Source: Naegleria gruberi
Taxonomy: Eukaryota
Assembly: GCA_000004985.1 (NCBI GenBank)
Contig: GG738878.1
Direction: 5' to 3' (one strand)
Length of the DNA stretch: 64,000 nucleotides
In this document: positions 1-64,000 of the stretch, piece by piece
Layout of the letters: the number at the start of each line of letters is the position of its first letter
Numbering within the stretch: the first letter of the stretch is position 1
Position numbers and translations under genes: made by a program
The notes under the pieces: generated by a model
The model's database searches: none
The model's input: the letters and a program-made list of their open reading frames with translations, nothing else
What the model was told of the DNA's origin: nothing

Positions 1-1
1 A

Positions 2-559
2 AGAATACTTTTCAATTCACGATGACTCGATTCTTGTTGTTCTCGTTCTTGTCCTTGTCCTTCCACAACAGCTTTACCGAGTGTCCTACCTCGAACATTG
101 TTTTGTTGTTGATTTAAACTTGGTGCTTTTGATTCATTTTTTGCTTCTCTTGCAAAAAGATTTCGCGCCAAAGAAACGGAAACTGTTGGCGGCTGATTAA
201 GTTTTGCTGATAATTCATTTTCGAATAATTCTTGTTGTTGGTGTGCTGAAGGTGATTGTGGTGGTGATTGAGGCTGGGAAGAAATGATGGTGGGTTGATT
301 TCCTCGGAAGCTTCCATTCTTGGGTGAGTTGTTTCTAGAGCTCGAATTACTACCACTTGAATTGTTGTTGGTCATTGAGGTTATTCTATTGAGTTGGAGT
401 TGTTTCTTAGGTGATGTAGGCGGTATTGATGATGATTGGCCTGAGGAGTTTGTTGTTTGTTGATTGGAAATTATACTGGGAGAGCTAGTGTTATTGTTGT
501 AGGATCGCCTACCATCACTAGGTGTTCGTGTATTTCGATTATTCTTCATCATTGGCAAT
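2..559 (-). CDS. Possible 3' end of a low-complexity (Ser/Asn/Gln-rich) protein gene running off the window start; frame not resolved
   Basis: Minus-strand ORF 114..356 plus further open low-complexity reading upstream; no recognisable domain; may include an intron. Confidence 0.25.
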
Positions 560-776
560 CAAGTATAATGAAAGGAGTTTGGGATTCTTGGCTCAATGAT
601 AAAGTTCTCTCTTTTTTTCTGTACAACTTGAAGGATGACATTAAGAGTTTGAAAGCAATCTAGCGTTGTACAATAAAAACTCACTACATCTCATAATTTT
701 CAACAACCTTTTTTATCCTTACTTGGGAGAGATCTGTAAACCTGAAAATTTCTTACAAGGAAAGTGCGAAAGTAAT

Positions 777-3700
777 TTATTCTTGTGGTTTTGGAGTTGT
801 GTTGGCTGGTTGAGCAACTCTAGGTTTTGGGAATCCAGTTATTTCGTAAAGTTTTTCGACTGATGGTTTAACGATGGCAGCTCCTTCTAACCATGGAGTA
901 CCACATAAAATATCCAGAACAGCATCTAATTGTTCATCGGTCATAACCATGTCACCACAAACTTGCAAAGCTCCATATAATTGATTGGCAGCATATTCAC
1001 GAACCTTTGGGAACTTGCTTAATAAACAAGAGGTAAAGAGTCTTTGGAAGGCCTTTTCTCTTGTTGGATTACTGTACTTGATCAATTCACAGAATAAATC
1101 GACTGCAAGCATAATCTTTTGAACATTCTTACATGTTCCAACAATTTCCTTGGTTGTAGCAACGATGAGCTTTTCAGTGTAATCATATTGAGGAGGTTGG
1201 AATCTTTCAAATACACCATGACCAATGAGAAGAGCGTAAGATTTGAGTAATGGAACAATCACTCTATCGTCCAAAGCATATTGTACTCCAATTTCAAGCA
1301 TTACTGTCAAGATCTTCTCTGACATATCGTCACTGGTTTTCAAATAATCAATCAAGGCTGTAGTACTATGTTTGAAAACATGGCTAGACATACCACCCAT
1401 ACTAACAACAAGTCCACTCAACAAGCTATATCTATAAATTTCCAAAGGAAGAAGTTTGACGAAAATAGGGAATGATTTTTCAGCAGAAGACCAATCAACC
1501 AAGCTTCCATCATCACTGCTATGAATTATTTGGGAAATTTCTTCTCTCAATGGAATATTCTTAGAATGTTCATTTGCAAGAATACGAACAATAGATCTAC
1601 ATGCATTATCTCTTACTCTATCTATTTTTTCTACAGCTTGCTTTAAGAGTGAACACATCAATGAGGTGGCCATTTCTACAGTAAATAATGGAGTTGGTGA
1701 GACGAGAGTGAACCATCTTTCCAAAGAGGCCATAGAAGCCTCTCTTACCCATGAACCAACATCACCTCTCTTGTCGACAGCATAATCGTTTGTTCCCTTA
1801 ATAAGAGCATCGAATATCTTGCTTGCATTTTGTTCAGTGACTCCATTTTCGCACAAACCAATATTTTCAGAAAGTGAAATAATACCATAAATTGCATTTC
1901 TACGAGCATCAGCATCTTGAAGATCAATATCTTGCTCCAATTCAAGTTTGCTAATAAGCACATCAATAGCTTGATTGAAGTAATTTTGCATGATTTGTTT
2001 TGGTAAAACTCCCAAAGCAAGTGCAAGTCCTCTTCTTGTTGCTGGATTGATATCTGTATTAAGTTGATGAATGTACTTTTTGGCAACCTCTTCTCCAAAT
2101 TCAGGACTGGTATGATAATATTCGTGAGAGAAGGACTTGAGTGAGGCCACTGCCATTTCAATAATTTCATTATTAGGATGTTTCAAGTTTTCATCAATGG
2201 TTTCTTGGAAAATGGTCAAAGACTTCTTCTTCAATTGTCTATTACCAACAGAAGAAGCTACAGTCATGGTGGCTGGAAGAGTAACATGACTCAAAGCCAT
2301 ACATTCAATAAATCTAGAGACGGCTTCTCTCATAATTTCACCTCCTTTACCTCTGTACAATCTCTTGGCTTCAATGTTTGGAACAATATTTCTGAGCTTA
2401 TCTTGCAAATCTTCGTCAAAGGTTACGCCCAAATTGGTGAGAGCAAGGATTACCTCAGCCAATGCAAATAAACTACCATGTCTTGCATTCAAATCTGTTT
2501 CGACACATCTATCAATCAACTTTGGAATGATTGATTCTTGAATGAATTTAGCATCCCTATCACAGAGTTTGGCCAATGTTCTTGAGGCAAGTTCTCTGAT
2601 TGACTTTTCCCAGTGAGTTACCTTTGAGTCAACCAAATATGAAATCAATGATTGACAATATTCTGGATATTGAGCAATATAGTAACTGATAGAGAGGTAA
2701 GAGTTATTTCTATTACACAATGAGAAATAGTCAGCAACTGTAATAATGTCAATACCGTGAGGGAAGCTTCCTTGTCTACCAACATTTTCTTGGAAAGCAG
2801 CAGCGGCAGCTCTTCTACAGTTAACTTCTCTGTCATAGACGGCAATCTTGACAAGTCCTTGAGAGAGATTGTTCATGTAAGGTTTGATAATTTCTGGAGC
2901 ATAAGCTCTAGCAAAAGCCCAACAAACATAACAGGCAGCATCTCTTACATGAGCACCAACACTGTGAGTTCCCTTTCTGACATCATAAATGAGAGCTTGT
3001 TCAAGCAATGGAATTACTTGTTGTAATCTTTCTGGGAGAAGAAGGCCTCTTCTAGCAAGTTCAGCAAGAGCCAAAGAAGCACCATGCCAAGAACTATCAT
3101 CCTCATTTGCATTCATCAATTCACAAACTGATTCTACAATTTGATCACCAAGGTATTTTGGAAGTCTCAGAGTCACTCTACCAACACCCTTAGCAGCACT
3201 CCATCTTACGATTGTATCCTTATCTCTGAGGCCATTAATTAATTGTGAGATGATTTGCTCAACTTCTTCATTGATTTCAATATCTTCATCATCTTCCATT
3301 TCGTTGGAAGAGTTTGATTGAGATGTTTGTTTTTTCAAGTGCATTAATGTGAGTCTTGTTGTGTGATATCTCCATGCTACAACTCTTGGTTTAAGATGAG
3401 TCAAGCCAATTCTTTGAATGAGTTTCATGTTCAAGTGTCTGAGCATTGTATTGTTATTATCAGTCTCTGCTGTAACATTTGCCCAAATAAGTGGAATAAT
3501 ATCTAACAATTCATCTCTCTTACCAATCTTGAAAATCATGACAATTGTACGCATGATACCAGCTCTCTAAAATTCAATTATTAGAAAAATGAAAATCTCA
3601 TAAACATACCAAAAATGTAGTTGTCTTTGGTCCTGAAATAGTTTCAATTCCCCATTTAATAAACTCTGGTAATTTTTCCTTAGCCATATCTGGTCTAGTT

Positions 3701-4438
3701 AATAATCTAGAAATTAATAAACATGATGAATCTCTTGTTTTACCTGGTTCTGATAATTGAAGTTTACATTCTTCCAACATGTTAACTGGTAATTGACCAG
3801 ATGGATCAACAACAGTAAGGTCGAATGGATTAATAACAATCATACTAAGCCAAAGCATTAAAATATACTTAGTTTCCCATTCAGATGATAACACATTCTT
3901 GTATAATTCAAAGAGTGGTTCCAAATCAACAATTTCATGAGGGAATAATTTAGCTAAAATTAAGTGTTAAAAAACTCTCATCGGAAATGAAATCGATAAC
4001 TTACTGACAACTTTGTGACCTCTCACTTTAGTCAAGGTACAAATGGTTTGGAATAAACAAATTCTAACTAGTCTTTCTTGCATACAATCAACAAAAGTCA
4101 TCTTTTGTTCATTCAAACCAATAACCTTTCTAGAAATTCTCATCAATTCGGAAACGATATTTGTCAAGTGTGGATCTAATAATTGACTTTGTTCCATATA
4201 TTTAGAAAGCTATATTGAAAATAACAATCAACATCATCATTCTATGAAATCATGTACTTACAATTTTGAGAATTGAATGGGAAGTTTGTTGAATGGTATC
4301 AAAACATTCTGGCTGTTCAAATTTTCTTATCAGTTCCGAAACTTCCTTGTGTTCATTGAAGAATGATTGATAACAGGAATCTTCTTGTTCCTCTTGGTTA
4401 TCCACTTGCATTGGATCACTCATGGTATCGATTTCCAT
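777..4438 (-). CDS. TBCD: Tubulin-folding cofactor D (tubulin-specific chaperone D), 4 exons: 4438..4262, 4209..4005, 3953..3610, 3566..777
   Basis: 925-aa terminal ORF with HEAT/ARM-repeat TBCD-like sequence. Upstream ORFs 3598..3924, 3967..4197 and 4250..4567 join in frame through short introns: GTATGT..TTTTAG (3567..3609), GTAAGT..TTTTAG (3954..4004), GTAAGT..ATATAG (4210..4261). ATG (MEIDTMSDP) at 4438. Confidence 0.8.
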
Positions 4439-4723
4439 CTTTTGAGTTTGTGAGGTTGAGTTTGTAGTTAGCTTTTTTTTGTATTGTGTTTTTTGTATTA
4501 AACAGTTTGGTGCAAGATTTGACATTCTTTTGGCGGGAAGAGATGTATTACAGTGAATTGAGAACACTGTGAATTTTTCAACTGTTGTTGCTAGAGAAGA
4601 TGATAATATTTGAAATTGCTATCTTCCTTGTAATTTCATGAAATGACAAAGTAGTGAAGCTAAAAGTGATGGCTTGCTGCTGTTGTATCATCACATCAAA
4701 TAAATAATAAAATTAAATAAAAA
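4439..4723. promoter_or_regulatory. Shared divergent promoter region between TBCD (-) and prefoldin-3 (+)
   Basis: 285-bp AT-rich spacer between the two head-to-head start codons. Confidence 0.5.
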
Positions 4724-5484
4724 ATGACTGATTACATACTCAACGGATTCCCAGATAGTTACGAAAACCCAAGAAAGATTCCAAAAGCCGATTTTATTGT
4801 ACGTATAACCTCTTGATGTTTAGTGCTGACTTGATGATCTGTTGTTTTTGGAAATTTGTATGTGTGTGGATGATAATACAAAAATGTTGGACTGTTGTAT
4901 GATGTGATTTTTCTTGGACCTTCAACATTTTTATAACAACAATAATAACAACAAAACATATTCAATTTAAATAGGAAGACGTAGAAGTCCTCGTTTCTAA
5001 AAAGGGTTCCGATGTTCAAGAAATTGTTCAACAAATCTATAGAGAACTTCATCAAAAACATCAAAATTATCAATATTTCGAATTGCGTTTGCATGAATCT
5101 CGTGAACAATTAAAGACCAAGATTCCAGAAATTAAAAAGACTGTTGAATCTGTCAAATTCTTGAAGAAGGCCTTTGATGGTGATGAAGATTCCGAACCAC
5201 AAGACAAGATTGAAACTCACTTTAAGCTCGATGAAACAATCTTTGCTGAAGCTGTCATTCCAAAAACCGATCGTGTTGCTTTGTGGTTAGGTTGTGATAT
5301 CATGGTTGAATATTCTTTGGCCGAAGCTTTGGAATTGTTGAATAAGAATTATGAATTGGCCGAACAAAAATTGAAGGAAATCAATGAAGATCTTGCCTAT
5401 CTTAAGGATCAAAAGACTACGACGGAAGTTAACATGAGCAGAGTTCACAACTTTGGTATCAAGAAGAAGAATGAAAAGAAATAA
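4724..5484 (+). CDS. PFDN3: Prefoldin subunit 3 (VBP1/Gim2-like), 2 exons: 4724..4798 and 4975..5484
   Basis: Translation MTDYILNGFPDSYENPRKIPKADFI|EDVEVLVSKKGSDVQEIV...DRVALWLGCDIMVEYSLAEA...TTTEVNMSRV matches prefoldin alpha-type subunit 3. Intron GTACGT...AATAG (4799..4974). A-rich context before ATG. Confidence 0.8.
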
Positions 5485-5677
5485 ATTATTTTAACTTATT
5501 TGAAATGTATTGTGATGGTAACAAAACAATTTATGATCCTTCTAACAAGAAGAAACTTTCATTTTAATATATAAATTTACAACTCCAATGAAACAAATTG
5601 TTCTTGGAACTAAAAACGAGTAAGGCAAGTATCATTGATTGCCAAACATTCACTCTTTAGTCATTATTCCATTTAGT

Positions 5678-6061
5678 TCACTTTCTCTTCTTTAGTTTGG
5701 CATAAGTTCCCAGTTTTGTTTCATCCTCTTCATCAACATGTTTGCTTGTTCTTTTTTTCAAATTAGTGCAATTTTCAGATTTGCAATTTTCACAATGTAT
5801 TTGTTTTTTTGCACAAGCACATTTTGTGGTACATGAACCAGTTCTACATCTGCAACAGGATTTAGGTGACTTTGAAGATTTTGGAGTATTTTCCACCGTT
5901 TCAATTGAATCATCTTCAGAATACTCGCCAAGTGTTTCTTGTTCCACTTTTGTCGAGTCTACAAGTGGTATATCATCTGAGGAAATGAATAATGCAGAAA
6001 AGTCTGTTTTATCAACTGTGTCAGTAACTTCAAGTAATGTTAAACATTCTCTTGCTGTCAA
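5678..6061 (-). CDS. Cys-rich CXC-like ORF (CCRCRTGSCTTKCACAKKQIHCENCKSENC); possibly a C-terminal exon of the upstream kinase gene rather than a separate gene
   Basis: Open frame starts at the kinase stop codon with a -1 shift; tesmin/CXC-like cysteine spacing; acidic/Ser-rich N-part; no independent promoter evident. Confidence 0.35.
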   Translation of the reverse strand: MTARECLTLLEVTDTVDKTDFSALFISSDDIPLVDSTKVEQETLGEYSEDDSIETVENTPKSSKSPKSCCRCRTGSCTTKCACAKKQIHCENCKSENCTNLKKRTSKHVDEEDETKLGTYAKLKKRK

Positions 6062-7943
6062 TCTTTCACTTCTTTTGTGTTCTTAACCATGTTAAATATT
6101 GTTTTACCCTTTTCATTGAACTGTTCCATGCATGCAATCTGAAAATTGCTCCAAAGCTCTTGAATTGCTTTCTCATCTTTCCAAATGCGCTGATTACACT
6201 CTTTTTCAAGAATGATTTCAATGAAAGCAAGCCCAAGTGAATAAATATCTGTTTTAGGATGAATAAAGTGATCTCCGTCTTTTCGTTTCTCTGGTTCATT
6301 ATATCTGGGTGTTCCTGAAGTTGAGGTAACTTTTGAAAAATCACCCTCTTCATAGCTAAATCTCATTTCCAATTCAAAATCAATAAATTTACATAGAAAT
6401 GTTGGTTTTGTATGCAACTGTTTATCAGTAGGTCTTTCTATTGTAATGATATTACTTGGCTTAATATCATTATGTATTCTTTTTTGTTGGTGAATACTTT
6501 CAATTTCCAATAACAATTGAGTCATGATATGTATCTTCTCAATAGATAATCTTTTTTTAATACAAGATAATTCATCTCCTTCCACTGATATTTCTAAATG
6601 TTCCTTTCGTAGCGACCCATTATGCCAAAAACAATCAATAGGAAGAAAGATATTATAGTGTGGATTCATGGACAGCGAATCATAGAAAATCTTGACAATT
6701 ACTGGCAGACCAGAATGATTAATCCTTCCTTGAAAGATATCCTTATCATGGGGAGTGCTTCTCTCAAACAAATATCTCGTTAAAGTAACATTTGTTTCTT
6801 GTGTTGAGTAGAGTGAAACAACCAACTCATCATTCTCATTGAATTTAGATGAATTGATTTGTGAGCTTTTCATTCTTTGTCTTCCTACTGATTGTTTTGT
6901 TATGTCTTGAATTAATTTGTTTTCTTGTTGGATTGTTTCTCTACATGCTTCCAAAAAGAACGATACTAAAATGGCATACTCTGGTTTCTTTGGTTCAAGA
7001 GAAAACAGACCAACATTGAATAATTGATATCTGTCATTGAAATGTTCAGGTACTGCTCGGATTCCAATAACACGAACTGAGCTTTTTTCTGTCAATAATC
7101 CATATGTCACTATTTTTTGGATTTTGCTGGCATTTTCTTGTGATGGCTTCATATTTTGTAGTATTGTTGAGTGAAATAACCTAATAATTGCAACAACCTT
7201 CAATAAATCAGGATGAGCCTTGTTCCTTTCAAACTTATCTTCTTGACCAAATTTAACTCTAATGGTAGGCAGGGATTCATTTTTCATCTCAAAACCAGAT
7301 AAGTTGTCAGGTTTGATAGCACTACCCAGAAGGGTAATAACTTCGGCAGGTAAAGATGTTTTTGTAGTGTCATTGGCCATTTCACCAATTGAAATATTTC
7401 TTTTTTTGCTTACCAATGAGATAATCAGCTTACTAATACCTACGCATCCAGTTTAAAGTCATACAGTGCTGATAGTTGCAGTAATTTACGATATGTCGTG
7501 TTGGTGTGAAACATTTCACTCCCTTTTCCTAAAGGTTCTATCTTTGTTGGACTGAAACAATCAAGCAAAAGGTTAAAAGCAGCACTCTTGTTTGTAAACG
7601 AGAACTCCTTATCTGCTTTGACAAATTTCTCCATCATATCTCTTGATAGCTCGTTATAATCGGTCATGAATGAAGAATCAGAAAAAGAAATGGTATCCAT
7701 GTGTTTTGACATTGCCTCAATAGAGGTTCTCAAATCCATTACACAATCGACCTTTTGTTGTGCAGACAGCAAATCATTAATACCACCAGTTTCCACATTA
7801 TCTACCCATTCTACATTCAATAAATTCTGGGCAATGGAAATTTTTTGATTGAATTCTTTCGTTCCTTCTGGCCAGACATCGTCCCGAATGAATAAACCTC
7901 TTTCATTGTGTCGACATGTTAGCATTTCATCGAACGATGTCAT
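6058..7943 (-). CDS. Divergent protein kinase-like protein with ~370-aa N-terminal unknown region; exons 7943..7444 and 7399..6058
   Basis: Kinase subdomains HNDIKPSNI, DFE (DFG variant), GTPRYNEPE, DIYSLG; no canonical GxGxxG loop. ORFs 7440..7943 and 6058..7416 join in frame through a 44-nt intron GTAGGT...AAAAAG (7400..7443), giving a GC|A Ala codon. Confidence 0.65.
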
Positions 7944-8120
7944 TTTTTAAAGTTTGAAGAAAACAGATTTTAAAATTACGCTGCTTAAAATGTTTTCTTA
8001 CAGTTTCTAGCTATTTTTTAATTTCATCAAATAATATACCAATTCTTCTATATTCGATAATAATGAAGAATAAACCTATCACCTCATTCACGAATACTCT
8101 GATTAGCAAGGAGGTGGAAA

Positions 8121-8154
8121 GTGAAAACTCAGATTAGAAGCTTACAGTTTTCAC
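8121..8154. promoter_or_regulatory. Perfect 9-bp inverted repeat GTGAAAACT-N16-AGTTTTCAC in the kinase/RPL4 divergent promoter
   Basis: Directly read; lies ~125 bp upstream of the RPL4 ATG. Confidence 0.3.
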
Positions 8155-8276
8155 TTACTGTGGCATAAGTTTTTTGAAGTTTATTTTTAAAAATTGGAGG
8201 GAAAACACTTCATTGTAAAATATAAAATATAAAAGACAACCTAAAAATTTTTAAAAATTGTTTCAAAAAAAAAGAC

Positions 8277-9374
8277 ATGTCCATTCAACGCCCAACTGTT
8301 TCAGTCTTCAATGCTAAGACTGGTGAAGTCACCAAGGAAGTCGCTCTCCCAGACGTTTTCCAAGCTCCAATCAGACCAGACATTGTTTCCAACATTGCTA
8401 ACATCTTGAGAATGAACTTGAGACAACCATACGGAGTCCACAAGTATGCTGGTCACCAACACTCTGCTATCTCATGGGGTACTGGTCGTGCTGTTTCCAG
8501 AATTCCTAGAGTTTCTGGTGGTGGTACTCACAGAGCCGGACAAGGTGCTTTCGGTAACATGTGTAGAAAGGGTAGAATGTTCTCCCCAACTAGAACTTGG
8601 AGAGTCTGGATGCACGTTGTTAAGAAGAACGAAAGAAGATATGCTACTGCTTCCGCTATTGCTGCTTCCTCTATCACTCCTTTGGTTCAAGCTAGAGGTC
8701 ACAAGGTTGAACAAGTTAAACAACTCCCACTCGTTGTTTCTGATGATTTGCAATTCGTCCAAAAGACTAAGGAAGTTGTTGCTTTCTTGAAGAAGCACGG
8801 TTTGTTGTCTGATGCTAAGAAGGCTAAGGACTCCAAGACTTTGAGAAAGGGTAGAGGTAAGATGAGAAATAGAAGATATACATTGAAGAAGGGTCCATTG
8901 GTTGTCTACAATGCTAAGCCAGGTACTCAAACTCCACCAATCGTTTTGGCTGTCAGAAACCTCCCAGGTGTTGATGTCTTGAATGTTCATCAATTGAACT
9001 TGTTGAAGTTGGCCCCTGGTGGTCACCCAGGTAGATTGATTGTCTGGACTGAATCCGCTTTCACTGCTTTGAACGAAAAGTTCGGTTCCATCAATAACGA
9101 AAAGGGAGCTGCTACTACCCACTTCAGATCTGGTGCTACTTATCATTTGCCAAGACCAGTCGCTGTCAACACTGATTCCTCAAGAATCATTGAATCAGAT
9201 GCTGTTCAAGCTGCTTTGAAGCCAAAGAAGGTTGTTCAAAGATATGCTATCAAGAAGCAAAGCAGAAGCAACCCATTGTCCAACTTCAAGTTCTTGGTTA
9301 GACTCAACCCATACGCTTTGAAGGCCAGAAGACTCCAACTCTTGAGAGAAAGACGTGCTGCTCAAAAGAAATAA
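8277..9374 (+). CDS. RPL4: 60S ribosomal protein L4 (uL4), single exon
   Basis: 365-aa ORF with strong uL4 similarity (GGGTHRAGQGAFGNMCRKGRMFSPT...); yeast-like optimal codons; AAAAAAAAGACATGTCC start context. Confidence 0.92.
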   Translation: MSIQRPTVSVFNAKTGEVTKEVALPDVFQAPIRPDIVSNIANILRMNLRQPYGVHKYAGHQHSAISWGTGRAVSRIPRVSGGGTHRAGQGAFGNMCRKGRMFSPTRTWRVWMHVVKKNERRYATASAIAASSITPLVQARGHKVEQVKQLPLVVSDDLQFVQKTKEVVAFLKKHGLLSDAKKAKDSKTLRKGRGKMRNRRYTLKKGPLVVYNAKPGTQTPPIVLAVRNLPGVDVLNVHQLNLLKLAPGGHPGRLIVWTESAFTALNEKFGSINNEKGAATTHFRSGATYHLPRPVAVNTDSSRIIESDAVQAALKPKKVVQRYAIKKQSRSNPLSNFKFLVRLNPYALKARRLQLLRERRAAQKK

Positions 9375-9509
9375 ATTAACTTGACAATTTTGTAACTTAT
9401 TTTAAAATCAAATTATTTTCTTATTTTTGCTCAACATTATCTTTGGGAGCTTTCGAATTATTTCACCAATGTTATCATTACAAAGATCAGTGTTAAAATC
9501 AAAGAAAAA

Positions 9510-11483
9510 ATGTCTCACCAGGAAGAGGACAATTCTGCAAAGAAACGCTCCAATGATGACATGGATAGTACAACTACGAATAGTAATGCTCTTGCTAGAC
9601 CAAAGAAAAAAGTGAAACTCTGTATTGAAGTTTACGAAAAGCAGAGTGACCATCCTCTTTTTAAATTGCCCAATGAATTGTACATGCAAATATTTTCATA
9701 TTTGGTTGGTGATCCGATGCGTAAAGTGGATATTTCTTCAATAGAGGTGAATCAAGTTTGTCGTCCCGATAATTATCCTCTTCACCAACAAGTTCTTGCA
9801 CTGATTCCTCCCTTTGAAAATTTGAAAACCATTACTAGATTAAATCTTGTCTGTAAGGACTTTAATATGATGATTAGGGGAGGTATTCCACCAGATGATA
9901 GGTTATTAGATAGCAGTGAAAATGAGAATGAAACAAATGAAGAGGAAACGAATGAACCTGAGGAACCTAATGAGTTTATAATGAAGGATTTTGAAAGATT
10001 TTGGTTACGTGGATTCAATTACTATTTCAAGCTACTTTATTGGATTAGAACAAGAAAGTTGGAAAGTATTACAATGGCTTATGGAGACATGACACAGAAA
10101 GACTATATCGAAAATGCCAAAGCTCAGAATGTCATTCTTCATTATGAGAGAGGGAAATGTGCGACATCGTTCGAGGATGCTTTTGATTATGATCAGTTTA
10201 CAGGAGATATTGATATGGATGCGAGTGATGAGGAAGAGGTGAGAGAAAACGAATCATCCTCTGAAGTTCACTCAAATTCAACTGAAAATAAGGAAGAAGA
10301 AAATAAGGAAGCTGCTGAACTTTACAATAAGATTTTCAAATCAAGAAAACCAAAGTATAACGATCCACAACAAAGTAAGGAGCAGATTTTAAAGAGATTA
10401 AAGCAGTTGGAAATTGACTGGCAGTCTTACGTTAAGTATTTTAGACAAGATGATACGAGTTTTGAGTTGTGTTTAGATGTAATGCTTATGATATCTCTTC
10501 ACATGTTTGATACTTTTGTAAGTTTATTGAAATTAATGATTCAGTTTATTGATACAGATTCTAATTTTACTGTATAATTATAGGACTCTGATAATACTGA
10601 TATGTATGATGCAGGATCTGGAGTTCCCATTCAAAGAAAATATTTGAATTCTTGGGTTTCAGGAAGTGCAAGAAAAGTTTCAAAAATAGAGTTGGATAAT
10701 ATAGATGATAATCAGAAATTGGGTCTTTCAATTACGAATAATGGAGGATTTGCACAATTTTTAACAAACTCAAATGAGGATTTGAGTTCTGAAAAAATCA
10801 TGAATTTGAGCATTTCAGATGTGAATATGGATAGTGTCATGAATCATTTGCACAAGGCAATATTTTTAAACTTGGAAAATGTGCTACTATTCAAACCATT
10901 GGAAAACTTTGAATTTCCTCTAAATATCAAATTTCTAAGTATTGATATCAACTCGGGGCATTCCTATAAAAACTATCCTGCAGAGGTATTTAAAGACATG
11001 TTAAAAGGGATACGCTTTCCTGGAGTGAGATATTTGCGAGTGAGATTTGAAGAAAGTGAATTTCATTGTAGTGAGGTAGATTTTAGTAGCCTTAAAAACA
11101 AAATTCTCCATTTTGCCACCAATTATGAGATATTCCCGAATCTCAGGTATCTTACACTGAATGGAATTGCATTAGAGGAACCAACTGATAATGATGACGA
11201 TGACGATATGGATCTTGATTTTTTGGAACAATTGATTGGATTTGAGGTTTCATTTGACAATGATTCTAGAGAACACAAACATTGGAACGAATTTAGAAAG
11301 GTAACCATGCCACTTTCCAAGAAATCCAAGTACCTCAGACATGTCATTCTGGAAACAAATGTTGATTCAAGGAGTTATCTAAATTTATCCGTATTATTGG
11401 AAAAGCTCTATAATAACCACAAGAAACCATTTTCTATTGGTTTTGGTAGTATTTCTCACTTTTATTCCATTTGTGGGGAATAA
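9510..11483 (+). CDS. F-box-like / leucine-rich-repeat protein, 2 exons: 9510..10517 and 10584..11483
   Basis: N-terminal acidic region then LPNELYMQIFSYL (F-box-like); LRR-like C-terminal half; ORFs joined by intron GTAAGT...CTAAT...TATAG (10518..10583), in frame. Confidence 0.65.
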
Positions 11484-11487
11484 ATGA

Positions 11488-12591
11488 TTATATAATCACG
11501 CAACAGCAAAATTTGGGATTTTCCTCTAATTCTTTTGGATTACGAATTGAATTATTCACCTCTATTTGAATTTCTTCTTCCAATATTGGTGTTGGATGTT
11601 GAATAAGAAATTCAAATTCCATGTCTTTAAGTTCAGTTGAGCTACACTCAACAGGAAGTTTGAAGGGTGATGTTTCATTTTCCCACATAATATTATAATT
11701 CATTCCATTCCAATCATTCAAAATTTCTCTCGTTATTATTGGTTTTGCTATAGGTAGAATACTCGTCGAATTGAGTATTTGTTTTTCGTCTATTGATGCA
11801 TTCAAATCAGCATCTCTATTAAATGTATTAATGTTGAAAACAGAATCTCGTACTTCATTTTCAACTATTTTCAGCCTATCAAACCACAAATCAAATAATT
11901 TTTTACATTCTCCATATAATTTCTCTTCAATCGATGTCACAGATCCTATGAACATGACCTTATACTCTATTAAAACATATATTGATACAATTATACTATA
12001 TCTGGGTGATAAACATGATGATGACGACCCAAGATGTGATATTTCTTCAATATTCTTAAATGTGAAATATCCTTTCATTGTCAAAGTTCCAGGAAACTTC
12101 AACGACTCGCTCTCTATCAAACTAATCTCAAAATCAATTCTAATCGTCTCTATAGTATCCACAATTTGAAACGTCAGACATTCTTCCATCATGGCACAAT
12201 ACTGCTGATTCAACAATTTAATTTTACTCCTCCGAAACAATTTATGATCTTCGTCAATATCTATCAATTTTTGTGTTGTTGATGATGATGCTGCAACTCG
12301 TGGTGTCCTTCCACCTCCAGCACCAACACCAACACCATTATCATTGTTCCGATAATAATTTTCTACAATTTTAATTCCCAATATTTCTCCTTCCTTTTCC
12401 TTCATCAAATCATTCTCCTTATTATTATTATCCTTGTTATACAATATCCAATCATTGATCAATTCGGCATGATTTACTCGTTTATATAATTTAAGAAAAT
12501 TCAAATGAAACTCTTCCGAAGCTAAAATAACTTTTAATAAGAGTTGTTGAGCAGAGAGTTTGAAAAGGTGTTCATTCACCAATTCTTTCAT
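11488..12591 (-). CDS. Unknown protein ending in CCCVII (CaaX-like prenylation motif)
   Basis: 367-aa ORF; Gly-rich patch; C-terminal CaaX; no recognised domain. Confidence 0.5.
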   Translation of the reverse strand: MKELVNEHLFKLSAQQLLLKVILASEEFHLNFLKLYKRVNHAELINDWILYNKDNNNKENDLMKEKEGEILGIKIVENYYRNNDNGVGVGAGGGRTPRVAASSSTTQKLIDIDEDHKLFRRSKIKLLNQQYCAMMEECLTFQIVDTIETIRIDFEISLIESESLKFPGTLTMKGYFTFKNIEEISHLGSSSSCLSPRYSIIVSIYVLIEYKVMFIGSVTSIEEKLYGECKKLFDLWFDRLKIVENEVRDSVFNINTFNRDADLNASIDEKQILNSTSILPIAKPIITREILNDWNGMNYNIMWENETSPFKLPVECSSTELKDMEFEFLIQHPTPILEEEIQIEVNNSIRNPKELEENPKFCCCVII

Positions 12592-12831
12592 TTTTTTTGA
12601 AAATGAAATTTTTGATATCCAACAAGAGAATCAACACGATTTTCTAGATTGGAAATATGAAAGATGTTAGGAAATTACCATTTTTGGAAAAATATTAACT
12701 AACTTTAAAAATTGGACTAATCTGTTAGTGAACTGTGTAATTTTATTGTCAATTAAAATACTGGTTGCTTATTTAATGAAGTAAAGTTGCATAGTTAATA
12801 ACAATTGATGGTGAAAAATGATATTCGAAAC

Positions 12832-13305
12832 TTATTTGCACTCCACCGAACGATGAGCATTCATTATCTTATATTCAAATCTCTTTACATCATCAAAAGC
12901 TTGTTTCAACTTGTTGTAATTTTCACAATATCCATTTTCTAAATCAGAACAATTCGAGATCTCGAATTCGTCAGAGGAATTCGACTTTCTCAATTTGTAA
13001 CGTGTAATGTTTTTGGGCATCTTTTTAAACACTGGGGAACGGTATGATGAACTTTTTATGTTTTCCTTCCTGGTGTGCTCATAGTAATTTGCAAATATTT
13101 GATCATTGATTTTCATTTCCTGATAAAGTAATTTGTTGATTGTAAACAAGTTAGGAATTTGATCGAGTGGGAGAAATGACATGGTGTAAACTTGTACTTC
13201 TATTGGGACTTGGTTATAGAACTTGGCTAATGAACATTGCAAGTTAGATTGCTTAAGAGTGGATGATGCCGAACGAGATGGTTCCTTTCTATGTGAGTTT
13301 CCCAT
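12832..13305 (-). CDS. Small protein with N-myristoylation consensus (MGNSHRK) and F-box-like segment
   Basis: 157-aa ORF; MGxxxS start; LPLDQIPNLFTINKLLYQEM resembles an F-box. Confidence 0.45.
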   Translation of the reverse strand: MGNSHRKEPSRSASSTLKQSNLQCSLAKFYNQVPIEVQVYTMSFLPLDQIPNLFTINKLLYQEMKINDQIFANYYEHTRKENIKSSSYRSPVFKKMPKNITRYKLRKSNSSDEFEISNCSDLENGYCENYNKLKQAFDDVKRFEYKIMNAHRSVECK

Positions 13306-13609
13306 TTTTTATTAGAAACTTAACGAATTAATTATTTATTATTAGAAAACGTGATATTAATTAATTTACAAATCATTTCTACTTTGATTTTCACAAGTAC
13401 ACTGTCCATCACATTCTCGATCATTGTTGTGAGATTTACGAATCAAAGACCATTCACGTTGATATAAAAAACATGATCAATATCTTGTGAATAATTCTTT
13501 TTGGCAATTGATCTACCTTAATATTTTTCCCTTTATATTTGTTGCTACATTTAAATTCGAATATGGAATACAAAGTTTCTAAAATAAAAATTAATTGGAA
13601 TGGAAAATT

Positions 13610-13700
13610 TGATGAGAGTGGGATTTGAACCCACGCCCTTGCGGAACACGGTATTAATAATACCTTAACGTGTCGTCTTAGACCACTCGACCATCTCACC
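13610..13700 (-). tRNA. tRNA-Leu (anticodon AAG) with putative 11-nt intron after position 37
   Basis: Reverse complement GGTGAGATGGTCGAGTGGTCTAAGACG-ACACG-TTAAGG[TATTATTAATA]C-CGTGT-long variable arm-GTGGGTTCAAATCCCAC-TCTCATC-A; Leu-type D-loop and long variable arm; canonical T-loop. Confidence 0.7.
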
Positions 13701-13813
13701 ATTGAAAAATCGAGTTTTTACTAATATAATATTTTTTGCTTAGCATTGAACTTGGAATATTCAATTTTGAAATAATAATAAAAATAAAATTAAAGTTCAT
13801 TAAGTTCAAAAAA

Positions 13814-14773
13814 ATGGTCGTTATTCATCTTATTGATTTTATTGATGACAAAGTAATAACCGAATCAATCACTACTTCCTATAATTCAAATCAAGAAGAA
13901 TATAAATATTTAATTAATTTATTAAAACATTCAATAACCCGAAAATTATTAGAACCTTTTTCATTGAATTTTGAAAAGATTGAATTGAATGGAATGTCCC
14001 TAGGTACTTCATCCTATGATATAGTTATATCACCCTTCTACGATAAATTAATTGTAAATCATAAAAATTTATTACAAGTTTACAATATATCTTACAATAG
14101 ATCAAAAAGAAAAGAAATTAACTTGTCAATGTATTCACAAATAACACACAAGGATGGTGCACACTTTAGGGTCATGAAATTAATGAATGAAAGTGGGGTT
14201 GAATATATTTATGCTAGTGATAATAGAAATTGTGTTACAAAATGCCAAGTTTCAGATTTGATAAACGAAGGAAAACATAACATAATTTGGAAATCTGAAG
14301 AATATAGGAATATGTGGGGATTAACAGTATTTAATGGAAAGGTATATGCCCTAGATTATGATAATGGTATTAAAGTGCTTGATTGTAAAAGTGGTAAAAC
14401 ACTTTACAGTGAAGAAATACTTCCAACCATTGAAAACGGATATGGAATTCATTTCTATTCTGAAAATGAACTTTTAATTGGGCATTCAAAGAAATTGGAA
14501 TTATTTAAAAAGAATGATAATTCTTGGATTTCAGTGAAATGTTCATCGTTTACAATGCTAGACTGTTATTCTATTTTCATTGAGAATTTATCTGATTTGA
14601 TTTATGTTTCTGATAGCTCTGCAAACAAGATACATGTTGTAAGGAGGAATGATTTGTCACTTGTGAAATCACACGATGGGTTTCAGTCTCAATTTGGAAT
14701 GTTAATAGATGACAGGAATGGATTATTATATGTATGTGATACATTTGCTCATCAAATACGCGTTTTTAAATAA
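13814..14773 (+). CDS. NHL-repeat (six-bladed beta-propeller) protein
   Basis: ORF 13736..14773; likely ATG at 13814 (AAAAAAATGGTC); repeated hydrophobic 'YVSD/YVCD' blades (IYVSDSSANKIHVV, LLYVCDTFAHQIRVF). Confidence 0.55.
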   Translation: MVVIHLIDFIDDKVITESITTSYNSNQEEYKYLINLLKHSITRKLLEPFSLNFEKIELNGMSLGTSSYDIVISPFYDKLIVNHKNLLQVYNISYNRSKRKEINLSMYSQITHKDGAHFRVMKLMNESGVEYIYASDNRNCVTKCQVSDLINEGKHNIIWKSEEYRNMWGLTVFNGKVYALDYDNGIKVLDCKSGKTLYSEEILPTIENGYGIHFYSENELLIGHSKKLELFKKNDNSWISVKCSSFTMLDCYSIFIENLSDLIYVSDSSANKIHVVRRNDLSLVKSHDGFQSQFGMLIDDRNGLLYVCDTFAHQIRVFK

Positions 14774-15056
14774 AATCACATGACCATTTTCAACTGAATA
14801 ATTGAGTGAATTGGTGAAATTCTTTTGCTATTGTCCTCATTTTCATCTCTTGTTAATCGAAAAGAAAATTAAGCAAAAATGTAATTTTTCAAAAATCAAA
14901 AATTTAAAAAAAAACAAAAAAATTTCAACCGTTATTCCAATTCATCATCGGAATTTCACATTTTAAATATCAACAATATTCATCAAAATATTAATAATAA
15001 TAATACAAACAATTAAAAATCAATAATAATAATAATAATACTAACTGAACATCATA

Positions 15057-15971
15057 ATGGAAGATCGACCAGTTCATCTCAATGTCGGAGGTAAAATAAT
15101 AACAGTTTCATTATTGGATTTAACCAACACGGAGAGGGAACCAAATAATTTATTTATTAGAATGTTTAGAGGAGAACTACCATTGTATGAAACAGCCTCT
15201 CCTCTCTTCTCTGATAAAGTCTATTTTATAAATTGTGATCATAAACCATTCCGACATGTTTTGAAATGGTTAAGGTATGGAAGAATAGATCAACAAATGG
15301 TGGAATTAAAGGCTGATTTGTTGGATATATGTAAACAATATAGATTGGAAAAGTTGGAAAAATCAATTTCTCAAATTAATGTAAATGATTGCATCTATGA
15401 TCTTTCATTCGGTCTGGGTGTTAGTAGTACAATTATACAATTTAAGGAAGTTATGGATTTGTTTAAGAGAGCACTAGGATGTGAAACTCCTCCAAAATTA
15501 CTTTATAGAGCTTCAAATGATGGATTTACGGCTCAATCATTTCATCAAAAGTGTGATCATCAAGGTAAAACTGTGACCATAGTAAGGTCAGAGTATGGAA
15601 ATATTTTCGGTGGTTTCACTTCTCAGGATTGGGAATCACCAAAGCAAGCTAAATTCAAAGCTGATCCAGCAGCTTTTGTATTCAAATTCGAGAGTGATAG
15701 TGCTGGAAATTCAAGACTTGAAGTATTCCACATTAGACAAGGAGATCAGAAGGCAATTTATTGTGATGCTTATGATCTTGCTATATTTGGAGGAGGATGT
15801 GATTTTTACATTTCCGATAGTTGTAATATCAATTCGGCTTCATATTCAGAGTTTGGAGATAGTTACGAGTTGCCTCTGGGCTATTCATTCGGTTCTGAAC
15901 AAACTCATGTCTTTTTGGGAGGTAAATTCGATTTTAGAGTTTCTGAAATTGAGGTTTTCAAAATTGATTAA
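15057..15971 (+). CDS. BTB/POZ domain + TLDc domain protein
   Basis: N-terminal PVHLNVGGKIITVSL... BTB; C-terminal LLYRASNDGFTAQSFHQKCDHQGKTVTIVRSEYGNIFGGFTSQDW TLDc-like. Confidence 0.65.
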   Translation: MEDRPVHLNVGGKIITVSLLDLTNTEREPNNLFIRMFRGELPLYETASPLFSDKVYFINCDHKPFRHVLKWLRYGRIDQQMVELKADLLDICKQYRLEKLEKSISQINVNDCIYDLSFGLGVSSTIIQFKEVMDLFKRALGCETPPKLLYRASNDGFTAQSFHQKCDHQGKTVTIVRSEYGNIFGGFTSQDWESPKQAKFKADPAAFVFKFESDSAGNSRLEVFHIRQGDQKAIYCDAYDLAIFGGGCDFYISDSCNINSASYSEFGDSYELPLGYSFGSEQTHVFLGGKFDFRVSEIEVFKID

Positions 15972-16027
15972 GGTATTCAAAGAAAATAACACTTGTTTAT
16001 AAAATCAAGGCTAGGTGAAATACTCTT

Positions 16028-17671
16028 TCAATTACTATTATCTCGTTCCAGTTTTTTGAAAATGAAAGGCAATACCACACCCTCTAAATGGTTTCGTTCT
16101 TGGAGAATGTATTGTCTCTGAGAGACGAGGTCAATATTAACTTCCAGGAATTTACCATAAAAGAAGGACCACCCTACAAATGCTCTCACTGGACTAGTAA
16201 ACACTGATGGTTTAGCATTCTCATTATAATTCAAATAGTGAGAGTTCATGATCAAGAGCTCTGGATAGGGCTTGAAAGATAGGTGGAAATATTCATAAGT
16301 CTTTTTGATTTTTGAAAAATCTGCCAAACATGCATCATAGAATGACTCTGCACTATAGAAATATTCTACAATTCCCTTCCAATCCATTGGATATCTGATA
16401 TTTTCATAAATGGAGGAGGTTTTTTCAATGAGATGAGCCATAGAATTTGTGGTAATTGGAGATTGGAATTGATTGAGCTCGCTCTCATCAGGTAGTGGAT
16501 AAGTTGGTGAAGGGAAAGGAAAGAGGCTACGATTCAATTCTTCCATCGATATTTCTCTATGTTGTCCATTCTCTCCTTTCGAGAGTAACTGATTGATTTG
16601 ATTCCACTTTTCATTGCACTCTCTTCTACTCTTCTTGCTGTATTGAGAGCCCTCAATGTGCATAATCTCAAACAATTGCTCGAAACATTTAATACTCTTA
16701 TTTTCTGCAGCCACAGAAAGCGAATCGTATACATCTCTAAAAGTTTCAAAGTGACAATACTGACTTGCTAGGGCTGCCTTTTCTCTAATACTCTCCTCAA
16801 TCTTATCCAATTTGGTATTCAAAAGTTTGTGTGTTGATAAAATCTTGTGTTTCCATACGAATGAATGTGTTGCTCCCATATCAAATAGCAAAGCACACGA
16901 ATGAGTCAAGCTCAACAAGTCCTTCCACTCTAAAAACTCGGAAACCTCAATGAATAAATCTCTGTGAAATATAATTTCAAAAACTGTCTTTTGACAATGT
17001 TTGGGCACCAATTTGTGAATTTTTGGTTGATAGGCCACTGGAAGAGTGCTTCCACGTTTTCTAGTTCTGATTTCAGCAAAATTTGTTGATGAGGTCGTTG
17101 GAGAAGAAACATCCTCAAATTGTTTTGCAATGGCTCTTCTCTTTGGAGAGGATAAACATCCAGGTCTATAATTATCATCATCGTTATTAGAATCTGAAAC
17201 AGATTGAAAGAAGAATGGAGCATTATCAGAGAATCTTCTCCCTCCCGTTGGTGAGGTTGCAACATTTAGCATATCAACACAACTCTCTGGGAATATACTG
17301 AGAGGAGAAGTGGCTTTGGATTTGTTTTTGGTTGTTGGAGTGTTGAGTTGTCCTTTCCAACTCAAACTCTTACTTTCCTCTAAGGGGTGATGATCTTCAT
17401 CCATAGAATTGGAAACTTTTATCTGAGGAAATACAGAGGTACAACTATTGGTTTTTGTTTGAATTGCTAGTGGGCTCTTACTAGGAGATGAAGAAGCAAA
17501 GGAATCTCTCAATTGTCGAATGGATTTTGGAGAAGCATAGGCTGGTATTGAATTCTTATTATTTTCAATTGATGAGGAAGAATCGATAAAGTTTGGTACA
17601 TGAATTGATTTCCTTCCAGAACTGCTGGTAGTGGAAGGAGAGGGATATGACTGTTTTTCAATTACCTCCAT
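16028..17671 (-). CDS. Ser-rich protein with F-box-like motif
   Basis: 547-aa ORF; N-terminal Ser/Thr-rich low complexity; TVFEIIFHRDLFIEVSEFLEWKDLLSLTHSCALL F-box-like. Confidence 0.5.
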   Translation of the reverse strand: MEVIEKQSYPSPSTTSSSGRKSIHVPNFIDSSSSIENNKNSIPAYASPKSIRQLRDSFASSSPSKSPLAIQTKTNSCTSVFPQIKVSNSMDEDHHPLEESKSLSWKGQLNTPTTKNKSKATSPLSIFPESCVDMLNVATSPTGGRRFSDNAPFFFQSVSDSNNDDDNYRPGCLSSPKRRAIAKQFEDVSSPTTSSTNFAEIRTRKRGSTLPVAYQPKIHKLVPKHCQKTVFEIIFHRDLFIEVSEFLEWKDLLSLTHSCALLFDMGATHSFVWKHKILSTHKLLNTKLDKIEESIREKAALASQYCHFETFRDVYDSLSVAAENKSIKCFEQLFEIMHIEGSQYSKKSRRECNEKWNQINQLLSKGENGQHREISMEELNRSLFPFPSPTYPLPDESELNQFQSPITTNSMAHLIEKTSSIYENIRYPMDWKGIVEYFYSAESFYDACLADFSKIKKTYEYFHLSFKPYPELLIMNSHYLNYNENAKPSVFTSPVRAFVGWSFFYGKFLEVNIDLVSQRQYILQERNHLEGVVLPFIFKKLERDNSN

Positions 17672-17868
17672 TGTTGTTTTTGATGATTTATTTACAATTA
17701 ATTGTGGATCGATATCGGATTGGTGATGAAACTGTAAAATATATACAATATATACAACTATTTTAGCTACTACTTCTATTTAATATATATACAATAATAC
17801 AAGGAAGAACATTAACTGAATTTTTCAAATGGAATGAAAATAAATTAATGATGAGGGATTGAATTCGT

Positions 17869-17886
17869 GGCGATGATGATGATGAT
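17869..17886. repeat. (ATG)n / GATGAT microsatellite
   Basis: gcgatgatgatgatgatgatt read directly. Confidence 0.6.
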
Positions 17887-18195
17887 TAAGGTTGATGGTT
17901 TAAATTTGCCACTCCGATTGTTGTTGTTTTTTTCAATGTAAATTGCTGGTTGTTGATTGAGTAAAATGTACAGAGATGAATGACCTCTCTTGAAAGTGAT
18001 GAGTTTTATGTTATTCTGTTATTGGGTGCGTAATTATAAACTCAAAAAGGACAAAAACTCATGATTGGAAGTACATTCGATGAGTGTTTAGATGTTAGAG
18101 TAAATACCAAAACTTAGTCATTGTCAGTCAATGGCTCTTCTTTCAAATTGATATCAATCAATATAGAGGGTTTAATCATTTGAAGTGAACTATAT

Positions 18196-19937
18196 TTATA
18201 AATAATGACTTTTGTAAAAATCACTGCGCTTTTGAACAATTTTCAATTCTTTAGGTCGGAAACTTTCATGCAGTTGACTCTTAGTTTGCCATTTAATAGC
18301 TCTGGATGCTGCTTGAAGTTCTAGAGTTGCGACATTCTTAGACAGTTGCTCAATTTGTTGAATCTCCTTATCTTCTTCGTCTGTATTATCTGTTGGCTTT
18401 CTTTGTCCCTTATTTTTTGTGGCAGCTCCTGACTTGGGACGTTTCTCATTTGCCTGAACTGGCGTTTTTCTCAAATCTTCTTGCTCTTTTTCAATTCTTT
18501 CCTTCTTTCTTTTTTCAAAATCTGCTCGTTTATCAATGAGTTGCTTTTGAAGATCGTGTGAGTTGATGAATTCCTCCTCTGATTTCATTTCACATATGAG
18601 GTAGAATAAATCTTGGAAGGAAACTTCATTTTGGGCCACAATTTTCCTAAAGAGAGCCAATTTCTTCTTTTCATCTTCTGTGAGTGAGTTTGGTTTTTCC
18701 TCTATCAATTTGAACCATTTCTCTGTGAATTTGGTTATTCCCAGAGAGTCCAGCAATGCATTCATTTCTGATGCCTTGATGTTGGTCATCTTTCCTGCTT
18801 TGAAAGATGGGTGATTATTCTTAATTAAATTAATAATCAAGCCCCTTTCATTGCCCGTCAACAATAGACCTTCAAAATCTCTATAAACATGGGAAAGACT
18901 TTCAAATATTGTATCAATAGAGCTCTTTTCTTTTTCTTCATGCTCTAAGTATTGCTTCACTTTGCTTTCGAGAAGAGTTTTTTCCATTCTGGCTCGTTCT
19001 TCGTCCTCCTTCTTTACGTTCATTACAGCTCGTTCTTTCTTAATGTTGTTGGCGTGCTTACATGCTAATTCAGCAGTAGCTCCCATGAATGAAGGTGGTT
19101 TGATAGTACTGAGTCTCATTGTCTTGTGTTCCAAAACATGAGAAGGAACAGTTTTTCCAAAGGCAATTTCTCTGCTGAGAGTATTTCGATTCTGCTGATA
19201 TGTGAGTGCAAGTTCTTCTCTCTCTATGGTAGTAATTTCCACCCTATCAAAAACTTGCAATACTGGAATATCCAAAACCACTCTAGCTCTATATTCATTC
19301 TTTGGAAGAGTGTCACAGAGTGGATTCCCAAATAGCGTTAATTGTTTCAAATATCTCATTCCCTTAATACATTCCATAACTTCATCCAAGCTCTTCAGAT
19401 TATTTTCGTGCAATAACAAAGTCTCCAAGAATTTGAAATTACAAAAATTATTAACATCCAATGACTCGATTCTATTCTGTTGCAAGTAGAGATGTTTCAA
19501 TCTCATACAACCAGTTTTTACTGGTTTATCAAGTATTGATTTCGATCCCAAGATTGCTCTCTCAACGTTCGGGGATCTATCAAATTTGTAACCTTCTTCA
19601 ATTTATTTCCATTGAGCCACAACTCCTCCAACATTATTAATCGACTAAAATTAATATGAATTTCGGTCATTCCTCTCTTTCCCAAATGTAATTCCTTCAC
19701 GTGGCGAAAATCCATTCTACCAATCTCACCCATCGGATCCACTAGAACTGGTGTATTTTCATCCACAATTTCCTTAGCAATCGGAGGCACACCAACCTCC
19801 TGTAACCATTCCTCAAGAATCCTTTGATAGATTTTTTCTACTGCCTCCTCCACATTTTTCTTCTTCTCCTCGAGTCTCTTCTTCTCATCCTCAATTTGTT
19901 TCTTCGACTTCTTGGGTGTAGTTGGTTTTGGCGGCAT
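18196..19937 (-). CDS. SDS22-type leucine-rich-repeat + long coiled-coil protein (possibly centrosomal/axonemal-type); two ORFs (19518..19937, 18196..19551) overlapping by 34 nt in different frames
   Basis: LRR motifs (LEELWLNGNKLKKV, LKHLYLQQNRIESL, LETLLLHENNLKSL) then K/E-rich coiled coil; frames differ by 1 at the overlap, junction unresolved. Confidence 0.5.
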
Positions 19938-20057
19938 TTTTTTAATTTAAAAAATTGTAAATTTTCGTTATTACCGTTACAACACCTTTATTATTTTTGA
20001 ATTGAATTAAAGATCTGTAATGAATGAGCAGAAAATAAATTCATTAAAGATTTTCAT

Positions 20058-20777
20058 TTACTTGTTCATACAGTTCAACTTGTCACTTCCCTTACTCTTC
20101 TTAAGACATGCAAACTTGACATCCAATGATCTCAATAATCCATATAAATTCTTTGGTAATCCTTTGAAATACTTTTTGGAGACGTGGCAAGTTTTAATCT
20201 TTTTCAAATTCTTTCTACATTTGGAAAGGGATGCCAGCATTTCATTGGTGTGTTTTTGATACATTTGTTGGAATTGTTTCACCATTTTCTTAAGAGATGA
20301 GATTCTATGTTTCATTCGCTTAATTTTGGAATGGAAGCACTTCTTGTTAGTTTTGGCATTTTGGAAAACTGTATATTGTCTTGAAGTTAATTGACTTTTG
20401 ATTTGTTCAACTCTAGAAATTGCCTTCTTTGATTGCTTAAATTTTTTCTTCAACTTTATCAACTTTTTCTTAACTTGGTGCATCATTTTCCTGAATTTTC
20501 TTCCTCCTCTTTGAGCTTTTCTCAATTTCCTATTGATTTTCATCATTGATATTTGGCATGTTTTCTTTACAAGTTTCCTTCTCCATTGATAACAAGGGCT
20601 ATCTGTAGACGAATTAATTTCCTTAAGAGCAGAGGAGGTAGATTTAGCAACAACACTACTCAAAGTAATGGCACTGCTTGATTCAACTTGTTCAATTGTT
20701 GTTTGTATGAACAATAAATACAAGATTATCAATGACAAGCCAACAAGACATTTCCTGTAGGGATTGTATTGATACAT
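20058..20777 (-). CDS. Secreted/anchored extremely Lys/Arg-rich protein of unknown function
   Basis: N-terminal hydrophobic segment LVGLSLIILYLLFIQTTI, then ~30% K+R with 6 Cys; no homology recognised. Confidence 0.5.
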   Translation of the reverse strand: MYQYNPYRKCLVGLSLIILYLLFIQTTIEQVESSSAITLSSVVAKSTSSALKEINSSTDSPCYQWRRKLVKKTCQISMMKINRKLRKAQRGGRKFRKMMHQVKKKLIKLKKKFKQSKKAISRVEQIKSQLTSRQYTVFQNAKTNKKCFHSKIKRMKHRISSLKKMVKQFQQMYQKHTNEMLASLSKCRKNLKKIKTCHVSKKYFKGLPKNLYGLLRSLDVKFACLKKSKGSDKLNCMNK

Positions 20778-20829
20778 TTTTTATAATAATAATTAGCTCT
20801 GTAAAATTAATTGATGGGGAGAGATTGAT

Positions 20830-21972
20830 TTATAAATTGTTCTTGGTCATGTATGCCTTGAGTTGTGACAAGAATGCAGGTTGAACATTATTCTCTTCCA
20901 TAAACTTTACATAACCTTTGAATTTTGGAGTGTTGATAATATCCTTAACTTTCTGACCTTTGAATTTACCAAATGGGAAAATACCCTCGCTATCGAATTT
21001 AAAACCCTTAGAAGCACCATCTTCTGAGGTTTCCTTTTTACGAGAGGTAGGTTCTTTCTTGTATTGAGCTGATCCATCATCCATACCAAAGTTATCAAAC
21101 AATGATGCTTCACTGTCAACAGAGTCAGGTGTCATCATGACAACTGGTTCCTCATCAGCTTCAACTTGTTCTTCAACATCTTGAGGAACTTGTTCTACTA
21201 CTGCTTCAGCTTGCTTTTTTGGAGTTGTGAACTTGCTCTTTTCAACATATGGATAGGTGAATTCTCTGTCATGTCTTCTGAAGAGTTTCTTGGTTGTCTT
21301 TTTAGTGACATGTTCACAGAAAGCTTCAACAACATTCTTAGCTCTCCATGCAATAATAAAGTTTGGATCCCAAAGCTCACTACCAATACCAATATCCTTA
21401 CAACATCTCATTAAGGCATTTGACTTGGCACCTTCAAGAGAACTTCCAATTGATTTATATCCTTGTTCATCAACAGTTTGCTCTCCAAATGATTGACTCA
21501 CAAATTGTCCTCTACAGAATAAACCATATTCTTGAAGGATACTTCCTCTCTCAATTTTAAATTCAGAGAGTGGAACTAAACACCATCCTCCAGGGCCGAA
21601 AGCCTTGTTCAAAATACGTCTATACTTAATTTCAGGCAAGTACAAAATACCATCAGGCTTAACTTCAATATCTTGATCTGGGAGTGGAGCCATTAAAATT
21701 TGGGCAATTTCTTCACTAAAAGGTTGTTTACCAATTCTTTCATAGACTGTTGTACCATTATTTGCTAAATCGGCTCCGACGAGAGAAGTAGTATTCATTG
21801 TTTGTTGATCAAATTCTTCACAAACTCTTGCTGATGATGAAAAATTTCTCACCGATGATAACAATCCCGAGGCAATAAATGATTGTGATGATGATTTAAA
21901 ACATTGTTTAATGCTGCAACAAGTATTCTTCTTGAGCAATGACGAAGTGGTAGCACGAATAGTAGCTTTCAT
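20830..21972 (-). CDS. MGM101: Mitochondrial genome maintenance protein MGM101 (Rad52-type) with presequence
   Basis: EEIAQILMAPLPDQDIEVKPDGILYLPEIKYRRILNKAFGPGGWCLVP core; S/R-rich N-terminal targeting-like sequence. Confidence 0.75.
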   Translation of the reverse strand: MKATIRATTSSLLKKNTCCSIKQCFKSSSQSFIASGLLSSVRNFSSSARVCEEFDQQTMNTTSLVGADLANNGTTVYERIGKQPFSEEIAQILMAPLPDQDIEVKPDGILYLPEIKYRRILNKAFGPGGWCLVPLSEFKIERGSILQEYGLFCRGQFVSQSFGEQTVDEQGYKSIGSSLEGAKSNALMRCCKDIGIGSELWDPNFIIAWRAKNVVEAFCEHVTKKTTKKLFRRHDREFTYPYVEKSKFTTPKKQAEAVVEQVPQDVEEQVEADEEPVVMMTPDSVDSEASLFDNFGMDDGSAQYKKEPTSRKKETSEDGASKGFKFDSEGIFPFGKFKGQKVKDIINTPKFKGYVKFMEENNVQPAFLSQLKAYMTKNNL

Positions 21973-22833
21973 TTTTTTTGATTGAAATTAATTTTATTAG
22001 AAGCAATTTTCAATCAGTTTATTCATTTTGTTAATGATTGAATTGTTGGTTTTGTGAAGTGCCTTATTAGTTGTTGGTGGCGAGGCGTTTATCCAATCGA
22101 ATGGCTGAGTAGGGAGTTGAGTTTAATCTTGTAAAATGACCTTAATGAGAAGGACACTTCAAGAGATTCGAATTTTAAAGAAATTGATTGGTGTGAAAGA
22201 TGAAAATTGATTGGAAATCTCTCTTATTTCTTATTGTATGGTGCATGTATGCATTGTATCAAAACTAAACACCTATCAAAGATCGATTTACTCTAATCAA
22301 AAATTTCACTTTACATTAAAAACAAAACAGTTCCGATAATGGTGTACTTGTTGATAAAACATGTACATGTTTGCATTGAAGGTAATGAAACCATTATCCA
22401 AAGTAACATTCAATTTTTTTATCATCCCATTCTCGGAATCATAACACAGGGTTTTTGATATCGGAACGAAGAACAATAAGAAGGAAAACAGTCATCAAAA
22501 CCAAGCAGCAAAAACAAATGACAGGCGTTTTCTAAAAAAAGCGGCATTGTAATCCGAATAATAATAGAAAACAGACCAAAAGTGAACGATGTGTACGGCT
22601 TTGACGTCGTTAAAAATCAAAATTACCACTCAAACATTTTTAAAATTTAAAATAAAAACACAGAAAAAATTTCTTCAGTCTTGTTTGCACAAACTCGCTA
22701 CATACACAATTTTGAGCAGTTTTTCTAACGGCGTCTATACAACGAACAAAATCTAGAGATTTTCTAAACAACAACAACAATACAATCATCATCGTCTGTT
22801 TAGACTAGTAAATATAAGAGTAAAGTATAGAAA

Positions 22834-24381
22834 ATGAACACTACTATGTTTGATATTAAGAGTAAAATCAAGCAAATTAAAAACACCGTTCTTCAGATGA
22901 CTCCACTGGAGATCAAAGTCAGAGAATGTACAAGTAACGATTCTTGGGGAGTTAAATTGTCTGATAAATTAGAAGTTGCTGATCACAGTTTCAATTATGA
23001 AGACTTCAAGCTCATCTTCTCTGTTATCAGAATCAGATTGGCTGACGTTGGAAAGGATTGGAGACACGTCCAAAAGGGTATCCAACTTGTTGAATTTTTG
23101 GTCATTAACGGTTCTGAAAGATGTTTGGATGAAGCCAGAGACATGCAATCACTTATTCGTCAAATGAAGAACTTTAAATATGTTGATGATGACGGAAAGG
23201 ATTGGGGTGTTAACGTAAGAGATGCTGCTAAACACTTCTTGGAATTCATCAAGGATGAAGAAAAGATCAAGGAAGAAAGAGAAATTGCCAAACAACAAAA
23301 GGAAAAATATGAAGGTTTTTCTAGATCTGAAGCCAAGCACAAGTCTCGTACAACAGGTAGTTCTTCATCAGAAAAGAAGAAGAAGGAAAAGAAGCCATCC
23401 TATGATGATGAATATGATGCTCCTAAGAAGTCTACTTCTCGTTCTAGCTTTGAAGAAGAAGAATATGAACAAGAAGAAAAGCCAAGAGCTTCTTCTCCTG
23501 TCAATCAATCTGGTAGACCAAGAAAGCCATCTACTGGTACAACCCCATCATTCCAAACTACATCTCAACCAGTTAAACAAAAGGAAGATACTCTTATTGA
23601 TTTCTTTGATACACCAGTTACCACAACAACAAACCAATATAACAATAACAACTTTGGAAATAACAATGGTTTCGGAAATAATGGTTTGGCCAATAACTCT
23701 GGCTGGTCTCAACCAACTCAACCTGTCAATACTGGATTCAATCCAAGAACTGCTAGTACCCAACCAACAAACTCTGGATTTAACCCAAGAGGTAACAATG
23801 GTGCTTCATTCAACACTGGTGGTAATGATTTCGAAGCTAACTTTGATAGCTCTGGTTTTGATGATGGTTTCGGAACAAATGATGCTTTCAATAATGCTTC
23901 AGGTCAAGAAAAGAAGGATTCTACCTTGTTTGATATTTCAAGTGGTTTGGTTAACTTGGATCTTAATGAAACCAAGCAACAAACAACATCTCAACCAGTT
24001 AATCCATCTCAACCATCAGCTAACATGTCGTTGAAGGAATTGAAGAGATTGCAAGGAAACAATACACCAACCAAGCCTCCAGTCATGAATAATACCACTC
24101 CATCTTTCCCATCCAACACATCTTTCCCACCAAACAACAACTTTGGAGGTGGTTATCCAAATAACAATGGTTTCAACAATTACCCACCAAACAACAACAA
24201 TAACTTTGGTGGTTATCCAAACAACAACATGCCACCAAGAACTGGCGGAAATTATCCACCAAATAACAATTTTGGTAACATGCCACAACCAAGCGGATAT
24301 GGATACAATAATCAACCTGTCAATAATAATAGACCACCACAAAACAACAACAACAATGGAGGAGGTTTCGACTTTTTCTAA
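22834..24381 (+). CDS. ENTH-domain (epsin/Ent3-like) protein with long Asn/Gln/Gly/Pro-rich tail
   Basis: N-terminal ENTH similarity (EIKVRECTSNDSWGVKLSDKLEVADHSFNYEDFKLIFSVI...); C-terminal N/Q-rich low complexity with NPF/FxxP-type motifs. Confidence 0.7.
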   Translation: MNTTMFDIKSKIKQIKNTVLQMTPLEIKVRECTSNDSWGVKLSDKLEVADHSFNYEDFKLIFSVIRIRLADVGKDWRHVQKGIQLVEFLVINGSERCLDEARDMQSLIRQMKNFKYVDDDGKDWGVNVRDAAKHFLEFIKDEEKIKEEREIAKQQKEKYEGFSRSEAKHKSRTTGSSSSEKKKKEKKPSYDDEYDAPKKSTSRSSFEEEEYEQEEKPRASSPVNQSGRPRKPSTGTTPSFQTTSQPVKQKEDTLIDFFDTPVTTTTNQYNNNNFGNNNGFGNNGLANNSGWSQPTQPVNTGFNPRTASTQPTNSGFNPRGNNGASFNTGGNDFEANFDSSGFDDGFGTNDAFNNASGQEKKDSTLFDISSGLVNLDLNETKQQTTSQPVNPSQPSANMSLKELKRLQGNNTPTKPPVMNNTTPSFPSNTSFPPNNNFGGGYPNNNGFNNYPPNNNNNFGGYPNNNMPPRTGGNYPPNNNFGNMPQPSGYGYNNQPVNNNRPPQNNNNNGGGFDFF

Positions 24382-24410
24382 ATAAATTATCTATTAATCT
24401 ACTACATTGT

Positions 24411-24440
24411 ATCTTATTATTTATTATTATTTATTATTAT
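24411..24440. repeat. (TTATT)n microsatellite in ENTH 3' region
   Basis: ttattatttattattatttattattatttattatta. Confidence 0.6.
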
Positions 24441-24446
24441 TTATTA

Positions 24447-26070
24447 TTAATTTTGTTTTTCGAGTGAGGATGAGGGAGAATTATTTTGGGTGGATGGAGT
24501 ATTGTTTGAAATGTTGGCAGACACTACAAAATCTTTCATTTTTGATGCCACATGTCTGAAAAAACTATGGAAGGCAAGGAAATTACCCTTACCTCTTCTA
24601 AATTCAATAAGTATTACGGTATCTGAAACAGTTCTGAGAATGGCTACATTAAGAGTAATGACCGAATCAGCCAAGTTCACATAGCACTTGATCAAATTGG
24701 TTCCTTTAAATTTTGGATTGGCTCTTTCTTCCCTTAATATTTGAAAAACTCTTTCCGAAATATCGTCAGCTTTTCCAATAGCAACTAATCTGGTTTGTCT
24801 TCGAATTAATAAATTATCTTGTCCTGTTGCCATTTTTGAAATTGATCCCATCACAAACTGAGATGCTATATCAAAAGCATTCATTCTAACCTCTGTTGGT
24901 TGATTCGTATTACTATTACTCCCCTGAGGAGGAGGTTGATCTATTTCCTTATAAAAACTATCCTTTACAGCTTCCTTCAAATCATTGTTGGAAATTTCAA
25001 TTTTGGGTGATTGAAGAACAACTCCAAAATCTTCCCTATATCCTATTTGGAACCATTTAGAGGCCTTTATATTTGGTATGGAATATCTCTTTTTTGGATT
25101 AACTTGCAACATTTTCGATATTAAATCCTTAGCTTCTTTTGACAGATGTGATGGGAATTCAACTTTTCCACTTTCTATTTTTTTAAATAAATTGTTAATG
25201 TTTCTATCATCGAATGGAAGTTCTACAAAATATTGAGTTAATAATCGCATCTTTTTCAAAATAATACATACTTCCTGTTAGCATTACATAGAGAATAACT
25301 CCCATCGACCAAATATCTGCTAAAAATCCATCATATCCTTTTTCCTTAATAACCTCTAAAAGAATATATATTCATGCACATGATGTAATTATTGTTGTTG
25401 TTTCATGAAGTTTGAATGTTGTTGTTATTGAATGGAAAATTGCATTTGAGATTGTGAGCCTCACTTTAGAACCATCAACAACTTACCTGGTGAGACATAG
25501 TTCGGAGTACCACATGTTGTTTTCAAGAGCTGTGACTTTCCCAGCTTGTTAGGCACAATACTACTCAAACCAAAGTCCTATTATTGTTGTTTAATTACAA
25601 TCCATCATTCTCTATCAATTACATACCGTTATTTTCAGTTTATCAAAAGAGTCTAAAAGTAAATTCTCTGGTTTCAAATCTCTGTGAGCGATACCCTGAT
25701 TGTGGCAATATTCGATTGCTGATACTAATTGATGAAAGTATCGTCTTGCAGTAATTTCATCAAACTTTTCAGCAGCCACAATTCTATCAAATAATTCTCC
25801 TCCTGTTACTAGTTCCATTATTACATAAATATTATTTTCAGTTTGTAGTACTTCTTTTAGATTTACAATATTAGGATGCTTCATAATCTTCATGATGGCA
25901 ATTTCTCTTTTTAATTGTGTTTCCATCTGTTCCTTCTTAATATAATTTAAATTCATAATCTTGATCGCATACGTCTCTCCAGTTTCCAAATCCCTCCCAA
26001 ATTTTACTTTTGAATATTTACCCTGGCCGAGCGTCCTCATAATTTCATAATTCGCAACAATCTTGACCAT
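24447..26070 (-). CDS. CAMK-group Ser/Thr kinase with AMPK/SnRK-type C-terminal regulatory region containing a NAF-like motif; at least 4 exons (26070..25615, ~25575..25483, ~25360..25280, 25259..24447)
   Basis: Exon 1 [22 protein letters not shown]...[12 protein letters not shown]; middle exons encode [31 protein letters not shown] and [26 protein letters not shown]; last exon contains [11 protein letters not shown] and an [22 protein letters not shown]1-like tail. Confidence 0.7.
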
Positions 26071-27055
26071 TTTTTTTTATTAAGGTTTTTACAGTTTCCA
26101 GAATGATGATGTCGATTGAAGGAGAGACCAATCACCACTTCCAAACCAATCCGCAACAAGACCTCAATTTTTAAACAGCAACAACAGTAGCAGTGGCAGC
26201 AACATTAGCACTCAACATCAACTCGTGTTATTTGGAGTCAATTACCAGCCACATCTACAGTTGGTTCCAGCAGAACATTTGTTGGCGGTTGTTCTTCTTC
26301 TGAGGTATGAACACAAGTTCAAGGCGAACGAATACGGGCGGCCTAGGACAGAACGTGATGTTGATGCTACTGGTGTTTCGACTCAGGGGCCACAAGTTCA
26401 TCGGCTTTGACAATGCATCACGGCAATACATGATGATATAAAAGAGGAAATGAAAAAGTTTATTGAAATATTAAATATTTAATTGGATAGTGAGTGTTGT
26501 TTGGTTTTGAGGCAAATCAAGTTAACTGATGACCTTTAATAACTGTTATTGAGGCAAGAATTTCCTTATTTAAAGGAAGACGAATAAGGTTATTAAAAAA
26601 TAATTATTTTATGTTTTGTAAATTGAGATTTAGAATCCATCCCTATGAAATGATTTGAAATATTAAATTATGAAAATTATTGAAATCAAAGAATTATCTA
26701 AATAAGTAGTGTTACTATACTAATTTGATGATTATTGAATAAAAATGGATTTGTCGAGTCTCTTCTTAGTAAATGTTTACGGCTTACATTTAAGGTCTTT
26801 AAAATACTAACCATGGCATTCGCAGTACATTTACCAAAGCAAAAAGGAAATTGTAAAGATTACTTAACTTCAAAACATGTTGCAATTCGTTGCAAAGGAC
26901 GTATTATTCTCAATGGATGATAATTCTTCGAGTGACTGTCCATCTCAAAAAGCACAGTTTAATTGCTGTATGAAAAAGATAAACGTTACATTCAGAGATA
27001 ATTGTAATCCAAATGTCATTTCCTTCCTTGAACAGAAAAAAAATATCAACGTGAA

Positions 27056-27127
27056 GCTGGCGTAGCTCAGTCGGTAGAGCGTTGGTCTAATAAGCCATTG
27101 GTCGCCGGTTCGATCCCGTCCGTCAGC
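27056..27127 (+). tRNA. tRNA-Ile (anticodon AAT); anticodon loop CTAATAA
   Basis: GCTGGCG-TA-GCTC-AGTCGGTA-GAGC-G-TTGGT-CTAATAA-GCCAT-TGGTC-GCCGGTTCGATCCCGTC-CGTCAGC; canonical D and T loops; one mismatch each in the anticodon stem (27:43) and T stem (50:64). Confidence 0.65.
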
Positions 27128-27295
27128 AAACATTTTATGAATTAAAACAATAATGTTTACCCTTTTAATTAAAATAAAAATTATATTCTATTTTTTGTTA
27201 AAATCTATTTCCATATTTTTTTGTCATTTAAAATAGAGAACAACTTTCCATGTTACCAATCACCAAACATCAAACATATTACAAATCAAAAAAAA

Positions 27296-27852
27296 ATGTC
27301 TCTCTCACAATACGATACCCGTGAACAAGCTGAAAAAGAAGGAGCGGTCGTTGCAAAGATTATCTTTGATAATGTTACTCTCGAGCAAGTAATACAAATC
27401 ATTTCCGATTATAAAAGTTATACCGAATTTGTTGAAGGAACAAACAAGGTTGAATATAAGGATACTGTTGAAGGTACTGATGGAAAGTGTTTGGATGTTT
27501 GGTGGAATGTCACTGTTGGTGGATTGAAAACTGTGGAATATACTTTGAGATTGTGTGTTTTTGAAGGTATGAAAATATTATAATAATTATTAGAATGTAA
27601 CCTAAATTATCATGATTTTTAATAGATGGATTATCTTGGCAAGAGACTGATCATGGTCCATTTAAGAAGAATCGTGGTGGATGGAAATTGAAACCAACCA
27701 CAGATGGAAAGGGAGTCGAAGCCACCTATATTGCTCTCATTGATTTCAATGTTTGGTGTCCTGGTTTCATCAAGGATTTCCTTGTTGGAAAGGGATTGAC
27801 AAAGACATTGGAAGCATTCAAGAAGAGACTTGCTGAAAAATTCAAAAATTAA
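27296..27852 (+). CDS. SRPBCC / START-Bet v1-like (polyketide-cyclase fold) small protein, 2 exons: 27296..27566 and 27626..27852
   Basis: MSLSQYDTREQAEKEGAVVAKIIFD... ; intron GTATGA...TTTTTAATAG (27567..27625) in phase 1, continuing DGLSWQETDHGPFKKNRGGWKLKP. Confidence 0.6.
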
Positions 27853-28042
27853 TTCATAGAGTGGATTACAATAAATTCATCAGCAGATGAATTTAGAGTT
27901 TTATTTAAGTGGATTTTCTTAAGGGTAATGTTCAGAATTGACTGCGATTGGCGCTATTGGCGCAGTTGAGTAAAGTGGACATTTTCACAAACTCTTTGAA
28001 AGAGTTTCGAACAAAGAGTATTGAAATTGGAACTGAAAAAAA

Positions 28043-28871
28043 ATGATTCAAGGACATTATGGACCTGCAGGTTTATTACACTTCTTCTTTAGAGATATCT
28101 CCTTCACATGGCTAATGATTTCCACTCAGATCATTGACATGGTCTTTTTTGCTTTCGTATTGTGTTGTAAATTCGTTTGTAAAATGGAGATTCACTCATG
28201 TCCACAACCATTAGCTTGTTTGGAGTACAGTTCCTATAATGTTTCACTCATGAGAGAGAATCAAGCTGTTCCATTCAATGCTCAGAATGATATTTCACAT
28301 AGTTTGAGTGGAACTTTGATTTGGACTTTGGTTTTTACTGGAATTTATGTTTTGGTCAATTGGAGAAATAATTCTAGATCATTTGCTTCATTGTATGGTA
28401 TTTTCTTTTTGAGTATTTCGTCTCATTGGTTGTTGGATGTTGTGGTGAGAAGGTAAGAAATAGTTTTTATGAATTCTTATTCGAAATGTTATTAGAAATG
28501 ATGTTGCTGTTTTTCCACCATTCACATCGAACAAGATTGGACTTGGTACTTGGCAACACTTGTCAAAATTGAGTAATTATCTCATTGAAGTTGGAAGTGC
28601 CGTATTAGGATGGTTGTTTTTCTTCTTGGTAAGGAAATCATCCAAGTTGACAAAAGGTTTTTGGATTTCTTCACTTCTTTACTTTCTAATGACATTTGGA
28701 CTAATGTATGGAGTTTATTTTGCTGTGGATTATTCTAAAATTGCTGATTCTGTTCAAGATGGTTCTCCAACTTCACCTGATCAAATTCCATTCACCTATT
28801 TCACTTATGTACTTGTTGGAATACTTTCGTATTTCATGGAGAGAAAGGTCAGAGAAATTAAGACTGAATAA
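28043..28871 (+). CDS. Multi-pass membrane protein (His-containing TM helices; possible membrane hydrolase-like), 2 exons: 28043..~28455 and ~28499..28871
   Basis: Hydrophobic helices with HSLSGTLIWTL...SHWLLD motifs; intron AG|GTAAGA...TTATTAG. Confidence 0.45.
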
Positions 28872-29156
28872 TTATACCAACTTTCAACCCTCCCTATTAA
28901 ATTTCAATAATAAACAGATCAACTGAAATTGTATTCTTCCAATTACCACAGTTTTAATTTTTCTCGAAACTTGTTTTGTAAAAAAGGCAATTTGTCAAAA
29001 TTTGGGGAGTTGTGTGAAATATTACAATAATCAAAATATCTCACACTGCGCAATCCAACAGTCGAACGCTTGCACTATCCACATTGTGCGATTTCACCCG
29101 CACCTTATTTATCCAAAGATTACGCGCGTATCTTTGATAGTATCTCAATTTAAAAA

Positions 29157-32100
29157 ATGAAGACTTTTATTGCTACTGTCTTGTGGTTATCACTCATTTC
29201 CACCTTCCTTAGTTTAGTCCTAATTGTTACTGTTGTGAAGGGATTGAAAGTCGAACAAGAAACCTTTCGTTTACAACATTTTTCAAAGGATTACTCTGTT
29301 GATTCAATTATTCAACCAGTTTATCAAACATCAATGAAGTATTTACATGGCTCTGTTCTTTCTCTACTCTTCAATTCAGCTGCATGTCAATGGAATGGAT
29401 CCTATAGTTTAACATTATTAAATAATGATTATTTCCCAACCAATAGACCATACAATGATGTTATCACACGTTTGGAATCTGATTTAATTTACCTTGATTT
29501 GTCTAAATTAACATGTGTTAACAATTTAGAGCAAAAATATGCAATCATTACAATCAAGTTGAAGAGACGTGATATTGTGAATATTGATCCTTACAATTTG
29601 AGTGTGTTTAGTTTCGTTTTGAAGGATAGGTCACTGGTTTATGAGAATGTATCATTTTCAAATGGGGGAGTGAATGATTTGGAGAATGAATTCTCTTTTT
29701 CTTTGAAACAAGTATTTGAAAGTGGAAGAAACTATTTTGGTTTCCAATACTGGGTTGATTCTGATTACCATTCTCAAACTGGTATTCAAATTCGCTACCC
29801 AAAGGACATTACACTTTTAAATTCACATTTTATATCATCAATGGAGTTAAAATTTTCATACAATAGAGCTCCAATCATTAATCCAAATTTGGTCAACTCA
29901 ATTCCAGTAATTTCAGTATATAACGAATTTTATCAAGTGGAAGACAAATCAATTCCAAAACCATTCGATTATATTCTTTCAAAATCCAGAACTAGTTTAC
30001 AAAATAGAGGATTGAAACCTCTCATAGAGGAGAAATCAATGAGATTTCACTATGATGAGAGAAATGGGTTTAGAGATTCGAGTAATAATGTTTATTTCAT
30101 TGATCCATTCTCATTGGTTTGTGCCTTTTCATTTGGAGGGGATGATTATTTGAAGATTGATGAACAATCGAGAGTAATTGAAACTAAACATTCGAATTAT
30201 TTATTAGAATGTTCATCTAGTGAAATAACTGAAGATTATTCATGGACAATTTTGGCAAAGAAGAGTGATAAAAGACAGAAAGTGAATTGTTACTATGGAA
30301 AACCATGCCCATTATCCACTGATTCAATCTCTTCATTGACTTTATTTGCAGAAAACGATTTCGAAACTCTTAATATTTGGCCAGAACTTTCCTCAAACAT
30401 TTCTGGAAATTTGCTTTTGAAAAATCTTGAGAATTCTGAGGAATTGACGACTTATTCGCCGCCAAATACTTATCAGAAGCCACTCACATTGATTAATTGT
30501 TTTCAAGTTGATTTTTCACAATTGGTAATTTCCAAAAAAGGGCAAATCAACTTTGAGTTTAAAAAATCAACACAACCAAACGAAGATCCATTTTCAACAA
30601 GAATTTCAATTCTGGACAAACAAACCAGTTCCTTCTTTCTCTATCAAAAAGATTCTCCTACCAATTCAGATCTCAAATGGTCAATCAATCCATTGAATGA
30701 AAATGTTACATTTGGATTATGGAGCTATTCTCAATCTGAAGCAAAATTAGGTGATTTAGTGTTTGTCAATTATCCAAGAAATGTCAATTATCAATTGACA
30801 GATTCTCTCAGTATGAATGTTTACTTTAGTGGAGTTTCCATCTCAACTCCTAATTCATATCATAGACCCCACTTTACAATCAATCAATTCACACCAAATA
30901 TTTCATTACTGAATTATGTTATTCTTCAAAGTTTCCAAATGAATTATGGCGAAGGTTTGAATCATCTCGAATTTGATGAAGGAAGAATTTTCAATTTTTT
31001 TCCCACCACAACTCTGGTTGACCTTAATGGTAATAAGGCACAAGTTAAATTAACTGACCTGTCATGTGTCTATGTTTTGAAAAGTGAGAATTCTCAATAT
31101 TCGATTATTGAATTGAGTGATTTATATCCGAAATTCAGTAATGATGATGGAAGCTATCAATTGGATTGTTCAGAGGATGTTAGAGATGATGAATTTGTTT
31201 TCATGCTTGTTGGAAAACAATTTGAAAGAAAGTTTGTTTCTGGTGTTTATGGAATTCCAATAGAAGTGGATTCTGCACAGATTGTTTTATTCGAAACTAG
31301 GTGGTCTCCTTTGGATAAGTTTACAATTTCGGTTGATGTGAATACTGTTCTGAGAGGTGAATACATATTTATGGAAAAGCAAATTGAAGATTTTAAAGAT
31401 TATCCACTTTCAAATACGAATCAAAAGCCGTTGAATATTCTTGGAATCTTTGAACTTGATTATTCGAAAGTGACTTCTTCACTTGACATTGTTTCAGAAA
31501 ATTTGAATGGTTTATTTATTGAATTCCAAAAGAAAAGCTCCTTAACCAACACAGATCCTTCCTCTTTCAGATTTTTCAAACTCAATTCTTTCACAAAAGA
31601 CATTTGACTTGATGTTCAATGATCAACCATTCACAGGTCCTTGGGAGTTGATTGTTAGTGGAACAGGAAATGAGAAATCAATGATATTCGCTATTGCTGC
31701 ATTCCAAGACATTTCAGCATTGTTTAATCATGAATATCCACTTTCATATTCAAGACAATTACAATTCACAGTTGACCAAAGTGAATTAATGTATTCTTTT
31801 CAATTATCATCTTCCTTATCAACTTTATATCCTACTTTCCAATTGGATCTTAATACAACTCATTCCAATCAAACTATTATTGATCCAATTACAAAGATTG
31901 AATATGTCAAAATTCATTCATTTTCCATTCAGCAAGATATTCTAAACTATAATGTAAAATCGACCAGAAAGTTCACCTTCTCCTCAATTGGTTCCTCTCT
32001 TGATCCTCTTAGTGTAACATGTGCTTTTACTTTTAAGGGTGATGAAAATTTTTATGTGTCAAAGTCAAAGTCTCAACATGATAATGATTTTATTCAGTCA

Positions 32101-32825
32101 ATTGTGAAGAAGGAATTTTGAATAATGAATATCAGCTTTGGATAGTTGCAAGATATGTAGCCCCAATTCCACAACCTTCCGCTTTGCATTCAATTCATCC
32201 ACAACCAAGCACTAGTCAACCAAAACCATCACCAACACCTTTGAATTCGTTTGAAAGAGAAAATGGAATTCCATTAGAAAGTGGTTCAACTTTTTCAAGA
32301 ACTATTGATCGTGGACAATCGATTCTCACATCTATTGAGCTGAATTTTGGAAATCGATTGACTATTTCTTTTAGTTCATTGAGTGGTCAATCGATGCAAT
32401 TATTTGTTGGTACTGATTTTAAACCTAATTCACAACTCTTCACAACAATTATGGATTCAAACCAAGTCATCTTCTTAACCAATGTTCAGTCAGCTAGCCA
32501 AACAATTTACATGTTAATTCAAGGACCATTGACTGATGGACAAGCTCAATTCACAATTCTTCCACTAATCACCTCAATTCCTCCTAGAGAATCAAGCAAC
32601 AATCCAGTTATCCAGAACAGCAACGACACAACTTTATTCACAGTTGCAATAATTATCTTGACACTCATCATTGTCATTCTTTTGATATTTGGTCTGGGAA
32701 TGGGAATTTATATGAGAAAACAATTTCTTGTCAGGAAGAATAGTGAGGAAAGAGTTGAACTTGTTCCTTTACACATTAAGCTAAATCAAGATCAAGTCAA
32801 TAATAGTTACCATAATGAATTGTAA
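29157..32825 (+). CDS. Large (~1200 aa) type-I membrane protein with internally duplicated extracellular modules; reading frame interrupted twice (ORFs 29157..31607, 31609..32121, 32118..32825)
   Basis: N-terminal signal/TM (MKTFIATVLWLSLISTFLSLVLIV), repeated PLxxLxCFxVDFSQL / NFEFKKSTQPNEDPFS units, C-terminal TM (LFTVAIIILTLIIVILLIFGLGMGIYMRK) and short cytoplasmic tail; all three ORFs share repeat homology, so the middle ORF is coding. Confidence 0.5.
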
Positions 32826-32978
32826 TACTTCTTTCCAATGATAATAAAATATTCTTCAAATATATGTTAAATATATCAGTTCCAAACCAGGATCAATAAA
32901 AGGTTAATTTTACAAATTTTATTCATCTTTTGAAATAAGTTAAAATATCTTTACAAATAAGAATACAAAAATTATCAT

Positions 32979-34368
32979 TTAGAATTGTTCTCCATTTCTG
33001 TTGGCCCATTCTATCACTTCTTGGTAGAACATGTACTTGAAAGTGTTAGAGTCAGCCTTCTTTTCAATGTCAATTTCAATCTTTTCTGGGTGTGGTGTCA
33101 AATTAATGTACTTGTTACCCTTCAAGAATGGATGATTAACAGCTTCATCAAATGAAATACGTTTTTCTGGATTCCATATCAAGAATTTTCTCAACAAATC
33201 AAGAGCTTCAGGTGGTGAAGATGTGAAAATTTGTTTCAAATCCAAACCATCACTTGGGTAGAGACCAAATAAACGTTCGAAATATTTTACACCATTAGCA
33301 GTTCCCTTAACATCACTCATTTCTGGTTTACCCAAAAGTGATACAATCAAGTTCAAGTGTTCCTCAATACCTTGAATGTTAGCTCCTGATTTACGAGCAA
33401 CAAAGAGTGGTCTTCTTTGTGGTTTTGGAGGAAGGAGATATAACAATTCAGCAAATATACAACCAGCAGACCAAGCATCAATGGCAGAGCTTTGAATTTC
33501 ATATTGCAGAATAACTTCTGGTGGACGATAATATCTAGTGACAACGTACATGGACTCTGGATTGGTTACTGAATCACTTTCTTCCTTTGTACTAAGACCA
33601 AAATCACACAATCTAAATTGTAATTCATCTCCATTATTTCCAACAAGAATATTACTTGGCTTGAGACTGTTAATGATGATCGTCATTGTGTAATAATAAT
33701 TATTAGAAATTATTAACATGAATATTGTAGCAACAATTAAAGCAAATCATGAATAAATAAAAGATTAATATGATAATATTGATGTAAAAGTAATACAATA
33801 TGTTCGGAACAAGGAAATACTAAAAAACTACTTACTCACGATGCAAAATACCAGCACTGTGCATATAATGCAAAGCACTCAACAATTGACACATAATATC
33901 CTTGATACCTTCCATAGAGATACCTCCTTCTTGGACCTTTTGAGACATTAATTGTTTCAAATCACCTCCATTCATCATTCCCAATACAATATACAAGTCA
34001 TTCATTTCTGACAATGTTTGACCAGGTACGAAAATATCAATTAATTCAACAATGAAAGGATGTCCTCTCAAGTGTTTCATAATTAAAACTTCACGTAACA
34101 TTCTGTATGGAGCAACATTGAAAACATCTCCAATTTTCTTTATAGCAACTAATCTGTTGCCATGTTGACGATCACGAGCAGCAATAACAATACCATAACC
34201 TCCTTGACCTAGAATACAAATTTGACCAGTTTGTTCATCTCTAACAGGTTCATAACGTTTAGGGAGAGTTACAGTTGTAGTGCTATCCACATTGTAAGAA
34301 ACTAGTTGTTTTTGATATAATGGAAGTGGAAGTTGTTGTGTTGGTGAAGGGGTATCATCGAGCATCAT
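32979..34368 (-). CDS. CMGC-group (MAPK/CDK-like) Ser/Thr protein kinase, 2 exons (34368..~33834 and ~33681..32979)
   Basis: GQGGYGIV...VAIKKI; HR|DLKPSNILV split by a ~150-nt GTAAGT...TTAACAG intron; DFGLS, VVTRYYRPPEVIL, CMGC-type insert. Confidence 0.7.
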
Positions 34369-34980
34369 TTTCCAATGTATTTATATTATTAAATAATAAT
34401 ATTATATGAGCAATTAATCCAACAATGAATGGTGAACTGTGTGGATGATCAAAAAGTGAGTTGAAAAACAAGATTCAAATTATTTCAATGATGATGCCAC
34501 TGTTATTATTATCTTGTTGTATATTTGTTCGTCTATATGAAAAAGCAACAATTAGAGAGGAGATACACAATAATTGATGGTGTATGAAAAATTAATACAA
34601 AAATTCCTCCGTATGGAATATCGAAAAAGTTGTGAGTTTTTTTTTGTGATTTTTTCTAAGATCGATTGATGGCTAACATGAACTTGCTGAGGAACACTTG
34701 ATTTACCGCCAACAGAAAAAAATCCGTAAACAAGGTTGATTAGAAATGCCTTATTATCTTTGTTGGGAGTCATTTTGATTAAAAAGATTAAATATTAGAT
34801 AACATGTAATTGTTATTATTATTTGATGATTTGCAGAGCAATTATTATTATCATTCCTGCTACATGTAGAGGTGAAGTGAATTACAAGAAATCAAAAGGT
34901 TTACAAATGATTCTTACGTATTAAAGGTTGGTTGAAAAGAATCCTTCCATTCAATAATAATATGTGTTATTCTCTACCAG

Positions 34981-36269
34981 TTACCACCAAGGAACGAATC
35001 GGAAGGGTTCATTAAGGATCTTTTCATTTCTGAAGGAGTATAACTTGGATAATTCTTGTTGGGGGTAGACTGTGATTGGATTTAAATCATTGGTACTAGT
35101 TGAAGTGGAGTTTTTGCTTTCCAATTTCTTGAGATTTTCCTTGGCATCAGTTTGTAATTGTGAGAGCATGTCTTCTTTTCTGTAGAAGCGTTCATAGCAC
35201 CATTCATTGAATTGTTTCTCATCATGATGTGGAACGGTGTTGATTGGAATCTTTTTGATATTGACACAAATCTTGGTTCCTTTCAGACGTTTCATCAATA
35301 ATTCAGGAGCTCCCAAAACAGGGAATGCCTTATTGACGATTGAGGAAGCAACTTTCTTGTCATTCACTGCCTCTTTTCTACACGATTCAATGTATTCCCT
35401 AGTTGGTGGATATCCAATTGTCACGTCATAAATATATTTAATTCCATTGTCCTTTTCCACAGATAGATCAATATTTGCATTTTCCTGCTGAGTGGTAATT
35501 GCCTTAATCATCATTCCAAGTCCTTTCACTCTTGGAAGGACAACTTGATTTAATTCCCTCAATTTTCTCTCTCTGGCAAATTCATTTGATTTGGTAATAT
35601 TATTTTGGGTGATACGTGTTCCTTCAGGGAAAATCAAGACATAGCTTGGAATATTATCCTTCATTACAGAATTCACTGAATCTGCAATAGATTGTTGGTC
35701 TTTTTGCCAATTTCTATCCAAAACAATTTGTTTTCCTTTAATAATATCAAATAATAATACATTCCAATAATTATTTTCACATATCCACAAATCAATCCAA
35801 ATAAGTAATAATAATAGTAAAATAGGAAAATGAATTCAAACTCACCTAAAATTAACCCAGGAAAACCAAGGAATGGAATGATGAGTAAATCCTTCTTTGC
35901 CAAGAATTTCAAAAATCCCAACAATCCCTTTCTATAGGCAATACATGCCAACACTAGGAAATCAACATTACTCACATGATTACACATGACAAGTGCACTC
36001 TCCTTCTCTTTAATTTCATCTCCTGAAAATTCCAACTCACAACCAGCATAAACCTCTATGAAAAAGACAAACCAATAGAAACCCAATCCACTCACGCTCA
36101 AATTCAATACCTTGATGAATCTGGCAATTCTTGGATGTACTCTTCCGATAGTGTGGAGTAACAGCCAACAAGTAATTTGTGGAATGTTAATTGCCATGAA
36201 AATGTACAGCAGAAAAACAATTACCAACAGTGCAGACAGTACAGCACTGATAATCTTTTGCAATTTCAT
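34981..36269 (-). CDS. Lysophospholipid acyltransferase (AGPAT/LPLAT family), 2 exons (36269..~35846 and ~35735..34981)
   Basis: N-terminal TM, HxxxxD motif (NHVSNVDF), FPEGTR motif; intron G|GTGAGT...ATTAAAG (~35736..35845) in phase 1. Confidence 0.7.
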
Positions 36270-36709
36270 CTTGTTCCGTTTTGAATGTTCTTTGCTTTGA
36301 AAACAGTTGATTTACCCACTTTGAAATCACAACCTGGACCAAATGAGTGTGATGACGTCTTGTTTTTTTTGGGTTGAGACTTCAATCAGCATTGAGTGTC
36401 TCTTGAAGGGTATTCATTGCTGTGGAGATTTTAATATGTCCATTTGAGAGAGATTTAAATTTTCCGTACATAAGGAACGAAGTAATGGAGTATTATTAAT
36501 CTTCAAGGTGGCCACTAAGGAGATTTGGGTTTTAGCAGCCAAGTTGTCGTATATTGATGTTTTAGTACTATTGGCAGTATGGATATGTGTAATAATTATG
36601 ATTGATCTAAATATTTGAATTGAGAATTTCTATCATTCCAATTGTATAAACCAATCTATCAGGTCCCATCGATAGTAGGAGAGGAGAATTGATACAATGA
36701 TGAATAATA

Positions 36710-37981
36710 CTAATTAGTATTGTTCTTTAATAAATAATTTTCCAAAACTGATAAACCCTCAGCAAAATTTCTTCTTCCTAGTCCAATTCTCAAATGTTTA
36801 TCGTCCATTCTATTGTAAACAGTTGAAGGAAGGAGTAAAACTCCACAATCTCTATTCACTCTTTCACAAAATCTGAAACTTCCCTCCTTCCAATCTTTGA
36901 AATGAATGTAACCAATAGGTCCTGCACGAGGAGGAATCCACTCAAATATATGATTAGCCCTTTTTGTGAAAAACTCTTCAGCCAATTTGAAATTCGTTGC
37001 AATAATTTCTCGATTCTTTGTGAGAATTTGGTCTGATTGTTTGAGAGCAATTTTTGAAAGACATTCCGATGGTGCTGGATTGCAAATAGTTGTAAAATCC
37101 TTTCCCTTGAGTAGAGAATCCAATAATTGCAAATTTTGTGAAACCACCCATCCCGTTCTTAAACCTGCCAAACCATATGATTTAGACATGACATTGAGTG
37201 AAATGGCATTATAATACAAGGATGAAAGTGATGGTATCGATGCATCTGTTTCATTATACTCTAATCCTCGATAAACTTCATCTGAAAATATTAACAAGTT
37301 CTTCTTTTTTGCAATTTCTATAATATAATTAATTTCCTCCAATGTATGCAAGTGACCTGTTGGATTATGGATTGGATTAAGAATAATGGCCTTAGTTTTT
37401 GGTTGAATTAAACTCTCCAATTCGTTCACATCAAAATTCCAACCATTTTTCGTCTTTTTTGCATTCCAAGCACTCACCCTTGTCTTGACTACATGGGAAA
37501 ACTCTGAAAGTGCTTGATATCTAGGTGATTGAATAATCACGTGATCATCCTTCTCTAAACAAGTCATTCCAAACAGTAAAATTGGTTCCACACCACCTGT
37601 GTGAATTAATACATTGGCAGCACCAAGCTTACTCTTATCGTACCACTGTGGGTGAGTGTTAATAATTAAATCTCTCAATTCGTAATCTCCCTTTGATTCC
37701 GTATATCCTAAATGACAATTTAACAGTGCCTGTAAATTATCCTCATCATTTCCTATCAATTCTTTAATACTCATCGATTCACAATCGGAGGAACACAACA
37801 AGTATTTTGATGAAAATTCATACTTGGCAAAGAAGCGTTCCAAAACAAAGGGTTGATCTAATAGACGATTGGAATATTGTCGGGACTGTTGTGATGATGA
37901 TGAAAAGCAAGAAGAAGAAGACTTGCTGATTTTCCTGCACACTACACCGTATGAAGAAATGTTCGACAGCAAGTTTTTCAT
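36710..37981 (-). CDS. PLP-dependent aminotransferase, class I/II fold, with N-terminal mitochondrial-presequence-like region
   Basis: NPxNPTG (NPIHNPTGH), SKSYGLAGLRTGW lysine region, C-terminal RIGLG; S/R-rich N-terminus. Confidence 0.65.
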   Translation of the reverse strand: MKNLLSNISSYGVVCRKISKSSSSCFSSSSQQSRQYSNRLLDQPFVLERFFAKYEFSSKYLLCSSDCESMSIKELIGNDEDNLQALLNCHLGYTESKGDYELRDLIINTHPQWYDKSKLGAANVLIHTGGVEPILLFGMTCLEKDDHVIIQSPRYQALSEFSHVVKTRVSAWNAKKTKNGWNFDVNELESLIQPKTKAIILNPIHNPTGHLHTLEEINYIIEIAKKKNLLIFSDEVYRGLEYNETDASIPSLSSLYYNAISLNVMSKSYGLAGLRTGWVVSQNLQLLDSLLKGKDFTTICNPAPSECLSKIALKQSDQILTKNREIIATNFKLAEEFFTKRANHIFEWIPPRAGPIGYIHFKDWKEGSFRFCERVNRDCGVLLLPSTVYNRMDDKHLRIGLGRRNFAEGLSVLENYLLKNNTN

Positions 37982-38141
37982 TTTTTTATTAAAAATTTAA
38001 AAAATTAAAATTCTTTTTCCACAGATTCTCAAAGTGTGAAGGATTGAAAACAATGCAAGTGCTGTGGTGAGTGAGCTTTAGAAAGACACTGGTGAAATTA
38101 AATGTGATTATTGTTGAAGTATAGAGTTTTGAAAAGTATTA

Positions 38142-39769
38142 TTATGCAGAACTAACAATGCTCTTTGCAACGCCTTCTACCTTGGCCAGAACTCTCAAAA
38201 AGTTGAGACCCATGATATTCTTTACACAAGTGTCATCATATCCCTTTTGAATGAGGGCAGCTGCGATGGTCATGTGATTGGCAGAGGATTCTGCTCCACT
38301 GGTTGTAAATGGTTGATTTGGATTCTCAAATCCTTGTCCAATTCCAACATATTCACAGCTATTGGTGATTGTTTTGACATAGTCAATGTGTTCAACAATG
38401 TCATCAACACTGGCTCTTGAGGATGATGAGCTAATTTCCCATTTAATCATTTTCATTGTGGCTTCTTCAGGAGTGGTTGAATTGTCAGCCTTGAATTTGT
38501 TAAATTGCAATCTTTCCTTATTGCTGAGTTGGAGTGGATTTTGAGAAATAATGACAAGTCCTTGATTTTCCTTGATGAGAAGTAGAACTTCATCAGAGAG
38601 GTTGTCTTCATGGCTTGATAGATATTTAGAACCAGTAGAAGAGATGATGACTGGTGCAAAGGAGACTGAAAGAGCAGAGGTAATAGCACTCTCAGTACAA
38701 TGTGCCAAATCAATAACCATTCCAAGTTTGTTCATTCCAATAATTATTCTCTTTCCAGGTGTGCTCACTCCATTTGTATATCCTCCAATGGTCTTATAAT
38801 TTGAAGATTGAATGAATTTGTTTGGACATTTTTGAGAGGCAAGTGTCATGATACGAGCTCCTGCTGTATAATAGTATTGCAACACTTCCAATGAATCTCT
38901 AATAGTATGTCCACCATCAATGTGTGTCAGAACAGAAATCTTTCTAGTCTTGAATACTTTGTTAATTTCACCACTGGCATGTACTTCACGCATTTCATTA
39001 GAATGTTGTTTTACAATATTTTCTCTAATGAGATCCATTTGTGAGACAGTTCTAGCAAAGATGGTTGTTTCATTACAATCAGAACTTCCACCAGTTGTCA
39101 ATACTAAAACACTAACATTTCCTACTTGTAATTTTGGGATATTTGTTGTCAGAGTAAGTTGGTGATCCTTGTATAAATTGACTAATGAATCTCTAGTTGG
39201 AGAATTGGTCAAGTTCAATAATGAATCGAACTGCTTCCATTCCATTATTTTCGATAATTTATATGGTAAATAATTGGTATATTCTACAAATGGTACATAA
39301 TCTGTGGCAATTGCTTTGGCTCTAAATATTCATCATCAATCATCAAATAATTATTATTAAATTAAATAATAATAATAACAGGTAGATAAATTATTAATAA
39401 ATTATCAATACTCTAATTATTACTCTAAATTCCTTACCTATCATATGGATTAACTGGTAATAACAAGGCTGATGCCGATAAAAAGGAAATGACAGGAATG
39501 AGCACCGAAATGATCGTTATCAACATGAGCAATGAAACTGTACAATACAAGATATATCTTCTAATTTGCTTTCTCAAGGCTTGAGAGGAAAGTCCTTGCT
39601 CGGAATCTGAATTTCTCATCAAACACAATAGTAAACATTTTAAAATTGCCAATGGTGTAAAATTTGTCTCTACTCTCCGATCCAGATCAAACTCTTCATC
39701 ATCATTGTTTTGCGTTCTTTGATTTGTTGTTGTATTATCATCAATTAATCGACTTGGTTGTAAATCCAT
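38142..39769 (-). CDS. Membrane dipeptidase (peptidase M19, renal-dipeptidase-like) with N-terminal signal-anchor exon; exons 39769..~39437 and ~39300..38142
   Basis: HIDGGH, VIDLAHCTE, YVGIGQGFEN M19-like motifs; upstream exon with TM helix (ILYCTVSLLMLITIISVLIPVISFL) joined by GTAAGG...ATATTTAG intron giving ...NPYD R AKAIATDYVPFVEY. Confidence 0.65.
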
Positions 39770-39920
39770 TTTTTTGTATTTTTATTATTAGATTCTAATT
39801 GAATCATTTTCAAACTGTTTAATTCATCAATTAATTGATAAAGAATGAGTTGAATGAAACATGATATTTATGTATCATTGTCATATTACAAGAATTTAAT
39901 TTTGAAAATTTACAAAATAT

Positions 39921-40529
39921 TTACAAAATGGTACAACAAGTTGATTTTCTAGTTTTTCTATAAAAATCTTTAGCTCCATCCGATAATTCATTGGTTTGTT
40001 CAATGAGCTTATCAATATGAGTTCCTCGTTCCAATAATTTATCAAGAGTTTGATGGAGAACTTCCTTAGTGTCTTCGATATCTTGTTTAAGCTTATACAT
40101 GGTGTCTCCTTTGGTTGGATCTTGATATTTGGTCATGAGTTCTTTGAGTTGGGCATTAAATTGCGAACATTCATTGTCCTTTGTGAATGTTGTGAAGGAA
40201 GACTTCATCAACCAATCTGAGAATGCTCTCAAAGTATATCTAACCAAATCAAAAGCCACTCTTAATGGATAATCCTTATCAGTGACCAATACACAACTCA
40301 TTCCTTCCTTTGTTTTTTGTACATAACCAACCAAATCATCCTTTTCAACTTGTTGTCTCAACCCAGGTTGAGTCTTTTCTGCCAATAATTTAGCCAAAAA
40401 GACTGTAATTTCTGTGATTTGATCAGTATAGAAGAAACTATACCATCCACTATCTACATTACTACTCAACACTAAAGGTTTGCTTGAATGTTGTTGTTTC
40501 AAGATGAATAATCCGTAAATTTTGACCAT
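39921..40529 (-). CDS. YKT6: Longin-type R-SNARE Ykt6 with C-terminal CCTIL prenylation/palmitoylation motif
   Basis: Longin domain, SNARE heptads, C-terminal CCxxL with no TM domain. Confidence 0.8.
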   Translation of the reverse strand: MVKIYGLFILKQQHSSKPLVLSSNVDSGWYSFFYTDQITEITVFLAKLLAEKTQPGLRQQVEKDDLVGYVQKTKEGMSCVLVTDKDYPLRVAFDLVRYTLRAFSDWLMKSSFTTFTKDNECSQFNAQLKELMTKYQDPTKGDTMYKLKQDIEDTKEVLHQTLDKLLERGTHIDKLIEQTNELSDGAKDFYRKTRKSTCCTIL

Positions 40530-40938
40530 TTTCTTCCTTCTCCGAGAATTGTTGTTGATTTGTTTTTAATTATTTTCCGTTATAATATTAAATTATAATA
40601 TTTATCAAAATTGATCTTCTATTTGTTATTCCTTTTCACCAACAATAACACAAGCTCTCTCGCTATTAATATTTATATTATTACTATGATGATAATAAAT
40701 GTTTAATACGATTCTAAAAGATCTTCCTAATGTGTACGCTTTAACGTTCTTTTTCTTTTTTTTTGCTTCTAATTTCCCTCCAAACTGCATATGCTGGTGA
40801 AGTTTCTGAAACATTTTCAACGTTCATATAGTATTGTAAATGACGTAATGGAAAGGAATCAATAATTGCTGCTTTGAAAATAAGTTGTCCAGATGTAGAG
40901 CTAGATGTTTATTGTGAAATTGCATTGTTCTGCGTCAA

Positions 40939-41703
40939 TTAAGGACGGTACATGACATCTGATCTGAGAATGTACTTTTTACAATTTTCGTCTCCTTCAA
41001 CTTCCAGACCTTCGTGTAAGAGTTGTCTTACATCTTGCTCAAATACACAAACAGTTCCAGTTTTTGGTTTAATACGAGCTTGGAAACCCTTCTCTAGAAA
41101 GACGGTCTCTCCTCCCTCAAAATCATCATTCAAATAAACCATGAATGTAAAGAAACTTTTACAATTGTTGGAATGATTGGCAGCATCTACGTGAGGTCCA
41201 AATTTGTGACCGAATTTCTTGTGGAGATACTTGATGTATCGAATCATGGGATTGAGGCCTTGAAGAGGTCTGTCAATTCCAGAAACTTTGTAAGATTGTG
41301 GAAGAAAGTCTCGACTTCTTTCGAATAGAATTTCAGAGAGCTTCTCATCCATGATTGATTTTCTAAAGCAATGACGATTTCCACTCAACTTGAAATCAAG
41401 TCCAACCGTTTCCATTGCTTTAATCATTAGTTGGCATTCGTCTGATGAAAAACAATTTTCTATTAAAAATCCAGTTAACCCCATTCGATTATTTGGAAAC
41501 AAATCTACAACTTTAATTTGAGTCTTATCATAATTCTCGAATATTTCAGCAGAAATGTGATCCGAAAGAGTTTCAACTTTATGAGATGAAAAATTATACG
41601 AAAGTGGAATTTCCTCTTCATATTTAAATCCAAAATCTTCTTTCAGTTCCGAAGTTTGATATTCATCAATCCATGATGAATCCTCTTCTTTAATTGTTGA
41701 CAT
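40939..41703 (-). CDS. 2-oxoglutarate/Fe(II)-dependent oxygenase (prolyl-4-hydroxylase-like)
   Basis: HxD...H triad context (FGPHVDAANH ... GGETVF ... RSDVMY). Confidence 0.6.
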   Translation of the reverse strand: MSTIKEEDSSWIDEYQTSELKEDFGFKYEEEIPLSYNFSSHKVETLSDHISAEIFENYDKTQIKVVDLFPNNRMGLTGFLIENCFSSDECQLMIKAMETVGLDFKLSGNRHCFRKSIMDEKLSEILFERSRDFLPQSYKVSGIDRPLQGLNPMIRYIKYLHKKFGHKFGPHVDAANHSNNCKSFFTFMVYLNDDFEGGETVFLEKGFQARIKPKTGTVCVFEQDVRQLLHEGLEVEGDENCKKYILRSDVMYRP

Positions 41704-41916
41704 TTTTTTTGATAACTATAATTATGGAAAGGTTCATTTACAAATTGCATAGTTTTCTTCACAGCAGTACTCAATAACATCTTTGTAAAATTGACTCAAT
41801 TTCAGTTTAGCACAGGCCAGAAACTTATTTTGATAAGTAATCTCAATGTTCCACATGTAAATAGAGTGTTTTCATTTGGTATTCATAAAGACATATTGCA
41901 ATATTCACCTTACAAA

Positions 41917-43095
41917 TCATTCAAACTGAAAATAGCAATCAGTGAGTATTGATCGATTTTGAAGATAAGTAGCTAACTTGGGATAAATGACTGCTGAAAA
42001 TGTTTTGTAAAAAACAACTGTTCTTGAGTGTGCAGTAACTTGATAATTGTTTCCAGGAATTCCATCAAATTCTTTTGAAGCATCCACCACATATCTCACA
42101 TTATGACAATTGCTTATCGCATAAAATAATCCATTGAATTCAATAAAGAATATATCCTTAATATATCTAATCTTTGCATTGTCTATGTTGGATTCAGAAA
42201 ATTGTGGATAAGAGCTCAACAACTGTTTCAAATTCTTATATTCCATCATTGCTCCATATAACCTGTAATTCTCACAAGTTGGAGTAGTGTTTGCAAATCT
42301 CACTACCGTACAATCGTATCCTCCAAAAGCTTCAGAAATTTTCATTTCATAATCAACAGAAAAATGTGCAGTACCCTCCCTATGTGGCATCTGATTACTT
42401 GCATTATCTCCACAAAACATTACAGTATCATCTTCAAATATTACAAAAAATTGAAAACTGGCACATTCAATTTTCTTAATTTTCTTTTCACAACAAAACT
42501 GGCTTACTTGCCAACCCATTACCGTGTGAACAGAATTCACCCAATCCTGACCTGAAATTCTAATATCATGACAATCCAAAACGATTATTGTAAAGGAAAA
42601 ACATGATGCAATATGTGTAATTTGCTGTCTAAATCCATTGACGGTCGGAGGAGTGTACAGGAGAGTAAATTTCTCCGTACCATCCTCATTCATACAATGA
42701 CTATTACCTAATCCAAAACAATCATGGGCCGAAATGCCACTTCCATAGAGATAAGTATTATTGATCTCATCACGAACCAAATAAAGTGTTGATCCCTCGG
42801 AAAATGTTGAAATATCTTCAATAAATAATTTTCCATCATTTGTATGGGTAGTGTCGAGAAGATAAGGAACTTGTATTATGCTGCTATCAGCAAAATCATC
42901 ATATTTGAAAATATAAACCTGACCACTCTCCGATAAGATGACTACATTTGTCTGATTGACCTCTACTTTTTTAATTCTCTCAAAATCAGGAATTTTAATG
43001 GTTGTGCAAGTATTCAGATTTACAATATGAAATGGTTCTTGGTGATTGGTTGGTGTTCTATCGTTGTAGCTATAGTGGTGGTAGATTTTGAGCAT
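41917..43095 (-). CDS. Unknown protein (Cys-rich, probably beta-rich/propeller-like)
   Basis: 392-aa ORF; no motif recognised. Confidence 0.4.
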   Translation of the reverse strand: MLKIYHHYSYNDRTPTNHQEPFHIVNLNTCTTIKIPDFERIKKVEVNQTNVVILSESGQVYIFKYDDFADSSIIQVPYLLDTTHTNDGKLFIEDISTFSEGSTLYLVRDEINNTYLYGSGISAHDCFGLGNSHCMNEDGTEKFTLLYTPPTVNGFRQQITHIASCFSFTIIVLDCHDIRISGQDWVNSVHTVMGWQVSQFCCEKKIKKIECASFQFFVIFEDDTVMFCGDNASNQMPHREGTAHFSVDYEMKISEAFGGYDCTVVRFANTTPTCENYRLYGAMMEYKNLKQLLSSYPQFSESNIDNAKIRYIKDIFFIEFNGLFYAISNCHNVRYVVDASKEFDGIPGNNYQVTAHSRTVVFYKTFSAVIYPKLATYLQNRSILTDCYFQFE

Positions 43096-43202
43096 TTTTT
43101 TTTGATTAATAATTTAAATTGGTTGAGTTGACGGGGAACTTGATTACAAAAATCTCAATATTTATGGTATTTTGTTATTTCATAATAAGGATATCATAAC
43201 TA

Positions 43203-43673
43203 CTACCATTCTCCATATTCCATAATTGCCAAAACAAATAATTGAGGACAATAGACAACATGATGAACAAATCCAAAACCTCCTCCTCCAGTATCAACAA
43301 ATGCTCCTGCATTTAACACTTTAATTTCATCTCTCATTGATTTCCCATATAATTCCTCAACTTTTTCATATAATTCTTGAATCTTTGCCTTATTTCTCAA
43401 ATTTTCATCGTTTAATATGTAATATTGAGTTGTTCCGTATGGATTTTCCATCAGTAATGAAATTTGCACTCCTAAATTTTCAACAGAATGAGTTGGATTA
43501 TTGTCGGAATCATGATTCAAGGAGGATGGAAGTGGTTTTGTAGTCAAATCAAACCATTCAATTTTTCTCTCATCACGAAATTTACGATAATCCCAATATT
43601 CAATGGTCTGATCCTCTCGGATCTCCTCAAAGAGTTTGAGAAGGGAAGGGTCTAGCTGTTGATGTTGAGACAT
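43203..43673 (-). CDS. Unknown small protein (156 aa); may be 5' exon(s) of the downstream 41917..43095 gene
   Basis: ORF ends ...MEYGEW*; a GTAGTA lies at the stop and the downstream ORF follows 107 nt later on the same strand. Confidence 0.35.
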   Translation of the reverse strand: MSQHQQLDPSLLKLFEEIREDQTIEYWDYRKFRDERKIEWFDLTTKPLPSSLNHDSDNNPTHSVENLGVQISLLMENPYGTTQYYILNDENLRNKAKIQELYEKVEELYGKSMRDEIKVLNAGAFVDTGGGGFGFVHHVVYCPQLFVLAIMEYGEW

Positions 43674-43764
43674 TTTTTTTGAAATGTTTGAAAAAGTTCA
43701 TTTTACTGTTAGGTCTATAAAGTAAATTGAAATTTTACAATTTGAAAAAAGTTTACAATAGTGT

Positions 43765-45507
43765 TTAATAACTTTCATTCATACGAATGGTTTCGAATCG
43801 TTTAATATTCCACAACCATCCCTTTCCAATATCTCCAATATCATTTTGAAAAATATCTAAAAATCTCAAACTTTTCAATTCTGTTGTCCGACAAATATAT
43901 TCAACACCAATGAAGGATATTTGATTATCGCTTATATTAAGCTCTGACACATTATTGAGGTTTGTACTTTGTGCAAGGTATCTGACTCCTTCATCTGAAA
44001 TTTTACATTTTTGTAAAATGAGTTTTCTTAATTTGGAAAAGTTTTCATTCCTTGCAATGTGGAAAGCACCTTCTTTACCAATTGGATTACCAGATAATCT
44101 TATTACCGTTAAATTAATCAAGTATTGGCTTTTACATAGAAAACTGCATCCTAAACTCGTAATTTCTGTCAATCGATAATCAAGACTTGTAAGGTTCACT
44201 AAGGTTGGAGCATTTGCAACTCTTTGACATCCATAATCACCTTCCTCATATATTCCCAGATATTTAACTTTTCCCATATTGTTTCCATTTAAAATTAGTT
44301 CGCAGAGTTCGTCATTGATATGATGTAAGCAAATGTCAAGTTCGGTCAACTTGGAAAAATTGGTGCTTGACATTAATGATGTGAGACCTTCTTGAGTTAA
44401 ATTATTGTAATTGAGGGCAATAGACCGTAAGTTTCCAATAAATTCACTTTCAGCAATACACTTGACGGCTGGATCAGTAATTCCAATTTTACAAATATTC
44501 AATTTTACCAAATTCTGAAAGGCAGGATTTCTTGCCATCTCAATAATTGGATCATTTCCAATTTCCACATTCCTGCTCAGAAACAAATTCTTCAAATTAG
44601 TGAAATTTTGACTTGTTGCAAATGACATCATGCCATCAAAACCAATTTCACAATCGCATGCATTCAGAAGAGTTAAATTGGGCATTTTCTTACATTTTGC
44701 AATCGATCGCATGCCTTCATCACCAATTTTTGTTTTTTCTACAAACAAATTTGTCAAGTTTTTGAAATTCTCTGAACTGCACAGAAAATTCATTCCAATT
44801 TTGGTAATGGCACTTTGGCTAACATCCAAATGAGTTAATTTTGTTAAACATGGACTATTGGCAAGATGATTCATTCCTTCATCTGTAAAATCGTTGTATC
44901 CAATATCCAAATATGTTAAATTTTTTAAATTTTCACAAATGGAAATTGATAAAATTCCCTTATCAGTAATGTAATTTCCATTCAAGTTTAAACTTGTTAA
45001 ACTGTTAGTGATATCTTCAACTATGAAAGTTTCCAAACTGTAGTCTTGAATTCGGTTCAATGGAATGTTCAGCGAACGTAGGTTTCGAATATGAGAATTG
45101 GACGAAATCAAACGTATTCCACTATCTTCCAATCTTGATTCGTCTCTGAATTGACACGAAAAATCCAATTCTGTAATATTTGGAATAAATCTCGATTCTG
45201 AACTTGCCATTTTCTTTAGAATCGAATAAGCGCTTGTTGAACTCTTAATTTTATAGCTCAATTTGACGTGTTGCAGACTTTCGTATAACCATTGCTTGGA
45301 GATTAATGCACAGGTGGTTAGAATAAACTTGAGATCGAGGAAGGTCATGATTTGATAGCAAATATCATCTGGAATATCGAGATGATTGAATTTAGTTTGA
45401 AGTTTCTTTCGTATAAAAAAGTTTGGACATGATTGGGGACTTGATGTGGAATATGGTGTTGAAATTGAAGAAACATCTAAGGTGTAAATTGGATAGGCAA
45501 TCCTCAT
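43765..45507 (-). CDS. F-box-like + RNI-type leucine-rich-repeat protein
   Basis: ICYQIMTFLDLKFILTTCALISKQWL F-box-like; about 18 RNI/AMN1-type LRRs (LxxLxLxxCxIxDxG). Confidence 0.7.
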   Translation of the reverse strand: MRIAYPIYTLDVSSISTPYSTSSPQSCPNFFIRKKLQTKFNHLDIPDDICYQIMTFLDLKFILTTCALISKQWLYESLQHVKLSYKIKSSTSAYSILKKMASSESRFIPNITELDFSCQFRDESRLEDSGIRLISSNSHIRNLRSLNIPLNRIQDYSLETFIVEDITNSLTSLNLNGNYITDKGILSISICENLKNLTYLDIGYNDFTDEGMNHLANSPCLTKLTHLDVSQSAITKIGMNFLCSSENFKNLTNLFVEKTKIGDEGMRSIAKCKKMPNLTLLNACDCEIGFDGMMSFATSQNFTNLKNLFLSRNVEIGNDPIIEMARNPAFQNLVKLNICKIGITDPAVKCIAESEFIGNLRSIALNYNNLTQEGLTSLMSSTNFSKLTELDICLHHINDELCELILNGNNMGKVKYLGIYEEGDYGCQRVANAPTLVNLTSLDYRLTEITSLGCSFLCKSQYLINLTVIRLSGNPIGKEGAFHIARNENFSKLRKLILQKCKISDEGVRYLAQSTNLNNVSELNISDNQISFIGVEYICRTTELKSLRFLDIFQNDIGDIGKGWLWNIKRFETIRMNESY

Positions 45508-45786
45508 TGTATTTGTTGATATAATTTTTTTTAAAAACTAACTGGTTATATTTAGTAGGTAGTTTTTATTCGAAAGTTCATAACCATAGAACAATGAACT
45601 TCAAGTTACAATTCAATTAATTTCTCAGTTTTCAAAACATCAAATGTTATTTCAATTTTGGTCGCATCTAAACGAAACCCAGAACGAAATTCGAAATTCT
45701 ATTGAGAGAATAAATAAATATTAAAAAATTCAACAATAGTTTCAGATAACAACAATTTGAATTTATCCTTTAGTATTTGAATTGAT

Positions 45787-47121
45787 TTATCCTGAAGCAC
45801 CCTTCAAACCACTTTCCAAATGATCAGCTTCACGATTTCTTCTAGTAGAATATTTATCACCAAAGTTTCTCAAATTATTAACCATTCCCTTATAATCATT
45901 CTTAGTCAATTGACCAAAAAATCCAGGAGTGGCCTTCTTAATACTTCCATATTGATGTTGGACACTGTAAGCAACTGATTGGACAGATGATGGCAAATCC
46001 TTGAAATTCTTGACAGCATTTGGATTTTTGGCAGCAGCTGCTTCATAATCTTTGGCCAAGGAGGCAAGTGACTTGTCCATAACTGCCTTATCAATGGCTT
46101 TAGCTTCAGCAGGTGATAGGGATAATGGATTCTTTGATAGGAAATTCTTGGCAGCTTGTTGTTTCAAACCAGTATATGGAGAAAGTTTATCGACTAAACT
46201 AGGTGAAAGTCCAAGAGATTTCAAACCCTTAACATTTTGTTGTCCAATATCGAAACCAGTACCAACAGTAACACCTGATTTACCAACGACAGTACCTGAC
46301 TTGGATTGTGGAACGTAACCCTTAGTAGAGAATGCTTCATTCTTAGTAAGTAAACCCTTATCAATCTTGTAACCAGAAACAGTTGCAACAGAAGCAGCAG
46401 CAGGTTGTTGAGCTAGAGCTCTATTTTTGACAGATGTTTGAATGGCAGCAGCTGTCAACTTTCCAGTGACTGCAGGTTGAGCAGCAAAAGCAGCATTAAA
46501 ACGAGCAGTTAATGAATTGACACGTGGACCCTTAACATTCACAGCAGCAGCCTTAGCCATAGCAGAGAATGCCTTTGCCATATTTGGACCAACTAATCCA
46601 GTAAATGCCTTACTCAATGTAGGACTAACTTTTGAGAATTTACTGGTAATTGAGTTGGCTAATTTGGAAAGAGAAGCACGAGCTTGAGCTGCTTTGAGAC
46701 CTGCAGTACGAGTTCTACCTGCCATTCTACCTGCAAGACCCTTATTTGATTTGGTTGATTTGGAAGATGGTCCAGATCGTCCAGTTTTACCTGATGATCT
46801 ACCATTGGATTTACCACCACTGGATCTTCCATTGGATCTACCTGATCTACCTGATCTACCTGATTGACCACTGGATCTTCCACCTCTGGAACCTCCTCTG
46901 CTACCAGAGCTACCTCCACGGCTACCACCACCTCTGGAACCACCAGAACCTCCACGACCACCACCAGAACCACCGCCACCGCCACCGCCACTGGAACCAC
47001 CCTTGTAAGAATCTGCCAATTCGACAATTTCTGCCAAGAAGGAAGAGGATGCGGAAACTGCAATGATGGACACGGAAAGAATGGCCAAACAACACAAGAT
47101 TGTGAATGAGAGTTTCTTCAT
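45787..47121 (-). CDS. Secreted protein: signal peptide + Gly/Ser/Arg-rich linker + Ala-rich region + C-terminal phage-type (GH24, T4/P22-like) lysozyme-like domain; paralog of 56377..57678
   Basis: MKKLSFTILCCLAILSVSIIAVSA signal; (G/S/R)n linker. C-terminal segments KIDKGLLTKNEAFSTKGYV...VTVGTGFDIGQ, VQSVAYSVQHQYGS...FFGQL and LRNFGDKYSTRRNREADHLESG parallel the T4L/P22 gp19 N-terminal lobe, Q-x-DAL-x-S-x-x-FN-x-G and C-terminal RRxRE motifs. Confidence 0.6.
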   Translation of the reverse strand: MKKLSFTILCCLAILSVSIIAVSASSSFLAEIVELADSYKGGSSGGGGGGGSGGGRGGSGGSRGGGSRGGSSGSRGGSRGGRSSGQSGRSGRSGRSNGRSSGGKSNGRSSGKTGRSGPSSKSTKSNKGLAGRMAGRTRTAGLKAAQARASLSKLANSITSKFSKVSPTLSKAFTGLVGPNMAKAFSAMAKAAAVNVKGPRVNSLTARFNAAFAAQPAVTGKLTAAAIQTSVKNRALAQQPAAASVATVSGYKIDKGLLTKNEAFSTKGYVPQSKSGTVVGKSGVTVGTGFDIGQQNVKGLKSLGLSPSLVDKLSPYTGLKQQAAKNFLSKNPLSLSPAEAKAIDKAVMDKSLASLAKDYEAAAAKNPNAVKNFKDLPSSVQSVAYSVQHQYGSIKKATPGFFGQLTKNDYKGMVNNLRNFGDKYSTRRNREADHLESGLKGASG

Positions 47122-47941
47122 TTCGTTTCGAATATTTTTTTTTAGATGATGAAAGAGTAACTAAATGTTTTTGAGAGTGGATTATTTTGCTGTTTGGTGG
47201 TTACTATAATGTACTCGCAGATTCCTTATTTGGATATTTTTGATTTGAAAGATAAAGTAAGATAATCAATACCGATTACAAAAAGTGAAAGATTACAATT
47301 GTAAAATATTGTAAATTGGGAGAAGGTGGAATAATTTCATTAAGATTTGTTTTATTGAGATTTTTTCAAGATATTTGTAATTTTTATTGTAAAGTGTGAA
47401 ACTGTAGTGAGTTTAGTTTTCTGGATTAGAAATGAAAATTTGAAATAATGCAATGTTTCATCCATATTTATATTGTTTATTCGAAATTTATTCTCCTTGA
47501 AACTGAAAATTATTCAAAGAAACAAAGTCATGAAACTAATCCAAACTGTAAATTGAAACTGTAAATAATTGACAAATATTACAAAAGCATCTCATATCGT
47601 ATAATTCTTCAGTGATGAGGGTTGATAACATGACGACTGCAGAATGCTGCAATTTTCCAATGGTTTGCTTTGGAAATGTCATTTTTATTCGAAACCAGCG
47701 CTTTTATGGACAAAAATGGAAAGAAACATATTTGCTTGTTGATTCATATGTTATTGGCAATGAGAGGAATACAGTCCTATCAAGAATTAGTTTCGTCCAT
47801 CTTTCGAATAACTAGGCTCAAAGATGACCGATATAAAGTGAGACTAATGCGAATTAATACGCCAATGAAAGAAACCATGTTTAAATGTACGATTCTTCAT
47901 ATTGAGATGCCCAATTCATATCAATTCACTCAACAAAAAGA

Positions 47942-48931
47942 ATGTCATCATCACTATTCGAAACCTCATCTGAAATGAAACATTCTTCCACTTTCCAACA
48001 AGAAGATTCCCAACACAACAACATGTACTATCTAAACAATACCTCAAAGACAATCCAAGAAGAACAACCTGAGGTTTTCAAATATTGGAAACATGTCAAG
48101 ATTCTTCTCAAGAACATTTTTATCCTAATCTACTTTTTCTCATCGAGTTTAATAACAAAAATTGTTACCATGTACATGGCCATTCCAAATGTTAAGATTT
48201 CTCAAGCACCTGCTCACGACATTCTTCTTTCCAACTTGACGAAACCTATTCGAATCGCCTTTACTTTATCAGAAACTATCACTGGCTTACTCGTTGTTAT
48301 TCTCATCACCTTGTCAATATTTAACAAAACTCATCGATTCTCCATCATGAGTAGGTTGCTATTCATCGTGGCGAGTATCATGAATTTGAGAGCTGTTTGT
48401 ATTGCTGTTACAACTTTCAGCGTTCCAACAATCGAATATTTGCAAACTTGTGGTCAATTGCAATCGTTGAAACCAGACGAAAGGTTTGTGAGGGCTGTTA
48501 ATATTTTTGGGTTTAGTGGAGGAGAAACGTGTGGAGATTATGTTTTTTCAGGGCATGCAACTTCGTTGAGTGTGGTTTGTTGGTTTGTTTGGTATTATTC
48601 GAATAAGGAATGGGTTGGAAGAATCTGGACGAATCTCTTGCTGATTATTTTGCATATTGTTGGATGTTTGGGAATATTGTTGGCCAAAGAACATTACACA
48701 GTTGATGTTTTACTTGCTTGCACTATTTCTCTTCTGGTTTGTCAATTGTATCATTCGTATTTGAAAGTTGCTTCGCTTGAACCACATTCGAAAGGTTTAT
48801 TCTTTTCAGTAATGGAATTTGACTTGAGTGAAGAAACTGAAAATGTGTTCGACAGCTCGATATTTGGTTATCTTTACGAAAAAATTGATGGAAACAAAAC
48901 TAATTTCGATCTAATCTCAGACAATGTATAA
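47942..48931 (+). CDS. Sphingomyelin-synthase family (SMS/SMSr-like phosphotransferase) membrane protein
   Basis: CGDYVFSGHATSLSVV and HYTVDVLLACTISLLVCQLYH motifs (SMS D3/D4) within a 6-TM core. Confidence 0.7.
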   Translation: MSSSLFETSSEMKHSSTFQQEDSQHNNMYYLNNTSKTIQEEQPEVFKYWKHVKILLKNIFILIYFFSSSLITKIVTMYMAIPNVKISQAPAHDILLSNLTKPIRIAFTLSETITGLLVVILITLSIFNKTHRFSIMSRLLFIVASIMNLRAVCIAVTTFSVPTIEYLQTCGQLQSLKPDERFVRAVNIFGFSGGETCGDYVFSGHATSLSVVCWFVWYYSNKEWVGRIWTNLLLIILHIVGCLGILLAKEHYTVDVLLACTISLLVCQLYHSYLKVASLEPHSKGLFFSVMEFDLSEETENVFDSSIFGYLYEKIDGNKTNFDLISDNV

Positions 48932-48970
48932 TACTAAACTCATTTCTAATAAAATTTATCACTAGGTTTA

Positions 48971-51702
48971 TTAAACTTTCACCTCATCAAGCTCTTGATT
49001 CTTTGCAATTGAAGATGATTTCACATTCGCATACGAAAAATCTGATTTCTGCGTAACTTTCAAATAAACTTCTTCCAAAGTTGTTTGAGAAATTCCCCAA
49101 TCTTTAATTCCTAAAGTTGAATTTTCCAAATCTGAGATTAAATCCGATAATTCTGCAAGTTGCTGCTTGGGAATGTTAAAGATAAAGTTTCCAGCACTTT
49201 CGCTTACAATATTTACATTCGAAATTCGAGAGTTGACCATTGAAATAACATGTTGCTCGTGTCCAGTGTTGGCCACAACCATGAGATTGTAACCACTTCC
49301 ATATTGGGCTTTGATTGAAAGTGAATTTCCAACACATTTCAGTTGACCATGAGCCATGATAGCAATCTTGTCAGATAAATAATCGGCTTCGTCCATGGCA
49401 TGTGTGGTAAGAATCATGGCTCTTCCTTCTTTCATTTTGTGAATTAAATTCCATGCTTTCTTTCTTGAATATGGATCCTAATGAGGTGAATAAAGAAAAC
49501 TAAAGTTGTGAATAAACTTACCAAACCAGTGGTTGGCTCATCTAAGAGAACCAACTTTGGATTACCAATACAAGCAATACAAATGGATAATCTTCTCTTC
49601 ATACCACCTGAATAAGTCTTTGTCAAGTGATGGCCAACTTTTGACAAGTCAACCGATTCCAAAAAGTTGCTAACTTGTTCAGTTCTTTGTTTTCTTGGAA
49701 CTCCTTTCAAATCTCCAAACAATTCCAAATGCTCCTCAGCTGTCAAATCGTCCCACAAAATATCATGTTGTGGACACATTCCCAATTGCTTTCGAATATC
49801 TTCCATCGAATCTCTCACATTCAATCCAGCAATGAAAGCTTCACCAGATGATTGCTGGAACAGCCCAGTCAAAATATTCATTGTGGTTGATTTACCAGCT
49901 CCATTATGGCCCAACAAACTAACACATTGATTATCTTGCACAATTAAATTCAAACCTTTGAGAGCTTTCTTCTCAGAGAAGAATTTTCTAAATTTGGCGG
50001 GAAGAATTTTCAAAGCAATTTTGGCCAAGAATGAAGAAAATGTTCTTCTCAGTGAGATGATTCTGACAATGGCATTCTGATTGAAATCACGTGCCTTGGA
50101 AAACTCATTCTTTATATCTTGAGTTTCCATTTGATGCATATCAGTTTCGTCATTTGCATCAAGTTTCGACTTGGATTTCCATCTATTAATTCCCCAATAC
50201 GAAGGATATAAGAAGAAAATTGGTGACTTTCTAACACCATTTCCATCAGAAATTACATTATCACAATACCAATACAAGACGAGAAACAATAACCCATTAA
50301 GGAAAAGTGTTAAAATTCCCAACCACGAACCAGGAACATAATCGTAAGTGTTCTTTCCAATAAATAAATCTTCGATTGTGTAACCTGGACCAGTAACGTA
50401 CTTTCTTTGTGTGGAATCGTAAACTGGCAATGCTTTTACAGCAATGTCAATGAAAACCTTGGCAAAGTTGAAAGGTGGATAGAAGGAGAAGATTACAACT
50501 ATGAGAGGAGTGATGGAAGAGGAATAGAGCATGTAGACAATGTTACTATTCGAAACTGTCAAGTTCAAAATCTGAATCATGTTAATTTGAATGTGATGTT
50601 AATGAATAGTACTTACAAAGGAAATTGCCAAAACTGTAAATCCCAAAACTAGAGCAGATTTCGATTCCTTGATAAAAGTTGATAATAGGAAAGCTAAACA
50701 AATCAAGGAAAATGTGAAACTAAAGAATAATACATAAAGAACAATAAAGTCAGTATTCAAAAAGATTGAAATTTGAAAGATCATGCCACCAATCACATTG
50801 ACCAATGAGAAAACGGCACAGATAATCAAGAATGTAATGAACCATGATAGGAAATAGGCAGATTCTTTCATTCCCATCATAATCATGGCAAATCTTAGAC
50901 GAAACTCCTTCTCAACAACCAAACTATTCAATGAAATAATCAAGACAATCATGGCTCCAATACTAAAGAAGGTTGGTCCTGAATAATTGTACAATAAAAC
51001 TTCTCCATTCTTACTTTGAGGAGGTTGTGGAAAACTCTTAAAGTCAACCTGAATTGAATTTCTAGAATCAGCAAGTTCTTGAGTTCTGCCCAAATCTTTC
51101 ATTCTCAAATAAACAATGTTATTGTCAATTAGATTTTGTAAGGAGAGGAGTGGAGTTTTCAAATCCTCTCTAGTTCTATTATAGTACATGGTATATGAAA
51201 TGGTATCAATGGTATCTAGTGGACCATTTGGAATGAATGAAATACCAAACATGGTTTGATTTTGATGAGTGTACATCCAATTTTCCATCTCACTTTTGGT
51301 TGTAAACATTTTGTAATCAGTGTCTTGTTTCAAATTGTAATCAGAAATTAACAATTCCATTACCTTCTCTCCAAATGAAATACCATTAGCAGAATAAACT
51401 AATTTGTAACAAGCTCTTCCACCATTCGGTTTGCATTCGTAAAATTTTAAAGCAATTCCATTGTCATACGATTGTTGAGTTGGCACTTGAATTCCCTTAT
51501 GAATTAGCTCAATTGGCTGATGAATTGCACTCTCACCTGAAAAGTTAGCTTGCAAAACCTCCTTCATGACCACCAAAATCACCAAAATAATAATGGGAGA
51601 CAGCAATTGCATTCCAGTAGATTTCCATCTTCTTGTATAGAGCAGGAAATTCTTCTTTAACAAAATGAGCGTTTGTTTCAACACCTCCAACAGATAATTC
51701 AT
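48971..51702 (-). CDS. Half-size ABCA-type ABC transporter (TMD-NBD), at least 3 exons: 51702..50617, 50571..49522, 49477..48971
   Basis: ABCA-style N-terminus (NYLLEVLKQTLILLKKNFLLYTRRWK) with TM1 then a large extracellular loop; Walker A GHNGAGKST, signature YSGGMKRRLS, LLDEPTTGL|DP split by a 44-nt GTAAGT intron; second intron GTAAGT...ATTCAG (50572..50616). Confidence 0.75.
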
Positions 51703-52004
51703 AATAATAGTATTGAACAAGAAAGTGTTGTTGAGACTTTTTTCTAATTGAGAGAGGAAGCATATGTTTCATTGGCACACGATTTTGAATGAGCTGTGAT
51801 TCGTAGGTGCGAACTTGTGGCAGTTAGCTGAGCTGTAAATTAGTTGGAGGTGAGAAGATCCTCCTTTTCAAACAATGTTAGAGAACGGAGAGTGCGATTG
51901 GAAGAGTCTGTTTGAACTTGTTGATAAGGGAGAAGCGAATTTGTTATTATTGTTTTTCATTAATCATTAAAAAACAAAAGTAAATCTCCAACCAATTAGA
52001 TCAT
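51703..52004. promoter_or_regulatory. Divergent shared promoter between the two half-ABCA genes
   Basis: ~300-bp spacer between head-to-head starts. Confidence 0.45.
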
Positions 52005-55000
52005 ATGAAAGAAACAAAGATTTTGGATGAGAATAGTGGTGGTGCTACTGCTACTACTACTGGCCAATCAGTGACAACTCCCATCGATTGTGATGATTTG
52101 TTAATGAAGAGTCGTGCTGGTAAGGAGTTGAATCAAGTGAGAGCATTGTTGTACAAATCATTGATGTTGCAAATGAAGCAATACAAGTAGGTTATTTCAT
52201 TGTTAATATTAGTATTCATGTATATTGTATTTTGTTCAACAAATACAGGTCAAATATTTGTCAATTGATATTCCCAGTCATTTGTTTAATGTTCATTTAC
52301 GTTTTACAAATAGTTGCAAATAGATTGATTGCAGGATTCTTTACAGGCAATGAGGGAGCTGCAGCAGTTGTTAGAATCAACTCTACATCTGTTGAACTTT
52401 CTCAACTCATGTATCAAGCAAAGATGCAAGCTCAAAACTTGACATTTAATCCTCCAGAGTCCCTCTTTTTCACCTCTGATAAGAATGACTATTTGAATAG
52501 TATTGGATTTGGTACCATGTCCTCTAATCAGTCTGGATCTAGTGGTTTCTTGGCTAATTTTTCTCCATGGTCCAGAAGTTCAGTCATGATGTTAGTGAAT
52601 GGTACCTTTGATGAGAAGGGAATGATTTCAATTCCATACTCTGTAACCTCTGCTTTTGGTAATGAAAGTACTATGGATGAAGTCATCTATGATAGAATGG
52701 GTGCTGTGGGAAAACTGAAAACTTGGATGCTGTTGGTGCCTATATTGTAAGAAAGTTGGACACCTCTGGTATCAATTACACTGTACAATTTGATTACCAT
52801 GAAAAGACTCAATTCTTTGCTGAATTCCTCTCAAAATCACCACTCACCTATATTGTTACAAGTGCTAGAGATGCTATTAGTGTTTCTCTTCAGAATTGGA
52901 TGAATGATGCCTTCCTGAAAAATCTTACTGGCTCTTTCAGAATTAGAACCTATACAGCTCAAATGACCTATGATACTCAATTAATTTCCTTCAGACTTTC
53001 TGACATGTTAGGTTCCTTCTTCTTTCCACTAATTCTTTCTCTATTATTACCAACATTTACCTTTACCATTGTTATGGAGAAGCAATACAAGTTGAGAGAA
53101 ATGATGAAATTGATGGGTATGAAGATGAGATATTACTTTTTGGTAACTTATGTATTTTTCTATGCAATGTATGCCCTCTCTGCTATTTTGTTCATCATCT
53201 TTTCTATTGCCTTTGATTTTAGATTTATAACCCAGACACATCCATTAATGTTAAGTAAGTATTCATTGCTTTTTCACATATATTTAACCAGGATACTTTA
53301 GTTTTCTTCTTCCTGTTGTGGGGAAATGTATTGATTAGTTTTTCATTCCTATTATCTTCGTTCATTGGTAAGACAATTGTAGCTACTATTGTTTCCTACT
53401 TGTTTGTTCTGATTGGACCAATGGTTGGTGTCCTTCTTGAACAAGCTCTCTATCCAAGTGCACCAGATGCAAGATATGGTCTCCTCTTATTGTTCCCTCT
53501 CCAAATTACTCACTTTGTCTTTGCTGCAACCAATTCATGTAATAACAATGCATGTTTGACAGATGTGGCTGATATTGTAAATAATGTATCTGTCCTCAGC
53601 TCACTTCTTTACATGTTGGGAGTTTCAGTGTTGTACTTCATATTGGGTCTGTACTTTGATGCCATTATTCCACAAACATTTGGTATAAGTAAACATCCAT
53701 TGTTCTTCCTGGAGTGGATGTGGAGGCCGTGTATTAAACGTCGTCTGAAGAGAGCTAAAAAGCACACTGAAAGTAAGAATCAAGTCCAACCATTTGGAGA
53801 TGAAGAAGGTGCTATTGATTACAATACCTCCGAAGTAATGGACAGTGATGTAGCTGAGGAGTTTAACAAGGTTAATCCAAGTAATATCACAGACAATGAA
53901 ATGCAAGAGCATGCTAGAAAATTGAAGGAAGAGCATGGTGTTGTCCTTTTCAATTTGGAAAAGAGTTTTGGAGGTAATAAGGCTGTTAAAGGTACCTGTC
54001 TCACTATTGGCAAATCTGAATGCTTTGGTTTGCTAGGTCTTAATGGAGCTGGTAAATCAACAACCATCTCAATGTTAGCAGGAATGTTTGGTCCAAGTTC
54101 TGGAACTGCATTTGTGTGCGGTAAAGATATTAGATATGACATGGACAGTATCCATCAAGTAATGGGCTTGACAGCACAATTTGATATTTTGTATCCTGAT
54201 TTGAGTTGTGAAGACCATTTACTCTTCTATTCCAGAATGAAGGGTGTGAAAATCAAGCACGAGAAGGAACACGTCCAATCTCTATTAAAACAAGTAGGTC
54301 TAGATAATGAAACTCTCAAAGTGAGATTCTCTCCAGCATCCAGCTCACTTTCAGGAGGTATGAAGAGAAGATTATCCATTGCCATTTCACTAATTGGTGA
54401 TCCGAAAGTAATCCTACTCGATGAGCCAACCACTGGACTGGATCCACTCTCCAAGAGACACTTGTGGGATATCATTCTCGCTCAAAAGAAGAATAGAACT
54501 GTCATTTTGACCACTCACTCCATGGAAGAAGCTGATGCCTTATGTGATCGAATGACCATCATGGTAAAAGGTTCTTTCAAATGCTTAGGTTCTGGTTTAA
54601 GATTGAAAAACAAGTTCGGAGATGGCTATTTGATGACCATCAGTTACCAACCAGAGAACCAAAACATTGCCGAGAAGTATGTCTACGATTACGTACCAGA
54701 GGCTGTGAAGGATCTGACTCTGAGTGGCATAACCATCTTCAAAATACCTCACCTTAATGCTCCTCATTCTCATCAAATAACAACAACAACAACAACAAAT
54801 CAAAACAGCAGCATAAGCCATAATAATAATAGTAGTGGGGAAAAGAATAGAACATTGGCTGGTTTGTTTAAACATATGGAAAGTGGAAAGGATCATCACG
54901 GAATTGAAGAGTGGGCTTTAAATCAAGTTTCATTAGAACAAGTCTTTTTGAATATAATTTCGAGTGATGCAAAGAGAAATCCATTGAAGGATGAATCCAA

Positions 55001-55043
55001 GTGGAAGCGATTAGCAACCATGTTCAAGCAATGTATCCATTGA
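52005..55043 (+). CDS. Half-size ABCA-type ABC transporter (TMD-NBD), at least 4 exons: 52005..52186, 52249..~52720, ~52723..53270, 53316..55043
   Basis: Intron 1 GTAGGT...ATACAG (52187..52248); TM1 then a large extracellular loop; Walker A LGLNGAGKST, signature LSGGMKRRLS, Walker B ILLDEPTTGLD; GTAAGT intron ~53271..53315; one junction near 52723 changes frame and is unresolved. Confidence 0.7.
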
Positions 55044-55305
55044 GAGACCATTCTGTGCACTGTGTAAATAATAAAATTGTGCTCATCACATGATGTATTT
55101 TATTTTAAAAAATAATTTTAATTAAAAAATGGAAATTTGGATTGGCGAATACTCCATCTTACATGGTGGTTGTAAAAACTATATCACAATATTATTACAA
55201 TGACATGGCACAATGTCCAATTTGCTTCCATTTTCACAAATCATATTTTATGCTTTTTCCGGTTGGCTTCCAATCAAACTCTAAAAAAAAAAATAACAAG
55301 ACAAT

Positions 55306-56136
55306 ATGAAGCAAACCTTTTTCATTTTGGTTGTTGCTTTGATATTAGCCTTCGTAGGAGGTTTGGTCAGCGCCGATGTGATCGATCACACCAATAGAAT
55401 TCTCCCAGCGACTACTCCATATCATATGGGTATTTTACATACTTTTGATCCATTTACTTCATCATGGTCCTTTTATTGTAATAGACCAGGTGCCGGACCT
55501 GGAACAAACGATCAATTGGGTATTGTTGTTAATATGGGAAGTGATATTAGAATAATTGGTCCTAAAGTGTATAATGATGATAGTAATTTCCAAGTTGGTA
55601 TTCAAGGGGGAGAGACTGGCAAGATTATTGATTTGGGTACTGAAGATGATGTCAGCAAAACTTATGGTTGTTCAAACTGTTTTACTGGTATTAAATTTAG
55701 TAGTGATGGAGTTGTTTCAGTTTTAGATAAGACAAAGAATTTGAAGCCAATTGACCTTACTGCCATGACAGTGGATCATGCTTCAATTAAAGTAGGTCAT
55801 ATTTACTTGGTCAAGATTAGCAATGGAAATGATGATACTGCTCTTTTTGTAAAGTTTATTGCTACCTCAGTTCTTTATGGAGCAAACAATGCTGTGGAAA
55901 CTGTAACAATGAGACATCAACCAATGTATGTTAAAATTTCACAATCAACTGGAAGAGATTGCTCAGGTCATGTAGATCTTAATTCTGTTGTGGCTCAAGC
56001 TGAAACTGGAATTAGTTTGGCTGTTATTGGATTGGTGGCTACCATTTTCATTGGTGTTGGAAATGTTGCCTTCTTAATTTATTATTTTGCATTTGCAAAG
56101 GGAAAGAGAGGTGGTGTTTATGGAACTCTCCAATAA
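55306..56136 (+). CDS. Signal-peptide protein with C-terminal TM anchor, unknown function
   Basis: MKQTFFILVVALILAFVGGLVSA signal; C-terminal hydrophobic ISLAVIGLVATIFIGVGNVAFLIYYFAFA. Confidence 0.5.
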   Translation: MKQTFFILVVALILAFVGGLVSADVIDHTNRILPATTPYHMGILHTFDPFTSSWSFYCNRPGAGPGTNDQLGIVVNMGSDIRIIGPKVYNDDSNFQVGIQGGETGKIIDLGTEDDVSKTYGCSNCFTGIKFSSDGVVSVLDKTKNLKPIDLTAMTVDHASIKVGHIYLVKISNGNDDTALFVKFIATSVLYGANNAVETVTMRHQPMYVKISQSTGRDCSGHVDLNSVVAQAETGISLAVIGLVATIFIGVGNVAFLIYYFAFAKGKRGGVYGTLQ

Positions 56137-56376
56137 CTCAATAATAATAACATTCGAATGCTTTTAATATTTCTTATTTCACCATTTTGTAATAGTGTTG
56201 GGTATCATTATTATAATCTGATTCCAATACATTATCTTGGAACATGTTAAAATACAAGAACTCATATTTCTGTCAAATTTCATTATAATCTCCACACGAT
56301 TGCAATCATTGAATGATTTTGTATGGTTTAATTTTAGCCAACTGACATCTCCAGTTAACTCATCATTCAAAAAAAT

Positions 56377-57678
56377 ATGAAAACATCTCTCTTGGTTTTA
56401 TGCACCTTGATGGTACTCTGTGTATCCATTATGGCTGTGTCTGGCTCCTTCTTGGAACAAATTGTGGAAATGTCACTTTCTGATTCTAGAAGTTTCAAGT
56501 CGGGTGGTGGTAGCTCTGGAGGAGGTAGCAAATCTGGAAGCAGTAGCAGCAGCTCTGGAAAGTCATCCAGTAAGTCATCCTCATCCTCCAGTAAGAGTAC
56601 TAGCTCTAGTAAAACCTCCACTTCAAAGAGTTATAGCAAGTCAACTGTCTCATCAAAGATGGCCTCAGCTTATTCTCAATATGCTAACAGTAGAATTGCT
56701 GGTATGAAGAATCCAGCCAGCACCATGGCTGGTCTCAAAGCTGCCAATTTGAATGCTCGTTTAAGTGCTCAACCAACTGCTACTGTCAATGGTAAATTGA
56801 CTGCTGCTGGTATCAAGGCCTCTTATCAAAATCGATTGAATACAAGAGTTGCTGCTGCCTATCAACAATATGCTCAATCCAGAATGGCTGCTGCCAAACC
56901 AACTGCTAAGCCAACCAATATTGCTGCAGCTTATCAACAATACGCCCAATCTAGAATTGCTGGTATGAAGAATCCTGCTAGCACTTTGTCTAAACCAACT
57001 GCCAAACCTGCCAATATTGCTGCTGCCTATCAACAATATGCTCAGTCCAGAATTGCTGGTTTGAAGAATCCTGCCAGTACTCTCCCAGGTAGTTTCAAGA
57101 TTGATAAGGGTTTGCTTACTGTTAATGAAGGTAAACCTGCCACTACTGGTTACGTTCCACAATCCAAGGCAGGTACTGTCATTGGTAAATCAGGTGTTAC
57201 TGTTGGTACTGGATTCGATGTTGGTCAACAAAATGTTAAGGGTTTGAAAGCTCTTGGACTTTCACCAAGTTTAGTCGACAAGCTTTCTCCATACACTGGA
57301 TTGAAGCAACAAGCAGCTAAGGACTTTTTGGCTAAGAATCCATTGTCCCTATCGCCTGCTGAAGTTGCATCCATTGATAAGGCAGTTATGGACAAGTTTT
57401 CTGCCAATTTGGCCAAAGATTATGCAGCTGCTGCTGCCAAGAATCCAACTGCTGTCAAGAATTTCAAGGATTTGCCAGCTCCTGTCCAATCAGTTGCTTA
57501 CAGTGTCTACCATCAATATGGAAGCTTCTCCAAGACTCCAAGCTTCATGAACAAGTTGGCCACCAATGATTACAATGGAATGGTTCATGAATTGAGAAAC
57601 TTTGGTGATTCTTACTCAACAAGAAGAAATCGTGAAGCTGATCATTTGGAAAGTGGTTTGAAGGCTGCTTCAGGATAA
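56377..57678 (+). CDS. Secreted protein: signal peptide + Gly/Ser-rich linker + AAYQQYAQSRIAGMKNPAST repeats + C-terminal GH24 phage-type lysozyme-like domain; paralog of 45787..47121
   Basis: MKTSLLVLCTLMVLCVSIMAVSG signal; C-terminal ~200 aa about 80% identical to the paralog (…STRRNREADHLESGLKAASG). Confidence 0.6.
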   Translation: MKTSLLVLCTLMVLCVSIMAVSGSFLEQIVEMSLSDSRSFKSGGGSSGGGSKSGSSSSSSGKSSSKSSSSSSKSTSSSKTSTSKSYSKSTVSSKMASAYSQYANSRIAGMKNPASTMAGLKAANLNARLSAQPTATVNGKLTAAGIKASYQNRLNTRVAAAYQQYAQSRMAAAKPTAKPTNIAAAYQQYAQSRIAGMKNPASTLSKPTAKPANIAAAYQQYAQSRIAGLKNPASTLPGSFKIDKGLLTVNEGKPATTGYVPQSKAGTVIGKSGVTVGTGFDVGQQNVKGLKALGLSPSLVDKLSPYTGLKQQAAKDFLAKNPLSLSPAEVASIDKAVMDKFSANLAKDYAAAAAKNPTAVKNFKDLPAPVQSVAYSVYHQYGSFSKTPSFMNKLATNDYNGMVHELRNFGDSYSTRRNREADHLESGLKAASG

Positions 57679-57774
57679 ATAAATTCTAATGTTGTTGCCA
57701 TCTCTGAACATACTGGAATATTGTCTCAAGTTTTGAATGCCTAGATTATATATTTGAGAATTATCTTGGAATAG

Positions 57775-59602
57775 TTAAAATCTCTTCCTCCTAATCAATT
57801 CAACCACCTCACTCATAAATTCCCTATCCTTGATGAGTTCTGGAGAAATAGATGTTAGAGAGCTGATTCCATGTATATTGAACAAATTCTCATCATGTTC
57901 CAACGCTGTGAGAACCACTTCCTTGTCCCTCTTAATTCTCTCATCGAACAATTGCAACAATGGGCCACTAATGGCTACAACTTGCAATGCAAATGATTTG
58001 TTGTGAAATAGTCCAGGTTGGAATAGCTTGAGTTTGAAAAGAGAGAAGGGATTTGACTTGCAAGCTTCGATAATCATATCAAAATCATCCTTGAATTTGG
58101 TCTTGTGAAGAAGATAGCCATTCTTTCTGATAGCTTCCAAGACGAAATCTCTGTTACCTGTTAGATCTGGGTGCAGGTAGCAATTTTCAGAATCTTTGGA
58201 TCCAATCGAATCAAGTACGAATTCCTTATTGAGTTGGAATGATTCGTGTGCGTATTCAAGTGCAGAGCTGTTCTGTTTCACTGCTGTTCGAATAATTTCC
58301 TCGTCCATCTTTAAATCATCACTAGCAAATTGTAAATCAGAACCTCTTCTTGCAACAGCTGTTAATACAATCTCTCTATCGCAGCGAAACCCTTCTGGTG
58401 TTACTGAGAGTGACATTCCATTCCTAACAAGGTTCATCACAACATTCCTATTCTTCATTAAAGAATCATTTATACCCTTCAAAGAGGTAATTTTGAAATT
58501 ATCTAAACAATGGTTAATAAACTCCTCGTCCTGTTTTAAATCTTTTGAAATGAAAGGAAATGCTTCCAAACTATTATTCATGGCTTCCAAAGCTATGACC
58601 TTATCTGATTTTAGAGATTGAGAAGCAAACTTTAACGATCCACCATTAGACTTAACTGCCTCTAAAACAATCTCCCTATCACTCCTTAACAGATCACTTG
58701 CATGATTCAAGTCATTTCCACAAGCTCTGACACATTTCAATACCAAATCTCTGTCCTCTCTGGCATCATCATTAAAGTAATCCAAACATCCACTTAATTC
58801 TACTCCAATACATGCTTCCATCACTTCCCTATCAGAGAAAACCTCAAATGGTAATTGATTAAGAGCAATCTTTGTTCCTTTCAAGGCTTCCAAAATCACA
58901 AATTTATCATTTTGCAAATCATCATCCAGCATTATGTAATTTCTAAAGTTATTCCTCACAGCTGTCAATATTAATTCTCTATCACTAACCAACAATTCAT
59001 CACTGATATACTCTGTAATAGAATGGCCAGTTTGAGCTGCAACCATCAACAATTCCCTATCATTGGAAATTAATTCGGAATAATCTTGCTCTTCTTCATC
59101 AGTGCGATGAGAGGATGGCAACGATTCCAAATAATTAAGCAATATATTAATACTCAAACCTCGCCTAATAGCTTGCAAGAATAATTCTCTACTACTTGGT
59201 GTTGTATTCATCAAATAATCTTCATACAAGACACTTAATTTAGAGAGAAACTTTTCCGATTTGAAACACAATACATCATCATTACCTTCATCACTTGTCT
59301 GCATTGTAGAATAATAGCTTGCACCAAAAATCAAAGGATTCCTTGATAAATTCATCATCCAAATAATCAAAGCAATCTAAATTGATGGTGGTAATGGCTT
59401 GAATAATCTTCTCTCGATCGGAAATGAATTTTACAAGTGATGGATATGAAGAAAGAGTTTTTAAGAGTTTGTTTTCGAGAATTTCAGTTTGATATTTGAA
59501 TTGCAGTAAATCTGAGGTTGATGATTGGAAATGATCGAGTAAAATTACGACTAGATGTTCCTTCATTTTTTTTGTCTTTTCAATATATTGATTTAGATGC
59601 AT
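57775..59602 (-). CDS. DUF4116-repeat protein (two ORFs, 59291..59602 and 57775..59370, overlapping in different frames)
   Basis: ~10 tandem ~38-aa repeats of the REIVLxAVxxNGxxLxFASxxLKxDxE form. Confidence 0.55.
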
Positions 59603-59697
59603 CTGTTACTCATCCGTAAGGTTTAAGTTGTTTCCTTAATAAATAAACATTGTTATTACATACTATATCATTGCATATTTCACAAATTTGATGTGAG

Positions 59698-59770
59698 CGC
59701 CGTTAGATCAGTTGGTTAGATCGTCAGCTTTACACGCTGAAGGTCAAGGGTTCGACTCCCTTACGGCGTA
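59698..59770 (+). tRNA. tRNA-Val (anticodon TAC)
   Basis: GCGCCGT-TA-GATC-AGTTGGTTA-GATC-G-TCAGC-TTTACAC-GCTGA-AGGTC-AAGGGTTCGACTCCCTT-ACGGCGT-A; G1:U72 wobble. Confidence 0.8.
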
Positions 59771-59906
59771 TCTTTTTTAGGCCATCTTTTCCTTACTCCC
59801 TAAATCTTGCAAATTTTCTCTAAACTCTTATAAATTGTGTCAAATGATACCAATAATTTTTGTAAAGTTTACAATAAAATCTGTTTTAAAAAATAGCCCA
59901 AATTGA

Positions 59907-61226
59907 ATGAAGGAAATTATTCCCCTCTGTTTTGGACAATGTGGTATCAATATTGGCTCTGATTTTATTCAACAAATCTACAGGGAACATTTTTTCCCTT
60001 CCAAATCTTCATCCTCATCAATTCATGATCGGAATGCTAATTATAATGAAAATGATGAATTGATGATGAATACAATGAGAGGAGAAGCCTCTATTTACTT
60101 TTCCGAATCATCCAATAGTACATTCACCTCTCGGGGTCTTTTAATTGATTTACAAAGCCAATTTAAATATCAATCTAAATTGTTGAATAATGATGAAATA
60201 CAAAATACAATTGATTTGAATAATAATGTAATATTTCCAAGACAGAATGGTGTGTATTGCTCTCCAGATTGGCCAGGTGGTAAATATGAATCCGGAGCTG
60301 ATTTATTTACCAATGATGTGATGGATCGAGTGAGGAAATTATTGGAGGATTGTGATTCGTTTCATGGATTTCAGTTTTTTCATGGGATGGTTGGATCTTC
60401 GAGTGGTTTCTACTCGAGAATTTGTGCACATTTGAGAGAGGAGTATCCTGATAAGATGTTTTGGTCATGTAGTGTATTTCATGATTCCAAGAGTGAGGAT
60501 AAAGCAGTGTGGATGTATGATTCCATATTGACCTTTCAGTACATGATGGAGCTCAATGATATGATTACCTGTGTGAGGAATAGTGAGCTAATTGATAAAT
60601 GTGTACAGAATGGAAAGGATTATCCAACTTATAGAGATTATAATAATGTGATTAGAAGCTTCTTTCCAAACATTACATCAGTTTTTAGGTATCCTTCTCA
60701 ACAAGGATGTGATTTGAGGAAAATGTGTCTCAATCTTGCACCTACCAGACACTGCTTGATTGAAGTTAGTGAAACTACTGCTTTACAAAATGAGACAACA
60801 CCTATTTATGAAACAATTTATAATTTGAATAGTCAATTGATTCAACAAAAGAGTTCAGAGAAGATCCTTTCTGCCATTTCAATATTGAGAGCTAGTGGAA
60901 CATTGGGCTTGGAAGCAGAAAGAAACCTTCGGAAATCAGTCAAAGATCATTCACAATCAGAATTTCCATTCAAACCCCTTGTTGTGAATCAACAATCAAG
61001 CGATAACACGATCAGCAATACATTGCTTACCAACTCTTCATCAATTACCACGGCTCTGGAAAATATTTATGAAGTAACAGAAAGATTTTTCAGAAGGAAA
61101 ACTTTCATTTATGGATACACAAGAGGAGGATTAGAGGAAATGGAAATTACTGAATCTCAGTATTATCTTCGAGAGGCTATTGATACTTATACAGAGAGCG
61201 AACCTAAAGAAGATGAACTTGCTTAA
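59907..61226 (+). CDS. Divergent tubulin-superfamily protein (cryptic tubulin-like)
   Basis: MKEIIPLCFGQCGINIGSDFIQQ parallels tubulin MREI(V/I)x(I/L)QxGQCGNQIG; degenerate T4 (HGMVGSSSGFYSRI) and T5 (EYPDKMFWSCSVF) loops; 439 aa. Confidence 0.5.
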   Translation: MKEIIPLCFGQCGINIGSDFIQQIYREHFFPSKSSSSSIHDRNANYNENDELMMNTMRGEASIYFSESSNSTFTSRGLLIDLQSQFKYQSKLLNNDEIQNTIDLNNNVIFPRQNGVYCSPDWPGGKYESGADLFTNDVMDRVRKLLEDCDSFHGFQFFHGMVGSSSGFYSRICAHLREEYPDKMFWSCSVFHDSKSEDKAVWMYDSILTFQYMMELNDMITCVRNSELIDKCVQNGKDYPTYRDYNNVIRSFFPNITSVFRYPSQQGCDLRKMCLNLAPTRHCLIEVSETTALQNETTPIYETIYNLNSQLIQQKSSEKILSAISILRASGTLGLEAERNLRKSVKDHSQSEFPFKPLVVNQQSSDNTISNTLLTNSSSITTALENIYEVTERFFRRKTFIYGYTRGGLEEMEITESQYYLREAIDTYTESEPKEDELA

Positions 61227-61587
61227 CCAGTTTGCTACTAATTAATTGGTCAACGTTTATTGTCTCCTTCGAGTGTCTTTATTTCTAAAAGTAATGAAAT
61301 TTAAGACAACGATGGGAGAGGAACAGTATTGCCATAGAAATATTCTCAGTTCAATACATATTAGAAAGTGGATCAATTAGTGACCTCAATGACGCCGTTT
61401 TCACACTTGATGAATCACCAGAGGATGTGGAATTATCTACATTTGGAATGGTTTTCACACCTTTACAATACGTTGTTACTTGACTTACACTTATCATACA
61501 AAAATATAGCCACCTTCGTTGCATTTCCACATCATGACAGTTCAATAAAACAATAGTACTCAATCAGTGAGTGGTAAAATAAAAACT

Positions 61588-62400
61588 TTACTTTCCTAAA
61601 GCAAGAGCCAAGAATCCAGTTTCCTCTGCCAAACAAATTTCATATCCATCACAATCAGAAATAATCACCACTTCAACATCGGCCTTTCCAGGTGTTGGTA
61701 AAACAATTGGTTCCTTAACAATGGAAATTCCAGTCGAAACAAAAACTTCCTCTTCCTTTGCTTTCAATACTTTTTGATGCATTTCCTTAATATCGACCTT
61801 TGATGAAATTGCCAATCGACCAAAAGCTTCTCCATGAATCAATTCCTCACTCTCACTCAATTGAACAAATTCAATTTTGGCTTGATCTTGAGCAAAACCT
61901 AATAGGGCTCTATTTTCTCCTCTCTTGAAAACTTGCATTCCCAAAACTTGAGTATAGAATTGAATTTGTTTTTCCAAATTCTTGGTATGAAGTGAAATGT
62001 ATTGAACTTGATCATGTTCGAAAGAGTTTCTCTCACTTTCTTCCAAGTCTCTTTCTCTATTCACAAGCACATAGGTATATCCATTCGGATCAACAATAGT
62101 TTGCTTACTCTCAGCTGCCTTATCATGATGAATAACAATTTCTCTAAAATCATTACCCAACTTGTAACTCTTAATTCCATGATTTGCTGTCAATTCCAAA
62201 ACAAAGTGAAGATCTTCAGGTCCATATCCAATCATTGTCTTGGTCCAACTCAAATTATATCGACCATTACAAGCTGCTTCACATCCTGCATCAAATGATT
62301 CATGTCTCTGTTCAACCATGTTCAATTCCTTCTCATAGAATTGTTTAGACTTGGAATAGTTACCAATTTTGTGTACCCAATGAAGCATTCGGAATGACAT
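61588..62400 (-). CDS. GLOD4: Glyoxalase-domain-containing protein 4 (GLOD4)-like two-domain VOC protein
   Basis: FDAGCEAACNG, WTKTMIGYGPEDLHF, YKLGNDF, RALLGFAQDQ, AFGRLAIS and TPGKADVEVVIISDCDGYEIC all parallel GLOD4. Confidence 0.75.
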   Translation of the reverse strand: MSFRMLHWVHKIGNYSKSKQFYEKELNMVEQRHESFDAGCEAACNGRYNLSWTKTMIGYGPEDLHFVLELTANHGIKSYKLGNDFREIVIHHDKAAESKQTIVDPNGYTYVLVNRERDLEESERNSFEHDQVQYISLHTKNLEKQIQFYTQVLGMQVFKRGENRALLGFAQDQAKIEFVQLSESEELIHGEAFGRLAISSKVDIKEMHQKVLKAKEEEVFVSTGISIVKEPIVLPTPGKADVEVVIISDCDGYEICLAEETGFLALALGK

Positions 62401-63428
62401 GATGATGATGATTAATTATTGATTATTATTAATATATTTGTTATCTTGTTATTAAATCTTTGATGATAATAAATTAATTTCTTCTCTCTTTAATTAAAAT
62501 TATTAATAATAATAAATATTAATTGATGATGATGATCAATAAGAAGAAGAATTTGATTTTTTTTCTGTTGTTTGGTTTGAAGGAGATGATAATCAACTAG
62601 ATGATTTATTGTTTTTTCAAATGGATTGGAATTACGGAGTTGAAGAGGAGAAACTATTGGTTGGAATTTCAGACAAGTAACTCCTGAAGATTGTGAATGG
62701 TTCAACCTTCATCAGGAGTAATAAGACTGAGGAGGAATGTTATTATGAATTTATTGTGTTGTGAACAAGTTCAAAGATTACATGAATTTGTTTGAATTGT
62801 ACTTGTATGATCTTATTTAGAGGGTTTATGTTGGTTGGTATCAACCTTCCACTTGTATTTTCTCCTTCTTCTGAAGATATTCTATGAATTATCTTCCTCA
62901 CACTTGTTAGATTCCTCAATAGCTTCCTCTGTTGATAATGTTCTTTGCCTTCTCAAATTATTGATGATGTTATGTTCAAGTACTTCTTTGCCTACCTTCT
63001 CAAAAGGTACCAATTTTACTTTTAATTATCGAGTTGTTGATGCTTGGAAGTGAAGACGCATCTTCCAACAATATTCTTCATAAGCAACTAATAGATGATG
63101 TGTACACGAAGTGAGAGTTGCTTTTCGATTTGTCTTCAGGCAATTAAATCCCCAAGATGATTTCCCTTCTGATGATGAATGGTTGTACACACTATAGTTG
63201 TTAGGCTTGCGTTCCGAATGTTATTGTATTCTTCATCCAATTAAAAGCCTTCCAATCCATCTGATAAACATCTTAACGATAACTTCAACAATTTTTATGT
63301 ATTATTGTTCTTCTCTTTTCAAAGCCTTTTTGCCTTCTCTTCATCAAATTGGCTTGAAAAAATTTTCATTGTAAAAAGCGTGGATGAGCAAACAACTTTA
63401 AAAATTGTTCGAAAAAAAAAGTCAAAAA

Positions 63429-64000
63429 ATGGGCGCCTATAAGTACTTGAATGCCTTGTATAAGAAGAAGCAATCTGATGCTTTGAGATATTTGTTGAGA
63501 GTCCGTGCTTGGGAATTAAGACAATTGCCAGGTATCCACAGAGTTAACCACCCAACCAGACCAGACAAGGCTCACGCTCTTGGTTTCAAATCCAAGCAAG
63601 GTTACGTCATCTACAGAGTCAGAATTCGTAGAGGTGGTCGTAAAAAGCAAGTCCCAGGTGGTAGAGTCAATGGTAAGCCAGCTACTCAAGGTATCCACTT
63701 GAAGCCAAAGAGAAACTTGCAAGTTGTTGCTGAAGGCAGAGTTGGTAAGAGAATTGGTGGTTTGAGAATTTTGAACTCATACTGGGTTAACCAAGACGGT
63801 AGATACAAGTGGTTCGAAGTCATCTGTGTTGATCCATCTGCTGAATCAATCAGAGTTGATCCACAAGTTAACTGGATCGCTTCTCCAAAGCATAAGCACA
63901 GAGAAATGAGAGGTTTGACTTCCTCTGGTAAGAGACACAGAGGTCTCAGAACTAAGGGGTGTACCTCATCCAAGGTTAGACCATCCAGAAGAGGCGGTTG
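63429..64000 (+). CDS. RPL15: 60S ribosomal protein L15e, 5' partial (continues past window end)
   Basis: [73 protein letters not shown]... Confidence 0.9.

Follow-up and report, generated by a model that had tools for sequence, protein, structure and literature searches.

Two inverted paralogous genes for putative secreted pesticin-type muramidases in Naegleria gruberi

A 64-kb stretch of the Naegleria gruberi NEG-M genome (hereafter, the window) contains two inverted paralogous genes whose products are most likely pesticin-type N-acetylmuramidases of the Pfam family PF16754, with a T4-lysozyme fold and predicted enzymatic activity. Taken as a whole, the data make it likely that these are secreted or phagosomal enzymes, horizontally acquired and duplicated, that would aid the digestion of bacterial prey. 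NCBI and UniProt already list both proteins as ‘pesticin domain protein’, so that the annotation itself is not new. Our literature search found no paper mentioning either Naegleria protein.

The two genes and their catalytic domains

The coordinates and strands assigned to the two open reading frames in the initial annotation were reproduced exactly (Table 1). The copy 1 protein is an exact database match to XP_002675482.1 / EFC42738.1 / D2VKR0 of N. gruberi. The public model of copy 2 (XP_002675382.1 / EFC42638.1 / D2VKR5) has 422 aa and begins at the internal Met12 (56410).

Table 1. Positions of the two genes and their parts in the window
Feature	Position	Strand	Description and basis
Copy 1	45787..47121	-	444 aa, single exon, ATG to stop without interruption; ORF list, PF16754 E=1.3e-70
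Copy 1 signal peptide, residues 1-24 (MKKLSFTILCCLAILSVSIIAVSA)	47050..47121	-	Core mean Kyte-Doolittle 2.63, small -3/-1 residues; putative cleavage site
Copy 1 linker, residues 25-247	46381..47049	-	Short acidic motif SFLAEIVE, then Gly/Ser/Arg-rich, then Ala/Lys-rich
Copy 1 pesticin-type muramidase domain, residues 248-444 + stop	45787..46380	-	Pfam, phmmer, model, alignment
Copy 1 catalytic codons	E262 46336-46338; T285 46267-46269; D291 46249-46251	-
Copy 2	56377..57678	+	433 aa from first ATG, single exon, uninterrupted to stop; ORF list, PF16754 E=7.2e-69
Copy 2 signal peptide, residues 1-23 (MKTSLLVLCTLMVLCVSIMAVSG)	56377..56445	+	Alignment with copy 1 signal peptide starts at Met1
Copy 2 linker, residues 24-236	56446..57084	+	SFLEQIVE motif, then Ser/Lys-rich stretch, then Ala/Gln-rich repeats
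Four copies of a ~90-nt repeat in copy 2 linker	56635..57081	+	Encodes (A)AAYQQYAQSRIAG(M/L)KNPAST units; 61-100% identity to reference copy (repeat search, family D1)
Copy 2 pesticin-type muramidase domain, residues 237-433 + stop	57085..57678	+	Pfam, alignment
Copy 2 catalytic codons	E251 57127-57129; T275 57199-57201; D281 57217-57219	+
Inverted repeat, left arm	45775..46373	.	Catalytic domain only plus 12 nt past stop
Inverted repeat, right arm	57092..57690	.	Partner of 45775-46373

A C-terminal domain of ~200 aa had been proposed for each protein, and we found one of about 197 aa. The hmmscan analysis showed that it covers the whole PF16754 profile (Pesticin C-terminal, positions 1-156/156) in both copies. 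In a phmmer search against PDB sequences, pesticin was the sole match (E=1e-13). The AF2 model of the domain had a pLDDT of 93.6, and Foldseek against the PDB placed it on Yersinia pesticin with a TM of 0.84, an rmsd of 2.5 Å and E=5e-11.

Patzer et al. (2012, PMC3390615) found the pesticin mutants E178A, T201A and D207A to have lost activity, and reported strict conservation of E178, P187, T201, D207 and Q301 across the pesticin family. In the phmmer alignment, E262, P271, T285, D291, Q390, R427 and R428 of copy 1 align with E178, P187, T201, D207, Q301, R339 and R340 of pesticin (Pst), and both copies retain the essential Glu/Thr/Asp together with the conserved Pro, Gln and Arg-Arg. The initial annotation had placed the Lys of ‘IDKG’ at the position of T4 lysozyme (T4L) Glu11 and had left the catalytic status open. 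That alignment was out of register: the ‘NE’ flagged nearby holds the true catalytic Glu equivalent (E262 in copy 1, E251 in copy 2), and no member of the Glu, Thr, Asp, Pro and Gln set is missing. Given that the family, the fold and these residues are common to the Naegleria proteins and the activity domain of Pst from Yersinia pestis (PDB 4AQN/4EPF), the same chemistry would be expected, namely muramidase action on the glycan strand of peptidoglycan, although the identity between the two domains is only about 25%.

Signal peptides and polycationic linkers

Each protein begins with a secretion signal, as had been suggested, which we judged by eye and by hydropathy. Both N-termini consist of a basic n-region followed by a hydrophobic core of ~18 residues (mean Kyte-Doolittle 2.5-2.6), with small residues at -3/-1 (AVSA/SS in copy 1 and AVSG/SF in copy 2, the slash marking the cleavage site predicted in the same manner). 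We infer that both proteins enter the secretory pathway, with an extracellular or phagolysosomal final site.

The low-complexity linker described earlier is present in both proteins. It is dominated by Gly, Ser and Arg in copy 1 and by Ser and Lys in copy 2, and it continues into an Ala-rich stretch. Residues 41-247 of copy 1 and 42-236 of copy 2 contain no Asp or Glu and have net charges of +34 and +25, respectively; the mature proteins reach +46 (pI 10.8) and +32 (pI 10.1). The linkers of the two copies have diverged almost past alignment (dN about 1.0). In the full-length model, whose input alignment held only 2 sequences, the pLDDT was below 50 over residues 23-280, and the acid-free polycationic linker of ~200 aa is probably disordered. 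This cationic segment may have a role in binding anionic bacterial envelopes.

Duplication, origin and alternative readings

The two copies match each other in BLASTP with E=1e-108, and their domains are 80% identical. At the DNA level, the arms of the inverted repeat are 84.6% identical over 603 nt by blastn, and a repeat search gave 87-88% (I1 and I2). These results confirm the inverted paralogous pair of the initial annotation. The dN/dS of the domain between the copies is 0.36, and the domain is under purifying selection.

We also conducted an exhaustive HMMER scan of 1.84 billion representative sequences, which gave 1804 matches; besides the two proteins of the window, none was above 48% identity. 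The nearest nameable relatives are bacterial (Anabaena, Pseudomonas, Marinomonas, Glaciecola, Shewanella, Bdellovibrionota and others) or phage, and phrog_24780 was matched with E=8e-43. The view that this lysozyme family is essentially one of bacteria and phages stands, with PF16754 as the family. No further homolog from Naegleria or other Heterolobosea was found in the databases searched, whose coverage of these genomes is uncertain. In the NJ tree, any sister group of the Naegleria pair was supported at 12% or less, too little to nest the pair within bacteria or to single out a donor lineage. The donor was most likely a bacterium or phage, and the genes would reflect an old horizontal transfer and a subsequent duplication rather than contamination. 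The prokaryotic and phage relatives, the host-like codon usage and the paralogous copies all support the acquisition and duplication that had been proposed.

We propose that the catalytic domain was gained horizontally from a bacterium or phage and inserted into the nuclear genome, that it acquired a signal peptide of eukaryotic type together with a long polycationic, acid-free linker, and that a later duplication produced the second copy in inverted orientation. The proteins would travel via the secretory pathway to the cell exterior or the phagolysosomal lumen, where the domain would cut the MurNAc-GlcNAc beta-1,4 bonds of bacterial peptidoglycan through the Glu/Thr/Asp centre defined in pesticin and could thereby help the bacterivorous amoeba to kill or digest its prey. 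The most likely physiological role would be that of a muramidase, either secreted or phagosomal, that attacks the peptidoglycan of prey.

The initial annotation had assigned the domain to the GH24 phage lysozymes. Its broader part stands, in that the domain is a homolog of phage-type lysozymes with the T4 fold (Pfam E=1e-70, far beyond chance), but the family is PF16754 and not GH24/PF00959. The proposed Pfam check for PF00959 gave no hmmscan match in either protein, even at E<=10, against 237 bits for PF16754. The superposition on T4 lysozyme was likewise only distant, with TM values of 0.45-0.56 and E of about 1e-3 for T4L and GH24 endolysins in Foldseek, far from the 0.84 for pesticin. Pesticin and T4L share 13% identity, and T4L lacks a functionally conserved counterpart of Asp207 (PMC3390615). 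Therefore, a true GH24/PF00959 lysozyme of T4, P22 or P21 type seems very improbable, in spite of the common overall fold, the structural equivalence of the pesticin Glu and Thr to T4L Glu11 and Thr26 (PMC3390615), and the name ‘GH24 family phage-related lysozyme’ that one JGI source gives to related metagenomic proteins. Contamination from bacteria or phages, or an error of assembly, would explain why both genes are intronless and why every non-self relative at 40-48% identity is prokaryotic or phage. However, we can practically dismiss it. Matches of the window are to N. gruberi proteins whose records place them on a contig of 395 kb, and the copies lie among eukaryotic genes (LRR, PAP2_C, ABCA, DUF4116 and tubulin), of which the flanking ABCA gene has a 44-nt spliceosomal GTAAGT...TAG intron whose removal restores the LLDEPTTGLDPYSRK motif. 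The GC3 values of the two copies (0.25 and 0.33) are within the host range of 0.24-0.36, and the genuinely eukaryotic surroundings that had been claimed are thus borne out. In addition, the bacterial homologs lack the signal peptide of eukaryotic type and the low-complexity linker that each copy carries, the copies have diverged in situ, and no bacterial sequence exceeds 48% identity.

It is also unlikely that the proteins are inactive or repurposed, whether as a peptidoglycan sensor or lectin or by acting on an endogenous glycan, such as the cyst wall in encystment or excystment. Lysozyme folds have repeatedly been recruited to non-catalytic roles, the activity of the present domain is a prediction, its dN/dS indicates only moderate constraint, and the polycationic linker is unlike any in characterised pesticin-family enzymes. 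On the other hand, both copies keep E, T, D, P and Q, that is, all residues whose mutation inactivates or weakens pesticin, and Naegleria is not known to have a muramic-acid polymer. In hemichordates, the pesticin domain occurs fused to Amidase_2, another peptidoglycan hydrolase, which suggests peptidoglycan as the target in eukaryotes. Somewhat less doubtful is a mainly extracellular weapon, in which the polycationic linker would replace the receptor-binding and translocation module of a bacteriocin by disrupting the Gram-negative outer membrane. The proteins would then be a natural analogue of engineered polycation-endolysin fusions; cationic tags have been engineered onto lysins for Gram-negatives. 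Both proteins carry a signal peptide but lack a membrane anchor, and the ~200 aa without Asp or Glu are strongly basic in both. Pesticin requires its N-terminal module for crossing the outer membrane, and its isolated activity domain lyses cells upon reaching the periplasm and kills only there (PMC3390615). However, this reading is reached purely by inference, and Ser/Gly/Lys/Arg low-complexity linkers are common in secreted protist proteins, where they may be spacers or glycosylation regions. Moreover, the divergence of the linkers argues against a sequence-specific function, though their charge is conserved.

Comparison with known systems

The Naegleria proteins differ from Pst in having the signal peptide and polycationic linker instead of the N-terminal TonB-box/translocation domain and the FyuA receptor-binding domain and, unlike Pst, they are products of nuclear genes of a eukaryote. 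Beside neither copy did a Pfam domain or other clue point to an immunity gene. The catalytic domain family is also common to the pesticin-domain T6SS effectors, such as V. fluvialis TssI2, whose muramidase activity has been measured (PMC9620997), and those of the V. cholerae VgrG3 type. These effectors are delivered as extensions at the C-terminus of VgrG spikes, each with a partner immunity protein, whereas the Naegleria proteins show neither feature.

A similar transfer from bacteria or phages to eukaryotes, followed by duplication, is known for eukaryotic GH25 lysozymes (Metcalf et al. 2014, PMC4241558) and for the GH24 phage-type lysozymes of bivalves, for which antibacterial activity has been reported (PMC5303276). 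The family acquired in Naegleria is PF16754 rather than GH25 or GH24, and its genes have no introns, whereas the bivalve genes gained them. Nuclear PF16754 genes, some with signal peptides, also occur in the enteropneust hemichordates Saccoglossus and Glandiceps and in the rotifer Brachionus. Their domains are 32-39% identical to the Naegleria domain and occur in different architectures, in which 3-4 of them follow in tandem or the domain is joined to WSC, Lipase or Amidase_2. Because these sequences grouped with Naegleria in 0 of 200 NJ replicates, the two sets of genes are probably separate acquisitions.

The closest sequence relatives are stand-alone proteobacterial ‘pesticin C-terminus-like muramidases’ and pesticin-type phage lysozymes (33-48% identity), which share the C-terminal motif ELRNFGDxYxTRRNREAD with the Naegleria pair. 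These proteins mostly consist of the domain by itself, 180-200 aa in length, or carry it joined to PG_binding_1, LysM or large toxin scaffolds, and none has the combination of signal peptide and linker seen in Naegleria. One phage member is NVP1154O_32 of Vibrio phage 1.154.O (phrog_24780). This phage gene adjoins small TM-helix genes, an arrangement that resembles an endolysin in a lysis cassette.

Two paralogous genes with a pesticin-type domain

Both genes lie at the positions and on the strands that the initial annotation had assigned to them, and they are paralogous, as it had claimed: BLASTP aligned the two proteins at E=1e-108, and their last ~197 residues are 80% identical. The public model of copy 2 (a 'pesticin domain-containing protein' of 422 aa) takes Met12 (56410), inside the ORF, as its first residue and thereby cuts away half of the signal peptide (56377-56445). 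The ATG at 56377 adds MKTSLLVLCTL upstream of the public start and gives MKTSLLVLCTLMVLCVSIMAVSG, which matches the signal peptide of copy 1. Because the added residues complete a signal peptide that aligns with copy 1 from Met1, the longer sequence model is probably correct and the annotated start wrong.

Features of the pesticin-type gene pair and its neighbourhood
Feature	Coordinates	Strand	Remarks
Copy 1	45787-47121	-	444 aa; identical to XP_002675482.1 / EFC42738.1 / D2VKR0, 'pesticin domain protein'
Copy 2	56377-57678	+	433-aa ORF; corresponds to XP_002675382.1 / EFC42638.1 / D2VKR5
ABCA-type half-transporter gene	48971-51720	-	between the copies; divergently transcribed from the next
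ABCA-type half-transporter gene	52232-55043	+	between the copies; divergently transcribed from the previous
NAEGRDRAFT_80343	55306-56136	+	276-aa predicted protein directly upstream of copy 2; no Pfam match
DUF4116 ORF	57775-59370	-	DUF4116 repeats, 8 or more (E=2e-84); convergent with copy 2
tRNA gene	13609-13701	-	93 nt; anticodon unassigned by ARAGORN
tRNA-Ile(AAT)	27056-27128	+
tRNA-Val(TAC)	59697-59770	+
547-aa N. gruberi protein	16028-17671	-

In both copies, composition and hydropathy predict that the first 23-24 residues are a signal peptide: the n-region is basic, the core is strongly hydrophobic, and positions -3 and -1 hold small residues. The signal peptide is followed by a short acidic motif conserved between the copies, SFL(A/E)(E/Q)IVE, and by a linker of ~200 residues, which in copy 1 is Gly/Ser/Arg-rich and then Ala/Lys-rich, and in copy 2 is Ser/Lys-rich and then contains four repeats of (A)AAYQQYAQSRIAGxKNPAST that come from a 90-nt repeat family. 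Not a single Asp or Glu occurs across the 207 linker residues of copy 1 or the 195 of copy 2, whose net charges are +34 and +25, respectively. The mature proteins have net charges of +46 and +32 and pI values of 10.8 and 10.1, and contain neither Cys nor N-glycosylation sequons. No Pfam domain was found by hmmscan in the N-terminal half of either protein. In a full-length AlphaFold model, residues 23-280 had pLDDT values below 50; the N-terminal linker is probably disordered, and the low pLDDT is weak evidence of this because the alignment held 2 sequences.

The C-terminal domains had been described as GH24 (T4/P22-type) lysozyme-like, with a search against Pfam PF00959 and a superposition on T4 lysozyme (T4L) proposed as checks. 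In hmmscan searches, neither protein matched PF00959 (Phage_lysozyme), even at E<=10, and both instead matched PF16754 ('Pesticin: bacterial toxin homologue of phage lysozyme, C-term') over profile positions 1-156 of 156, with E-values of 1.3e-70 for copy 1 and 7.2e-69 for copy 2 (bit scores 236.7 and 231.1; cut-off 25.8). The only significant matches in a PDB sequence search were entries for pesticin (Pst), the bacteriocin of Yersinia pestis (E=1e-13), and the similarity was limited to Pst residues 178-347. A PHROG profile of pesticin-type phage lysozymes, phrog_24780, was also matched (E=7.7e-43; profile positions 3-178 of 181), and an NCBIfam profile search gave nothing meaningful.

We then compared structures, using an AlphaFold (AF2) model of the copy 1 domain built from 19 homologs (mean pLDDT 93.6, pTM 0.84). 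The model has the two-lobed, mainly alpha-helical fold of T4L with a small beta-sheet at the active site. Foldseek aligned it to pesticin (4EPF) with a TM-score of 0.84 and an rmsd of 2.5 Å over 192 columns, whereas matches to T4L and GH24 endolysins were well below this (TM 0.45-0.56, rmsd 5-7 Å, E ~1e-3), so that the superposition on T4L recovered the general fold. In a viral structure library, phage 'pesticin domain' proteins ranked first (TM up to 0.84), above ordinary endolysins. In addition, the catalytic residues of both copies occur in the order Glu...Thr...Asp, as in pesticin and unlike the Glu11-Asp20-Thr26 of T4L, in which the Asp lies between. By profile match, predicted fold and catalytic residues, both proteins are thus members of PF16754. 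They are not members of GH24/PF00959, because the profile search and the catalytic arrangement both speak against it; what stands of the earlier description is a phage-related lysozyme homolog with a T4-type fold.

Pesticin is a muramidase (Patzer et al. 2012, PMC3390615). Its E178A, T201A and D207A mutants are inactive and its P187A and Q301A mutants are ~10-fold weaker, and these five residues are strictly conserved among pesticin homologs (PMC3390615); the mutant data also draw on the titles of PDB entries. The HMMER alignment places E262, P271, T285, D291 and Q390 of copy 1 on Pst E178, P187, T201, D207 and Q301, and R427 and R428 on Pst R339 and R340. The equivalents in copy 2, read directly from the codons, are E251, P261, T275, D281, Q380, R416 and R417, and the position of Pst Lys341 is Asn in both copies. 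In a family alignment of 19 sequences, the Thr and Asp are invariant, and the Glu is present in 17 and replaced by Asp in the other two. The family follows the pattern ID-x2-F/L-x4-E, in which the catalytic Glu is the 'NE' residue. The earlier suggestion that the Glu11 position is occupied by Lys ('IDKG') was therefore an error of register, and the catalytic status left open on that ground can be settled at the level of residues, since Glu, Thr, Asp, Pro and Gln are all kept in both copies. Between the copies, the domain has a dN/dS of 0.36 (dN 0.13, dS 0.37), which indicates purifying selection on the coding sequence of both.

Origin of the genes and their residence in a eukaryotic genome

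To characterize the family, we searched 1.84 billion cluster representatives exhaustively with HMMER and recovered 1804 members at E<=1e-3. Only the two proteins described here exceeded 50% identity, and all others were at or below 48%. Where the sources of these relatives could be named they were bacteria or phages, with a few eukaryotes (hemichordates and a rotifer), in agreement with the earlier statement that the family is essentially bacterial and phage. The bacterial near neighbours include an Anabaena 'pesticin C-terminus-like muramidase', many Pseudomonas proteins of ~185 aa, and proteins from Marinomonas, Glaciecola, Shewanella, Alteromonadaceae, Rhodospirillales and Bdellovibrionota. 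A motif-alignment scan of genome contigs gave 25 bacterial loci, none above 44% identity, and 28 phage genomes (with Vibrio, Pelagibacter and Pseudoalteromonas hosts) encode relatives with 33-37% identity. Vibrio phage 1.154.O carries the gene under the annotation 'lysozyme', with two small overlapping TM-helix genes downstream, an arrangement that resembles a lysis cassette. A published survey of the family lists 473 proteins, 439 from Proteobacteria and 16 from Caudoviricetes, and eukaryotes are not mentioned in the portion of its text available to us (PMC9620997).

One of the top homologs (P0001) has a plainly bacterial neighbourhood on its contig, L001. There, at 8001-9247, the 202-aa pesticin-like gene and the 213-aa gene downstream of it share 4 nt; the latter lacks a Pfam match and is a candidate immunity partner, of which no counterpart was seen beside the Naegleria copies. 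Sequence, HMMER and metagenome searches of the databases used returned no other Naegleria or heterolobosean homolog, and motifs shared by the two copies had no match in a metagenome scan. A degenerate DNA pattern for FGDxYxTRRNREADH hit two metagenome contigs (L029 and L030), of which L029 has 61% GC and is bacterial- or phage-like.

We also constructed a neighbor-joining (NJ) tree of 197 domains, as a phylogeny had been among the checks proposed. It recovered the Naegleria pair in 200 of 200 bootstraps; every deeper node had a support of 12% or less, so that the tree left the sister group unplaced and spoke neither for nor against a nesting of the pair among bacteria and phages.

The only eukaryotic matches beyond Naegleria in our searches came from hemichordates and a rotifer. 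Saccoglossus kowalevskii has proteins with four tandem pesticin domains and others with three pesticin and two WSC domains. Glandiceps talaboti combines the domain with Lipase and WSC (Pesticin+Lipase+WSC) or with a PGRP-like amidase (Pesticin+Amidase_2), in proteins recorded on contigs of ~25 Mb. A 'pesticin domain' protein of 246 aa comes from the rotifer Brachionus plicatilis. The hemichordate domains cluster together in the NJ tree, and because they formed a tight clade with Naegleria in 0 of 200 bootstraps, separate acquisitions by the two lineages appear likely from these sequences.

Bacterial contamination of the assembly would also explain relatives of this kind, and an inspection of the flanking genes had been suggested for this reason. 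The neighbours, however, are eukaryotic by their Pfam domains (LRR, PAP2_C, two ABCA half-transporters, DUF4116 and tubulin), and five ORFs of the window, which is nuclear DNA of the amoeboflagellate N. gruberi (strain NEG-M), match N. gruberi proteins from one 395-kb contig exactly. The adjacent ABCA gene contains a 44-nt GTAAGT...TAG intron of spliceosomal type (49478-49521), the excision of which restores the canonical LLDEPTTGLDPYSRK motif. Furthermore, GC3 is 0.25 and 0.33 in the two copies and 0.24-0.36 in 11 neighbouring ORFs. The eukaryotic flanks, the intron next door and the host-like GC3 count against contamination. Together with the bacterial and phage identity of the nearest named relatives and the pairing of the copies, they agree with the horizontal acquisition and later duplication proposed in the initial annotation, and we conclude that an old, ameliorated transfer from a bacterium or phage, followed by duplication, is most likely. 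This scenario parallels the transfers of GH25 lysozymes (PMC4241558) and the co-option of GH24 phage lysozymes by bivalves (PMC5303276).

We found no paper that ties pesticin to Naegleria, to these accessions or to hemichordates. In the accessible parts of the Naegleria pangenome paper, the 'lysozyme' orthogroups are a different family, and both protein IDs are absent from its supplements.

Divergence of the copies and proposed function

The copies are divergently oriented, with ~9.3 kb between them. A large inverted block duplication that included the ABCA genes was considered and rejected, as the repeat spans no more than ~600 bp of the pesticin domain: at the DNA level, the copies resemble each other only over 45775-46373 and 57092-57690 (84.6% over 603 nt), from a point a few bases from the domain boundary to 12 nt beyond the stop codon. 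The two ABCA proteins are ~36% identical in their best segment, because of which their genes are regarded, by sequence, as old paralogs; their DNA likeness consists of two short patches in the nucleotide-binding domain. The other two genes between the copies are unrelated. Synonymous divergence per site is ~0.29 in the domain versus ~0.78 (saturated) in the 32 alignable signal-peptide codons. Given this difference and the position of the repeat edge at the domain boundary, the sequences suggest gene conversion, or a more recent exchange that involved the catalytic domain alone (the 3' 600 bp).

In predicted architecture, the Naegleria proteins are neither bacteriocin-like nor T6SS-effector-like. 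The Pst bacteriocin carries an N-terminal TonB-box/translocation domain and a FyuA receptor-binding domain, which both copies lack; upstream of the activity domain they have a signal peptide and a low-complexity linker instead. T6SS evolved-VgrG effectors are fused to VgrG, PAAR or Rhs modules and have an immunity gene downstream, whereas the Naegleria proteins have no delivery modules and lie in a eukaryotic setting. The phage homolog has a setting like that of a lysis cassette, in which holin- or spanin-like small TM genes would be expected, whereas the Naegleria genes sit among eukaryotic genes. Next to the copies are genes for a PAP2_C protein and for the 276-aa protein without a Pfam match. 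A eukaryote without peptidoglycan would need no immunity gene such as pim.

Based on family, predicted fold and residues, muramidase activity is to be expected if the Naegleria domains are active. We propose that the signal peptide would direct the protein into the ER, from which it could be delivered to the medium or to the phagolysosomal lumen. There, the domain would hydrolyse the MurNAc-GlcNAc beta-1,4 bond of prey peptidoglycan, with the Glu as general acid and the Thr and Asp positioning water, as has been proposed for pesticin and T4L. By analogy, the fusion of a pesticin domain to a PGRP-type amidase in a hemichordate supports peptidoglycan as the target in eukaryotes. Pesticin requires its receptor-binding and translocation module to reach the periplasm, and its isolated activity domain lyses cells once inside (PMC3390615). 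In Naegleria, access to the substrate may be provided by other membrane-damaging factors of the phagosome or, more speculatively, by the polycationic linker, which might bind and perturb anionic envelopes.

We give a small chance to a wider, joint reading, in which the linker is a functional delivery module and the pesticin domain entered at least three eukaryotic lineages independently; these would appear to be Naegleria, enteropneust hemichordates and a rotifer. The linker would bind and destabilise anionic envelopes of bacteria (LPS, teichoic acids), and the muramidase would reach peptidoglycan from outside. The charge of the linker has been kept in both paralogs despite their diverged sequences. 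If it is true, the linker would functionally replace the receptor-binding and translocation domains of pesticin, and the proteins would be a natural eukaryotic counterpart of engineered polycation-endolysin fusions. If the independent entries are true, the pesticin domain would be a second lysozyme family with recurrent cross-domain transfer.

Part of this is already known: the pesticin domain is annotated publicly, lysozyme transfer into bacterivores is an established theme, and no expectation for a bacterivore is overturned. What deserves attention is the unstudied presence of pesticin-type lysozymes in several eukaryotic lineages, the acid-free, charge-conserved linker and the apparent gene conversion of the domain. 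Known antibacterial enzymes that eukaryotes took from bacteria or phages include the Tae/Dae amidases beside the GH25 lysozymes and the GH24 lysozymes of bivalves, and pesticin lysozymes would join this short list if the proteins are active. They would then also be a defined, testable component of the degradation of bacterial prey by a free-living amoeba. A tail that is conserved in charge and divergent in sequence is a natural experiment on how a lysin can reach peptidoglycan when no bacteriocin uptake module is present, and such access is relevant to the design of enzybiotics against Gram-negative bacteria.

Other features of the neighbourhood

NAEGRDRAFT_80343 carries a signal-like segment at its N terminus and a hydrophobic one at its C terminus, and its 90%-identity cluster includes a sequence from an ENA metagenome contig. 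On the other side of copy 2, the stop codons of the DUF4116 ORF and of copy 2 are only ~100 nt apart. The 93-nt tRNA gene probably contains an intron. Finally, the 547-aa protein falls into one 90%-identity cluster with a 54-aa 'hypothetical protein [Methanoregula sp.]' from a MAG (WP_300218986.1); a piece of eukaryotic sequence binned by mistake with an archaeal genome, or very strong conservation of the segment, may account for this.

Follow-up and report, generated by a model that had tools for sequence, protein, structure and literature searches.

Ticks and other animals have dae amidases, and GH25 muramidases occur across the domains of life; both are examples of antibacterial enzymes that eukaryotes obtained from bacteria or phages. 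Interlocus conversion between inverted paralogs is known from the arms of the primate Y-chromosome palindromes, from globin and opsin duplicates, and from RHD/RHCE; in such pairs silent sites become homogenised but replacement differences are retained by selection. The active-site residues of Y. pestis pesticin are Glu178, Thr201 and Asp207 (PMC9620997), and a multi-gene lysozyme arsenal has been reported for Naegleria (PMC9928731). In the Naegleria literature that we searched, pesticin-type genes are not mentioned. Here we analyse an inverted pair of such genes in Naegleria gruberi, and argue for a probable history in which the gene was duplicated in inverted orientation long ago and interlocus gene conversion later, but not very recently, affected the catalytic domain in patches.

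Organization of the locus

The window, which is the whole stretch of 64,000 nucleotides that was analysed, derives from N. gruberi NEG-M; both lysozyme genes are on a 395-kb scaffold of this organism, where their neighbours are eukaryotic genes with introns. The two paralogous ORFs that an earlier note on this DNA had placed here were recovered at exactly the same coordinates, on opposite strands and transcribed outward from the 9.25-kb block that lies between them (Table 1). The content of the block is also as the note described it, with one SMS-like gene (PAP2_C), two genes for ABCA half-transporters, and a gene for a membrane protein. This last product has 276 aa and hydrophobic segments, and the Pfam search assigned it no family. 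The two transporters are divergent: they are about 28-45% identical in amino acid sequence over most aligned segments, and a single short stretch of higher conservation reaches about 70%. In N. fowleri, the locus with the ABCA2 orthologue has none of the neighbouring genes in common, which makes it uninformative on the orientation of the block. The block is ordinary Naegleria gene content.

Table 1. Positions in the window of the two genes, the repeat arms, the segments of the catalytic domain and the genes of the intervening block.
Feature	Position	Strand	Counterpart in copy B	Basis or identity
Copy A, secreted (predicted) pesticin-domain protein, 444 aa	45787..47121	-		EFC42738.1 / XP_002675482.1; ORF, exact protein match
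Copy B, 433-aa ORF	56377..57678	+		GenBank EFC42638.1, 'pesticin domain-containing protein', 422 aa
Copy B linker repeat array, 4 units of 24-32 aa each (…AAYQQYAQSRIAGMKNPAST…)	56635..57081	+		direct-repeat search, TRF
Left arm: copy A catalytic-domain coding, stop codon, 12 nt of 3' UTR	45775..46373	-		blastn and inverted-repeat search
Right arm: copy B catalytic-domain coding, stop codon, 12 nt of 3' UTR	57092..57690	+		blastn and inverted-repeat search
Low-dS tract 1, copy A residues 268-306	46204..46320	-	57148-57264	
Saturated island 1, copy A residues 307-336	46114..46203	-	57265-57354	
Low-dS tract 2, copy A residues 337-392	45946..46113	-	57355-57522	
Saturated island 2, copy A residues 393-426	45844..45945	-	57523-57621	
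Low-dS tract 3, copy A residues 427-444, stop codon, 12 nt of 3' UTR	45775..45843	-	57622-57690	
Block gene 1, SMS-like (sphingomyelin-synthase-like) PAP2_C membrane protein EFC42635.1	47942..48931	+		Pfam PF14360, E 5e-22
Block gene 2, ABCA-type half transporter (ABC2_membrane_3, ABC_tran), split by introns into three ORFs	48971..51720	-		
Block gene 3, second ABCA-type half transporter, 958 aa	52232..55043	+		annotated product P0169
Block gene 4, predicted protein EFC42637.1, 276 aa; hydrophobic N-terminus and C-terminal hydrophobic segment	55306..56136	+		

Both genes are already annotated in GenBank as pesticin-domain proteins; the annotation of copy B begins at the second Met of the ORF (56410) and is identical to it from there (entry P0019). 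In copy A, whose N-terminus is hydrophobic, a predicted signal peptide is followed by a linker rich in Gly, Ser, Arg and Ala and by the muramidase domain at the C-terminus; in copy B a predicted signal peptide precedes a linker rich in Ser, AAYQQYAQSRIAG-type repeats and the same C-terminal domain. No Pfam family was matched above threshold by the N-terminal halves, which are signal peptide and low-complexity sequence. The last two linker units of copy B form a 96-nt tandem with 85% identity (TRF period 96, score 281), and copy A has no counterpart of this array. The linkers have thus diverged as claimed in the earlier note, one being Gly/Ser/Arg-rich and the other Ser-rich with four AAYQQYAQSRIAG-type repeats. 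The signal peptide, an SFLxxIVE motif and islands within the linker are nevertheless homologous in the two copies, which argues for a single duplication that took place after signal peptide and linker had been gained. Neither gene has introns; both have a GC content of 38-39% and host-like codons, with GGT, GCT, ACT, CAA and AAT as the favoured ones.

Domain family, fold and origin

The description of the two proteins as lysozyme-like proved correct at the level of Pfam family, catalytic triad and fold. The Pesticin family PF16754 is matched by copy A with 236.7 bits (E 1e-70, residues 252-411) and by copy B with 231.1 bits (E 7e-69, residues 241-400), over profile positions 1-156 of 156 and against a curated gathering cutoff of 25.8 bits. 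The PDB chains of Y. pestis pesticin match at E 1e-13, with an aligned part that comprises chain residues 178-347 only. The equivalents of the pesticin active-site residues are E262/T285/D291 in copy A and E251/T275/D281 in copy B; in a 41-sequence family alignment this Glu/Thr/Asp triad is invariant, and the domain is strongly conserved. An AlphaFold2 model of the domain (pLDDT 96.1, pTM 0.88) has pesticin 4epf/4aqn as its best Foldseek match in the PDB (TMq 0.86, rmsd 2.3), followed by T4 lysozyme. By sequence and model, then, copies A and B are muramidases of the pesticin C-terminal (T4-lysozyme-like) family, with a predicted activity. The translocation and FyuA receptor-binding domains of pesticin (Pst residues 1-166) have no counterpart in either copy, so that these proteins are members of the domain family and not bacteriocins. 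Their likely role in a bacterivorous amoeba would be the cleavage of peptidoglycan glycan strands, in phagosomes or after secretion.

Among the 1804 relatives found, identity exceeds 48% only in the two N. gruberi proteins, which are 81% identical to each other in the domain and are sisters in a neighbour-joining tree. The named relatives are bacterial, with the exception of proteins of Saccoglossus kowalevskii among the best matches, and phage contigs reach at most 44% identity. Exhaustive and profile protein searches and metagenome scans returned no close relative outside N. gruberi; there are no members from N. fowleri or other Naegleria in the match lists, and it is from those lists that we infer their absence. 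Most likely a bacterium or phage was the source of the domain, to which a signal peptide of eukaryotic kind and a disordered linker were added afterwards. The overwhelmingly bacterial or phage membership of the family and the lack of introns in both genes could also be accommodated if related bacterial genes had been transferred on two independent occasions, or if the copies were bacterial contamination or an assembly artefact. We consider this exceedingly improbable, as the copies are sisters far closer to each other than to any other sequence, share a eukaryotic-type signal peptide and linker islands that lie outside the domain matched in bacteria and phages, have host-like GC and codons, and are on a large N. 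gruberi scaffold among intron-bearing eukaryotic neighbours; the common N-terminal module and the genomic context effectively rule it out.

The inverted repeat at the DNA level

The two arms (45775-46373 against 57690-57092) align by blastn with 84.6% identity over 603 nt (E = 0). Within them, one sub-arm of 383 nt has 88% identity and another of 135 nt has 87%; the arms are separated by 10.7 kb and share 43 nt as their longest perfect run. The inverted DNA repeat is therefore real: it is far above chance, and no other repeat in the window is stronger. The near-identity that had been claimed does not agree with the identity and run length just reported. Similarity in the 3' flanks ends about 19-20 nt beyond the stop codons (p ~0.03), and the 5' flanks of copies A and B show no similarity when compared; recent segmental duplications are recognized by identities above about 90-95% that extend through coding and flanking non-coding DNA, and the arms fall short of this. 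The antisense ORFs at 46052-46318 (+) and 57225-57416 (-) do encode nearly identical peptides, as quoted in the earlier note, and both begin at TTG, not ATG.

With arms in this geometry, recombination between them could invert the 9.25-kb block, leaving its orientation polymorphic, and a crossover within the domain would swap the N-terminal module relative to the 3' end. Gene conversion can come with crossover, and past conversion between the arms would imply that they have physically paired, which counts in favour of such an inversion. However, arms that are about 85% identical, with no perfect run above 43 nt, make poor substrates for homologous crossover. No recombinase was found among the flanking ORFs scanned, which encode LRR/F-box and DUF4116 proteins, and the arms are imperfect repeats. 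We saw no sign that the block inverts; its inversion is mechanistically disfavoured, and we think it improbable.

A mosaic of silent divergence

In the catalytic domain, 131 of the 155 codons that encode identical amino acids are themselves identical; the expectation, which like the simulations was drawn from the codon usage of the two genes themselves, is 82-88, and none of 5000 simulations reached 131. In the homologous islands of the N-terminal half the count is 19 of 40, a level that corresponds to saturation (Fisher p = 4e-6 versus the domain). Silent differences are clustered inside the domain as well (bin-variance permutation, p ~0.01), where three tracts of low dS alternate with two islands (Table 1). 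From tract 1 to tract 3 the proportions of identical codons are 43/46, 16/28, 42/44, 13/20 and 17/17, the first of which refers to tract 1 as originally delimited (residues 247-306). The values expected for the three tracts are 25.1, 24.0 and 9.7, respectively (P ≤5e-5 each), and codon identity in the islands is no different from the saturation expectation. When the tracts are pooled, 102 of 107 codons are identical at identical amino acids and dS is 0.12, versus a pS of 0.70 in the islands. Since the limits of tracts and islands were picked after viewing the data, the Fisher p-values for individual segments are optimistic; the boundary-free tests are the bin-variance permutation and the contrast between domain and N-terminus. 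Codon counts per segment are small (17-58), and the mosaic is that of two sequences.

Tract 1 includes the catalytic Thr285 and Asp291, and tract 3 contains the 43-nt perfect run. In tract 2, despite its codon identity, 11 amino acids are replaced, several of them through multi-hit codons. In island 1 the copies agree at 28 of 30 amino acids (pS 0.70, dN 0.03), and in island 2 at 21 of 33 (pS 0.70). Conservation at the protein level only, with saturated silent sites, which the earlier note had named as refuting its claim, is thus not a description of the domain as a whole, although it does describe the two intradomain islands and the N-terminal half.

These islands and the N-terminus behave as expected of an old pair held alike by purifying selection and strong codon bias, with no event at the DNA level; the biased codon set of the two genes and the family-wide conservation of the domain would suit this explanation. 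However, it predicts the 82-88 identical codons of the expectation rather than the number seen, each tract exceeds its own expectation, and identity runs 12 nt beyond the stop codons. We regard it as very unlikely overall, and for the three tracts the excess of codon identity refutes it.

A recent inverted duplication of the whole gene, after which the domain stayed alike while the N-terminal half diverged fast under relaxed or positive selection, would account for the copies being by far each other's closest relatives (81% in the domain versus at most 48% elsewhere), and low-complexity, repeat-prone linkers can change quickly at the protein level. Fast protein change leaves silent sites unaffected, yet the non-repetitive islands of signal peptide and linker are saturated. 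Both intradomain islands are saturated too, including the best-conserved protein segment, and the flanking DNA is without similarity past about 19 nt. A recent origin, as put forward in the earlier note, therefore does not agree with the saturated signal peptide, linker and intradomain islands, the unlike 5' flanks and the short similarity in the 3' flanks, and seems to us quite improbable. The note's other suggestion, gene conversion, is backed by the bimodality of silent divergence, with tracts of dS ~0.1 adjoining islands of pS ~0.70, and by the saturation of the N-terminal islands.

The silent sites of the tracts could alternatively be constrained by an overlapping element, either the antisense ORFs (88 and 63 codons, with nearly the same peptide in both copies) or an RNA structure; a pN/pS of about 1 in the tracts resembles the pattern that overlapping constraints can give. 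The antisense ORFs, however, start with TTG in a eukaryote, with no in-frame ATG start as listed, and tract 3 and the identity in the 3' UTR are outside them. In copy A the antisense ORF covers residues 268-356; it runs from tract 1 through the whole of saturated island 1 into tract 2, and so does not match the mosaic; the likeness of the two peptides follows automatically from nucleotide identity. We find an overlapping constraint highly unlikely.

Proposed history of the pair

According to the reading that we prefer, duplication with later conversion, the whole gene would have been duplicated in inverted, head-to-head orientation, long enough ago for silent sites to reach saturation. Short coding stretches of the catalytic domain would later have moved between the loci by non-allelic gene conversion, in at least three tracts of about 70-170 nt, leaving two unconverted islands of about 90-100 nt between them. 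As the tracts have since diverged to a dS of about 0.1, the conversion would not be recent. The codon style suggests that copying was mainly from copy A to copy B: in copy B, GC3 drops from 48% in the islands to 26% in the tracts (p 0.004), and in copy A it is uniform at 24-25%, a difference that points to conversion in this direction. A history of this kind would be an ordinary gene-family process.

Codons with replacements number 16 in the tracts, against 4 with silent changes only, and 6 codons are multi-hit (P 0.004); replacement and silent differences are about equally frequent (pN/pS ~1), the former being concentrated in multi-hit codons, and the N:S ratio differs between tracts and islands (p 0.007). 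Because a pN/pS of about 1 after clean conversion is unexpected under simple purifying selection, an additional assumption is needed, and the replacements would fit either selection that keeps paralog-specific residues against conversion or patchy repair of heteroduplexes. A broader reading, in which selection keeps the two muramidases distinct, conversion mainly from A to B repeatedly erases their silent differences, and occasional crossovers may flip the 9-kb block and swap the linkers, is rather unlikely. If it were true, the surviving replacements in the tracts (residues 340-342, 351-354, 378-379 and 388, and the changes beside the catalytic Glu) would mark residues that determine specificity, and a bacterial weapon would have been repurposed by the amoeba for feeding or defence.

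Comparison with known systems

The Naegleria copies belong to the same domain family as Y. pestis pesticin and the other PF16754 muramidases, among them the Vibrio TssI2/VgrG3 T6SS effectors and phage endolysins. With these they share the Glu/Thr/Asp triad and a QYG motif with its conserved Gln, and with pesticin the modelled T4-lysozyme-like fold of the domain (TM 0.86 to 4epf/4aqn). They differ in having a eukaryotic host, a signal peptide of eukaryotic style and a low-complexity linker of 200 aa, in lacking FyuA-binding and translocation domains and the VgrG, WXG100, LysM or M23 fusion partners that bacterial relatives have, and in being at most 48% identical to any bacterial or phage member. 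An immunity gene is neither expected nor seen.

GH25 muramidases, dae amidases and the lysozyme arsenal of Naegleria offer a second comparison, in that here too the sequences suggest a bacterial- or phage-type enzyme that hydrolyses peptidoglycan in a bacterivorous eukaryote, with a secretion signal and duplication within the lineage. The enzyme family, of pesticin type, is different from GH25 and dae, and both transfer and activity are predictions from sequence. The only other named eukaryotic proteins with pesticin domains among the best matches are LOC100370085 and LOC100370384 of Saccoglossus kowalevskii, with 4 and 3 tandem domains: these are multi-domain proteins of an animal, with 33-36% identity. 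Domain for domain, they match the domain of copy A worse than many bacterial proteins do, which makes a separate acquisition more likely, their placement being that of the neighbour-joining tree only.

As in the converting paralog pairs of primates and other systems cited above, the Naegleria copies are inverted on one chromosome, display a silent-site mosaic of short tracts, and retain amino-acid differences within the tracts. In contrast to those pairs, their arms span a short 0.6 kb and have already diverged by 15%, and conversion would be old (dS ~0.1) rather than ongoing, and confined to the half of the gene that encodes the catalytic domain.

The gene pair and its annotation

Exact-sequence look-ups assign the window (GC 32-39%, with eukaryotic gene content including intron-split genes) to a 395-kb scaffold of Naegleria gruberi NEG-M. 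The two pesticin-domain genes, here called copy A and copy B, lie on opposite strands and point outward from a 9,255-bp block. Both genes already bear names in the public databases; in the searchable literature on pesticin in Naegleria or in eukaryotes, to which the supplementary files of a paper on the Naegleria pangenome also belong, we found no relevant mention of either one. The model of copy B (422 aa) begins at the second Met (56410), and the ORF contains an ATG 11 codons upstream (56377). These 11 unannotated codons are part of a signal peptide homologous to that of copy A (MKTSLLVLCTLMVLCVSIMAVS vs MKKLSFTILCCLAILSVSIIAVS), and the annotated model is probably too short at its start.

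Features of the locus; catalytic-domain segments are numbered by copy A residue, and codon identity refers to identical amino acids.
Feature	Position	Strand	Product or source	Remarks
tRNA call	13609-13701	-	ARAGORN	
tRNA call	27056-27128	+	ARAGORN	
F-box/LRR_6 protein	43765-45507	-	580 aa	outer neighbour, copy A side
Copy A	45787-47121	-	EFC42738.1/XP_002675482.1, "pesticin domain protein"	exact match
Gly/Ser/Arg-rich linker, copy A	46659-47066			
Spurious ORFs, copy A linker	46659-47063, 46746-47066, 46864-47109			
SMS-like PAP2_C protein	47942-48931	+	EFC42635.1	block
ABCA half transporter	48971-51720	-		block
Second ABCA half transporter	52232-55043	+	annotated 958-aa product	block
Predicted membrane protein	55306-56136	+	EFC42637.1, 276 aa	block
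Copy B	56377-57678	+	EFC42638.1, "pesticin domain-containing protein"	
Repeat array in the linker, copy B	56635-57081			
DUF4116 protein	57775-59370	-	531 aa, 9 DUF4116 repeats	outer neighbour, copy B side
tRNA call	59697-59770	+	ARAGORN	
Inverted arm pair 1	45944-46326/57142-57524		repeat search	383 nt, 88%
Inverted arm pair 2	45775-45909/57556-57690		repeat search	135 nt, 87%
Low-dS tract	residues 247-306			43/46 identical codons, expected 25.1
Saturated island	residues 307-336			16/28 identical codons, pS 0.70; 28/30 amino acids identical
Low-dS tract	residues 337-392			42/44 identical codons, expected 24.0
Saturated island	residues 393-426			13/20 identical codons, pS 0.70
Low-dS tract	residues 427-444			17/17 identical codons, expected 9.7; identity runs 12 nt beyond the stop codon

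Inverted repeat and linkers

The inverted arms inside the two catalytic domains are the strongest repeat of the 64-kb window, within which blastn finds no third copy. A single blastn alignment unites them (46373-45775 vs 57092-57690, E = 0), and the longest perfect run between them is 43 nt. ORF positions, opposite strands and the blastn and repeat-search arms all agree with the inverted paired-gene architecture around the block that an earlier note on this DNA had described; its term "near-identical" for the repeated segment is an overstatement at 84.6% identity over 603 nt. The antisense ORFs cited there are present, with TTG starts, and their translations agree: the peptides are alike because the nucleotide identity is merely read on the other strand. 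The N-terminal linkers differ, as had been claimed. In that of copy B a unit of 24-32 aa occurs 4 times (AAYQQYAQSRIAG[ML]KNPAST…KPTAKP…), the final two AAYQQYAQSRIAG-type units forming a 96-nt tandem; the unit has no counterpart in copy A and matches no known family above threshold. The linker of copy A contains short 9-, 21- and 27-nt repeats, which give rise to long spurious ORFs, not genes, in alternative reading frames and antisense to the gene.

Duplication and probable gene conversion

For the domain as a whole the Nei-Gojobori method gives dS 0.37 and dN 0.13, and for the signal-peptide region pS 0.75. As a control for codon bias, codon identity was scored at identical amino acids, with the expectation calculated from the genes' own usage. 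In the domain 131/155 codons are identical, vs 82-88 expected, a count reached in 0 of 5000 simulations; in the N-terminal part the count is 32/72, vs 29.7 expected. When only the hand-checked homologous N-terminal islands (signal peptide, SFLxxIVE, AGLKAA…, GKLTAA…) are set against the domain, 19/40 codons are identical (Fisher p 3.7e-6). The two halves of the gene pair differ in silent-site age, and for this reason a single whole-gene duplication cannot account for the pair.

Silent differences also cluster inside the domain (bin-variance permutation, p ~0.01), with three low-dS tracts separated by two synonymously saturated islands. Both islands are indistinguishable from the saturation expectation, while the tracts lie above it (P <=5e-5, to be read, like all per-segment p-values, as optimistic, because the segment boundaries were set after inspection); pooled values are dS 0.12 for the tracts and pS 0.70 for the islands. 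The argument is carried by tests that are free of boundaries: the codon-identity simulation, the contrast between domain and N-terminus, and the bin-variance permutation. The 5' flanks of the copies show no similarity above shuffles, and ~19 nt of the 3' flanks are common to both (p ~0.03).

The history that best fits these results is one in which the gene was duplicated long ago in inverted orientation and the part that codes for the catalytic domain later underwent patchy interlocus conversion; this conversion would have proceeded in short tracts and been confined to that part. With dS ~0.1, the conversion is not recent. GC3 of copy B is 48% in the islands, 34% in the N-terminal half and 26% in the tracts (p 0.004), and that of copy A stays at 24-25% throughout; this suggests that conversion ran from copy A to copy B, since the copy B tracts carry the codon style of copy A. 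Of the "recent duplication or gene conversion" proposed in the earlier note, conversion is upheld by the mosaic of tracts and islands, while recent duplication is not supported, in view of the saturated N-terminal islands and the dissimilar 5' flanks. Conservation at the protein level only, with saturated silent sites, which the note had named as the outcome that would speak against its reading, is seen in the two intradomain islands and in the N-terminal islands, but not in the domain overall.

Replacement differences in the tracts

With the first tract taken from residue 268 for these counts, the low-dS tracts contain 4 silent-only differing codons vs 16 replacement codons, 6 of which are multi-hit (P 0.004 vs random placement); pN/pS is ~1 in the tracts vs 0.2 (uncorrected) in the islands (N:S contrast, p 0.007). 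This pattern is not expected from clean conversion and purifying selection. Paralog-specific residues may have been protected by selection against conversion; the replacement excess could also stem from patchy heteroduplex repair, or from diversification of the protein after conversion. It is unlikely that constraint on the antisense ORF produced the tract pattern: this ORF covers low-dS and saturated segments alike, and it has no ATG start.

The intervening block

These findings also speak against the view of the repeat as near-identical and inversion-prone, and none of them shows inversion of the block. The arms extend over 0.6 kb at ~85% identity, and with perfect runs of at most 43 nt such sequences are a poor substrate for crossover. 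Past conversion implies that the arms have paired; from geometry only, crossing over within the domain would turn the block around and swap the N-terminal modules attached to the two 3' ends, leaving both reading frames intact.

The two ABCA genes of the block are head-to-head, ~510 bp apart, and the locus appears mirrored (Pest-…-ABCA/ABCA-…-Pest). A young mirrored duplication of ABCA and pesticin genes was considered and rejected: the ABCA pair has ~28-45% amino-acid identity over most aligned segments, the closest N. gruberi paralog of the second ABCA gene (P0171, 68%) sits on another scaffold, and its N. fowleri orthologue (P0170) has 67% identity. As judged from sequence, the ABCA pair are ancient paralogs. 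The N. fowleri orthologue (locus L004) has neither a pesticin gene nor an SMS-like, 276-aa or further ABCA gene within 10 kb on each side, so synteny does not date the pesticin arrangement. The 276-aa protein matches no Pfam or NCBIfam family above threshold; a protein of a 1277-bp ENA contig (P0015) belongs to the same 90%-identity cluster, and its source may be N. gruberi-like DNA of another data set. Both outer neighbours are unrelated to the repeat. The three ARAGORN calls are tRNA-Ile(AAT), tRNA-Val(TAC) and a 93-nt call without anticodon assignment, possibly intron-containing.

Origin and relatives of the domain

Searched exhaustively with HMMER, 1.84 billion representatives yielded 1804 relatives, of which only the two N. 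gruberi proteins have an identity >48% to the query. The named relatives are bacterial (Agarivorans, Anabaena, Pseudomonas, Marivita), and WXG100, LysM or M23 fusions occur in some bacterial relatives. The only other named eukaryote with the domain is the hemichordate Saccoglossus kowalevskii, probably a separate eukaryotic acquisition, in which LOC100370085 and LOC100370384 carry 4 and 3 muramidase domains of the pesticin type in tandem, and one of the two proteins begins with a signal-peptide-like sequence. In a neighbour-joining tree the two Naegleria domains are sisters, about equally far from all others. A search of viral contigs for a donor or a giant-virus link found the domain in phage-sized contigs only, with identity <=44%. 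Contamination and two independent transfers are ruled out by the GC of both genes (38-39%), their host-like codon usage, the common eukaryotic N-terminal module and the intron-containing neighbours.

No protein of N. fowleri or another heterolobosean appears in the exhaustive and profile hit lists, though the collection includes N. fowleri proteins; at hit-list level, short of genome-level proof, this suggests an acquisition restricted to the lineage, or loss elsewhere. A single-sequence word-index search gave 12 relatives, of which the only one with a named source is bacterial. It was not used for absence claims: it missed the query's own protein and the 81% paralog, which the exhaustive and profile searches recover. 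JGI metagenome contigs scanned with the two-copy alignment gave 593 pattern matches and 0 relatives, and a degenerate RRNREADHLE DNA pattern found 3 contigs at 60% GC, none Naegleria-like; two of them encode relatives at 36% identity, and the third has no tblastn match. Exact-protein look-ups of copy A, copy B with either start, the 276-aa protein and the second ABCA protein found no entry in the contig index.

Significance and comparison with pesticin

The overall value of these results is modest: both genes are known and already annotated, they belong to a known enzyme family, and the process by which they evolved is likewise a known one. Their interest rests on a eukaryotic, lineage-restricted pesticin-type muramidase pair, that is, a bacterial/phage-type peptidoglycan hydrolase recorded in a model free-living amoeba, and on a clear silent-site mosaic with surviving replacements, a compact two-sequence case in which such a mosaic sets an old, patchily converted duplicate pair apart from a recently duplicated one. 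Should the replacement differences that survive be adaptive, they would mark residues that tune the substrate range of pesticin-type lysozymes, a group with potential interest as enzybiotics.

Both copies match PF16754 (Pesticin, described as "bacterial toxin homologue of phage lysozyme, C-term") along the whole profile in Pfam (E 1.3e-70 and 7.2e-69), and the sole matches in a PDB sequence search are Y. pestis pesticin chains (E ~1e-13), over chain residues 178-347, the activity domain. For the AlphaFold2 model of the copy A domain (pLDDT 96.1), pesticin structures are the top match (TM 0.86), followed by T4 lysozyme. The active-site residues of pesticin, Glu178, Thr201 and Asp207 (PMC9620997), align to E262/T285/D291 of copy A and E251/T275/D281 of copy B, and the triad is invariant in a 41-member alignment. 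Copy A and copy B belong to the domain family of pesticin-type muramidases. The first 240-250 residues of each protein comprise a hydrophobic, signal-peptide-like start and then low-complexity sequence, and Pfam and NCBIfam searches of both N-terminal halves gave nothing above threshold. Unlike the pesticin bacteriocin, copy A and copy B have no receptor-binding and translocation domains, and because these are absent they are not pesticin bacteriocins.

Follow-up and report, generated by a model that had tools for sequence, protein, structure and literature searches.

A head-to-head pair of half-size ABCA-type transporter genes in Naegleria gruberi as a candidate two-subunit transporter

Two half-size ABCA-type genes, A and B, face each other start codon to start codon in the window analysed here (the whole 64,000-nucleotide stretch of Naegleria gruberi contig GG738878.1). 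Probably, their products are two different subunits that make up a single heterodimeric ABC transporter of the ABCA type (type V), a reading to which we assign a likelihood of about 60% on sequence evidence. Such a two-subunit pump is the most likely interpretation because the pairing recurs in related amoebae and because the two halves are fused in other eukaryotes. The spacer (51703..52004) between gene A (minus strand, 48971..51702) and gene B (plus strand, 52005..55043) measures 302 bp from start codon to start codon; a bidirectional promoter and the 5' UTRs of the two genes presumably lie in it. A preliminary description had placed divergent half-size ABCA genes on either side of this spacer; its coordinates proved exact, and Pfam and PDB matches agree with the assignment. 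The same description had judged the pair against the full-size ABCAs of opisthokonts, a framing that is inapplicable to a window from N. gruberi.

Gene structure and ABCA identity

Gene A is read in 3 exons on the minus strand and encodes 880 aa, with its ATG at 51702 and its stop codon at 48971-48973. Its first exon (50617..51702), delimited from the open reading frame and sequence, carries the start codon, TM1 (51612..51556, from hydropathy), an exoplasmic domain of ~190 aa and the bulk of the TMD. The N-terminus, MNYLLEVLKQ, matches MNYFLEVVKQ of N. fowleri, and an environmental ORF (P0243) is nearly identical. Removal of intron 1 (50572..50616; 45 nt, GTAAGT..CAG) joins ..VLAISF to ILNLTVSN.., colinear with ..VLAISFILNLFVSN.. 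of N. fowleri. Exon 2 (49521..50571) completes the TMD and covers the greater part of the NBD, with Walker A (49911..49885), the Q-loop (49782..49762), the signature YSGGMKRRLS (49614..49585) and the beginning of Walker B. Intron 2 (49477..49520; 44 nt, GTAAGT..TAG) comes after EPTTGL, and in a related environmental exon-2 ORF (P0241) an intron begins at the same site. The D-loop, the H-loop (49414..49385), a regulatory-type C-terminal domain and the stop codon lie in exon 3 (48971..49476).

Gene B, on the plus strand, likewise has 3 exons and encodes about 976 aa, its ATG at 52005 being that of the GenBank model EFC42636.1 and its stop codon lying at 55041-55043. The start codon and a hydrophilic N-terminus make up exon 1 (52005..52186), which is followed by intron 1 (52187..52248; 62 nt, GTAGGT..CAG), whose junction ..MKQYK|SNICQLIFPV.. 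is colinear with ..FRQYKTNLCQLLFPV.. of N. lovaniensis. TM1 (52256..52315), an exoplasmic domain of ~230 aa and the early TMD are encoded by exon 2 (52249..53254), which also includes the frame break described below. Across intron 2 (53255..53301; 47 nt, GTAAGT..TAG) the sequence reads ..THPLML-I-FFFLLWGNVLISF, colinear with ..TNPLILFIFFVCWGSTLVSF of N. lovaniensis. Exon 3 (53302..55043) supplies the remaining TMD, the NBD with Walker A (54036..54062), Q-loop (54165..54185), the signature LSGGMKRRLS (54348..54377), Walker B (54408..54443) and H-loop (54504..54533), the C-terminal domain and the stop codon. In both genes, the exon junctions read through residues that are conserved among Naegleria and Willaertia homologues.

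By sequence, A and B are clearly half-size (TMD-NBD) ABCA transporters, and for A the predicted fold agrees as well. Both show the type V order in Pfam, an ABC-2-type TMD followed by the NBD (ABC2_membrane_3 at 31-463 and ABC_tran at 566-710 in A; 64-497 and 611-757 in B). When each protein was compared with the PDB by phmmer, the 13 best distinct sequences were ABCA3, ABCA4, ABCA1 and ABCA7, with a best E value of 5e-142 for A and 1e-124 for B. Far weaker matches came next, to ABCB for A (1e-46) and to a bacterial ABC ATPase for B (4yer, 1e-42). The AF2 model of A (pLDDT 74) had human ABCA structures as all of its best 22 Foldseek matches. This model places a mixed alpha/beta domain at residues 99-223, on the exoplasmic side between TM1 and TM2, and a beta-alpha-beta-beta-alpha-beta unit at residues 775-855, after the NBD, as in an ACT-like regulatory domain; consistent with the latter, the alignment of A with human ABCA3 extends through residue 860. 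The corresponding domain of B is assigned by alignment with ABCA3 only, which runs through residue 931. An N-terminal TM1 followed by a large extracellular loop, as had been proposed from the sequence, was found in both proteins: hydropathy puts TM1 at residues 32-50 of A and 64-82 of B and the next hydrophobic segment at ~240 and ~311 respectively, which gives the loop lengths of ~190 and ~230 aa. Neither gene forms part of a full-size (TMD-NBD)x2 chain, since the two lie on opposite strands with their start codons facing.

The ATPase motifs of both subunits are complete. Walker A, Q-loop, signature, Walker B with the catalytic Glu, and H-loop were canonical in 16/16 sequences examined from the A and B clades, and no degenerate ATP site was found in A or B among these 16. 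The signature LSGGMKRRLS that the preliminary description gave for the pair is exact in B; the form in A begins with Y instead of L. At 29% identity, and in separate clades with 100% support, A and B are old paralogs.

The frame break in gene B

Gene B cannot be read in a single frame through exon 2. Relative to its homologues it carries an apparent 1-nt deletion at 52711..52724 (plus strand), inside two A4 runs (GGGAAAACTGAAAAC): frame 1, which reads ..MGAVGK before the break, resumes in frame 3 as TENLDAVGAYIV, and frame 1 itself stops at 52748-52750. Homologues read MGAVGK-PERMN-AVGAYI across this site, and in the DNA alignment N. lovaniensis, N. fowleri and Willaertia each have one extra base. 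Two introns that would bridge the break were rejected. A 50-nt candidate (GTGGGA..AAAG) removes residues kept in the homologues (VGK..AVGAYIVRK), and the intron in the public model splices out 22 conserved residues. Judged against the homologues, the publicly available model of gene B is incorrect at this site, and gene A did not turn up among the public N. gruberi proteins. With A not found there and B modelled wrongly, surveys based on proteins would miss the pair.

The break could be genuine, in which case gene B would be a recently inactivated pseudogene and gene A would function alone or with an unlinked paralog of B (B2, P0037). The sequence as it stands is one base short of every homologue and runs into a stop codon, the public model escapes the break only by splicing out conserved residues, and both N. 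fowleri and N. lovaniensis seem to manage on A2 and B2 only, all of which would fit such a loss. However, the other 2.3 kb of gene B form an open frame without interruption in a genome of 35% GC, all of the catalytic motifs and both intron junctions are intact, and homopolymer runs such as these A4 tracts are typical sites of assembly error. We therefore regard inactivation of gene B as quite unlikely. Programmed -1 ribosomal frameshifting at the in-frame heptamer G_GGA_AAA is less likely by far, to the point of being hardly credible. The heptamer GGGAAAA at 52708-52714 does fit the X_XXY_YYZ pattern in the zero frame, and a slip there would yield ..GAVGK-TENLDAVGAY.., with the length and pattern of the homologues. 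On the other hand, the 86 nt downstream fold no better than shuffled sequence (z = -0.30), which speaks against a stimulatory structure, the homologues need no frameshift at all, and a deletion in a run of this kind mimics such a heptamer in 1/3 frames.

The pair in other genomes, gene trees and fused homologues

The case for A and B as partner subunits begins with their recurrence. The head-to-head A(-)/B(+) arrangement is also present in Willaertia magna, with a spacer of 296 bp, and on a metagenome contig (L088/L089), where the spacer is about 100-270 bp and the A-like and B-like genes are 45% and 36% identical to A and B respectively. In the comparison of the window with the Willaertia locus, which did not cover L088, no flanking gene other than A and B was shared, and the two spacers had no alignable sequence conservation. 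No notable motif was found within the N. gruberi spacer, where promoter-like matches stood at chance level in a scan for bacterial-type elements; its repeats were short, of doubtful meaning and likewise not notable. By comparison across these loci, the pairing of A and B exceeds chance. A sphingomyelin-synthase-like (SMS-like) neighbour had been taken as a hint of a lipid-handling module, but this gene was not conserved at any related locus tested, and when ORFs of at least 80 aa in the window from position 36000 onward were compared with five related loci (L001-L005), only the ABCA genes matched. As a separate observation, a metagenome scan with the B-clade alignment drew in, through the pattern DEPTTGLD, bacterial ABC ATPases at 31-42% identity.

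Linkage of the two genes is nevertheless dispensable, since A2 and B2, the genes of N. fowleri and N. lovaniensis, are unlinked there, on different contigs, and since no partner accompanies the second paralog of B on an N. gruberi-like contig. The B2-like contig (L006) and the A-like contig (L007) had no partner gene inside their short flanks. This loose linkage favours an alternative in which A and B form independent homodimers, with different substrates or membranes, and lie side by side as the remnant of an ancient inverted duplication or through ordinary retention of neighbours in a compact genome. Since neither clade departs from the canonical ATPase motifs, homodimers of either protein would be catalytically possible; A and B lack the asymmetry that many ABC heterodimers typically show, and their exoplasmic domains have no BLAST-detectable similarity to one another. 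Half-size ABCAs are also generally assumed to be capable of forming homo- or heterodimers (PMC2984421, PMC3378599). Against independent homodimers stand the preservation of adjacency, orientation and spacer size in 3 divergent genomes, with flanks in Willaertia that have no gene in common with the window, as well as the two lines of evidence that follow from the trees and the fused proteins. Taking these together, we consider independent homodimers a serious rival but an unlikely one.

The gene trees are the first of these lines. In neighbour-joining trees with limited taxon sampling and bootstrap counted by unrooted splits, the A sequences group as (A1 window,(A2 N. gruberi,(N. fowleri, N. 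lovaniensis))), with support of 86/90%, and the B sequences as (B1 window,(B2,(N. fowleri, N. lovaniensis))), with support of 100/99%. The copies of A and B found were 2:2 in N. gruberi, 1:1 in N. fowleri, 1:1 in N. lovaniensis and 2:2 in Willaertia, as counted from word-indexed searches, which can miss genes. The A and B trees mirror each other, with matching duplication and apparent loss, which favours partner subunits over independent homodimers.

The second line comes from proteins in which the two modules are joined. A fused full-size version in relatives, which the preliminary description had proposed to look for, does exist, its N-half being of the A type and its C-half of the B type. 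A profile search with the B clade recovers full-size ABCAs whose best-matching part is the C-half. In 10 fused proteins the A-clade HMM was ahead by 80 to 299 bits for the N-half and the B-clade HMM by 8 to 184 bits for the C-half, and the corresponding splits in the neighbour-joining tree had support of 96% for the B clade with the C-halves and 92% for the A clade with the N-halves. Proteins of this kind include XP_013757381.1 of Thecamonas trahens (P0079), a transcript of Cavostelium apophysatum (P0074) and P0069-P0073. The match of B to the fused full-size ABCAs spans the full length of B, its exoplasmic domain included. The relation of B to C-halves is limited to this subset of full-size ABCAs, the Thecamonas/Cavostelium type; the N- and C-halves of human ABCA1, ABCA3, ABCA4 and ABCA7 form clades apart from the A and B supergroups. 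A comparison of halves based on human ABCA3 alone, in which A should resemble the N-half and B the C-half, was set aside. Both A and B scored slightly better on its N-half, so ABCA3 is unable to resolve the halves. The fusion of A-type and then B-type modules, in that order, in many other eukaryotes argues once more against independent homodimers and for A and B as subunits of one transporter.

The preliminary description had gone further and taken the arrangement as one expected of obligate, co-regulated heterodimer partners. Partnership as such has strong, if indirect, backing in the occurrence of the pair in 3 genomes, the mirrored trees and the fusions, but "obligate" is weakened by the unlinked genes in N. 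fowleri and N. lovaniensis and the lack of a degenerate ATP site. In the heterodimer that we propose, A would serve as the 'N-half' module (TM1, exoplasmic domain 1, TMD1, NBD1 and regulatory domain) and B as the 'C-half' module. Divergent transcription out of the common 302-bp spacer would provide matched dosage, and the subunits would assemble 1:1 in the membrane, where their NBDs would form two composite ATP sites, both catalytically competent. Powered by the binding and hydrolysis of ATP, the transporter would then translocate or extrude a lipid-like substrate, in the manner of ABCA1, ABCA3, ABCA4 and ABCA7. That A and B associate physically and are expressed together is our inference, as are the membrane they occupy, their substrate and the direction in which it moves.

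As a heterodimer, A and B would give heterolobosean amoebae a naturally split ABCA, with the halves, each with its membrane domain, exoplasmic domain and ATPase, on separate polypeptides under one short promoter. Such a pair would be a tractable system for the contribution of each ABCA half, which is hard to address in human ABCA1, ABCA3, ABCA4 and ABCA7 because their halves are covalently joined. The pathogen N. fowleri has members of the family too, namely A2 and B2. Existing knowledge of ABC transporter mechanism is unchanged by these findings. The pair does bear on 'heterofusion', which has been published as a hypothesis of how full-size ABCAs arose (PMC2984421, PMC4649718). A more far-reaching and decidedly speculative possibility, which we consider improbable, is that the pair in Naegleria, Willaertia and L088 is the surviving unfused state of the half-transporters whose heterofusion made the full-size eukaryotic ABCAs, kept as a divergent heterodimer since before the Discoba/Amorphea split and with no secondary fission. 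In that event the pair would represent a naturally occurring ABCA of two chains, whose N-half and C-half functions could be told apart by genetics.

Comparison with known systems

A literature search on Naegleria ABCA proteins, or on these loci and locus tags, found nothing. The best matches of A and B in sequence, and of A in fold, are human ABCA1, ABCA3, ABCA4 and ABCA7, with which they have in common the type V TMD, an exoplasmic domain after TM1, and an NBD followed by a regulatory domain; the human proteins are full-size single chains, and their exoplasmic domains are far larger. The half-size ABCAs of plants (ATH; Arabidopsis ABCA2-12; Amborella P0007) have the same TMD-NBD layout and are 32% identical to A, whereas to clade B they show general ABCA similarity and nothing closer. 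In the tree, the one plant sequence included, that of Amborella, falls inside the supergroup of clade A and the N-halves (92%), though not as sister to clade A, and B lies outside. We know of no obligatory partner gene or divergent pairing for the plant proteins.

The full-size ABCAs of the Thecamonas/Cavostelium type hold the A- and B-type modules in one polypeptide, A before B, whereas Naegleria encodes them in two genes that lie on different strands, and simple read-through would for this reason be unable to join them. Human ABCG5 and ABCG8, which are obligate partners, resemble A and B in lying head to head across a short intergenic region (374 bp, against 302 bp here); the ABCG genes share a bidirectional promoter, and their products form an obligate heterodimeric sterol (lipid) pump of the same type V fold class (PMC6824678). 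They differ in their NBD-TMD order, in having no large exoplasmic domain and in having one degenerate ATP site. Their heterodimer is proven by experiment, and that of A and B is a prediction.

Half-size ABCAs, described in the preliminary account as best known from plants, are not peculiar to them, having been reported in Tetrahymena, Paramecium, Dictyostelium and Trichomonas (PMC2984421, PMC3378599, PMC4649718). Inverted pairs of ABCA half-genes are known as well, from Trichomonas, so A and B are not new in kind. In Trichomonas vaginalis there are ten such pairs (Kay et al. 2012, PMC3378599). Their members, like A and B, are TMD-NBD half-size ABCAs, with a TM1-TM2 loop of 200-500 aa; they are linked and inverted, and fall, by the description in that paper alone, into two clades paralleling the N-terminal and the C-terminal NBDs of full-size proteins. 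One member of each Trichomonas pair has a degenerate signature or Walker motif, whereas A and B of Naegleria are both canonical, and the ten pairs arose by recent expansion, whereas A and B are a single pair conserved across genera.

Structure and identity of the divergent gene pair

The minus-strand gene A and its plus-strand partner, gene B, lie head-to-head exactly as placed in the preliminary description, with 302 bp between their start codons (51703..52004). The window is AT-rich (GC ~32-39%) and its spliceosomal introns are very short. Rebuilt from sequence, gene A comprises exons 51702..50617, 50571..49521 and 49476..48971 (an 880-aa product) and gene B exons 52005..52186, 52249..53254 and 53302..55043. 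Their four introns measure 44-62 nt each and have 5' ends GTAAGT or GTAGGT, while comparison with homologues showed all exon junctions to be colinear with conserved residues. The opisthokont setting in which the pair was initially framed does not apply, as the host, Naegleria gruberi, is a heterolobosean amoeba and the gene B product is 98% identical to an N. gruberi predicted protein (P0032; EFC42636.1, NAEGRDRAFT_69485).

Assignment of both genes to half-size ABCA transporters is borne out by domains, PDB matches, exoplasmic domain and motifs, and for gene A also by fold. Each product carries a single ABC2_membrane_3 domain and, after it, a single ABC_tran domain. The best 13 PDB sequence matches of A and B alike are human ABCA3, ABCA4, ABCA1 and ABCA7, with top E values of 5e-142 (A) and 1e-124 (B); the next families are ABCB for A (1e-46) and a bacterial ABC ATPase (4yer) for B (1e-42). 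For an AlphaFold2 model of A (mean pLDDT 74), the best 22 Foldseek matches are all ABCA structures, and the model has a beta-alpha-beta-beta-alpha-beta regulatory-type domain C-terminal to the ATPase domain (NBD). Hydropathy places the first membrane segment at residues 32-50 in A and 64-82 in B, separated from the next by ~190 and ~230 residues, respectively, consistent with an ABCA-type exoplasmic domain. A, B and the 16 relatives checked all have canonical Walker A, Q-loop, signature, Walker B and H-loop motifs. The signature LSGGMKRRLS, previously attributed to both genes, occurs in B, whereas A has YSGGMKRRLS.

The two proteins are only 29% identical, with no detectable similarity between their exoplasmic domains, and in trees each belongs to a clade of its own with full support, so recent tandem duplication did not give rise to the pair. 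Two inverted nucleotide repeats between the genes, over the signature/Walker B (49521-49612 / 54350-54441) and Walker A (49859-49928 / 54019-54088) regions, show the 73-77% identity expected of conserved motifs even at such low overall protein identity.

Parallel histories, conserved linkage and fused relatives

In clade A are one N. fowleri gene, one N. lovaniensis gene and two Willaertia magna genes, along with relatives from metagenomes; clade B contains genes from the same species together with Pharyngomonas kirbyi and Percolomonas cosmopolitus. N. gruberi itself has a second, partial copy of each gene: A2 (P0239), 74% identical to A over shared columns, and B2 (P0037). With the window genes as A1 and B1, the trees read (A1,(A2,(N. 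fowleri, N. lovaniensis))), with bootstraps of 86% and 90%, and (B1,(B2,(N. fowleri, N. lovaniensis))), with bootstraps of 100% and 99%. This common shape indicates that both genes were duplicated before N. gruberi and N. fowleri split. Neither A1 nor B1 was found in N. fowleri or N. lovaniensis by word-indexed searches, and the A:B copies found this way, in counts that may be incomplete, were 2:2 in N. gruberi and Willaertia and 1:1 in N. fowleri and N. lovaniensis.

The arrangement itself recurs in Willaertia magna, where A-type P0003 (-) and B-type P0035 (+) are head-to-head across 296 bp, and on metagenome contig L088 (twin L089). On the latter, the B-type protein (P0075) is 36% identical to B, the A-type gene is 45% identical to A over 640 aa, and ~100-270 bp separate the start codons. 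No other window ORF matched the Willaertia, N. fowleri or N. lovaniensis loci, L088 lying outside this comparison, so that the A-B linkage is the sole synteny seen. The N. gruberi and Willaertia spacers are not alignable. Linkage is not seen in N. fowleri or N. lovaniensis, where A and B lie on separate contigs, and an N. gruberi-like contig carries the second B paralog with no A-type partner.

A fused full-size version, which the preliminary description had proposed to seek in relatives, does exist, and it joins an A-type N-terminal half to a B-type C-terminal half. In an exhaustive HMMER search with a clade B profile, many full-size ABCAs ranked right behind the heterolobosean B proteins, matching best in the C-terminal half and at times over the entire length, including the exoplasmic domain. 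When these proteins were split and the halves scored, the clade A HMM was better for N-halves by 80 to 299 bits and the clade B HMM for C-halves by 8 to 184 bits. A neighbour-joining tree of 54 half-sequences (688 columns, 200 replicates) grouped clade B with the fused C-halves and three further half-size proteins (96% support), and clade A with the fused N-halves and Amborella ATH (92%); animal- and foram-type ABCA halves formed clades of their own. Among the fused proteins are Thecamonas trahens XP_013757381.1, one transcript each from Cavostelium apophysatum and MMETSP, and environmental-contig ORFs free of interruptions, so merged gene models do not account for them. The gene-fusion argument makes A and B the two components of a single machine.

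We accordingly favour, at a probability of roughly 60%, a reading in which the shared spacer would drive divergent transcription of A and B, whose products would assemble 1:1 into a heterodimer equivalent to a full-size ABCA, with two catalytically competent ATP sites and a lipid-like substrate to be moved. What this reading says of co-expression, complex formation, the membrane involved, the substrate and the direction of transport is extrapolated from ABCA1, ABCA3, ABCA4 and ABCA7. The main rival, that A and B each form a homodimer of their own, with gene adjacency left over as a relic, draws on the fully canonical motifs and on the unlinked A2 and B2 genes; we consider it unlikely given the fusion proteins, the mirrored trees and the conserved pairing. 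As to the origin of the split, the heterolobosean clades are placed among the fused halves with weak deep support, which leans toward secondary fission, for example by inverted duplication followed by complementary loss. The pair could, less favourably, be a surviving pre-fusion state.

Gene models and neighbourhood

Relative to all homologues, gene B is 1 nt short between 52711 and 52724, inside two A4 runs, and one additional base there would make it read like them. The public model EFC42636.1 masks this break by splicing away 22 conserved residues. The most economical explanation is an assembly error in an A4 run, although a real recent frameshift is conceivable. Programmed slippage could be envisaged at GGGAAAA (52708-52714), an in-frame X_XXY_YYZ heptamer, but it gains no support from the downstream sequence, where no stimulatory structure was found. 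The public N. gruberi protein set, for its part, seems to lack gene A: the collection searched does not contain its exact product, protein searches returned no N. gruberi match above 70% identity, and the genes on either side bear the consecutive GenBank accessions EFC42635 and EFC42636. Exons 1 and 2 of gene A are matched by environmental ORFs P0243 and P0241, which enter introns at identical positions.

Convergent with gene A, 39 bp between stop codons, is an intronless sphingomyelin-synthase-like gene (47942..48931, +; PAP2_C, PF14360, E = 4.9e-22) identical to EFC42635.1. The lipid-handling module suggested from this neighbour gains no support, as the gene does not lie beside the Willaertia pair or the unpaired N. 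fowleri and N. lovaniensis genes. On L088, a Lipase_3 gene (PF01764; 1907-3229, -) just downstream of the A-type gene is a second lipid-metabolism gene in that position, of a different family; it is a curiosity rather than a module.

Flanking the ABCA pair as an inverted repeat, ~10.8 kb apart, are two genes (45787-47121, -; 56377-57678, +) with a C-terminal Pesticin domain (PF16754, E = 1e-70 and 7e-69), a phage-lysozyme-like bacterial toxin domain. Their products, 65% identical, combine a hydrophobic N-terminus with a Gly/Ser-rich region and are putatively secreted. The DNA is 87-88% identical over 45775-46326 / 57142-57690, and these repeats could drive inversion of the segment between them. 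A 276-aa ORF (55306-56136, +) with no Pfam match separates gene B from the right-hand Pesticin-domain gene; its product is hydrophobic at the N-terminus and again in a C-terminal segment.

Relation to known ABCA gene pairs

We found no paper on Naegleria ABCA genes or these loci. What is added here is conservation of the pair across genera, parallel duplication and loss, and explicit fusion evidence equating A with the N-half and B with the C-half. The kind is already known, and the Naegleria pair is a further member. Half-size ABCAs have been reported from Tetrahymena, Paramecium, Dictyostelium and Arabidopsis (PMC2984421) and more widely among eukaryotes (PMC4649718). Nearly all of the 34 ABCA genes of Trichomonas are half-size, with 20 of the 34 in linked inverted pairs whose members fall into two groups mimicking the N- and C-terminal NBD clusters (PMC3378599). 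ABCG5/ABCG8, the textbook heterodimer pair, is likewise encoded head-to-head (PMC6824678).

Follow-up and report, generated by a model that had tools for sequence, protein, structure and literature searches.

An intact and deeply eroded beta-tubulin paralogue of Naegleria gruberi, probably impaired in GTP handling

The 64,000-nucleotide stretch of Naegleria gruberi DNA analysed here (contig GG738878.1; hereafter the window) carries a gene that, judged from its sequence, is best explained as an intact, selectively maintained and divergent beta-tubulin paralogue, the product of which is probably a GTP-impaired tubulin-fold protein and not a regular building block of microtubules. The coding sequence and the segments compared with canonical beta-tubulin are as follows, with the basis of each assignment in brackets.

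59907..61226, plus strand: complete single-exon coding sequence of a divergent beta-tubulin paralogue (439 amino acids plus TAA; XP_002675383.1 / JGI 88212).
59934..59951, plus strand: T1 loop GQCGIN (canonical GQCGNQ), residues 10-15, with G10, Q11 and C12 kept (alignments, pocket table).
59991..60095, plus strand: expanded low-complexity H1-S2 loop, approximately residues 29-63, 14 residues longer than in beta-tubulin (anchor spacing).
60255..60281, plus strand: degenerate T3 loop YCSPDWPGG (canonical GAGNNWAKG), residues 117-125 (anchored on the conserved Trp and Gly).
60384..60410, plus strand: degenerate T4 'tubulin signature' loop GMVGSSSGF (canonical LGGGTGSGM), residues 160-168, one residue shorter (alignments, anchor spacing).
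60498..60521, plus strand: degenerate end of the T5 loop, DKAVWMYD (canonical DTVVEPYN), approximately residues 198-205 (alignments, pocket table).
60711..60722, plus strand: T7 core DLRK, residues 269-272, kept and of beta type (alignments).
60723..60881, plus strand: S7 / M-loop / H9-S8 region, unrecognisable against beta-tubulin and net 10 residues shorter (spacing, AF2 model, no Tubulin_C match).
61089..61151, plus strand: conserved H11-H12 segment FRRKTFIYGYTRGGLEEMEIT (alignments, anchor spacing).
61200..61223, plus strand: C-terminal tail EPKEDELA, without a poly-Glu run (about 12 residues shorter than the E-hook of beta-tubulin).

In the ORF list of the window, the reading frame runs without interruption from ATG to TAA, and no other ORF of at least 60 amino acids overlaps it on either strand; at the base composition of the window, the chance of 439 open codons is about 9e-15. 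With a GC content of 0.346 and a GC3 of 0.292, against 0.353 +/- 0.033 and 0.300 +/- 0.044 for the 34 large ORFs of the window, the ORF is typical of its surroundings. The encoded protein is 100% identical to N. gruberi XP_002675383.1 (EFC42639.1, D2VKR7; P0001) except for a two-serine indel, the two extra serines of the window protein lying in a serine run. The first-pass annotation had described a single exon, which is consistent with the deposited gene model, as this has the same start, stop and sequence save the two serines; the N-terminus MKEIIPLCFGQCGINIGSDF and the motif GMVGSSSGF (residues 160-168, nucleotides 60384-60410) that it quoted are both present. XP_002675383.1 is annotated as 'beta-tubulin', and the label 'LOW QUALITY PROTEIN' attached to the same sequence in one source probably reflects the in-frame difference in length of the serine run, not a defect of the gene. 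Thus, we are dealing with a native, intact and real N. gruberi gene. It is not a new one, being annotated, named beta-tubulin and included in a published phylogeny (XP_002675383.1, JGI 88212); in the literature searched, no paper mentions either the accession or JGI 88212, and we found no expression, localisation or biochemical data for the gene.

A near-identical copy of the gene is present in an environmental contig (ENA ERZ929261; P0005, locus L002), where it has the same downstream GLOD4-like neighbour. Between the window and this copy we counted 9 synonymous and 8 non-synonymous substitutions, and the only indels are in-frame and confined to a low-complexity loop. These 17 substitutions in one strain pair give a dN of 0.0076, a dS of 0.035 and a dN/dS of 0.22 (one-sided binomial test, p approximately 0.007); the GLOD4-like gene gave a dN/dS of 0.06 in the same pair, in which the downstream intergenic spacer diverges by 2.35% and the tubulin coding sequence by 1.29%. 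On the evidence of these 17 substitutions in a single strain pair, the gene is under purifying selection, with weaker constraint than its neighbour. The variable loop is the low-complexity H1-S2 segment (60003..60044, residues 33-46), which reads SSS in the reference and SSSSS in the window, while the environmental copy has HHDR and N in addition.

Apart from these copies, the protein has no close kin that we could recognise. An exhaustive HMMER search of 1.84 billion representatives returned 2209 tubulin matches, and none of them, self aside, exceeded about 32% identity; a word-indexed homologue search returned only 4 proteins, since the protein shares at most a few 5-mers with other tubulins. 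The best full-length non-self match was XP_002670151.1, itself a divergent N. gruberi beta-tubulin (153.5 bits, 31%). JGI metagenome contigs yielded no further alleles or orthologues. The published tree contains 26 N. gruberi tubulins and six from N. fowleri, all six in flagellar or mitotic clades, so that this set holds no N. fowleri counterpart. The gene thus appears to be confined to the N. gruberi lineage, or else to evolve too fast for its orthologues to be recognised.

Several features of the surrounding DNA are recorded here in their own right. At 56377..57678 (plus strand) lies a 433-amino-acid ORF whose C-terminal half matches Pfam Pesticin (PF16754; 231 bits, profile positions 1-156 of 156), a bacterial toxin homologue of phage lysozyme, and whose N-terminal part is low-complexity and mucin-like; from its sequence it looks like a lysozyme-like gene of bacterial or phage derivation, possibly acquired by horizontal transfer. 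The minus strand directly before the tubulin gene (57775..59370) encodes a 531-amino-acid protein with about 10 DUF4116 repeats (277 bits). A tRNA-Val(TAC) gene at 59697..59770 (plus strand) ends 137 bp before the tubulin ATG and has a copy of 100% identity in the environmental L002, while the upstream stretch 59416-59906, which includes it, shows 88 mismatches and 118 gap columns against L002. The poor alignment falls at 59416..59696, against positions 1..~220 of L002, whereas downstream the two differ by 1-2% only; this may reflect hypervariability or rearrangement of the spacer, or else an artefact of the alignment end. The downstream GLOD4-like gene (61588..62400, minus strand) encodes a glyoxalase-domain protein that matches GLOD4_C at 51 bits and Glyoxalase at 41 bits; it is strongly constrained, and its synteny with the tubulin gene extends to the environmental contig. 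Elsewhere in the window, at 13609..13701 (minus strand), ARAGORN reports a 93-nucleotide 'tRNA-???' with a two-base anticodon (ta), possibly an aberrant tRNA gene or one that contains an intron.

The descent of the protein from the tubulin/FtsZ superfamily, proposed in the first-pass annotation from its N-terminus and loop spacing, is borne out by profile, pairwise and structural evidence alike. The Tubulin/FtsZ GTPase domain (Pfam PF00091) is matched at 93.4 bits (cutoff 33, E 2.9e-26) over residues 3-232, corresponding to profile positions 1-189 of 190, and phmmer aligns residues 1-431 with residues 1-425 of PDB beta-tubulins at E 2e-43, so that the protein is collinear with beta-tubulin along its full length, H11-H12 included. 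The AF2 model (pLDDT 83.3, pTM 0.88) predicts the two-domain tubulin fold together with the eukaryote-type C-terminal helices H11-H12, and a pTM of 0.88 in spite of about 71% sequence divergence suggests that the residues determining the fold have been kept. In the intermediate domain, Pfam Tubulin_C (PF03953) found no match at E up to 10, while the same profile scores pig beta-tubulin at 150 bits and XP_002670151.1 at 92 bits; the fold of this domain is still predicted, with lower confidence.

Within the superfamily, the scores favour beta-tubulin over alpha, gamma and delta tubulins. Family profiles were built from the labelled references in Data S5 and S6 of Velle et al.; the protein scored 176.9 bits against the beta profile and 100.2 against the alpha profile, and all nine beta references (122-152 bits) ranked above all nine alpha references (55-98). 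It is 28-29% identical to canonical beta-tubulins, which fits its earlier description as a highly divergent paralogue, and 22% and 18-19% identical to alpha and delta tubulins, respectively. The closest structural matches of the predicted fold are likewise beta-tubulins. Alpha-tubulin has the catalytic Glu254 where the T7 motif DLRK of beta-tubulin has Lys, and the query has a beta-type DLRK, K252 being among its diagnostic sites in the beta state. The diagnostic sites as a whole are less clear: of 20 strict alpha/beta sites 6 are in the beta state, 4 in the alpha state and 10 in neither, which is not significant, while 71 relaxed sites give 22 beta, 7 alpha and 42 neither (p = 0.008). A neighbour-joining tree (Kimura distances, 200 bootstraps), dominated by long branches, grouped the protein with beta in 15, with alpha in 14 and with neither in 171 replicates and placed it near the delta outgroup, a long-branch artefact; its mean Kimura distance to beta is 1.75, against 1.10 between alpha and beta. 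In the full maximum-likelihood tree of Velle et al., the protein has a terminal branch of 2.52 substitutions per site and falls into a cluster of long branches basal to beta, which also takes in divergent tubulins of ciliates and further divergent beta copies of N. gruberi; it was pruned from the tree behind the published figure. Taken together, a beta origin is supported by the scores, the structure and a modest excess of diagnostic sites, most of the family-specific signal being gone. The idea of a 'cryptic tubulin' therefore agrees with a protein that belongs to the superfamily, derives from beta and has a degenerate T4.

The erosion of the protein was charted by anchor-to-anchor spacing, invariant positions and the nucleotide pocket. 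Length changes are given as net, alignment-independent differences between anchors, as HMMER and MAFFT place the indels of T3 and H10-S9 differently. Relative to pig beta-tubulin, the H1-S2 loop is longer by 14 residues and the H2 region by 7, and T4 is shorter by 1; the distances from T4 through H4, T5, T6 and H7 to T7 are conserved to within one residue, in line with the conserved loop spacing noted earlier. From T7 to S8 (S7, M-loop, H9-S8) 10 residues are missing and from S8 to S10 (H10-S9) 4; S10 through H12 is unchanged, and the C-terminal tail is 12 residues shorter. The H1-S2 loop differs in length between strains and is predicted to be disordered in the AF2 model, with pLDDT below 50 at residues 33-46, and the lowest confidence of the folded part falls at residues 281-320 (pLDDT 57-67). 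Nine beta-tubulins (animal, plant, fungal, Naegleria flagellar and mitotic) share 185 invariant positions, of which the query keeps 73, compared with 130 in XP_002670151.1 and 116 in pig alpha-tubulin.

None of the loops T3, T4 and T5 is intact, as is evident from CSPDW against AGNNW, V-GSSSG against GGGTGSG and AVWMYD against VVEPYN. Both gamma-phosphate-sensing Asn residues of T3 are lost, and T5 has a Trp in place of the Glu that contacts the ribose. The degeneracy of the GGGTGSG loop had been recognised from the start: T4 has lost one residue and three glycines, a state equalled by no other among 55 aligned relatives. We also scored 24 positions that we take to form the nucleotide pocket, assigned from established knowledge of beta-tubulin structure and each checked against the pig sequence. 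Eleven of the 24 are kept; of 55 divergent relatives in the alignment, one other has as few and none has fewer. In pig-beta numbering, the kept positions include G10, Q11 and C12 (T1), D67, D177 and the base contacts N204, Y222 and N226, and the lost ones include Q15, E69, G98/N99/N100 (T3), S138, G140, G141 and G144 (T4) and E181 (T5). The acidic C-terminus of the first description holds in a weak sense, with 5 acidic and 1 basic residue among the last 12, but the short tail EPKEDELA is not a canonical E-hook. The gene is the most divergent of the known 'bonus' beta-tubulin paralogues of this genome.

The nucleotide site that belongs to beta-tubulin itself faces the plus end and is formed by T1-T6; lateral contacts are made by the M-loop region and the H1-S2 loop, and the T7/H8 face of beta touches alpha within the dimer. 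In the query the phosphate loops T3 and T4 and the ribose contact in T5 appear to be gone with the base contacts left, which makes canonical GTP binding and exchange and a GTP-dependent longitudinal contact unlikely. The protein would then neither bind nor exchange GTP at the E-site as beta-tubulin does, and the canonical longitudinal lattice contacts at the plus end would be lost. With the M-loop region and the H1-S2 loop remodelled and the E-hook missing, canonical lateral contacts would not be expected either. A protein deprived of both GTP handling and lattice contacts would not be a regular building block of microtubules, and the description 'non-polymerising or regulatory', originally drawn from the eroded loops, is plausible. 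As T1 and the base contacts are kept, some nucleotide binding may survive.

The most likely role would thus be that of a monomeric, GTP-impaired ('pseudo-GTPase') tubulin-fold protein. Alternatively, it might bind an alpha-type partner through the T7/H8 face, which is better preserved, being the site of the best-preserved loop of the query. The resulting dead-end heterodimer could serve, specifically in the N. gruberi lineage, as a structural element, a cap or a sequestering agent. We regard as a tentative possibility the more specific idea that selection maintains a pseudo-GTPase outside the lattice, for example one that caps or sequesters alpha-type tubulin by this face; if true, it would represent a naturally evolved 'poison' or regulatory beta-tubulin.

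Two other accounts of the origin of the protein have to be weighed. The first-pass annotation had suggested a Misato/DML1-like protein, and the Misato-type profile Tubulin_3 (PF14881) does match the query at 33.4 bits, above its cutoff of 30 and above the scores of canonical pig beta-tubulin (14.3) and XP_002670151.1 (18.1). This marginal match, however, lies inside the 93.4-bit match to PF00091 and is not the best model of the tubulin clan. Replacing T4 of the query with the canonical loop lowered PF14881 to 28.2 bits, below the cutoff, and raised PF00091 to 114.6, while giving the query T4 to pig beta-tubulin raised its PF14881 score to 19.5 bits, indicating that the match is partly a by-product of the degenerate glycine loop. 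Moreover, Misat_Tub_SegII (PF10644) found no match in the query at E up to 10, although canonical pig beta-tubulin reaches 25.1 bits, and the query is collinear with beta-tubulin over its full length, H11-H12 included. At the level of profiles, then, Pfam architecture, these controls and the T4 loop swap speak against Misato/DML1, and we consider a Misato-family identity effectively refuted in favour of a beta-derived protein. An ancient tubulin family of its own, whose likeness to beta would be residual general tubulin conservation, would accommodate the distance to beta exceeding that between alpha and beta, the 171 of 200 bootstrap replicates with neither family, the ambiguity of the strict diagnostic sites and the 42 of 71 relaxed sites in neither state. 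Against it, beta leads every score ranking by a wide margin and comes first in the structural ranking too; the query has C12 and the DLRK motif specific to beta; in the published maximum-likelihood trees, the base of beta is where the protein, or the set of divergent N. gruberi tubulins, is placed; and the single-species distribution argues for a recent, fast-evolving duplicate, so that we think a separate ancient family very improbable.

Given a beta origin, the protein could still be a polymerising beta isotype that pairs with a divergent N. gruberi alpha in a specialised microtubule or filament, as in Tetrahymena, where BLT1 and BLT4 polymerise despite changed GTP sites and surfaces. The genome offers 7 divergent alpha paralogues as possible partners, the query has kept T7 DLRK, H11-H12, the base-contact residues and T1, and the gene is under purifying selection. 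Nevertheless, its erosion goes beyond that of the 54 other aligned divergent beta-like proteins (in T4 and T3, in the 10 residues missing around the M-loop and the 4 missing from H10-S9), Pfam Tubulin_C is undetectable, and Fulton considers such proteins unlikely to assemble alone; a polymerising isotype therefore seems unlikely to us. The same purifying selection bears on the opposite view, by which the gene is a functionless duplicate under relaxed constraint, a nascent pseudogene with its open frame left over. Such decay would fit a terminal branch that, in the part of the published tree accessible to us, is the longest among the N. gruberi tubulins (2.52 substitutions per site), the lack of an N. 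fowleri counterpart in that tree and of any relative above about 32% identity, a dN/dS 3-4 times that of the neighbour, the 'LOW QUALITY PROTEIN' label in one source, and the finding of no expression evidence in the literature searched. Exact-product look-ups came back empty for the tubulin and equally for the neighbouring gene used as a control, so that this absence carries no weight as to expression. Decay is nonetheless improbable, as 439 codons are open at a chance of about 9e-15, the frame is intact in the window, the reference strain and the environmental copy with in-frame indels only, dN/dS at 0.22 is below neutral (p about 0.007), and the predicted model is confident (pTM 0.88) at about 71% sequence divergence. 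We thus return to an intact, maintained and probably GTP-impaired tubulin-fold protein as the preferred reading.

Naegleria is the source organism of the multi-tubulin hypothesis. About a dozen divergent 'bonus' alpha and beta tubulins of N. gruberi are listed as unexplained in a review, and the gene described here is the extreme case among them, one in which the tubulin fold and purifying selection have been kept while most features of a GTP-driven polymer subunit have been lost. If it is expressed and functional, it would show what the tubulin fold is capable of without canonical GTP binding or lattice contacts and would provide a natural test of which residues in tubulin serve folding and which serve polymerisation. 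According to Fulton (2022), the highly divergent 'bonus' tubulins of the N. gruberi genome number 7 of alpha and 5 of beta type; they are uncharacterised and judged unlikely to assemble alone. The gene count of Velle et al. is 13 alpha and 9 beta. In the work of Findeisen et al. (2014), the divergent N. gruberi tubulins join the 'theta/iota' tubulins of ciliates in a position basal to beta, and four Paramecium members are reported to have lost the P-loop.

Compared with known proteins, the query shares with Misato/DML1 a tubulin-derived ancestry and a degenerate glycine-rich loop, along with its marginal PF14881 match, but the Segment II domain is missing from it, its collinearity with beta-tubulin extends through H12, and that match is owed in part to the degenerate T4. 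Against canonical beta-tubulins (pig TBB P02554, yeast Tub2 and the N. gruberi flagellar beta JGI 83350), to which it is 28-29% identical, it differs in its degenerate T3, T4 and T5, in a shortened and unrecognisable M-loop and H10-S9 region, in the loss of Pfam Tubulin_C signal and in a short, weakly acidic tail. XP_002670151.1 (P0155; 90% cluster of P0007) is a 'bonus' paralogue from the same genome with the same annotation; it is, however, far less eroded, having T4 GGGSGSG, 17 of the 24 pocket positions and a 92-bit Tubulin_C match, and at about 29% identity the two are not close sisters. A further divergent beta-like tubulin of 450 amino acids, from Logan SRR14932613 (P0002; L001 885..2237), has GGGTGSG intact, but its M-loop region contains an insertion that is acidic and rich in Ser, and its Tubulin_C match is weak (27.8 bits). 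The mitotic beta-tubulins of N. gruberi (JGI 55748 and 55900; Velle et al. 2022) are, like the query, lineage-specific divergent paralogues and at 146-148 bits rank among its top references, but they keep all GTP-binding loops and lattice-contact regions, have orthologues in N. fowleri and Acrasis and are expressed in dividing amoebae, properties none of which was detected for the query within the analyses made here.

The ciliate beta-like tubulins (Tetrahymena BLT1-6, Paramecium 'theta' and 'iota') offer another comparison, with their long branches at the base of beta alongside N. gruberi sequences, the absence of the P-loop from some of them and the absence of canonical tail modification motifs. 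In the published tree, the query stands beside divergent tubulins of Paramecium and Oxytricha, a grouping that is probably due to long-branch attraction because the neighbouring internal nodes are weakly supported. By its position in the maximum-likelihood tree, its degenerate T4 and its short tail, it falls in the descriptive class of ciliate/Naegleria 'basal beta-like' tubulins (theta/iota, BLT), which is a grade and not a demonstrated clade. Within this class, substitutions in the GTP sites and interaction surfaces of Tetrahymena BLT1 and BLT4 do not prevent these two from assembling into macronuclear and micronuclear microtubules.
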